Made by a program: the position numbers and the translations under genes. DNA of 64,000 bases, taken from assembly GCA_052171275.1 (NCBI GenBank), contig CM125795.1, positions 651,557 to 715,556 of the forward strand. The letters run 5' to 3'. Shown here piece by piece: positions 1 to 64,000 of this stretch. Source of the DNA: Arsenophonus sp. (GTDB lineage Bacteria > Pseudomonadota > Gammaproteobacteria > Enterobacterales > Enterobacteriaceae). The notes under the pieces were generated by a model that searched no databases, had not been told where the DNA came from, and worked only from the letters and a program-made list of their open reading frames with translations. Position 1 is the stretch's first letter. The number at the start of each line of letters is the position of its first letter.

Positions 1-22775: not shown

Positions 22776-22811
22776 AAGGTATTTTAATCATATAATAATT
22801 AACCATAATAA

Positions 22812-22982
22812 TTATTTATTAACAATCTTTCGTCCACGATAGTAACCATCAGTTGTCACATGATGTCGTAAATGGGTTTTACCTGAAGTTTTATCTACTG
22901 ATACTTTGGAAACTCTCAATGAATCATGTGATCGACGCATACCACGTTTAGAACGAGTTGGTTTATTTTGTTGCACGGCCAT
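22812..22982 (-). CDS. rpmF: 50S ribosomal protein L32
   Basis: This is not in the ORF track (56 aa). The reverse complement reads [56 protein letters not shown], nearly identical to E. coli L32. The segment is locally G/C-richer than its surroundings. Confidence 0.95.
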
Positions 22983-23040
22983 TAATTGTTACTCCTTAAA
23001 TATTTTAAAATTGGTAAACACAAATCAAAATAAAATAAAT

Positions 23041-23560
23041 TTATCTTCTTTGTTTTGATATGAAACTTATAAAAACTATATTTATGTTTTGATAATTCAC
23101 CGTATATCTATCATATATTATATGATAGAATTATCATATTTTTTTGATATTGCAGAGTAAATCTATTTTCATAAAAATTGATAAATAATGATTTTTTATA
23201 CTATTTAATAGTAAATAAATCTTTTAATCACAGATGAAATAAATAAACAATAAATTAGATAAAATAAAAGTTAAAAATTCTTACCACATAGTTTGTATTT
23301 TATCTTAATTTTAATATTGATATTATAATCCATTTTATGATAACTAATTTTAATTTTATCTGTTTAAAAAAATAATTATTAGTTATATATTTATTTATAT
23401 TTATAACTATTGATTTTAAGATAGATAAATCTATTTAGTTGAATAATATTATAAAAAAATCGATTTTACGCTATGTTATATATATTAATTATCAAAATTT
23501 ATTTAACCTTATTTTTAATAAGGCTTCTATACGATCTTTATTAATAATAAATAGTTAAAG
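23041..23560 (-). pseudogene. yceD: Possible yceD (DUF177) fossil upstream of rpmF
   Basis: Support comes only from position (E. coli order yceD-rpmF-plsX) and a weak C-terminal trace, FISFISKQRR* vs FAVLASLKRK*. The rest is not convincingly alignable by eye and the boundaries are approximate. Confidence 0.3.
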
Positions 23561-24080
23561 AAAATAGTTAATTTTACTTATTTCGAATATATATAATATA
23601 AATATTTTAAGCTAAAAAACTTAACATCATTTCATTTATTTTTTGTATTTTAAATATTTAAAGAAATATAATATACAACTATAATACATCATCTTTATTT
23701 TTAGGTTATTACTTGCTTTGCAGTAAATAATCATATTTTCTCTTTATTACTGATCTAGTGAGTGAATAAGTATGAAAAATGATTGATTAATGAATTGATA
23801 ATTTTTATTATTATTTTTCTCTTACTAAAAATATTAGTGATTAGTGATTAAATACAATATATATATTAATAATATACATTAATCCAAGTTTCTTTTATAA
23901 AAAATTATAATGATAATTAAAATATTAATTTATACTTAGATGATATATAAATTAAAGTAAGATTAAAAAAATACTTTATATATTAGGTAATATTTACTAA
24001 ATAATAAGATTGAAAATATAGTATTAAATATAAATTTTCATAATTTAATTATTGTAATTTAATGGATAGATAAAGAAATA

Positions 24081-24116
24081 TAAACTGTTTTTATCTTATA
24101 AGATAAAAACAGTTTA
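24081..24116. repeat. Perfect 36-nt palindrome (18-bp arms, no spacer)
   Basis: The sequence is taaactgtttttatctta|taagataaaaacagttta. All 18 pairs were checked. It lies ~230 nt beyond the rluC 3' end, in the region where yceF/maf sits in E. coli. Confidence 0.9.
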
Positions 24117-24347
24117 ATGAACTAATATATTTATATTAAAGTATATCTGATGTTTTATTTTTTAGAAAATTATTAAATATGATTTTAGTCTTAATGTTTT
24201 AATTATATTATTTTGATTAGTTTTATGAATATATCAGTAGTTAACGCGACATAAATTCTTCTAAATTATTAAATCAATGCATATATAAAATAAATTTATT
24301 TATAATTAAAAATATTTTTATTAATTACATTAAATACACTATATATA

Positions 24348-25292
24348 TCACTTATTTAATAGTGTTAAATAATTTTTAAGTTTTTGATCTAATGTTGCGT
24401 AAAAAGTTAATTTTTTCATATTAACTGGATGAAAAAACATTAATGAATTAGCATGTAAAAAAAGTCGTTTTAATCCAGTAATAGCTAATTGTTGATTAAA
24501 ATTAATATCACCATATCGATTATCACATGCAATAGGATGTTTGACATACTGTGTATGCACTCTAATTTGATGTGTTCGTCCTGTTATTGGATTTATCTTT
24601 AAAAGAGTAGAATTAGAAAAATATTTTTCAATTTTAAAATGAGTTTCTGAAAATTTACCATTGTTGCTAACTTTTACTATTCGTTCACCACTTTGTAAAG
24701 TATTTCTCAATAATGGTGCCTTAATAATTTTAATATGCTCTGGCCAATGTCCTCTTACAAGAGCAATATATTGTTTTTGAATTTGTTTCAAACGTAACTG
24801 TTGATGTAATATCCTAAGTGCTGAACGTTTTTTAGCTATCAATAAAACACCTGATGTTTCACGATCTAACCTGTGTACAAGTTCTAAAAAATATATTTCA
24901 GGACGTAATGAGCGTAAAACTTCAATAACGCTAAAATTTATTCCAGTGCCACCGTGAACAGATATACCAGAAGGTTTATTCAAAACCAATAAATGTTCAT
25001 CTTCGTAAAGTATGTATTCAGTAAGCAGATATTTTTTATGAAATTTAGTTGAAATAACATTCTGTTCTTTTTTAAATAGATAGATTGGTGGAATCCTGAT
25101 TAAATCATCTTTTTTAATTTTATATTCAGGTTTAATTCTACTCTTATTTACCCTTACCTCACCTTTTCTAATAATATGGTAAATCTTACTTTTAGGAACG
25201 CCTTTTAAACGCATTAATAAAAAGTTATCAATACGTTGGCCTTCTTCATCATTATCTATAGTAATAAATTTAACCTGATTTTCTATTATCAT
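24348..25292 (-). CDS. rluC: 23S rRNA pseudouridine synthase RluC
   Basis: The 314-aa ORF is colinear with E. coli RluC: an S4 domain (QRIDNFL...KGVPKSxIYxIxRKGEVRVNK), the catalytic motif HRLDRETSGVLL, and GRTHQIRVH. It is divergent from rne as in E. coli. Confidence 0.92.
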   Translation of the reverse strand: MIIENQVKFITIDNDEEGQRIDNFLLMRLKGVPKSKIYHIIRKGEVRVNKSRIKPEYKIKKDDLIRIPPIYLFKKEQNVISTKFHKKYLLTEYILYEDEHLLVLNKPSGISVHGGTGINFSVIEVLRSLRPEIYFLELVHRLDRETSGVLLIAKKRSALRILHQQLRLKQIQKQYIALVRGHWPEHIKIIKAPLLRNTLQSGERIVKVSNNGKFSETHFKIEKYFSNSTLLKINPITGRTHQIRVHTQYVKHPIACDNRYGDINFNQQLAITGLKRLFLHANSLMFFHPVNMKKLTFYATLDQKLKNYLTLLNK

Positions 25293-25720
25293 TATTTAAT
25301 TATAAACTTCATTAATATTTAAATTTAATAAGTGTTATTAGTAAACATAATAATTTTCTTTATTTTAATTTTTTTCTTTATTTTTTAATTTATTTATCAA
25401 ATCAATTTATCATTTTTTATAAAAAGTAATAAACTAAAAAAGTTATCTTGATAACTACCCATAAGCAATGGAATAATGAAGAGTCGTTATAATATTTATA
25501 AAAATAAAAGTTTGTTTAATTTGATTTCTATTTATTTTTATTTTTTATAATACTCAAATAGAGTAATAACAAAATATCCTGTGTAAAATCAAAAAAAAAT
25601 TATTAAATTGCTAACAAAGGTTTTCTGAATTAATCAACATATAGATTGAAGAAATAAATTCAGCAATATTTTAAAATATTAAAGATTTAATATTTTAAAA
25701 AACATAGTTTTACTAAAAAA

Positions 25721-25848
25721 ATCGTTTTAATACGATCATAAATCAACAACTGCGCAGTTAACGATTTTATGAAAGTTATGAAACTATCTAATAAAATAAT
25801 TATTTTAGTCACAATTTTTGTGACTTAGTTAAACAATGAGTATTCATA
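25721..25848 (+). promoter_or_regulatory. rne 5' leader with retained stem-loops (candidate autoregulatory UTR)
   Basis: G/C-containing hairpins stand out against the A/T background: atcgt/acgat (25721-25736), the palindrome aactgcgcagtt (25748-25759), and agtcaca-atttt-tgtgact (25807-25825) about 20 nt before the start codon. E. coli rne has a long structured leader used for feedback control. Homology of the individual hairpins is not established here. Confidence 0.45.
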
Positions 25849-28449
25849 ATGAAAAGAATGTTAATTAATGCAACTCAACAAGAAGAATTGCGCGTTGCTC
25901 TTGTTGATGGGCAATATCTTTATGATCTAGATATTGAAAATATCGGACACGAACAAAAAAAATCAAACATTTATAAAGGTAAAATTACACGTGTAGAACC
26001 TAGCCTAGAAGCAGTATTTGTTGATTATGGATCAGAAAAACACGGTTTTTTACCTATTAAAGAAATTGCTAGTGAATATTTTCCTAGTTATTATCAATCC
26101 CAAGGTCGACCTAATATAAAAGATATTTTAAGAGAAGGCCAGGAAGTTATCATTCAAATTGATAAAGAAGAGCGTGGAAGCAAAGGGGCGGCGCTAACTA
26201 CTTTTATTAGTTTAGCTGGTAGCTATCTTGTTTTGATGCCAAATAATCCTCGTGCAGGCGGAATATCAAGACGTATTGAAGGTGAAGATCGCACAGAGCT
26301 CAAAGAAGTATTATCCTTATTGGAAATACCTGATGGTATGGGATTAATTATTCGTACTGCCGGTGTTGGTAAATCAGCAGAAGTGCTACAGCAGGATTTG
26401 CAATATCGTCTCAAACATTGGGAAGCAATAAAAAAAGCATCGGAAAATACAGTTGCACCTTTTCTTATACATCAAGAGAGCAATGTTATTGTAAGAGCTT
26501 TTCGTGATTATTTACTTCCTGATATCGGTGAAATTCTAATTGATAATCAGAAAATTTTTGAAATGGCTTGTCATCATATTAAAGCGATTGGTCGTGGTGA
26601 TTTTTCAAGTAAAATTAAGTACTATAGTGGAGATATTCCACTATTTAGTCATTATCAAATAGAAACACAGATCGAATCTGCTTTTCAACGTGAAGTTCGA
26701 TTACCATCAGGTGGGGTTTTATTTATCGATACAACTGAAGCATTAACCGCTATTGATATAAATTCATCACGTTCAACTCGTGGTATAGATATCGAAGAAA
26801 CAGCATTCAGTACAAATTTAGAAGCAGCAGACGAAATTGCTCGTCAATTGCGATTACGAGATTTAGGTGGACTTATTGTCATTGATTTTATTGATATGAT
26901 ACCTGTTCGTCACCAACGTGAAGTTGAAAATCGCTTTAGGGAAGTTGTACGTCAAGATCGAGCTCGTATTCAAATAACTAGGATATCACGATTTGGTTTA
27001 CTTGAAATATCGCGTCAACGTTTAAGTCCATCACTAGGTGAGTCGAGTCACCATGTCTGCCCTCGTTGTAATGGCACTGGAACAATTCGTGATAATGAAT
27101 CACTCTCGCTTTCTATTTTACGTTTGATTGAAGAGGAAGCATTAAAAGAAAATACTCATGAAATACACGCAATTGTACCTGTTCCAATTGCTTCTTATCT
27201 TCTTAATGAAAAACGCCAATCTGTTAATGAAATTGAGCGTCGACAACATAATATACGTGTTATCATTGTTCCTAATGATCAGATGGAATCACCTCATTTC
27301 AATGTTATCCGTATTCGTAAAGGTGAAGAAATTTCAACATTAAGCTATTATCTTATTCAATACCATGAAACTGAAGTTAATAACTTAATAGATGAATCTA
27401 ATGGTGATAAAAGATTACATGAACAACCTGCTATTTCTAATTTTTCTCTGCAACCTGAAATTAATATAAAAAATATATCACTTTGTGAATGTAAGTCAAG
27501 TAAAGAGAATAATAAATTAATAAATAAAAAAACTTCGATAAGTTTATTCAATAGAATTATTTTTTTCTTCAAAAGAATATTTAATGAATCAGAAAAATAT
27601 ATTTTGAAAATAAGAAAAAAGTCAAAAAAGGATAATAACAAACAATATAATAATTATAGTTTAACTAAATATCGTAAACATAATAAGAATATAAATGACA
27701 AACAAAATTATTGGAATTCTAATAAACATGAATCAGATAGAACTCGTAATTATAAAATCTATTATAATGACAGTCAGGATAACCCTATATCTGAAATTCA
27801 ACAACACTACTTCAAAACGCAGACTGAGGATAATCATCATAAAAAAAAACGACAATTTCATGTTACGACTAAAATACAACCATTAGATAAAAAAGAATCT
27901 GAAAAGAAAAAAATAGTTGTTATTTCACAACAGAATAACCAATGTCAACAAATTGAATCCGTGTTAGTAACAAACAACATGATTAAACAAAAAAAAATAT
28001 TTAATAATAAAGTATATAAACATACCAAATTGCTTACTAAGCATAAGGTAGAAAAAACTCCTGCAGAATTAACTAGTGAACTAGTAATACAAACTGAATC
28101 TGCAATAATATCACAAAAAAAAATAGATATATTGAATATTACAGAACAAATTAAATTTAAGGAAGTATCTACTAATTATGCTAATGATAAAAAAGAATAT
28201 ACGATACCAAGACGATCAAGACGATCTCCTCGGCATCTACGTGTTAGCGCACAACGTCGTCGTCGTTATCGTGATGAGCATCAAGAAAAACCATTGGTAC
28301 CATTAAAAATGGCTGTTTCTTCTCCTGAATTATCTTTAGGTAAAGTTTGGATTCATTATCCTATTATAAAATTGAATGAATCAAATAAGATTTCATCAGA
28401 TAATAACAAAAGTATTTTAAAAATTAATGAAAAAAACATATTTTTCTAA
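25849..28449 (+). CDS. rne: Ribonuclease E
   Basis: In the 866-aa ORF, residues 1 to ~510 are nearly colinear with the E. coli RNase E catalytic half ([22 protein letters not shown]..., S1 domain, DINSxRxTRG, Zn-link [12 protein letters not shown]). The C-terminal half is K/N-rich low complexity but keeps three blocks: a segment-A-like amphipathic stretch ([18 protein letters not shown]), an arginine-rich block ([23 protein letters not shown]) and [16 protein letters not shown]. Confidence 0.95.
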
Positions 28450-30408
28450 TTATAACTGATAGTGATAGAATAATTAATTTAGTATTATAAAAAAATAACA
28501 TTGATTAATTGAAATAGTTTAATCATAAAAAATAAAATTCTTGATTAAATAATTAGTTATGATAGAGAGCTAGATATTATATAATGATCATAATTGTTTA
28601 TTACTTTTAAGAATTAATTCAATACTGAAAATCTATCATAATTATTTATTAAAGTTAAATAATAATTAAAATAAGTAGGCAATATTTTTATATTGATATA
28701 AATTTAAAAAAATAAAATTATATATAAGATGATAAATTTATTTAATGATAGAGATTTTATCTAGATAATAATATTATTATATAAAAATTATAATTGTTAT
28801 ATTAAGTAATATATCTTTTCTAATAAATATTGCAGACAATAATAATTGTTAGTAAAAACTATTACTATAAAATCAGACAAAACAAGATTTTTTATTTTTT
28901 TATTATAAATTTAATATTAATAACAAAAAATAATTTAATTATTATTTAAATTATAATTAATAGCAATTTCTGTAGAATATTCCCATAATAAGTCTTAACA
29001 TAATCAAAATTAATAAAAACAAAATAATCATTAATAAAATATTAGAATAATATATTTTTTAGAACTTTAACTAAAATTCATTTATATATATCTTAATATC
29101 AAAAAACTTTTATAATGTTGTCATTATTAAGATAAATATCCAATAATAATATTATTTTACAAAGCAATTGATTAAATTATTTATTGTTATATAATACATA
29201 TTGTAATGATTTCATTAACGCTCTATTTATTAAAAATATTTAAATAAATATCTATTTATTTAAATTTATTGATAACTTATATAAGAGTATACTTACAATT
29301 ATAATAATTTTAATAATATTATATATATGTTCTCTTATATATGATTTAACTAATTATTTAATTATAAGAAATAATGTCTTATTGTCATCGCTTGATAATA
29401 TCAATATTATAAAATAATTCGAAAATTAAATATTGAATGTGTTATTATTTTATTAATTTATCTATCAAGAGAAATTATTAGTAATATTTATTATTTAAAA
29501 TTAAAGTAATATTTTATATATTAAAATGTACTTTTTGATAAAAAGAATATTTTAATAATTATTTATTATAAATATCTGACTCATTTAGATGAATTAGAAA
29601 ATTTATTTATCAGTTTAATATGAAAATAATTAAATATTTTTTATAAATAAAGTTAGTTAAAAATATTTTTTATATATGAAACTATCAAAAATCTCTTTTT
29701 ATCTATCTATAAAATAAATAGTATTTTTAAATTTTAAAATAACATCTATAATCTTTTTATAATTTTCTTACTATTAATTAATATATAATTATTACTATGG
29801 TAATTATGATATATTTTTAACATATATAATATAAATTTTATTTTTTAATTTTTTTTGTTGAAAATAGTTAAACTCTTGAATAACAAAAAATTTTTTATTT
29901 GTTAACTTACGATTAATTTATTTTTAAAATGAATATATATTTTGATATATGATTCAATATATTTAGAATAATAAGTAACTTTTATTCATAATTTATATAT
30001 TTTTAATAAAATATATAAATTATTTATAATATACATATATAATATTAATATTAAATTAATAAAATTAATTAATTTATATATTTTAATTTACTTAATAGTA
30101 TTGTACTATGTAATAGTAAGTTATTTTTATTTATCTATTAATTAATTTATAATTATTATAAATGTTAAAATTAGTTTTTAATATATAAATATATCATTAT
30201 CATGATAATGATATATAAATTTAATTACTAACTAATATTGATGTTATTATTGACAATTTAAAATATAAAAATATTTACTTTTTAGCTAATTTATTAATGA
30301 ATATCTTTTAAAAATATTAAACAAATAATAAAAAAAATTTTATAATATTAAAATATTTTTATATATTAAAATATTATCGTTTTTTTCAAAAATTTAGAAA
30401 ATAATTTA
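28450..30408. other. A/T-saturated non-coding tract
   Basis: This ~2 kb has no ORF of 60 aa or more and nothing recognisable. It marks a synteny break relative to E. coli (rne is followed here by sbcB). Confidence 0.6.
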
Positions 30409-31832
30409 ATGAATAATTATAAGCCTTCATTTCTATTTCATGATTATGAAACATTTGGAAAAGATCCTGTTTTTGATCGACCAGCTCAATTTGCTTGCGT
30501 TAGAACAGACTTAAATTTCAATATTATTGAAGATCCACATTTTTTTTTTGTGCACCTGCTAATGATTACCTTCCTCAACCACAGGCAGTTATTATTACAG
30601 GTATAACTCCTCAATATGCAATATCTCATGGTATTAATGAAGCTGAATTTGCTAAACGTATTCATAAAAATTTTAGTGTATCTAATACTTGTATTATTGG
30701 TTATAATAACATTCAATTTGATGATGAAGTTACTCGGAATATTTTCTATCGTAATTTTTATGATCCTTATGCTTATAGTTGGCAAGAAGGAAATTCACGT
30801 TGGGATTTATTGAGTGTATTACGAGCATGTTATACTTTCCGTCATGATGGTATTAATTGGCCTATTAATAATAAAGGGTTACCTAGCTTTAAATTAGAAG
30901 ATATAACAGCTGCAAACACTATTGAACATACAAATTCTCATAACGCAATGTCCGATGTTTTTTCTACTATTAAAATAGCAAAATTAATTAAGCAAACACA
31001 ACCAAAGTTATTTAATTTTTTTTTTCAATTAAGAAAAAAAAATAAAATTAATAAATTAATTAATATTAATATAATGAAACCATTAGTTTATGTTTCGAAT
31101 ATATTCGGCTCAATACGTTCTAATACTAGCCTAATTTCTCCACTTGCTTGGCATCCAAGAAATAAAAATGTAATTATTGTCTGTGATCTAGCAGAAGATA
31201 TTAGTCCTTTATTAAAATTAGATATTGATACATTAACAAAACATTTATTTTCACTTAAAAGTGAGTTAGTCTATAAATTAACAATTCCAATTAAATTAAT
31301 ACATATTAATAAATGTCCAATTTTAGCACCAATTAATACATTACGTTCAGAAGACGTACAACATATATCACTTGATCTTAATATTTGCCAAAATAATTTA
31401 TCATTATTAAGGCAACATAGTGAAATTAGAGATAAAGTCATTCAAATTTTTAATAAACCATATCAATTTATTTCTGAAAAAACTGATGTTGATGATAAGC
31501 TTTACTCAAGTTTTTTTAGTAAGGAAGACTTTTTAACAATGGCTATTATTCGTCAGACTTTACCGGAAAACTTGCATACATTAAATCTTAAATTTGATGA
31601 TCCTCGCATGAATCAACTATTTTTTAGATATCGAGCTAGAAACTATTCATCGATATTGACAGAGAAAGAAAATCGCATTTGGTTAGATTATCGTCGTAGT
31701 GTATTAACAAAAGATAAGATTACAAAGTATTTACAAACTATAAATCAATTATTTATTGAAAATCAAAAAGATAAATATAAATGCCAGCAATTAAAATCGC
31801 TTGTAGATTATTTAAATCAGATCTACAAATAA
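30409..31832 (+). pseudogene. sbcB: Exodeoxyribonuclease I (SbcB/ExoI) interrupted by a single frameshift in a T10 run; otherwise full length
   Basis: The frame starting at 30409 gives MNNYKPSFLFHDYETFGKDPVFDRPAQFACVRTDLNFNIIEDPHFFF (Exo I motif FHDYETFG). After the T run at 30540-30549, homology continues in the -1 frame, which is open from 30531 to 31832: CAPANDYLPQPQAVIITGITPQ...YNNIQFDDEVTRNIFYRNFYDPYAYSW...HNAMSDV...KLIHINKCPIL...FFRYRARN. This is colinear with E. coli ExoI (475 aa). Eleven T instead of ten would restore HFFFCAPA (E. coli EVFYCKPA). Track ORFs 30409-30606 and 30810-31832 are the two halves. Confidence 0.85.
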
Positions 31833-31943
31833 TTTTATCTTAAAATTAATATTCCAGATAAAATATACTCATTTTTAACATAATAAAATCTTAATAATTA
31901 ATCTTTATTATAATTAAACTATCATTATCACCAATATTTAATA

Positions 31944-33326
31944 TCACCAAATATCATTCATTTGTGGTAATGGTTTACGAAAATGACGTGTGATGATTGC
32001 CATATAAAAAATCCCAATCGTTGCCCATAAAATTCCTAATAACATCGAAATTTTCTCTATATTAATCCAAAGTACAGATACTGTTAAAGCTCCTGTAATT
32101 GGTAGAATTAAGTAATTAAACCTTTCACGCCAAGTATGACAACGTTGTTCTCTAAAATAGAATTGTGAAACAACTGAAAAGTTAACAAAAGTAAAAGCAA
32201 TTAATGCGCCAAAATTAATTAATGCTGTAGCAATTTCCATATCAAACCAAATTGCTGTTAATGCTAACATACCAACTAAAATTATATTAAAAGCAGGGGT
32301 TCGCCATGTTGGATGAACATAGCCAAAAAAACGTTTAGGAAAAACACCATCTCGTCCCATAACATACATAAGACGTGAAACTCCTGCATGAGCAGCCATG
32401 CCAGACGCTAATACAGTTGAGCAAGAGAAAACTAAAATGATAGATTGAAAAAGTGTCCCAACAACATATAACATAATTTCAGGTTGTGATTCATTGGGTT
32501 TTTTAAAATGAGAAACGTCAGGAAAATACATTTGTAAAAAATAAGAAACACCAATAAAAATTAAACCACCAATTAATGCCGTTAAAAAAATCGCTTTTGG
32601 TATTACTTTTCTTGGATTTGGTGTTTCTTCTGATAATGAACTTATACCATCAAATCCGAGAAATGAAAAACATAAAATAGTTGCTCCTGTAATCATTGGA
32701 ATTAAATGTGTTTGTTCAAATGTAAAAGGTCGTCGCGACCAAATTTGACCAGAACCTTCTCCTTTAGATAATTCATTAATTAATATAGCTAAAAAAACTA
32801 ACATGAAGGCGATTTGAATAACAACAATAATAGTATTTAAATTAGCAACTAAATTAATACCTCGTAAATTAAAAATAGTCATTAATAAGACTAATATGAC
32901 AACAAAAATCCATGGAGCAATACCTGGAAAAACAGCTTCTAGATAAATTTTTGCCAATAATATATTAATCATTGGCATAAATAAATAATCAAGCAAAGAT
33001 GACCATCCTACCATAAAACCTATATGTGGATTAATGGATTTTTGTGTATAGGTATAAGCTAATCCTGCAGAAGGGAATCGTTTTACTAATTTCCCATAAC
33101 TTAATGCGGTAAAAAGAATTGCAATCAAAGCAATAATATAAGAAGATGGAACATGACCATTAGTTTTTAATGATACTATCCCAAAAGTATCAAAAACTGT
33201 CATTGGTTGTAAATAAGCTAATCCCATCATAACAACTTGGATTAAAGTTAATTTTTTAACCAATTGAGTACTGTTATTTATCTCAGTTGATTCTTTTGTA
33301 AGAGTTAATTTGATATTATATGACAT
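31944..33326 (-). CDS. plaP: APC-family amino acid/polyamine permease, PlaP (YeeF)/PuuP-like putrescine importer
   Basis: The 460-aa ORF has ~12 predicted hydrophobic segments and is colinear with E. coli PlaP ([22 protein letters not shown], [16 protein letters not shown], [24 protein letters not shown], [21 protein letters not shown], [23 protein letters not shown], [15 protein letters not shown]). It is adjacent to sbcB, as in the E. coli sbcB-yeeD-yeeE-plaP neighbourhood. An AGGAAA SD is present. Substrate assignment rests on homology only. Confidence 0.85.
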
Positions 33327-36300
33327 TAGTAAAATTTCCTACAACTTCAGATTTTATCTTCATATTTTGATTTAATCGATAATTATAAGAAAGAGTTTGC
33401 TTAAATCTATAGAATGATAAATATTAAAAAATAAAAAATAAAATATTTTTAAAGATAAATTTAAGCGCTTTGTCGTCTTAATCATCTGAAAACTATTGTT
33501 TATTAATGATGATATAAAATGTATAATTTAACCATAAAATATTTATAATTACTGTATCTTACTATAATTCAATTAGAGATTTTTGGTAATTATTATCAAT
33601 TTCTAATAAAGTTTTTTTATCTTATATAAAATTAAATAAAATTAACTTATGAAAAAATAATTGATGTACTTAATTAGTATAAATTATTTTAATAATAGAT
33701 TATTACATTTCATTATATAATATGTAAATATTTTAATTTTTGATAAAAATGACTTTAATTTTTAAAAATTAATTACATTGATAAACATATATTTATAGAT
33801 AATGTAATAATATATTGTTTTTTTAGTTATTTTATTAGGTAACTATTTAAATGCTATAACACTGACAAATAAAAGAAATATTTATATTAATAAAATAATT
33901 TATTCAATTATTTAATTAATAATAGTAATATTTATTATCATAGATAATCTATCATAATAATTTTTTCATGTTAAAAATTTCTAGTTTTTTATCATATTAG
34001 CTTTATTATATATTTAACATATATTTTATATTGTCTTATCTTAAAGTAAATATTTAATCTTTAAAATTATTATTCTTATATTTAAAGTTTTACTATAAGG
34101 ATGATTGAATTATAAATAATAAATTATATTTAATTTATTGACTAATATAATATAAATATATTAAAATCGATAATATAAATATTATTAGATATATAAAAAA
34201 ATTATATTTTATTAATGTACTGACGACGACTAATAGTATTACTATAAATTGATAATTTATTTGTATAAAATAAATTTAATAATTTTTTATTAGATTACTA
34301 ATTAAAATAGTTATATAAATTTTAGGATTGTCTACATTATTTATATAATGAACTAATTTTAGTGATAATATTTTATATTTTAGGTTTAAATTATTAATAA
34401 TAATTATATCAAAATACATTATCAGATGTTCATCTTTATCTATAGTGAAATTTAATTTTGTAAAAATTATTCAGATAATAATTAAATTAAAATTTAACTT
34501 TTAAATATTTTTTATTAATTATTAATGTATTTAAATATTATATAAATGTACAAAGTTTACATATGAAATAATATTCTTATTTTTATTTACTCAAAATACT
34601 CTAATAGATTAAGAAAAAATTATTTATATGATAATTTATTTTTTTATAAAAAATATCAAAACTATATTTGTTAATATTTTTAAATTAAGCGTTCAAATAA
34701 TTAATCAACATTTATTACCAAATAACTAATAACCATGATAATCATCGATACTAATAATGATATTATTTAAATTTAAGGAAAATATTATATTTTTTAAGTA
34801 ATATATTATTATCTCTTATTTTTATACTTTTGTTATTTAATTTATTTTATTGAATATGATATATCAAACTGTATTAATGATTATTTAATATATCATATTA
34901 ATATATAATTATTACATCGATAATATTTTATATTATATATTTTATATAGTAAATTTATAATATATTATGCGTTTTATCAATATTAAAATATTGGATTGTT
35001 GTTTATTGTGTTTTAAATCAAAATAAAAATTTATATGGATTTCCTTAAGTGGAGTGTTATCTACTAAGTAGTAGATATTTACTAATTACATATTTTCTAA
35101 TTATTAATAAAATTAAATATTATAATGGAAATAAAGACAAGATAATTTATCATAATTTTAAATTTATATAATATTAACTAATAAACTATAAAAACAATTT
35201 AATGAGTATTAGCATAATTACTTATATTCAATTATAACTTAATTGATTAACTGTATTTATTATGATAGTATTTTATAAATTTTAATTAATAATCTTTATT
35301 ATTTAAATATATCACATGAATCATAGAAATAAAGATATATTTTACTAGATAAAACTTTTATTCTATACCTTTAACGATAAATGAGTTATGATTGTATAAA
35401 TTTAGTTATATATAAAGAGTATAATTATTAATTCAATTATTACTTTTATTTTTTAATTTATCATAAATTAAAAAATAATATAAGTCTTCTAAATACATCT
35501 GAAGACTCGTATTAATTTTACTTTTAAAAAAGCTATACAACCTATTAATTAAAGATCAGAAAAATTTTAATAAATACGGTGAGATTATAATAAGCTTATT
35601 TTTAGTTATTTTCGATATATTTTATAACTGAAATGAATTTAGGAGCATTTTATTTTTTTACTCAAATATATTTGATGGTAGTGATATTGTGTATCATCAT
35701 TCTAATAGAAAAGTATAAGTAAAAAATAATATAAATACCGATAAAATAATATTAATTTTCTTTATTTCTTATATCATGTTTCTAAATTTATCTTAATTTA
35801 ATATTTAAGCTATGGCAAATAATTTACTAGATGATCATATATCAATTATTTTTAAATGGAAAATATAAGATTATATGAAAATATAGTAAATAAAATAATT
35901 ATTTTATATAATACATCTAGATAATGTATCTTTATTAATTGAACCTTATAAGAATACGTGAGTATTTAATATTTATTAAAAAAGATAATTAATCTTTAAT
36001 ATATAAATTATATAATTTTATTACTAAATTATATAAAAATACTAATAATTAACTAGTTATTTTATTTAATTAAAGAATTTAAATTTTTTTGAATATTCAA
36101 AAAAATTTATTATATAATATAAATTATTTTTTTAGATTCTCAATAATAAAGAATTTCCTATTAAGGATTAAAAAATAAAATATTCATACTCATGTTTTAA
36201 TTATTAAAACTAGTTATATATTAAATATTCTATAATATATATTATTAAATAAGTAGATAAAAATAAATATCATATAAATTCAGATTATAATTTAACAAAT

Positions 36301-39300
36301 GGATTTATTCATTGACATAAATCCATTTAATAAATTATTTAATCTATTACTGATAATATCTTTTGACTATTTTATAATAAAATAAATACTTAGAATATAT
36401 ATCAATAGTTTAATTAAGATATGACTATTTATAATATTTTAATTTATAAAAAAGAATCATCATATATATAATTAATAATTAAGATAATTTAGTTTTCTAT
36501 ATATAATAATTAAATTTATATTAATATAATTTTAATTATTAATATTAAGGTAGATAAATAATTAAATATTAAGCTAAATAACAAAAATTGAATAATTTAT
36601 CAAATAATAGTTTCTAATATAAAAATACTTTTATATCAATTTAATTGATTTAAAAGTATTTTTGATAGTAAACTAATAATAAAACTTACTCATATATCGA
36701 AATTTAAATCTTTGAATATTATAAAACTAATAATTATAATAGTAAATAAAATTATTACCATTAAATCATAATTTGTATGAATAATTAATGATAAAATGAA
36801 ATAAAAATTAATAGTTTATTTTATTTGAATTATTCAAGGTTAAAAATTAATATAATTTAAAGTAAAAAATATATAATATAACGTTAATAATATTTTTAAA
36901 TATGTAAATAGTTTATTAATCAAGATTAATAATAGTGAAATTATATTTCTATATTAACTTTTAAAGTATAATAAATTAAATGAATTAAAGGTACTAAAAT
37001 ATATTAATTCTATATAAACTATTTTTATTTATCTATAAAATATAATGTTGAAAAATTCATTTTTATTTTAAAATATTTAATTTTTGCTGTTAAATACTGT
37101 ATAATTTCATTAATTAAATAATTATTAAATTAATCATCTAAATTTTAGAATATAATGTTAAAACGATTAAATATATAGATATTTTATGATAATCATATAT
37201 ATTAAAAATATCAATATTAAAATTTATAGTTAATGGATAATTTTAATATTGATTTTTTATTACTGTTATTATTATTGATTAAAAGAATTTAATATAATTT
37301 AAAATTTTTTATAAAAAACAAAAATTATAATATAAATTTATAATAATTATCTTATTAACCAATAAAAATCTAATATATCATTTAATTTCAAAAAATATCA
37401 TAAAAAAAATATTTTTCTTCTATTGTAATAGATTTATTTTATCTACTTAAATTTTATCTTTAACATAAGATAGATAATATCGTATCGTTATTAATAATAT
37501 TTAGCAATTAATTTAATAGAAATTATGATTATAATAATGTTATGTAATAAACTACTTAAATATTTAATATATGATTCATATTCTTATTTATAAATTATCT
37601 TTATTAAAAATTAATTAAGAATTTATATTTATATTTAAAATAAAATAATTAATTAATAATTATTTGATTAAATTTTTTTAGGAAATATTTTCTAAAATAG
37701 TATATAAAATATATTTTTTGATTTCCTTAAAAACTTTACAGATTCTAAGAAATAAATAATATATTAATATATATTAATAAAATAATATTAATTTTTGATA
37801 AATTACTTGATAATTTTTATCTAATATATTTATTAAATAGAACAAAAAAATAAAATATATCTAATTAAAAAAGATTTTAACAAATAAAAAAATAATTTAT
37901 TTAGATTTTTATCTAATATAAGAAAAAGTTTTTACAAAATGATAAATATTAATTTTAAAATTTTATTTATCAGATAATAAATCTATTTTTTAAAAGTTTA
38001 ATAATAAAAGATAAATAAATTTAATTATAAATATTGAACTTAAAAATAAAATATAGTAAAAGAACAGTAATTAGGATTTAATATATAATATAAATATATC
38101 ATCTTAATAATCATTAAGCATTCTTGTTTTTATGATCTAAATAACATCAATTGAAAGTATATATATCTTAATTTCAATAAAACAATATAGTTCTCAAAGT
38201 AACATTTAGCTAATAGAAGAAAAAGTTGATGTAAATGTTTTATTTAAAAAAAGAATAAAGATAAATAGATTAATATTAATAATAAAATTATTAATTATAA
38301 AAGATAGATATATATTGTATAATTAAATCGATTATCAATATAGTAAAATATAGAATAAAATATAATCAAATAAAAAATTTTATATATTAATATATATTAT
38401 TTTAAATAAAAAATTTATAAAATTTAATAATAATTAATTCTGAATCATAAAAAATGATAATTATATTAACCATAATTTTTATTAAAGTTAATAATAAAAA
38501 GTATTTAATCTATATTTATTCTCTTTTAGTGTTAATTATCATTACCTTTAATATTTTTTATTTAATGAATAAGATATTAATAATAATTAGTAGATGAATT
38601 TTAATAAAAATAATAATAGTAATTAATTTTAATTTAAAATAAATTCTATATTTCAAAAAAAATATTAAAATACATTTAACTATATAAAATCTTAAATAGA
38701 AATTATAATTCAAATTTAGTCATTATCTTATGATATAAATATCCGATAACTAACTTATCAAAAAAAATGAGCTAATAAATATAGTTATTCTTAGTAATTA
38801 TACTAATAATTATATGTATGAATAATACATAAAACATTTATTAATGTAATAATAATTACAAATATAAATAAATCTAAAAGAAATTAGTAAATAGTAATTT
38901 AAGTTAAATATTTCAATTAAAATAAATTATTTAATAAATAATAACTGTAGTGTAAATAAATATTTTATCTTATCTTATTTAATTTTTTTAAAAAAATAAT
39001 TTTTAATTCTATAATAATAGAGGTTCAATCAATAAGTATTATTTATTAAATGAATATCTATTAGTTCTAAGTTATTTTTTTAAATAATTTATTATAATTC
39101 AGAGTAAAATATTTGTTTTTATTCTAAAAATAATGATAAATTTTTATAAATTCGATATTAACGATAAGAATTGTAAAAGATGATATCTTCATAAATAAAT
39201 CATTATTTTAATAATATGATATACCTTAAATTAATTAAAATTATTATTTATATTAAATATTTTATAATATAATATTATTTATGTTTTTTTTATAAAAATA

Positions 39301-40822
39301 ATAAAAGTTTATTTTATAATCAATTAATTTTAATACATTAAAGTTCAGGTTTTTTATATTTTAAATTACACATAATAATCTATTTTTAATTTCTTATCAT
39401 TTATAATGAATGATAAATAAGTTAATTAAATGTTAGTTATAATAACTATATCTTAATTCAATTATAAGTTAATTTTGAATTTTAATAATAAATTAATAAC
39501 TTATTAATATTTATTATTAAAAAATAAAATAATAAGATTATTGTAATTATAATAATAAAAATTATTAATCCAAAACCATTATTATTAATTAGTCTATCTT
39601 ATTTATCATTATTTTTTAAATAATGTGAATATTTCATAATATAATAATCAGAATATGTTTTGAGTAAAGATATTATAAAGAAAATTAAATACTTAGCTTA
39701 AATTAGAATTTAAGTTTTTTTAAAAGAACAGTTAGACTTGGTTGTGATAAATGTGTTAATAGTTAAATAATTTATTTTATTATATATACCTTATAAGTAT
39801 TTCAATAAATTTTAAGATTTATATGAATAATTATTAACTTAATACTTATATTGAAAGATAAAATAATTTTTTTTAATATAAATATTAATGATATATGATC
39901 TAATTATCTTAAAATAATGTTTTATTTAATTAAAATATAATTAAAATATTTATGATAAAATAAATTAATCATAAAATTATGAATTTTAATTTTATATTTA
40001 ATTTATATTAATAGATCTTATAAATTTTCTTATGATTAATATCGTTATAAAATTCGAATAATTTTTTAAATATTAAATCTAAATAATCTAAATTTAATAA
40101 CTCTTTTTATGTTTGTTATACTGATAAATATAATTTATATTATATATTGTTTTTTATTTTTATTTAAATAAACTATGAAAGTTTTATATAATTTGCTATA
40201 TTATAGTTATTTTAATTGTATTAATTTTTATATTCTTAATTATAAATATTATTTGATTTTTAATATCTTTAAAGTTAAATGTTTTAAAAATCATATTAAT
40301 TATTGCTGAGATAAGATGGATAAGCTTACTCATGGAGAATATATCTATATTTTCTGGATATATATTTATTTATCAAAAATTTCTGAACTATAATTATAAT
40401 TATTTAATATCATAGTTTTAGATATTTAATGTTTTATTTATTTTTATTTATTATATTTAACCAACTTAATCAAATTTAATATTTATTTTTAATTGATTTA
40501 ACATAATTTGATATTTTAATATTATTTTTTAAAATTATTATAGTTATATACGATAAAATCGTAATTAACGATTTATTATAATTAAAACTTAATAAGCAAA
40601 TATTAAAGTATTTATATTATAAGCTTGTATGATTTTTATTAATCAACTATTAATAAATTAATTATAAAATTATTCATATAATTAATTTTAAAAAGTATTT
40701 TATAAAATTTTATATATTTTTATATTATAAATTAACAAATAAAATTATTGATTATTTAAATTTCAATAACTTAGATTAATATATATTTAAAAATAAAAAG
40801 TGTTTTATTTTAGGATAAAAAT
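33327..40822. other. A/T-saturated non-coding tract (7.5-kb gene desert)
   Basis: There is no ORF of 60 aa or more on either strand, and I recognise no tRNA-like or other G/C-rich island. A few slightly more complex patches (e.g. 35520-35720, 38100-38280, 40290-40360) gave no readable homology. Confidence 0.6.
36621..36663. repeat. 43-nt quasi-palindrome (21-bp arms, one T:T mismatch, 1-nt centre)
   Basis: The sequence is aaaaatacttttatatcaatt / t / aattgatttaaaagtattttt. Twenty of 21 positions pair, and the only mismatch is 36634 with 36650. Confidence 0.85.
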
Positions 40823-41674
40823 ATGAGAAATAATATGAAAATTATTGGAGCACATATAAGTGCGGCTGGTGGTATAAATCAAGCAGTACAACGTGCCTAT
40901 GAAATAAATGCTGATACATTTTCTTTTTTTATAAAAAATCATCGAAAATGGCAAGACCATCCGTTAAAAGAAAAAACAATAGAACAATTCAAGATAAATT
41001 GTGAAATGTATAATTTTAGTAAAGATAAAATTCTTTCGCATTGTAGCTATCTTATTAATTTAGGTCACCCGGAAATAGAATCACTTAAAAAATCACGTGC
41101 TGCGTTTCTTGATGAAATGCAGCGTTGTGATCAGTTAGGCATTACTTTGCTCAATTTTCATCCAGGTAGCCATTTAAATAAAATTACTATTGATGCATGC
41201 CTTGCTTGTATTTCTAAATCAATAAATATTACTTTAGCAAAAACTAAAAACGTTATTGCTGTAATTGAAAATACTGCTGGTCAGGGATCTAATTTAGGAT
41301 TTAAATTTGAACATCTAGCAACGATAATTGAAGCTATAGAAGATAAACAGCGAATTGGTGTTTGTTTTGATACTTGTCATGCTTTTGCATCAGGTTATGA
41401 TTTACGAACAAAAGAAGATTGTGATGATACTTTTATAAAATTTAATAAAATTATTGGTTTTCAGTATTTAAAAGCAATGCATTTAAATGATTCAAAGAGC
41501 AAATTTTATAGTCATATTGATCGTCATGAGAACCTTAGAGAGGGTAATATCGGTTATATGCCTTTTATGTATATTATGAAGGATAATCGTTTCAACAATA
41601 TTCCTTTGATTATAGAAACAACAAATCACAAGATATGGCCTGAAGAAATTTCATGGTTAAGATCTCAACAATAA
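40823..41674 (+). CDS. nfo: Endonuclease IV (AP endonuclease)
   Basis: The 283-aa ORF is colinear with E. coli Nfo (IGAHxSAAGG, [38 protein letters not shown], CxDTCHAFAxGYDLRT, MHLNDxKS, DRHxxLxEGNIG). An AGGA SD precedes 40823. By homology the start could instead be the ATG at 40835 (MKIIGAH). Confidence 0.92.
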
Positions 41675-44600
41675 TCAGGATTTATTATGTATTTTATTTT
41701 AAACAATATGTAAAAATTTATTTATTGATATTTTTATAAGTACTATAATTATATTTTATAACTATAATAAGTTAATATTTTAAAAAATAAATCAATATTG
41801 AATTATTTTTATTTAATAATTATACAATTTAGTTATTCAACTTATTAAGTTGGAAATAGAATAAATTATTAAATTATGAATTTATGTATATATAATGTTA
41901 TGTATTATAATGCTTATTATAAAAATAAAAAATATTAATTTACTTAATAACCAGAATTATATAATATAAAAATATTGTAAAATAATAATATTAAAAGAAA
42001 TATTATAATAATTAAGTAATTAAAATTTAACACTTTTTTTGCTTAATATTGTTATAATTATTATATGTGAAACTTTATAAGTATATTAATAAATTTTATT
42101 TTTAATTATAATTTCTATTATTTATTTATTATAAGATAAATTATTTTTAATATATATTTTATTTTATATATTTTCTATCTTGATAATTTTATAAATTAAT
42201 ATAAATTATGTTATAATAATTTTTACACTATTCTAAAGGATTTATACTCTATCAACGCTTAAATATATTAAGTAATATTCCAATAAATTTTATTTTTTAT
42301 ATCTTAACTTATGTTTATATTTTCTCTGACAATTAATTATTATGTATAATTTTAATGATATAATGCCAATAAATTATCCTATTATTATTTTATTTTTTTA
42401 ATTTATTAATTACTTCATTGTTTGTCTTTCAATTAAATTTGTTAATTAAATTTAATTGAAATTTTAATTTATTAAATAATTATTGTTTTATCATCTTTAT
42501 AAGTAAAATATTTAACAATAATTAATATTATGTTATTTATTATTAATAATAAATAATCTAGATATAAGTTATAATTTTATGTATTTATTATAAGTTTTTA
42601 ATTATTATTATATAATAATCTGCTGAAGTTAAGTTTTTATTTTAGAATAAAAAACAACAAAGAAATTATTTTATTTTGATATTCAAAATTTTTATTATTT
42701 TAGTTTTATTTTATCTTATGATTAAAAATATTTTATTAAAAAAATTAATACTATTTTTAAAATAAATTATTATTAAATATTTTGATTATACTTATTTTTA
42801 AATTAAATATATAATAGTATCAATAATATTGTTATATAATATAATATTAACCTTTATCAAAGATATTTATCATTTATTTAATAGTGATTTGTTTATTATA
42901 AATATATAACATTATTTACTATAATATAATATATTTGTTTATATATTAATAATATTTGGTGTATACTTATATATAGATATTATTAAATATTGATTTTTTA
43001 ACGTTTTGTTAAGTTATATTATTATAATTATTATTATAAAATTTTTACTATAAAATATATTCACATTCAAAATGAAAATAATGAAAATATACTATAGATC
43101 GTATTTATAAAATAAATTATTAGTTAATATTGATTTGAATAAAAAATTTAATAACAACTTAAAATCAATAAGAGTTTAAAAAGAATTTATTATTTGTAAA
43201 ATAATAAATTATTATTATATTTATAGTAATCAACATATATCTTTAAATAAATTAAAGATATTAATTTTCTCTAAATTTTTAAAATATATAAAATAAGAGT
43301 TATTATTTTTTATTTTATTATATGAAATATATAGTTTTAAAATTCTAATAATCAAATATAATATTAAAATTATTATGTTAAATCTATTTAGTTATCAATA
43401 CAATAATTGTAATAAGATCACTTATTATAAAAATAGCGCATGCTAATATTAATAAAGGAATAAACTAACTATTATATACTATATTATAGTAATAAGGTTT
43501 TAAAATATTTCATTAATTTACAAAAATATCCATATTATTATATTAATTCTATAATATAAAATTAATATAATTTATATTAATAAAATTAAATAATAACTAT
43601 TTTTAATTATAAATAATTTTTTAACAAAACTAAAAATAGTAATCATAAAAAGAAGGGTAATTGATTATAAATATTTTGTTGTTATTTTTTTTATGAATTT
43701 AAAAGCGAATTTTAAATAAATTTAATTAGTGATTTTTTATAGTTGTTTTATTAATGAACATATATTTATTTTTTAGTTATAATCTTTATATTTATTAATT
43801 AGTTTATTTTAATATATATTTATTTATATATTATTAATATGTAGAAGAGCAGTGAAATAAAATAACTATATATATAAAATTAATTATATTTTAAATTCAT
43901 TTTTATAGATATAATAATTTTTAGTTAAAATATATTATTTACAGTAATAAATATTATATATTAATTTAAAATTAAAATGTAATATGTAAAAAGTATTTAG
44001 ATTTAATAAAAATAAAATTTTTAAAAAATAACTATAATTCAATAAAATATTATAAATTATTTAAGATAAATTTATTAATTAGTTAATTTTGATTTCTTAT
44101 TAATAAAAAAATCTTCGTTTTAAAAAATTACTTAATAAAATATTAAATTTAAAAAAAATAAAAAATTTTCTACATATATAATATTTATTTTATAAAGAAA
44201 TTTATTTTTATAACTAAATCTAAGAAAATATATTATTTTTATTTCTTAACATAAACTTTTTACTTATTTTAAGATGTTTTTTAAAAAATATTAAGCTATA
44301 TGAAATTATCTAACTGATAATGCTAAAAATATATTTTAGATTTAATATTGAAGAATAGAAATATTTTTGAATTTATTTCATATTATAAATATATTAATAA
44401 TATATCTCTATATGAGAGATATATTATTTTGTGGAATAGTTATATTAATCATTAATATAATATCTATATAACTTATATTAAGTTTATCTAAATTTATTAC
44501 TAGATAGTCAAAATAATTAATTTAATTTAATATCAGATAATTAAACAGTTATTTATATAACACTAGATTATTTAGTAGTACTAAATATATCATAAATATT

Positions 44601-46193
44601 TAAAAAAATTTCTCTATTATATATTAATCTTTTTCGCATTTTTTTGTGAAAATATTTTTTCAATATTAAATATATCTCTATAATAGAGTTTTTAAAATTA
44701 GAAAATAAAAGAAAACAGCATATATATATTTTTAATTATCTAAAATTGATTAGAATATATAAAATTTATTAGAATATCTAAATTATTATTATTTAATGTA
44801 AGTTATAAATAATATATAAAATAATTTATTATATAAAGTATTTTATTAGTTGATAAAAAGTAAATAAATTATTTTATATTAATTTTAATCTATAAGTAAT
44901 AATGATATTTATTATTTTTATTTTATATAATATATAATTAAATACTTATAAAGTATGAAGTAAATATTTAACTCTAATATCCAATAATATTAATATAAAA
45001 AATATTTTATATCATAAAAGAAAATTTCTATATATTATTCATTATGAAAATAATTAAATTATTAACATAAAAAATAAGTTTATATTAAAAATATTTTTTT
45101 ATTTAAGATAAATATAGATAAGTTAATAAATATTATTTATAAATATAAATTATTGAATAATTTAAAATAATTTATTTTTTTTAAAATATAATTGTTGTTA
45201 ATTTTAAAAGTAAAAAATGATATATTCCTATTAATAAATTAACAAATAATACTTATTTCATATCTGAAAATATAGATGCCACAATAATATAAAATAAATA
45301 AGGATAAAATAAGACAAACCTGATATCACTAAAGATTATTTATATTAAAAATCAGTGATAAAAAAATAATATCTTGATTGAAATGGATATTATTAAGTAT
45401 TATTTATAATAAAATATTATATATTAGATTACTTTCTATTCTTATTAGATATTAACTGTCGTATTTTTTAAAACTAATTAAGATGAAACAGTATTGTTTA
45501 AGTTTATTTTAAAAAAAATATGTAAACCGCTTTGTTAATAAAGTTATTAATAGTATACCGATATGGTAACTTATATTTATATATTATTCTATTTATATAT
45601 AACTAGTATTAGCATATAAAGTAATTTAATAGGATTAAATTACTTAAGTTTTTTTATAAACTATAAAATTAATATCTATAAAAATTAGATATAGCTGGTT
45701 TTTCTTCTTTAATAACAAAATATACTTATAGTATATATTATTTTATAAAGTTATCAGTATTACTAAATGTTATCTAGTTACTATATTTAATATTGAGTAA
45801 AAATAATTATTTAAACTTTTAATATAATATTATGAAAACTAAATATTTATAAATGTATATTTAATAATAATATATAAATCAAATAATACTTAAATTTTAA
45901 TAGTTATTAAAATATTATATTTTTAAATATATATTTATTAATCGTCATTTTTATTATCTATTTAGTTTTAATTTATCATATTTATATTATAAAAAATAAT
46001 TTATTTTATAAAGTTTAAATAAAGTTAAGTTAAAAATATTTTTATAATATAAAATTAAAATTTAGTAATAATATATAAACTAATAAATAAATATCAAAAT
46101 ATCATTTAATTTGATAAATAAAAAGATATTTTTAAAATTATTTAGTAGATCCTTATAAATAATAAAATTTATTTTTATATTATATAATTTTAA

Positions 46194-46295
46194 ATATCAA
46201 CTATTCAATCAACAAATTAACTACTATATATTAGTAATAATAAATTCTTCACTACTAATATATAGTAGTTAATTTGTTGATTGAATAGTTGATAT
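46194..46295. repeat. Perfect inverted repeat, 43-bp arms, 16-nt spacer (102-bp hairpin/cruciform potential)
   Basis: The left arm is atatcaactattcaatcaacaaattaactactatatattagta (46194-46236), the spacer is ataataaattcttcac, and the right arm is tactaatatatagtagttaatttgttgattgaatagttgatat (46253-46295). I derived the reverse complement by hand and found 43/43 pairs. Each arm contains several G/C positions. Confidence 0.95.
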
Positions 46296-47983
46296 AAATA
46301 ATACTTTCCACAAAATAATAATAACTATTATATATATCTAGTTAAATGATAATATATATTCATATTTAAATTATATTAATAATAAAAGTAATATTTTAAT
46401 ATAAATATAATGATACTAACTGTTTTATAAGATAAAAACTAAGCTTATTATTTTAATAATAAAAATAAAAATTTGATATTATTATATTAGCAATGTTATT
46501 AAGTAATTTATACTTTATTTTAAATTTAAATTAAATATTAAATATTAATAAATTATTTTTAATTTCATATCAAAATATTTTAAATAAATTAAATAATCAA
46601 ATTTATAATTAAGTATATCATTAAATATTAATTTTTATTTTTCAAGCTAAATTATTAATTAATTATTTAAAGTAATGTATCAAATAATAAATAATAATTA
46701 ATTTTAATAATCAATTTAAACAAAATATTTAATTTAAAGTAAATTATTTTTCTTTAATAAAAAATCATTTTTTAAAAAAATAAAATTTTTATAAAAATCT
46801 ATATAAGATAATTAATTATATAATAGTTAATAATAAAAGATAAAATAAAACATTTAATAAATTAATCAACTTATGAATTATAAATTAATCAAATCTAAAT
46901 TATAATATTTATCAAAATAAAAAATAAAAAATTAAATTTAATATTTATGTTAATAAATAACAATTTTATATAATATTATTTTTTTAGTTAACTAACTTAT
47001 TATTATTTTAAAATAATAAAATAAATAATTAAAATCAAATAATCCAAAATATATTTTTTGATTAATAATAAAACTATTAGAAATATATAGATATTTATAT
47101 AAAAATAGATTTTTAATTAAAAGAATATAAATATATTCTATATATATAAATTATATATATAGAATATTATTAAAAATCAATTATATTTTATGATAAATTT
47201 TAATATTTAAAATATATATAATATTTAATCCATAAAATTATATATTTAAGATATATAAAGTTTTATTAATAAAGAAAAAAATAATATTTAAATTTAAATT
47301 TAAATATAAATAATTATATATTTAAAATAAAGAAAATTCAAAAAAAAATAAAATTAATCTAATAAAAAAACTGTTTTTTTAAAATAATTTAAAAAGTACT
47401 TATAATGTTTATAAATAAAACTTATCGATTTTCAGAAAGATTTTTGAGTGAAAATAACTAATAAATCCATATATTTTATTTAACATTAATAAATCAAATA
47501 AAATTTTATAATAATAAAATGAATTCATTGATATATATAACTACTATTAGTGCAATAGGAGTTATATGATTTATAAAAATATATTATATGAAAATTAATC
47601 ACAATCAAATATATTGTTCATTAAAACTATGATTAAAAATTATTAATCTTAATAATTTTATAAAAATAGTAAATTTACTTGATATTATTTATTAAAAACA
47701 TAAATCTATGAAGTAATAATAAAAAAATAACCACACTTAACATATTTGCTAACTATACTATTAATTATTGATTAGTAAAATTAATTTATTATCAGTTAAA
47801 ATATGGTTATATAAAATTATTTTAATTTTAACTATAGTATAAATATTTTAGTTTCTTATAATCAACTAGTAAATAAAACAAATAAGTATAAATAGATAAT
47901 TTTATTAATATGAGTTTAAAATAAAAAGAATTGAACTAAAATAATAAAACACTAAGTTTATACATAAACATATTTTTAAATAA

Positions 47984-48018
47984 AAAAAAATGAATATTAT
48001 TATAATATTCATTTTTTT
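47984..48018. repeat. Perfect 35-nt palindrome (17-bp arms around one central T)
   Basis: The sequence is aaaaaaatgaatattat / t / ataatattcattttttt. All 17 pairs were checked. Confidence 0.85.
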
Positions 48019-50607
48019 ATTAAATGAATATTAGATATTTCATTAATATTATAATCAAGATCTAATATAAAATATATTTATGATAAAAATTTATAAATCT
48101 AATAATCAAGGATTAAAAATATTTTTTTAACTTTACAGTATCATATTGATTCTTTAATAATTAAAAAATAAATTTATTTAATTATATTAATAACGGTTTT
48201 ACTATAAATTATAAATAATTTTATTTGATTAATTATAATATATTTACTAAAAATTTATTAAAATCTCTATTAAAATATATTAGAATAATATTTTAAAATA
48301 AGTTATCTGAAACTTTTTCAGAATAATTATATATTAAATTTATTATTAGTTACAATAATAAAACTAGATTTTATTTTTATCTAACAAACTTTCAATAGTA
48401 TGTAATTTCATTATAACTTACTATTAATAAATATTTTATATTATTTTTATTAACTTTATTATTAAATAAACATAACTTTTTATCTTATTTTATGTAAAAT
48501 AAGATAAATTAATAATGTCATTATATGATGTAATCTTCCAAATAGTTAAATATTATTTTTCTTAATTTAATAAACTATTTATTATTAATTGATAATAAAT
48601 CAAAATATATTTATATTTATAATTATATCAAATTATAAATTCATATTTTTTAAAAAATAATTAAAACAAATATATAATGTAAATAATTATAATTTAATTA
48701 TTCTGATTAAATATCTTTCTGTTAAAAACAGATAATTTATTACAATAAATCTTATTTTTAAAATATATTAATTTAAGGAGAATTTAAATATAATTCTCAT
48801 TTATTTTATTTTAATTAAATTAAAATAGTTATATGTAATCATTGTAAACAAACTAGTTATTGTTAATATTATTAAGATCTATCTTTATTGTCATAAAAAA
48901 GTAAGTAATTGGTTTTCTATATACTAATGTAAATAAAAAATCTTTTTATTATTGAATTATCTTGATTAGTTCAAGGATGATTATTTAATTAGTTTATATA
49001 AAGAACTAACTATATATAATTACGATAAATATCACCAATATAAAAATCCAATCGTTAGTACTTTTATATGCCTAAATAACAAGAGTTAAATAAAAAATAA
49101 AATGATAATAAAATTATTTTATATGTATATAACTTATGATAAAATAAATTATTCTAATAGTATTTTTTATTAATTATTTAATTGATATTATTACATCAGT
49201 TCTAAATTAACTTAAAATAATAACACTAAATATTAATAAATCATTCAAAATTATAATAAAATAACAACAAATAATATATTTATATTATCTGAATCATAAC
49301 ATCTCTATATTCTATAGAAATTAAGGTAAATTAAATATTAATAAGATAAATATTATCTTATTTATTGAATAAACTAACAAATTAACTTAATTTTTATCAT
49401 TGATATATGATATATATAAGTACTATATTGAATATAGTAAAGAATTTTAGTATGTTATTATAAAATAACAATATGATATCACAGTTTATATAGAATAATA
49501 GTAAAAATCTATTATTTTTAATATTTCAAAGAAAAAAATCTATTAAGTTAATATATTAATTTAATTAATATAATAGTAGTGCTATTTTGATATTTTTACT
49601 ATCATTCAATTATTATTATATATTTCTCAAATTAAAGATTCTTTTTTATTAATAATTATTTTTTTGAATTAAAGCTATTGATGATAATATCAATATATTA
49701 TACATATTTAATATGTATTAAATTTTTATGATATTTTTATATTAAAATAGTAGATAAAAATTAATCAATAAAATAAAGTTAAAGTTTATATTTTACTATT
49801 TTTTATTTTATTAGACAATAATTCTAGATAGTAAAGGAATTAATTCATTATGATAATAGATATTGAAGTTTATAATAATAACTCGACAAATAAAAAATAT
49901 AAATTTTATTTAAAACATCAATTTTAATGGTATTAAATAATATTTTAGTGCAATATTAATATTATTTTTTATATTTTAATTAATTAATAATATTTTTCAT
50001 AAAAATATGAATAACATTAAAAAATTCTATTAATTTATACTATAAATGCATTAGAAATAAAATGATCTAACTAAATACAATATGATAAGAAAATACTTAA
50101 AATTAACTTTACTTTATTAAAATTACAATAATAGTTCTAAACTATTTTGATTAATAATTTGATTTTAATATAAAGTATTTAAATAATCTATTTATTTCTA
50201 TAATTTATAATTATAAAACATTTTAAATTTAAATAAAAAACTTAAATTCATATTTTATTTAAAAGTAAGATTATCTCATTTTAATTTTATTATCATATAT
50301 GTAGATTAAATATATTTTACTAAATAAATATTTTTATTTTTAAAAAATTATCGTTTTATAGTTAATCTTTTTTAACAAAACTATTTTTTATTTTTATTTG
50401 CTATATAATAGTTTTTATTAAGATTAACTTTCTATAAAATAAAAAGTTCAAACAATTTAAAATACTTTCAGTAGATAATTTTTTGCTAGAATATATGTAT
50501 TAAATTGAAAACACTTAACCAGTGTTTTTTCAAAAAAAAAGTTTTTGTTACTAGATTTGCAAATATGTCTTGTTTGTTTTAAATCCTTTATAATATGAGA
50601 AAAAATA

Positions 50608-50889
50608 ATGTTAATTATTAATACAGAAATACGTAAAGAATGTGGTAAGGGTCCAAGTCGTCGTTTAAGTAAAAAAAATAAATTACCTGCTATTATCTAT
50701 GGTGGAAACAAAAAATCTATTTCTATTATACTTAATCATGATGAAATTATTAATCAAGAAAATAAAGTAGAATTTTATAAAGTATTAACTTTACTAATTA
50801 ATGGAGAAGAAAATAAAGTTAAAGTGCAGGCAGTTCAACGTCATTTATTTAAACCTAAGCTAATACACATAGATTTTTTACGGATTTAA
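50608..50889 (+). CDS. rplY: 50S ribosomal protein L25
   Basis: The 93-aa ORF is colinear with E. coli L25 (INxExRKExGKGxSRRL...NKxPAIIYGG...EFY...VQRHxxKPKLxHIDFxR). Confidence 0.95.
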
Positions 50890-50932
50890 TATTTTAAAAA
50901 TATTTTTTATAAATTAATAATTAAAAAAATTT

Positions 50933-50953
50933 TCTGTAATATTACAGATTTTT
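50933..50953 (+). terminator. Possible weak intrinsic terminator after rplY
   Basis: The palindrome tctgtaat|attacaga (an effective 6-bp stem with 2 G:C pairs) is preceded by an A-run and followed by ttttt, 44 nt after the rplY stop. It is weak, and similar structures are frequent in this background. Confidence 0.4.
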
Positions 50954-53900
50954 AACATTATCAATATTTTAAAATATCAAAATTTCTAATTAAGTTCGAT
51001 TATATATTTTAATTATTAAAATATTTACTGTTAGACAAAATGAATGAATTGATTATTTTAAATAAAAATACCTTAATAAAATAATAAAACAGTAAATTAA
51101 TTTTCAACCAAACAGTTATAAATTAATATTTAATTAATTATTTAAAAAGATTTATTTTGATATAATATATATAAACTTTTTTATAAATTTATAATTATTT
51201 TTTAAAAAAAATTAAGAATATTTTTCTTAAATCTGATAATTTTATATAAATATATTTAATTTAAGTTTTCTTAATGTTATCATCTTATTTATTTATTGTC
51301 AAGTTGTTAATTCAAAAGAATATATATAATTATTTATAGTTTATAGTAATCTTTTATTTTTTATTTTAATATTTATATATTTTAATCACTAATTTAAAAC
51401 CAATAAAATTATATAATTTACGTCAGATATATCTTTAAAAAAAAGTTAAATAATTTTATTTAAAAAAAATATTTATTTTTTTAGATTTATCTAAGTAATA
51501 ATATTAATATTTTGTATATTAATATAATATGTAGTAATTAATCCATTTAATTATTTATGTAACAAATGTATCCAATTATATCTATTTAACAAGACTATTA
51601 ATAAACTAATTTTATAATAGATAATAATTTTATAAAATAACAATTATAACTACTATTTTCTTTTCTTAATTTCTATTAATTCTTTGATTAATTTTTGATT
51701 TTTTAACTAAAAACGCTAAATATTTATTTTTAAAAAAAAATAAATATTATATAATTTTCTTATTTTTTTTAAAAAAAATCATTTTACTTAATAAAAATCA
51801 AGTTAGAATAATATATATTAATTGTTAATTATATTTTGATCAAGTTTTGCTGATATAAATAATTTAGAAAATATTTAGATCGATCATATTTATTTTTTAA
51901 TCTTTTATATATAAAGATATAATTATATTCAAATATTGATAATTTTCATGTTATTAAATTTATATTTATTTGGATGCAATATTTTACATGTATAGATATA
52001 TATAATCTATAATTAACAAAAATTATTAAATTAAATTATTTAATTAAATTAAAATATAATTTCTTAAAAAACTTATTAATATGATAAAATATAAAATCTT
52101 ATTTATTAGTAATTTTTTAATGTATTATATAATATATTAACTTATCTTCCTATTATAATAATTAATATTAAATATATTCAATATTAATTAACTCAGATAT
52201 TAAACAAACAATGTAAAATATAAAACTAATTTATAGTTTTGCTATCAAGTTATATAGAAATAAACTTTGATCAAAGCATAACTCTTATATTAATCATTGA
52301 AAATTTTTTTTGAATTATTCTATTCTTAATGAAAATAACTAATTATAGAAAATAATATATTAGATGATTGGTAAAATTTTCAAAACTATCGTGAACAAAT
52401 TTACTAGATTATAAATTAGTATGTATTGGTTTATATCATTTAATATTAATTACTTATTTTATGTTTAAGTAAATTAAATATATATTTATTTTTATTAATT
52501 TAATAGACTTAATGTCTAATTATTTAATTATTAGTTGACTTAATTATTTAGTTTTATTATTTTTTTATTTTCTACATTTTAATTACTTTGGTTATTAGAG
52601 ATAAAACAGCTATTGAAATTTCTTTATAAGCTATTTTTTTACTATAAGTTTATTGATTTTTTTATTTTATATTAATTAGTATTTATATTGTATCAAAATT
52701 TCTATTAGATCCACTATTTTTTTGTAAGTCTTTATTAGTTAATATTAAAAAAATAATGAAATAGCATGTAATTGATATTAATTTTTTAACTATAAAAAAT
52801 TATTTTTGAATAGAATTATTTTTTGATATTTTAGTTTTAAAAATCATGAAATTCAAACTGTTAATAATTTTATAAGCATTTTCTAAATATTTTATCGCAG
52901 CGGTTCATTAGTTCATATTTAATGTGCATATTGATTAAAAAATTTAATCAATAAATAATAATGAAATAAACTAATTATCCTATATTTTATCATATATGAT
53001 AGTAAGAAAATTTCTTAAAAGTTATGTGGATTATCTTGATAAAAATAAAATTTTAATATAAAATACATTAAAAAAAACTAATTATTTATCATCATTGATT
53101 AAATGTATATAAGAATTTTTTACTGAAATAAGTAAAAATAATATTCTTTATTGCTGTTTTTATATATAAACTTTACTACTTGAAATATAATAAAATATTT
53201 GCATTAAGATTAAATGTTTTGAAATAAAAAGATTGAATTCAATTAATATTCAATTGTAGGTTTTATTAAAAATAAATGAAATATATTTTATTTAATTTAT
53301 CATATAATTTTTCGTTTTATTTATATGAATAATATTAGTTTATAATAGAGAATTATTCTATTTTACTAAAATATTCAAATATAATAACTACTAATTTTAT
53401 TTATTTTGATCTTAATATATTTAACTATTATAATACTTTTATTATTATTTATATAATAAATTGTTTTATTTAAATATTAAAATAATTATTTTTGAATTAT
53501 TAATGAATTTAATTTAAATAGTTATATAATATATAAACTAATATTTTATGGTTTTATTTTCTTAAAATTAATAGTTTCAATAAAAGTTATAAGTAATAAT
53601 AAAAGTATGATTAGATTAAGAGATTAATTTATATATTTAATTCGTTAATAATATGTTATATAATAATGCTAATTATTTATTACTGAAATAATATTTCTAA
53701 TATAGAAAATTAAAATAATTTAAATAATAATAAATTTATTATTAAGAAATGCAAAGCATGCTTATATGAATGCATTAATTTAATTTTAGATCTATATTCT
53801 TATATTTGATTTATAGGAAATTAATATATATAATTATATTAATTTTATGACTATTTAGTTATTTTATTAAAAATATACATGTTTATATTTTTATAATAAA

Positions 53901-56900
53901 ATTAATAAAATAAAAAATGAAAATTTAATTTAATTTATGAAAATGTTATAATAAATATAGTTTATTTAATATTTTTATTTATATTAGAAAATTATTTTTT
54001 ATATAATTTTGATTAATTTTAATAAAATGATGATCTAGTAAATCATATTAGCATATATCTAAATAGATTAAATTTTCAATGTGAAAGATTTAAATAATTC
54101 TATCAAGGATTATTATCCTAACAAGATATATAATTTATCTATTATAATCATATATTTTTTATTTAATAAATAAAAAATATATAACAAAAATATAATTTCT
54201 TTGATTTTTTTTTAAAATAAATAATTTAATATTGTGTTTATTTTCTAATAATTATATTAATAATGTTTAATTTAAAATTTACTAAATATTTTTATTTATT
54301 TAAAATTAATTTAAATTTATTTATAATAATATTTATTATTACTTTTATCGTTGTTTATTTTCTCATATAATACATATATTATATAGTATGATATATGTAT
54401 TATAATAATTAGAAAATATAAATTACTATATGAAATATTAGCTTTTAAATTAATATTTAGCTGATTAAATATTTTATTAATCTTTTTTATCTGAAAGAAA
54501 ATAATTATAATAAATGTTAAAAATAAGTCTTATAAAAAAGACTAACTTATAATTTATAGAAAAATAAATGTTTAAAATTATACTTTAATTTTATGTTTTT
54601 TTACTTTTAATAATAAAAAATAAGTAGTTTATTTATCTAGATTTTTATTATTTAATATTATTTTTATATAAAAAATAAGAGGATGTATTAGATATTTTTA
54701 TTAAAAATAAAATTTAAAATAATAATTATTAACATAAATATAATTTTATTTAATATTTAATACAATTTATGAGCAAATTATTTGATTAACAATTTTAATT
54801 TAAAAATAAATGAATATTGTTATTCTATTAATTCGTGATATTTAAAGATATTATAAAAAATAAAAATTTTTTAAGAACAAACTAAAATTTATTTGATATT
54901 TTATTGATATTAAATTTATTAAGATTAAGCTCATACAATATATCTTTATAAGATGTTGAATAAAAAAAATAACTATTGCTTATATTTTAAAGTGATTTAT
55001 TAATTTCTATAATAATATATTTTTAATATACTTAAAAATATTAAAATATTTAAAAATAATATTTTTTACAAATTAATTTTATAAATCATAAAAGTAATTT
55101 ATTGGATAATGGAATAAACAAATTTGCTAACTAAAGCAATTTCTTAGTTAATTATTTAATAATATGATAAACTTAATTTTTAATTAATTTTAAGATATAA
55201 TCAAATGTCAATAAGATAATCTATATTAATATTTTTTTAAAGCGATTAAAAAAGAAAAGATATTAATTTTAAAAAGATTTTTTATAAAAGCCAATTATAT
55301 CACAAAAGTAATTTAATTCACTGTATATAAAAAAATAAGTTAGAATTAATATAATTTTATTATCATAATAGAAGTTTAATATATCTTTAAGTATAAATAT
55401 ACATTAACTTTTTAATTATAAGATAAAAGATTATTTTCGTTTCTTTAATAACCACGAAACATTATTACTTTGATATTATAAACTGAATGATTTTTATAAA
55501 ATAAAAACTAATAAATTTGAAATTAGAAGTAAAACTATCATTAGTTAAACTAGTTTTATCAAAAATCAATGATAAAATAAAAAAGGTTTTAAAAAAATTT
55601 TTTAATTTTTTAAAAAAATATGATAAAGAATTTAATTTTTAATAAATTTCTTTAAATATTCACTTTTTATTAAAAGTATTTAATAAATAGTTATTAGCTA
55701 AATTTATATTTATTTATTTTTAAAATAAAAATCTAAAAAAGCTAGTTAACTAATATTTATAATAATAAACACATTATATTAGAATTTTCTTTTATAAAAA
55801 AATAAAAATAGATTTATAGAAGCAAATTACTGATAAAAATCAAAAAATAATATTAATACTCTAGAAAATGAAAGATAGCAATATTCTCACAGAGATACTA
55901 GCTAAATTATTATTAGAAAATATTAAATTAATTTAAGTTTAAATATAACTTAAATTAATTCATTTTAACAAATAATTTTATCTCAATATTACAAATTAAT
56001 AATTTTGTAGTTTTTATTTCTGAATAATTAAATTTTGATATTTAAAAATTAAGTCATTATTTTTTAATATATTTTATTTTAATAAATACAATAAATTTTC
56101 ATATAGAATGATCTATATACTTTGTTCGTTTATTTAATAAAGTTTAAAGTTATTATTTTAACTATTATAATAATTAATAATTTTGCTACTTTTAATAAAA
56201 TTAATTATGTTAGTTTGATTATTTTAGATTAATATTTTTTTCTTTATCTATAATATAAGCTTATTAGATATAATATATCCTAATTGTAATAATATTACTA
56301 CTTCTAAATAAAATAAGTTATTATTTATTATAGTTATGCAATAAAGTGATATGATAACGATTAAAATTGTTTATGTATTTTAAAATATAGTTAATATATA
56401 TTATTAATATTATTTTAATTTTTGATGTTTCTTTTATATTATTTAGTTGCAATAAGTATATTAATTATCAAATTTATAAATTCAATATCAAATATTCATT
56501 TAATTTAGTATTAAATAATTTTATATTATATAAAATTATTTAATTAAAAAAATAAAATAGCTAATTTTAATTTAATTACATATACTAGATAATTAAATTA
56601 TTTTAATTAAGATATGTATAAAACTATTAAAAATTGAATCAAAAACTTAATTATAAATTATTTTAAATAGATACTTTAAATTAATTTTTATTAAAAAATT
56701 ACTTTTTAAAGTAATTTAAAATATTTTAATATAATAAATTTAATATATATTGAATAATGTTATTAAATAATTAACAATTAAAAATTATTAATAAAGATAT
56801 TAATAGTTTATTTTATGATTTAATCAATCAGATAAAACTGATTATATAATTTATATTTTTATTAGTAATTAAAAAATATACCATACAAATATGTTTTATT

Positions 56901-57249
56901 TTATATAAAAAGTTAAATTTCTATATTAATAAATGAATTTATTATTATATGTAAAAATAATTTTTTAGAATATTCTATTCGAAAATAATAATTAATATAT
57001 TTATAGATAATAAATTATTTTAAATTGTTCTTAATCCTAATCTTAAAATAAGCATCATTTTTTCATATAAATTTATTTATTTACTTATTTATAAGTAAGA
57101 ATATGAGAAAATATTCATATTAGTTAAATTTATTTTACTTGAATGAGAAATTTTATTATAAATATATGTATATTTATACAATATTAATTAAAATTCTTTG
57201 AGAGAATGCCATTTATTAATTTACTATATAAAAGATTGATTAATTTATT

Positions 57250-57290
57250 AATTATATTTAATATAAAGAATGTTTATATTAAATATAATT
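57250..57290. repeat. Perfect inverted repeat, 18-bp arms, 5-nt spacer (A/T only)
   Basis: The sequence is aattatatttaatataaa / gaatg / tttatattaaatataatt. All pairs were checked by hand. Confidence 0.8.
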
Positions 57291-57678
57291 TACTTGAATA
57301 TTAGTATTTTAACTAGAAAATCATAAAATCAATATCAATAAGAATAATATAATAAATATACATATGAACGTTTATTCATTTTGATATAAATAGTTAATAT
57401 AGTCATCATATTTGTAATATTAAAAATATCAACTTAGTAATTACAAAATATAATAACTAATTATTTAGGTATTTTAACAGTAATTAAAAGGATTTTTATA
57501 TTATAATAATAAAATATACGTTGATTTTACTTATAAATTATTATCTTTTTATTTTAAATGGCTTATTAAAAATATTTTAATAAAATACAAATAATTAAAT
57601 ACCTTAATATTATTTTTTAAAAATTAAACTATTATATATATAAAATATAATTATATTTACACGGTTTTAGGGAGAGGA

Positions 57679-59739
57679 ATGATTATTCCAGTAGCAGAAA
57701 AACAACCACATAAAATGGTATTACATGGTGACACTCGTATTGATAATTATTATTGGTTACGTGATGATACGAGAAAAAATAAAAAAATTATCAAATATTT
57801 AATTCAAGAAAATCAATATACAAATACAGTATTAAAATCTGGCATTTCTTTAAAAAAACAATTATTTGCAGAAATGAGTGCTCGTATAGAACAACAAGAT
57901 AAATCTGTACCTTATCTTTATAATGGTTATATTTATCAGATTTTTTATCAAAATGGTAAAGAATATCCAATTTATCGACGTAAACAGATTAATAAAAATG
58001 CTATTTGGCAAATATTAGTTAATGGTAATGAACGTGCTAATGGACATCAATTTTATACATTAGATAGTATTTCTATTTCTGATGATAATCAACATTTGGC
58101 AATATCTGAGGATTTTCAAGGACGACGTCAGTTTCAGATTTCATTTAGACAATTAAATAATAAAAAGTGGCAAAATTCTATAATTAAAAATACTTCTGGT
58201 AATATTGTATGGGCTAACGATAGTCATATAATTTATTATGTTCGTAATCATCCAAAAACACTTTTAGCATATCAAATATATTGCCATTACTATGGGAAAA
58301 AAGATATTAAAGATAAAAAAATTTATCAGGAAAATGATGATAGATTTTACTTAAGCATAAAAAAAAGTAGTTCAAAAAACTATATTTTGATATGTATTTC
58401 TAATATAGAAACATCAGAATATCGATTAATAAATGCTAATAATTTAACTGAAACTCCTAAAATATTTTTAGCTCGTCAAGCTGGACATGAATATGAATTA
58501 GATCATTTTCACGATCATTTCTATATTCGATCTAATTATCAATCTAAACAATTTGGTTTATATGTTACTCAATCTATTGAAAAACCTTGGAAAACAATAA
58601 TATTGCCAAATAAAGATATTGATTTAGAACATTTTTATACTTTTAATAAATACTTAGTTATTGAAGAACGTCATAACGGATTAGTTAATATTCGTCAAAT
58701 AAACTGGAAAACAAAACAGCAAAATAATATTCAATTTGATGAATCCATATATAGTGCATGGATTGGTTACAATCCAGAACCTAATAGCGATATTTTACGT
58801 TATGGTTACTCATCATTAATTACGCCAATATCAATTATGCAGATAAATATGTTGACTCAGAAATGTGAATTATTAAAAAAACAGCGAGTATATGGATTTG
58901 ATAAATCACTTTATTTTAGTGAACGTATATGGATAGAAGTGAGGGACGGAACAAAAGTACCAGTTTCATTGGTTTATCGCAAAGATTTATGGAAAAAATT
59001 TGAAAATCCTATTTTAATTTATGGTTATGGCGCTTATGGTATTAATTTAGATCCGATTTTTAGTTCTACGCGATTAAGTTTACTAGATAGAGGGTTTATA
59101 TATGCATTAATACATGTTCGTGGTGGTGGTGATTTAGGTAAAGATTGGTATCAATATGGAAAGCTTAAAAATAAAGTTAATAGTTTTAATGATTTTATTG
59201 ATGTAACTAAAATTTTGATTCAAAATGGTTATTGTAGTAAAAAACGAGTATATGCAATGGGAGCTAGTGCTGGTGGTTTACTAGTAACAGGAGTAATTAA
59301 TCAAGAACCGGAACTTTATCGAGGAATTATTGCTCAAGTTCCTTTTGTTGATGTTATAACAACAATGCTTGATTCTTCTATTCCATTAACAACTAGAGAA
59401 TATGATGAATGGGGTAATCCTGCTGAAAAAGAAGTTTATTTTAGACTAAAATCTTATAGTCCTTATGATAATATTAAACGTCAACATTATCCAAATTTAC
59501 TGGTTACTACAAGTCTATATGATTCACAAGTACAATATTGGGAACCTGTAAAATTCGTAGCTAAATTAAGAGAATATAAAATTAATAACACTATATTATT
59601 GCTAAAAATAAATATGAAAGCAGGTCATGATGGTAGAGTTGGTCGCTTTAATCAATTAAAAGATATAGCGTTGCAATATTCTTTTATTTTAATGCTAGAC
59701 GATAATAAGAAATATTTCGCTGATTTTGATTTTGAGTAA
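57679..59739 (+). CDS. ptrB: Oligopeptidase B (protease II), S9A serine peptidase
   Basis: The 686-aa ORF is colinear with E. coli PtrB (HGDTRIDNYYWLRDDTR, FVWANDS, RYGYSS, VPVSLVY, LLDRGFxYAxxHVRGGG). The catalytic Ser is in GASAGG, Asp in LYDSQVQYWEP and His in AGHDG. A strong SD (GGGAGAGG) lies 3-10 nt upstream. Confidence 0.92.
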   Translation: MIIPVAEKQPHKMVLHGDTRIDNYYWLRDDTRKNKKIIKYLIQENQYTNTVLKSGISLKKQLFAEMSARIEQQDKSVPYLYNGYIYQIFYQNGKEYPIYRRKQINKNAIWQILVNGNERANGHQFYTLDSISISDDNQHLAISEDFQGRRQFQISFRQLNNKKWQNSIIKNTSGNIVWANDSHIIYYVRNHPKTLLAYQIYCHYYGKKDIKDKKIYQENDDRFYLSIKKSSSKNYILICISNIETSEYRLINANNLTETPKIFLARQAGHEYELDHFHDHFYIRSNYQSKQFGLYVTQSIEKPWKTIILPNKDIDLEHFYTFNKYLVIEERHNGLVNIRQINWKTKQQNNIQFDESIYSAWIGYNPEPNSDILRYGYSSLITPISIMQINMLTQKCELLKKQRVYGFDKSLYFSERIWIEVRDGTKVPVSLVYRKDLWKKFENPILIYGYGAYGINLDPIFSSTRLSLLDRGFIYALIHVRGGGDLGKDWYQYGKLKNKVNSFNDFIDVTKILIQNGYCSKKRVYAMGASAGGLLVTGVINQEPELYRGIIAQVPFVDVITTMLDSSIPLTTREYDEWGNPAEKEVYFRLKSYSPYDNIKRQHYPNLLVTTSLYDSQVQYWEPVKFVAKLREYKINNTILLLKINMKAGHDGRVGRFNQLKDIALQYSFILMLDDNKKYFADFDFE

Positions 59740-60879
59740 TCTTTATAGGTCTTATATAGGAATTAAGGTTAAATAATAAATTTATATTTATACGAGATAA
59801 TTCATTGAATTTAATAATTTTATTATATTTTGTAATTATATAATAACTTTATATGATTTAAGTTATCTAAAAGATAATAAAAAAATTAATATCATTTTTT
59901 AAATATATTTTCTATATTTTATTTATGCACTTAAGAATACTAAATTATTATTTAATAATAATATTATAGATAAATTAATTCACTTTAAATATTATTCCTT
60001 AATAAAAAAAATAAATATTTTTATGATTAAATTGCATAATTTTATTATATTTTACATTAAATTTTTGTAATCTTTTTATTAGACTTATTTCATAATTAAA
60101 TAAAATATATATTTAGACTATAAGAAAATGTTAATAATAATCTCTAGTAGTTATTTTTATTAAATTAATTGATATAATAATCTTTATTTATTTATCAATT
60201 AATTTTTTATATATTAGATTATATTACATTATAGCACCTAAATTAATTAATAATTGAATTAGTTTTATAAATAATAGTAATAATAATTGTAATTGATTGA
60301 TAAAGTTATTCATTATATCTTTCATGATTAAATATCAATAAATTTTTAAATAAATTACTATTAATAATAAATATATTATATTCATTATTATAAGCAAATA
60401 TTTAATTATATAAAATAATTTATTATGATAAATTTTATTACTATATTATAACAAATAAAGTAATATAAATAATCAAAAATTATTATATTTGATATTATTT
60501 AATATGCTATATATGTTTTTTATTAAAATAAAAACATTAAAGCGTTTAAGTAAAATTACTTAAGTTCATTTTCAATATTAAATAAATAATTTATAATTTA
60601 AAAGTCTTTATTTTAATATCTTAAATTATTTTTATAAAAGATACTTTATCTAAAAATTATTTATTTTAATAAATTAATTAATATTATTTTATATATTTTA
60701 TATTAAATAATTATAGTTGCATATTAGACAATGATATGGATATTAATCTATTTGAGATATAAAGTATTAGTTTTTACGTTATTTTTTTATTTTTAAGAAA
60801 AAAATAAAAATTGGTTTTTAGTATTAATTAGAAATTAATAATTTCTATATTAATATGAATTCTATTAATTTTAAATTTA

Positions 60880-60925
60880 AATATTTAATAATTAATTAAT
60901 TAAATTTAATTAATTATTAAATATT
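60880..60925. repeat. Perfect inverted repeat, 20-bp arms, 6-nt spacer (A/T only)
   Basis: The sequence is aatatttaataattaattaa / ttaaat / ttaattaattattaaatatt. Pairs were checked by hand. It is followed directly by a second 11-bp hairpin (taatagataat atc attatctatta). Confidence 0.8.
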
Positions 60926-63167
60926 AATAGATAATATCATTATCTATTAATATATAGAATTAAAATAAAAATAAAAATAATTATTATTTTTAATATTATT
61001 TAATATTGATAATATAATACTAAATTGTAATAATTTTATTATAATTGCTTTATATGATAAAATCATAAACTATATATTAGTTATATTTTATTATTTCAAT
61101 AAATTTAAAATATTCATAAAAGCTAAAAAATAAAATAATATTATATAAAATACATAATATATTAATTTTAATATCAATTAATTCTTATTTTTGAAACAAA
61201 AAGATAAAATTTAAAATTATTTTAGTAATTTGATTAGCTATTCAGATATTTTAATAAAAATAATTATAATAATATTTTATATATATAAATTTATCATTTT
61301 ATGATAGAAGAATCTATATTGAAAAGAAATTAAATATAATAATTTATTAAATAATAATAAATATATTAAAAATAAGTCAAAATTAAAATTGATAGATAAT
61401 TGATTTTATCGTATATATAATTTTATCTAAAATAGAAAATTATCTTATAAAAATAAATATATATTATATAAACTTTTGAACTGAATTTTAAATTATATTT
61501 AAATAATAATGATTTATTTTGATAATATACATATATTTCTTATTGTATATTGAAAATATCAATTTTATTATTATTTACTATTCATAAACGAGTTTTATGG
61601 TTAATATTAAAACAAAAATTATTTTAAAAAAAATATTATATAAACGTATAAGCTATTTGGATAAGATAGATTTAAGTATAAAATAAAAATAATATTATAT
61701 ATTTTATTCTATATATAAAGTTCATTAGTAAAATTATAAATTTTGCAATAAATTGAAATGAAAATAATAAAGTGGTATTATATTTTTTTTAAAATGGTTA
61801 TTTATTTTAAATATTTTAAAATAGAAAGTCATTAATAAAATAAATAAAAAAATCTAATTTTATTTTAATTGATATTTATTAAATGAATTAATAATAAAAT
61901 AAATTTATTATTATAAATAAAAATTTTTGATAATATTAATGATGTTATCAAAAGAAATAAAATTACTTATATGTTATATATTAGTTAATTATTTAAAAAT
62001 TTTTTAATTAATTAATCTGAAAAGTTTTTTATATTTTAATTAAATTAAGATATTATATATACTATATAAAATATATAATCTAGTATTAATTTAATAAAAT
62101 AATTTTTTTATAAAAAATACTAAATATATTTTATAATTTATTTAGCTAATAATAAAAAAATTAAATAATTATCATCATAGAATTGAATAGATTTAATTAA
62201 ACATAAATATAACTTTTGTTTAAAGTAATAATTATTCTAAAAATAATAAATATTAGAAAATCAAATAAAATAAAAAGTAAATTAATAAATTTAATATTTG
62301 ATTAAATAATAGTTAATTAAAAATTAATAATATAGTTTGTTAACATATAATGGAATATATTTTATTTTGATAAGAATATAACATTATTTTTTATTATTAA
62401 TAAAATAATTAAAATACGATTAATTTTTATTAAATATACGTTTATTTAATTTAAACTTATAATTAATTTTTAAGTTTTATAATAAATGATTAAATATAAA
62501 AACTTTTATATCGTTCATTGTGTAAGATAAATATATAATTTTATTATACATAGCATATTATATTAATAAAAACTTTCATAATTATAAGTAATGAGATTAC
62601 TGTATAAAAAAATATAATTTTATACAAAAAATATATGAGAAAAGTATCTAGATTAAATTCATTGCATATAACTTTATATATTTAATAAAGCTTAAATTAA
62701 AACTTTTAAATAATACAATATTCCAGATTTAATAAAACAATAAATTATAGATTTAACTAATAAAATATTTTTTATAAATATGAATAAAATAATTTTAAAA
62801 AATATATTTATAAATATTATTCATATAATAAAATAGTTAAATAATCATGTTGTTAAATTTAATATACATATGTTAGAAAACATAGTTTGACTAAGAAAGA
62901 ATATAGAAACTAATTTATTATTAATAAATAAAGATAAAATATTTAATAAAAAATAAATTGTTATTAATTATGGTTTATTTTATTAATTTAATATATATAA
63001 AATTATTTTATATATTATAATTAATTAATAAAAATATTAAAAAATTATAAAAATAAATTCTTAAATAAAGAATTCTTTATAAAATTTTTAATTGAATATT
63101 TTAATAAAAGTATGTTTTGGTAAAATTTAATTAATCATAAATAAAAACTAAAAGTTAAAATTTAAAT

Positions 63168-63226
63168 ATAAATAATGATTATATTAAATTTTAATGATAT
63201 TCAAATTTAATATAATCATTATTTAT
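63168..63226. repeat. Perfect inverted repeat, 24-bp arms, 11-nt spacer
   Basis: The sequence is ataaataatgattatattaaattt / taatgatattc / aaatttaatataatcattatttat. All 24 pairs were checked by hand. Confidence 0.9.
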
Positions 63227-64000
63227 TAACGGTTAAATTTAGAATAAAAATTATATTAATAATTACATATAAATAATTTTTGATATATTATAATAAAATA
63301 AATAATAATATATCTATAGTAATAATTTATTTATTAATGGATATAGCAATAATGTTAAAATAGATATTTTTATAAATTAAAATTTAAAATATTAAGTGCT
63401 ATCTAAAAGATCAATTCATTAAAAAAGACTTTTCTATTTTAAATAAAAAAGTTTTAATAAATAATATATCTTAAGATATACTATATTAATAAATAAATTT
63501 AAAATTTAAATAGGAGAATAATTTAGAATTATCTTAAAAATAAGATGTTTATCTAAAAATAATAGATTAAATTCTAAAAATTATTTTTTTCAAAAATTTA
63601 ATATAGAATAAATAAGTTTAAATAACAGTTAAATATTATAATTTTATAAAAATATTTAATATATTCATATTAATTTATAGTAAATGAATAGTAATTATTT
63701 ATTTTATAAAAAATAAATAATTAAAATTTTAATTATTATATAAATTATTAATTTAATAATTTATAACTAAAAGGTTTTTTTGAATTATTTATATTTATAA
63801 CTTATTTATATAAATATAAAATTAATTGTTCATTTATAATAAAACTAATTTATTTTAATATTAATCATTAATAATAAATTAAATAATAAAGATAGATATC
63901 ATAATAAAAATATTAATTATAAATTCAGATTTTTACTTATTTTAAACTAGCATTGATAATGTTTTAAAACATTTTGAACATTAGTTTCAATTATACTATA

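What the first reader, a model, noticed from the sequence alone, without database searches (positions are those of the whole stretch)
46194..46295. 102-bp perfect hairpin (43-bp arms) in the middle of a gene desert
**Seen in the sequence.** There are 43 consecutive complementary positions with no mismatch around a 16-nt spacer, including several G/C positions.

**Rough estimate.** This is my own back-of-envelope figure, assuming ~92% A+T, which I eyeballed rather than computed. The pairing probability per position is about 0.43, so a perfect 43-bp arm pair at short spacing is expected far less than once per genome by chance.

**Context.** The surrounding sequence is mutationally saturated junk, so a mismatch-free structure must be either very young or maintained.

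**Established knowledge.** Palindromes of this size can extrude as cruciforms or hairpins on the lagging strand. In E. coli they are attacked by SbcCD.

**Inference.** Possibilities include a recent template-switch or snap-back duplication, a protein or replication-related cis element, or an assembly artefact. I found no second copy, no target-site duplication and no ORF, so it is not an obvious MITE or IS end.
Basis: partly seen in the sequence, partly recalled or inferred. Interest (0 to 1): 0.7.

Follow-up and report, generated by a model that had tools for sequence, protein, structure and literature searches.

The report
Self-correcting flip-flop hairpin in junk DNA
A perfect 43-base-pair hairpin in the decayed, gene-free DNA of an insect-symbiont bacterium (Arsenophonus) is real and old, and it most likely stays perfect because its two arms keep copying each other during DNA replication, not because it does a job.

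Summary
Arms 46194-46236 and 46253-46295 are perfectly complementary around a 16-nt spacer, far beyond chance. It is not an assembly artefact.

The window comes from a roughly 2.02-Mb Arsenophonus insect symbiont. The hairpin lies in an 11%-GC desert of dead genes between nfo and rplY.

Seven genomes of a sister lineage, about 7% diverged in neutral DNA, carry the same hairpin with perfect 44-bp arms.
- The arms differ from the window's at four positions (three C:G to T:A changes and one deletion), and every change is mirrored in the other arm.
- The arms change at the neutral rate, and the flanks are no more conserved than the rest of the desert.
- The spacer is an exact reverse complement between genomes 99.7% identical. 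Its orientation disagrees with the flanking phylogeny, so it flips repeatedly.
- The window holds a 25-fold excess of perfect short-loop hairpins. Some show outgroup-polarised events: a loop inversion, an arm extension and mirrored indels.

Best explanation: a neutral inverted repeat kept perfect by template switching or arm-to-arm conversion. Selection for a function is not excluded, because shorter hairpins nearby are not maintained in this way. This is a new example of a known kind.

The parts
46194..46236 (.). Left arm of the inverted repeat (43 nt, 18.6% G+C)
   Evidence: It is the exact reverse complement of 46253-46295. The sister lineage has a 44-nt arm that differs at C13T, C28T, C31T and one deleted A.
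46237..46252 (.). Spacer or loop (16 nt, ATAATAAATTCTTCAC)
   Evidence: It is homologous to the 13-nt core AATAAAATTCATC of the sister lineage. That core occurs in both orientations among 7 genomes that are 99.3-99.9% identical. The window's outermost loop bases, A46237 and C46252, form an A.C mismatch where the sister lineage has an A-T pair.
46253..46295 (.). Right arm of the inverted repeat (43 nt)
   Evidence: It carries the mirror image of all four differences seen in the left arm: three G-to-A changes and one deleted T. Logan contig L089 starts at 46266, 30 nt from the arm's outer end.
41675..50607 (.). Gene desert holding the hairpin, made of decayed pseudogenes between nfo and rplY
   Evidence: A 36%-GC Arsenophonus (L082) has six genes over 9.2 kb between nfo and rplY. 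The window has 8.9 kb with only a permease remnant at 42244-42446. G+C is 11.4%. The gene calls made for the sister genomes in the public collection list nothing between nfo and rplY.
11382..11431 (.). Comparator hairpin (22-bp arms, 6-nt loop) with a polarised loop inversion
   Evidence: The loop is TATATC in the window and in the sister-lineage outgroup. It is GATATA, the exact reverse complement, in three roughly 99%-identical relatives.
24081..24116 (.). Comparator palindrome (18+18 bp) extended by a multi-base change derived in the window strain
   Evidence: The outgroup and five close relatives share ...TTATTTA. The window has ...CAGTTTA, which completes the pairing with TAAACTG.
18296..18335 (.). 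Comparator palindrome (20+20 bp) with an indel mirrored in both arms
   Evidence: The sister lineage has an extra AG in the left arm and an extra CT at the mirrored place in the right arm. Logan contigs of two other samples break 30 nt inside it.
10111..10148 (.). Comparator hairpin (16-bp arms) showing a compensated substitution and its intermediate
   Evidence: A T:A pair in the window is C:G in CP198938 and CP198939, and a T.G intermediate in CP198934.
44814..44879 (.). Comparator hairpin (17-bp arms, 32-nt loop) whose left arm is a lineage-specific 17-nt segment
   Evidence: The 17 nt are absent from all three sister genomes examined. They equal the reverse complement of the downstream arm. 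Polarity is not resolved.

Best explanation
The element is an old, non-coding inverted repeat sitting in neutral DNA left by dead genes. It arose before the two symbiont lineages split, most likely by a replication template switch that copied a nearby stretch in reverse complement. This origin is inferred.

Since then, the nascent strand has repeatedly folded back or jumped to the other arm or strand at this site during replication. Each such event does two things:
- It recopies one arm from the other, so a mutation in one arm is either erased or transferred to its partner. This is concerted evolution, and it keeps the stem perfect with no selection on pairing.
- When the switch spans the spacer, it inverts the spacer (flip-flop).

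The same process creates, perfects and extends many shorter hairpins across the desert. Those turn over quickly. The 43-44-bp arms are long enough to be corrected faster than they mutate.

**Shown:**
- the hairpin is present in both lineages
- all arm differences are mirrored in the other arm
- the arms change at the neutral rate
- the spacer inverts repeatedly
- polarised template-switch events occur at neighbouring hairpins

**Inferred:**
- the events are replication template switches rather than recombinational gene conversion
- no selection is involved
For: 1. **Age.** Seven sister-lineage genomes (CP198934-CP198939 and JBQMSC01) have the hairpin at the same place with perfect 44-bp arms. 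Desert substitution divergence from the window is 7.0-7.4%, plus many indels.
2. **Coupled arms.** Of 45 pairs, 3 changed on both sides (C:G to T:A) and one pair was deleted on both sides. None of the 43 pairs that are perfect in the window changed on one side only. The single exception among the 45 is the loop-proximal A.C.
   - At desert rates, independent evolution predicts 6.6 broken pairs.
   - The joint probability of the observed pattern is about 6e-6, before counting the mirrored deletion.
3. **No sequence constraint.** Arm substitutions are 3 of 43, or 7%, which equals the desert rate. Identity over the hairpin is 0.853 and over the flanks 0.90-0.93, against a desert mean of 0.891.
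4. **Spacer flip.** GATGAATTTTATT occurs in 3 genomes and its exact reverse complement in 4 genomes that are 99.3-99.9% identical.
   - All 5 informative sites supporting that split lie inside the loop.
   - Six flanking sites group genomes with opposite loop orientation, so there were at least 2 flips or a standing polymorphism.
5. **A general process.**
   - Stems of 16 bp or more: 18 observed, 0.7 simulated, 0 mirror-repeat controls.
   - Almost all of these lie in DNA of about 10% G+C.
   - Outgroup-polarised events: a loop inversion at 11382-11431 and a palindrome extension at 24081-24116. The extension cannot come from recombination between pre-existing homology.
   - A 2-nt indel is mirrored in both arms at 18296, and a compensated pair plus its T.G intermediate occurs at 10111.
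6. **Length trend.** The share of changed pairs that are two-sided is 0 of 87 for 12-15-bp stems, 5 of 61 for 16-24-bp stems and 4 of 4 for the 43-bp stem. This tally leaves out 12 pairs in the 12-15-bp class that are deleted on both sides.
7. **Literature.** Template switching is reported to create perfect stems in one event and to cause multi-base compensatory changes, stem extension and full loop inversion (PMC8794818; PMC10710096). It is also reported to homogenise arms and invert spacers (PMC8604942 abstract).
Against: - The 43-bp hairpin stands out from the others. Shorter desert hairpins mostly show one-sided differences from the sister lineage: 84 and 55 one-sided pairs against 0 and 5 compensated. 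The perfect maintenance is therefore specific to this element, which is also what selection on one functional hairpin would produce.
- It has survived in a region with many indels. There are 1102 gap columns over 8.9 kb, and indels of 62-105 nt separate strains that are 99% identical. Long palindromes are usually thought to be prone to deletion.
- The origin event itself was not observed, because both lineages already have the hairpin.
- Replication template switching cannot be told apart from recombinational gene conversion with these data.
- The repair-gene content of the genome (recA, sbcCD, xseAB, mutSL) was not examined.
- The sample is small: four changed pairs and two lineages.
Confidence: 0.66

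Rival explanations
1. It is a selected cis-acting structure. The hairpin, as a DNA cruciform, a lagging-strand hairpin or a transcribed RNA stem-loop, does something for the symbiont. Candidates are a replication or segregation signal, a protein-binding site that reads shape, a small RNA or an invertible switch. On this view, selection on pairing fixes the compensatory changes.
For: - Pairing is perfect in all 8 genomes across about 7% neutral divergence, with 4 two-sided and 0 one-sided changes.
- Neighbouring shorter hairpins are not maintained in this way.
- It has survived in an indel-rich desert.
Against: - The arm sequence changes at the neutral rate, and the flanks show no conserved island.
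- It lies 4.3-4.5 kb from the nearest gene on either side, inside dead-gene DNA.
- No Rfam family reaches its gathering score. The only hits are a eukaryotic miRNA-precursor model at 45-48 bits against a gathering score of 80, on both strands, which indicates generic hairpin mimicry.
- Two-step compensatory evolution under selection should be slower than neutral. It would not readily produce a mirrored 1-nt deletion.
- The spacer flips freely.
- The same signatures occur at other desert hairpins that are unlikely all to be functional.
- The site is at about 34% of the record's coordinates in CP198938. That would not be the point opposite the start, but I did not check where oriC lies.
Confidence: 0.2
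2. It is a remnant or an active copy of a mobile or repeated element, such as a MITE, an IS end, a REP-like palindrome or a phage or plasmid site. Its perfection would reflect recent insertion or element-encoded processing.
For: Terminal inverted repeats and hairpins are typical of such elements. Copy number across the whole 2.02-Mb genome could not be checked.
Against: - There is no other copy in the 64-kb window at up to 3 mismatches.
- There is no match in viral contigs.
- The only plasmid matches are two weak AT-rich hits covering 25% of the query.
- There is no ORF and no target-site duplication beyond trivial A runs.
- It sits at the same locus in both lineages, with orthologous flanks.
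Confidence: 0.05
3. It is a very recent, one-off snap-back or template-switch duplication in this strain.
For: The arms are perfect. Template-switch events are demonstrably happening now at other sites in this strain.
Against: The hairpin is present at the orthologous site in 7 sister-lineage genomes, with arm sequences that have diverged at 4 positions.
Confidence: 0.03
4. It is an assembly or library artefact, such as a chimeric join, a palindromic contig end or a foldback read.
For: Inverted structures are a known class of artefact. The window's own read data were not available.
Against: - It is internal to a 64-kb contiguous stretch with normal genes on both sides.
- Contigs from a separate k-mer assembly break exactly k-1 nt inside each arm, and both carry the arm next to the proper flank.
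- Seven other genome assemblies show the same structure.
Confidence: 0.01

Closest known systems
Hairpins created and maintained by template-switch mutation (Ripley's quasipalindrome model; Loytynoja & Goldman 2017; Monttinen & Loytynoja 2022, PMC8794818; Monttinen et al. 2023, PMC10710096)
   Same: The stem is perfect and of a length that can be made in one event (30-55-nt stems in PMC10710096). The locus and its neighbours show multi-base compensatory changes, stem extension and full loop inversion, which are the footprints listed in PMC8794818. All were observed here.
   Different: Those studies concern rRNA and miRNA genes and primate genomes, where selection on RNA structure acts as well. 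Here the hairpin lies in bacterial pseudogene debris with no sign of function. The arms (43-44 bp) have been kept perfect across lineages, and the spacer flips recurrently.
Hairpin-associated small inversions in non-coding chloroplast DNA (Kelchner & Wendel 1996; Kim & Lee 2005; Catalano et al. 2009, as cited in PMC12371153)
   Same: Both occur in AT-rich non-coding DNA of a polyploid, organelle-like genome. A short spacer (4-50 bp) lies between inverted-repeat stems and is found in both orientations among close relatives, with homoplasy (here).
   Different: The host genome here is a bacterial endosymbiont, not a plastid. The stem is at the long end of the range, and concerted evolution of the arms is documented directly.
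Quasipalindrome-associated template-switch mutagenesis in Escherichia coli (Lovett laboratory; for example PMC6357072)
   Same: It is an experimentally established replication error, in a related bacterium, that converts imperfect inverted repeats into perfect ones.
   Different: The E. coli assays use short engineered quasipalindromes in lacZ and measure single events. Here the evidence is comparative and concerns natural neutral DNA. The role of ExoI or ExoVII could not be tested. sbcB carries an old, apparently tolerated frameshift.
Arm-to-arm gene conversion in large palindromes and inverted repeats (human Y-chromosome palindromes, plastid large inverted repeat). This comparison rests on my own knowledge.
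   Same: Arms stay nearly identical over evolutionary time through intramolecular conversion rather than through selection on each base.
   Different: Those arms are kilobases to megabases long and contain genes, and the mechanism is homologous recombination. Here the arms are 43-44 bp with a 13-16-nt spacer, which favours hairpin or template-switch chemistry.
[quoted passage not shown] 2018; both only seen here in the reference list of PMC8794818)
   Same: There is a genome-wide surplus of short inverted repeats beyond composition-based expectation. Here it is 18 observed against 0.7 expected for stems of 16 bp or more.
   Different: Most of the DNA here is neutral and about 89% A+T. The surplus is therefore unusually visible and can be polarised with close relatives.

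Membership tests
Inverted repeat generated or maintained by template-switch mutation | A perfect reverse-complement repeat at short distance, beyond chance | tested here: met
   The arms are 43 bp with a 16-nt spacer. Simulated maxima averaged 15.8 bp and never exceeded 23.
Inverted repeat generated or maintained by template-switch mutation | Multiple changes between lineages that are mirrored in both arms (multi-base compensatory changes) | tested here: met
   There are 3 two-sided substitutions and 1 two-sided deletion, and none of the 43 pairs perfect in the window has a one-sided change. The probability under independent evolution is about 6e-6.
Inverted repeat generated or maintained by template-switch mutation | Full inversion of the loop with its length preserved | tested here: met
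   The 13-nt loop is an exact reverse complement between genomes 99.7% identical. Three genomes have one orientation and four the other.
Inverted repeat generated or maintained by template-switch mutation | A derived multi-nucleotide cluster, polarised by an outgroup, that creates or extends pairing | tested here: inconclusive
   This is met at the neighbouring palindrome 24081-24116 and suggested at 6318, 44814, 47133, 54366 and 55926. It cannot be tested for the origin of the 43-bp hairpin, which predates the available outgroup.
Inverted repeat generated or maintained by template-switch mutation | Dependence on DNA replication (nascent-strand switching) rather than on recombination | not testable with these tools
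   Comparative data only. The extension at 24081 beyond any pre-existing homology argues for templated synthesis.
Chloroplast-type hairpin small inversion | A short spacer between inverted-repeat stems in AT-rich non-coding DNA, with orientation varying homoplasiously among close relatives | tested here: met
   Orientation conflicts with 6 flanking informative sites. All 5 sites supporting the orientation split lie inside the loop.
MITE / IS terminal repeat / REP-like element | Multiple dispersed copies | tested here: not met
   The only copies in the 64-kb window are the two arms. There are none in viral contigs. The whole 2.02-Mb genome was not searchable.
MITE / IS terminal repeat / REP-like element | A target-site duplication, or an associated transposase or RAYT gene | tested here: not met
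   The flanks are ...TTTTAA and AAATAA..., with no duplication beyond an A run. There is no ORF of 20 aa or more.
Intrinsic (Rho-independent) terminator | A short G+C-rich stem followed by a T run, downstream of a gene | tested here: not met
   The stem is 43 bp at 19% G+C. It is followed by AAATAATAC on the + strand and by TTAAAATTAT on the - strand. The nearest genes are 4.3-4.5 kb away.
Known structured RNA family (Rfam 15) | A match at or above the family's gathering score | tested here: not met
   There are no hits at gathering score in the window. The only sub-threshold hits are to mir-7563, at 48 and 45 bits against a gathering score of 80, on both strands.
Long-palindrome substrate of SbcCD | Hairpin cleavage or instability that depends on sbcCD, and presence of sbcCD in the genome | not testable with these tools
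   Only 64 kb of the genome was available, and sbcC and sbcD are not in it. sbcB (ExoI) is present with an old frameshift in a T10 run.

The most novel reading that the evidence does not exclude
The hairpin is a genuinely selected cis element, retained as a lone functional island in 16 kb of dead DNA in a 2-Mb decaying symbiont genome. It could be a DNA-level signal read as a hairpin or cruciform during replication or segregation. It could also be a small invertible or transcribed element whose pairing, but not its sequence, is under selection. Its exceptional maintenance compared with all shorter hairpins nearby is what this reading explains best.
Probability: 0.15. Interest if true: 0.7.

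Novelty: new member of a known kind. Interest (0 to 1): 0.45.

Why it matters
Co-varying changes that preserve base pairing are usually taken as the strongest evidence that a structure is functional. Here a 43-bp stem in evidently neutral DNA shows perfect covariation, including a mirrored deletion, together with a flipping loop. The stem evolves at the neutral rate. That makes it a clean natural example of covariation produced by a mutational mechanism, namely template switching or arm-to-arm conversion.

The roughly 2-Mb Arsenophonus genomes are mostly undeleted pseudogene debris, and several close and moderately distant strains have been sequenced. They therefore form an unusually good natural mutation-accumulation system. 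They could be used to measure the rates, tract lengths and arm-length dependence of template switching in a bacterium.

If the hairpin instead turns out to be selected, it would be an unannotated functional element in a genome region assumed to be junk.

Tried and rejected
- **Genome-contig scan.** Relatives were reached instead through exact-protein look-ups and cluster members.
- **PtrB look-up.** The exact look-up found nothing.
- **Loss of Exonuclease I as the cause of rampant template switching.** Rejected as stated. sbcB has a frameshift in a T10 run, but the sister lineage has the same frame break and both halves are conserved. The gene is probably still expressed by slippage.
- **Origin or terminus signal from GC skew.** The sign changes near 46 kb are within the noise for about 200 G+C per 2-kb bin.
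- **Ancestral functional element, such as a terminator or REP, at the orthologous place in a 36%-GC Arsenophonus (L082).** Only chance-level short matches were found, and that locus has no stem of 14 bp or more.
- **Rfam.** Nothing reached gathering score. The mir-7563 sub-threshold hits on both strands were dismissed as hairpin mimicry.
- **Mobile-element origin.** There was no viral-contig match and only trivial plasmid hits.
- **Apparent inversion at window 10736 in L091.** Discounted because it lies at that contig's end.
- **Six-sequence MAFFT alignment.** It timed out and was replaced by local alignments.
- **Hairpin locus in the roughly 99%-identical strains of the window's own lineage.** It could not be retrieved, because their contigs are short and no gene is called near it.

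Full report
**1.
- Window 46194-46236 is the exact reverse complement of 46253-46295. That gives 43 bp with no mismatch around the 16-nt spacer ATAATAAATTCTTCAC.
- The repeat finder extends it to 50-nt arms at 94% complementarity.
- Folded as single-stranded DNA it gives -40 kcal/mol, z = -15.
- In 60 local second-order Markov simulations of the whole window, the longest perfect stem with a loop of 60 nt or less averaged 15.8 bp and never exceeded 23.
- No third copy of the arm exists in the window at up to 3 mismatches. No ORF of 20 aa or more overlaps it.

**2. Where it sits.**
- The window's genes (lolE, mfd, lpoB, holB, tmk, mltG, fabHDG, rluC, rne, sbcB, nfo, rplY, ptrB) are Enterobacterales-type. 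Nfo is 99% identical to a protein from 'Arsenophonus sp. ER-BJ3-MAG3' and about 76% identical to those of A. nasoniae and A. apicola.
- Cluster look-ups place the window's proteins on a 2,020,310-bp contig.
- A less reduced Arsenophonus (L082, 36% G+C) has six genes in the 9.2 kb between nfo and rplY. The window has 8.9 kb with only a fragment of the first gene, a permease, at 42244-42446.
- The hairpin therefore lies in pseudogene debris that has decayed to about 11% G+C with almost no net deletion. It is 4.5 kb from nfo and 4.3 kb from rplY.

**3. It is not an artefact.**
- Two contigs from a separate k-mer assembly of run SRR34985954 match the window at 100%: L001 covers 32303-46223 and L089 covers 46266-53001.
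- Each stops exactly 30 nt inside an arm. A k=31 de Bruijn graph must break there at a real inverted repeat with arms of 31 nt or more.
- Shorter palindromes of 36-40 nt elsewhere in the window cause the same kind of break.
- Seven further genome assemblies contain the structure.

**4. It is old, and its arms evolve in concert.**
- RplY and Nfo cluster members led to complete genomes of a sister lineage: CP198934 to CP198939, plus JBQMSC01.
- Their desert aligns to the window with 7.0-7.4% substitutions and many indels. Genes differ by 2.6-2.8%.
- At the orthologous place all seven have a perfect hairpin with 44-bp arms and a 13-nt loop.
- Compared with the window, the left arm differs by three C-to-T changes and one deleted A. 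The right arm carries exactly the mirrored three G-to-A changes and one deleted T.
- A formal count over 45 pairs gives 3 pairs changed on both sides, 1 pair deleted on both sides and 0 changed on one side. The only blemish is an A.C next to the loop in the window.
- Using substitution frequencies measured in the same desert (window C to sister T 19.3%, window G to sister A 20.2%, A and T sites about 5%), independent evolution predicts 6.6 broken pairs. The joint probability of the observed pattern is about 6e-6, before counting the mirrored deletion.
- The option "very young" is therefore wrong. The stem is maintained.

**5. Maintained how?** Three observations point to a mechanical rather than a selective cause.
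- *Neutral rate of change.* Arm substitutions are 3 of 43, or 7%, the same as the desert. Identity to the sister lineage is 0.853 over the hairpin and 0.90-0.93 in the flanks, against a desert mean of 0.891 with a standard deviation of 0.068. There is no conserved island.
- *A flipping spacer.*
  - The loop is GATGAATTTTATT in three sister genomes and its exact reverse complement, AATAAAATTCATC, in four. These genomes are 99.3-99.9% identical.
  - All five parsimony-informative sites supporting that split are the loop's own columns.
  - Six informative sites in the flanks group genomes of opposite orientation. This implies at least two flips or a persisting polymorphism.
- *The hairpin is the extreme of a population.*
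  - The window contains 36 perfect short-loop stems of 14 bp or more against 4.5 expected, 18 of 16 bp or more against 0.7, and 5 of 20 bp or more against 0.02.
  - Mirror repeats, an internal control with the same chance probability, number 10, 0 and 0.
  - Almost all of the hairpins lie in the stretches of about 10% G+C.

**6. Polarised events at the other hairpins.** Roughly 99%-identical strains were available as ingroup and the sister lineage as outgroup.
- *11382-11431 (22-bp arms).* The 6-nt loop is TATATC in the window and the outgroup, but GATATA, the exact reverse complement, in three close relatives. This is a derived loop inversion.
- *24081-24116.* The outgroup and five close relatives share ...TTATTTA. 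The window strain has ...CAGTTTA, a multi-base replacement that extends the perfect palindrome from about 12-13 to 18 bp per arm. Pairing is created where no homology existed before, which requires templated copying and not recombination between existing arms.
- *18296-18335.* A 2-nt indel is mirrored in both arms.
- *10111-10148.* A T:A pair is C:G in two sister genomes and a T.G intermediate in a third.
- *Others.* Several more hairpins (6318, 44814, 47133, 47984, 54150, 54366, 55926, 56510) are perfect in the window but imperfect or partly absent in the sister lineage, through clusters of changes.
- *Literature.* These are the footprints described for template-switch mutations: perfect stems in one event, multiple compensatory changes, stem extension and inverted loops (PMC8794818; PMC10710096; PMC8604942 abstract). 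Flipping spacers between short stems are also long known from chloroplast non-coding DNA (PMC12371153).

**7. What remains open.**
- A systematic count over non-genic hairpins, window against sister lineage, gave these results:

| Stem length | One-sided pair changes | Compensated changes |
|---|---|---|
| 12-15 bp | 84 | 0 |
| 16-24 bp | 55 | 5 |
| 43 bp | 0 | 4 two-sided |

- The 12-15-bp class also had 3 pairs changed on both sides without pairing and 12 pairs deleted on both sides. The 16-24-bp class had 1 pair changed on both sides without pairing.
- My own hypergeometric estimate for the 43-bp stem against the 16-24-bp class is about 2e-4.
- Short hairpins therefore turn over, and only the long one is kept perfect. 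This fits a correction rate that rises steeply with arm length, through hairpin stability or a minimum homology requirement. It is also what selection on one functional hairpin would give.
- I found nothing else that suggests function:
  - It has no ORF.
  - No Rfam family reaches threshold. The only hits are a eukaryotic miRNA-precursor model below threshold on both strands.
  - It shows no terminator anatomy.
  - It has no further copies in the window, no match in viral contigs and only two weak partial plasmid hits.
  - It has no similarity to the orthologous region of a less reduced Arsenophonus.
- I put neutral self-correction at about two-thirds and a selected element at about one-fifth.

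**8. Mechanism in plain steps.**
1. Inferred: an ancestral template switch copied about 43 nt in reverse complement next to its source, giving a perfect inverted repeat.
2. Shown indirectly: at later replications the nascent strand pairs with the other arm (intrastrand fold-back or interstrand jump), copies it and returns. A new mutation in one arm is then either overwritten or transferred.
3. Shown: switches that span the spacer invert it.
4. Inferred: with 43-44-bp arms these events outpace mutation, so the stem looks mismatch-free in every genome sampled.

Whether RecA-type gene conversion contributes, and whether SbcCD or ExoI/ExoVII are active in this genome, could not be tested from 64 kb.

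**9. Verdict.** The feature is real and statistically extreme. It is best filed as a new, unusually clear bacterial example of a hairpin maintained by template switching, with a flip-flop loop, in neutral DNA. Interest is moderate.

Noticed in passing
window 30409-31832 (sbcB), T10 run at about 30540-30549; L125 about 14733-16085: The Exonuclease I gene is split by a frameshift in a run of ten T. The sister lineage has A+T9 of the same total length, so it has the same frame break. The frameshift looks old and tolerated, possibly through slippage on the homopolymer, rather than like a fresh pseudogene.
   Followed up: partly
window 41675-50607 compared with L082 10841-20062: The nfo-to-rplY distance is 8.9 kb here and 9.2 kb in a 36%-GC Arsenophonus that still has six genes there. 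The dead genes have decayed to about 11% G+C with almost no net deletion. The genome is about 2.02 Mb with very low coding density.
   Followed up: partly
window 39820, 40142 and 40522, compared with L083: Three indels of 62-105 nt bounded by direct repeats separate strains that are about 99% identical, all within 4 kb. This suggests frequent replication slippage or tandem duplication.
   Followed up: partly
window 1945-2262 and 2623-5082 (mfd): Mfd is an 819-aa ORF with a separate upstream 105-aa ORF that hits the UvrB-interaction domain. The sister lineage's gene call is 853 aa. The N-terminal part of Mfd appears to be broken.
   Followed up: no
window 11675-12250 (lpoB) and 25849-28449 (rne): LpoB is 191 aa here but 151 aa in the sister lineage. 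RNase E is 866, 856 or 833 aa in different strains, with the length changes in the low-complexity C-terminal half.
   Followed up: no
window 63168-63226, 60880-60925 and 60921-60953: There are further perfect hairpins with 24-, 20- and 15-bp stems downstream of ptrB. They lie outside the region for which sister-lineage sequence was obtained, so their history is unknown.
   Followed up: no
window 46206-46283, both strands: Rfam's mir-7563 model (a eukaryotic miRNA precursor) matches at 48 and 45 bits against a gathering score of 80, with E-values near 1e-8. This shows how a long perfect hairpin can mimic a miRNA-precursor model.
   Followed up: yes
window 56600-57150: This is the most conserved stretch of the desert against the sister lineage, at 0.95-0.96 identity over 300-nt windows. 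It lies just upstream of ptrB and is probably its promoter or 5' region.
   Followed up: no
window 25669-25700: A perfect 15-bp hairpin lies 149 nt upstream of rne and is largely conserved in the sister lineage. It could belong to the rne 5' leader rather than to the neutral hairpin population.
   Followed up: no
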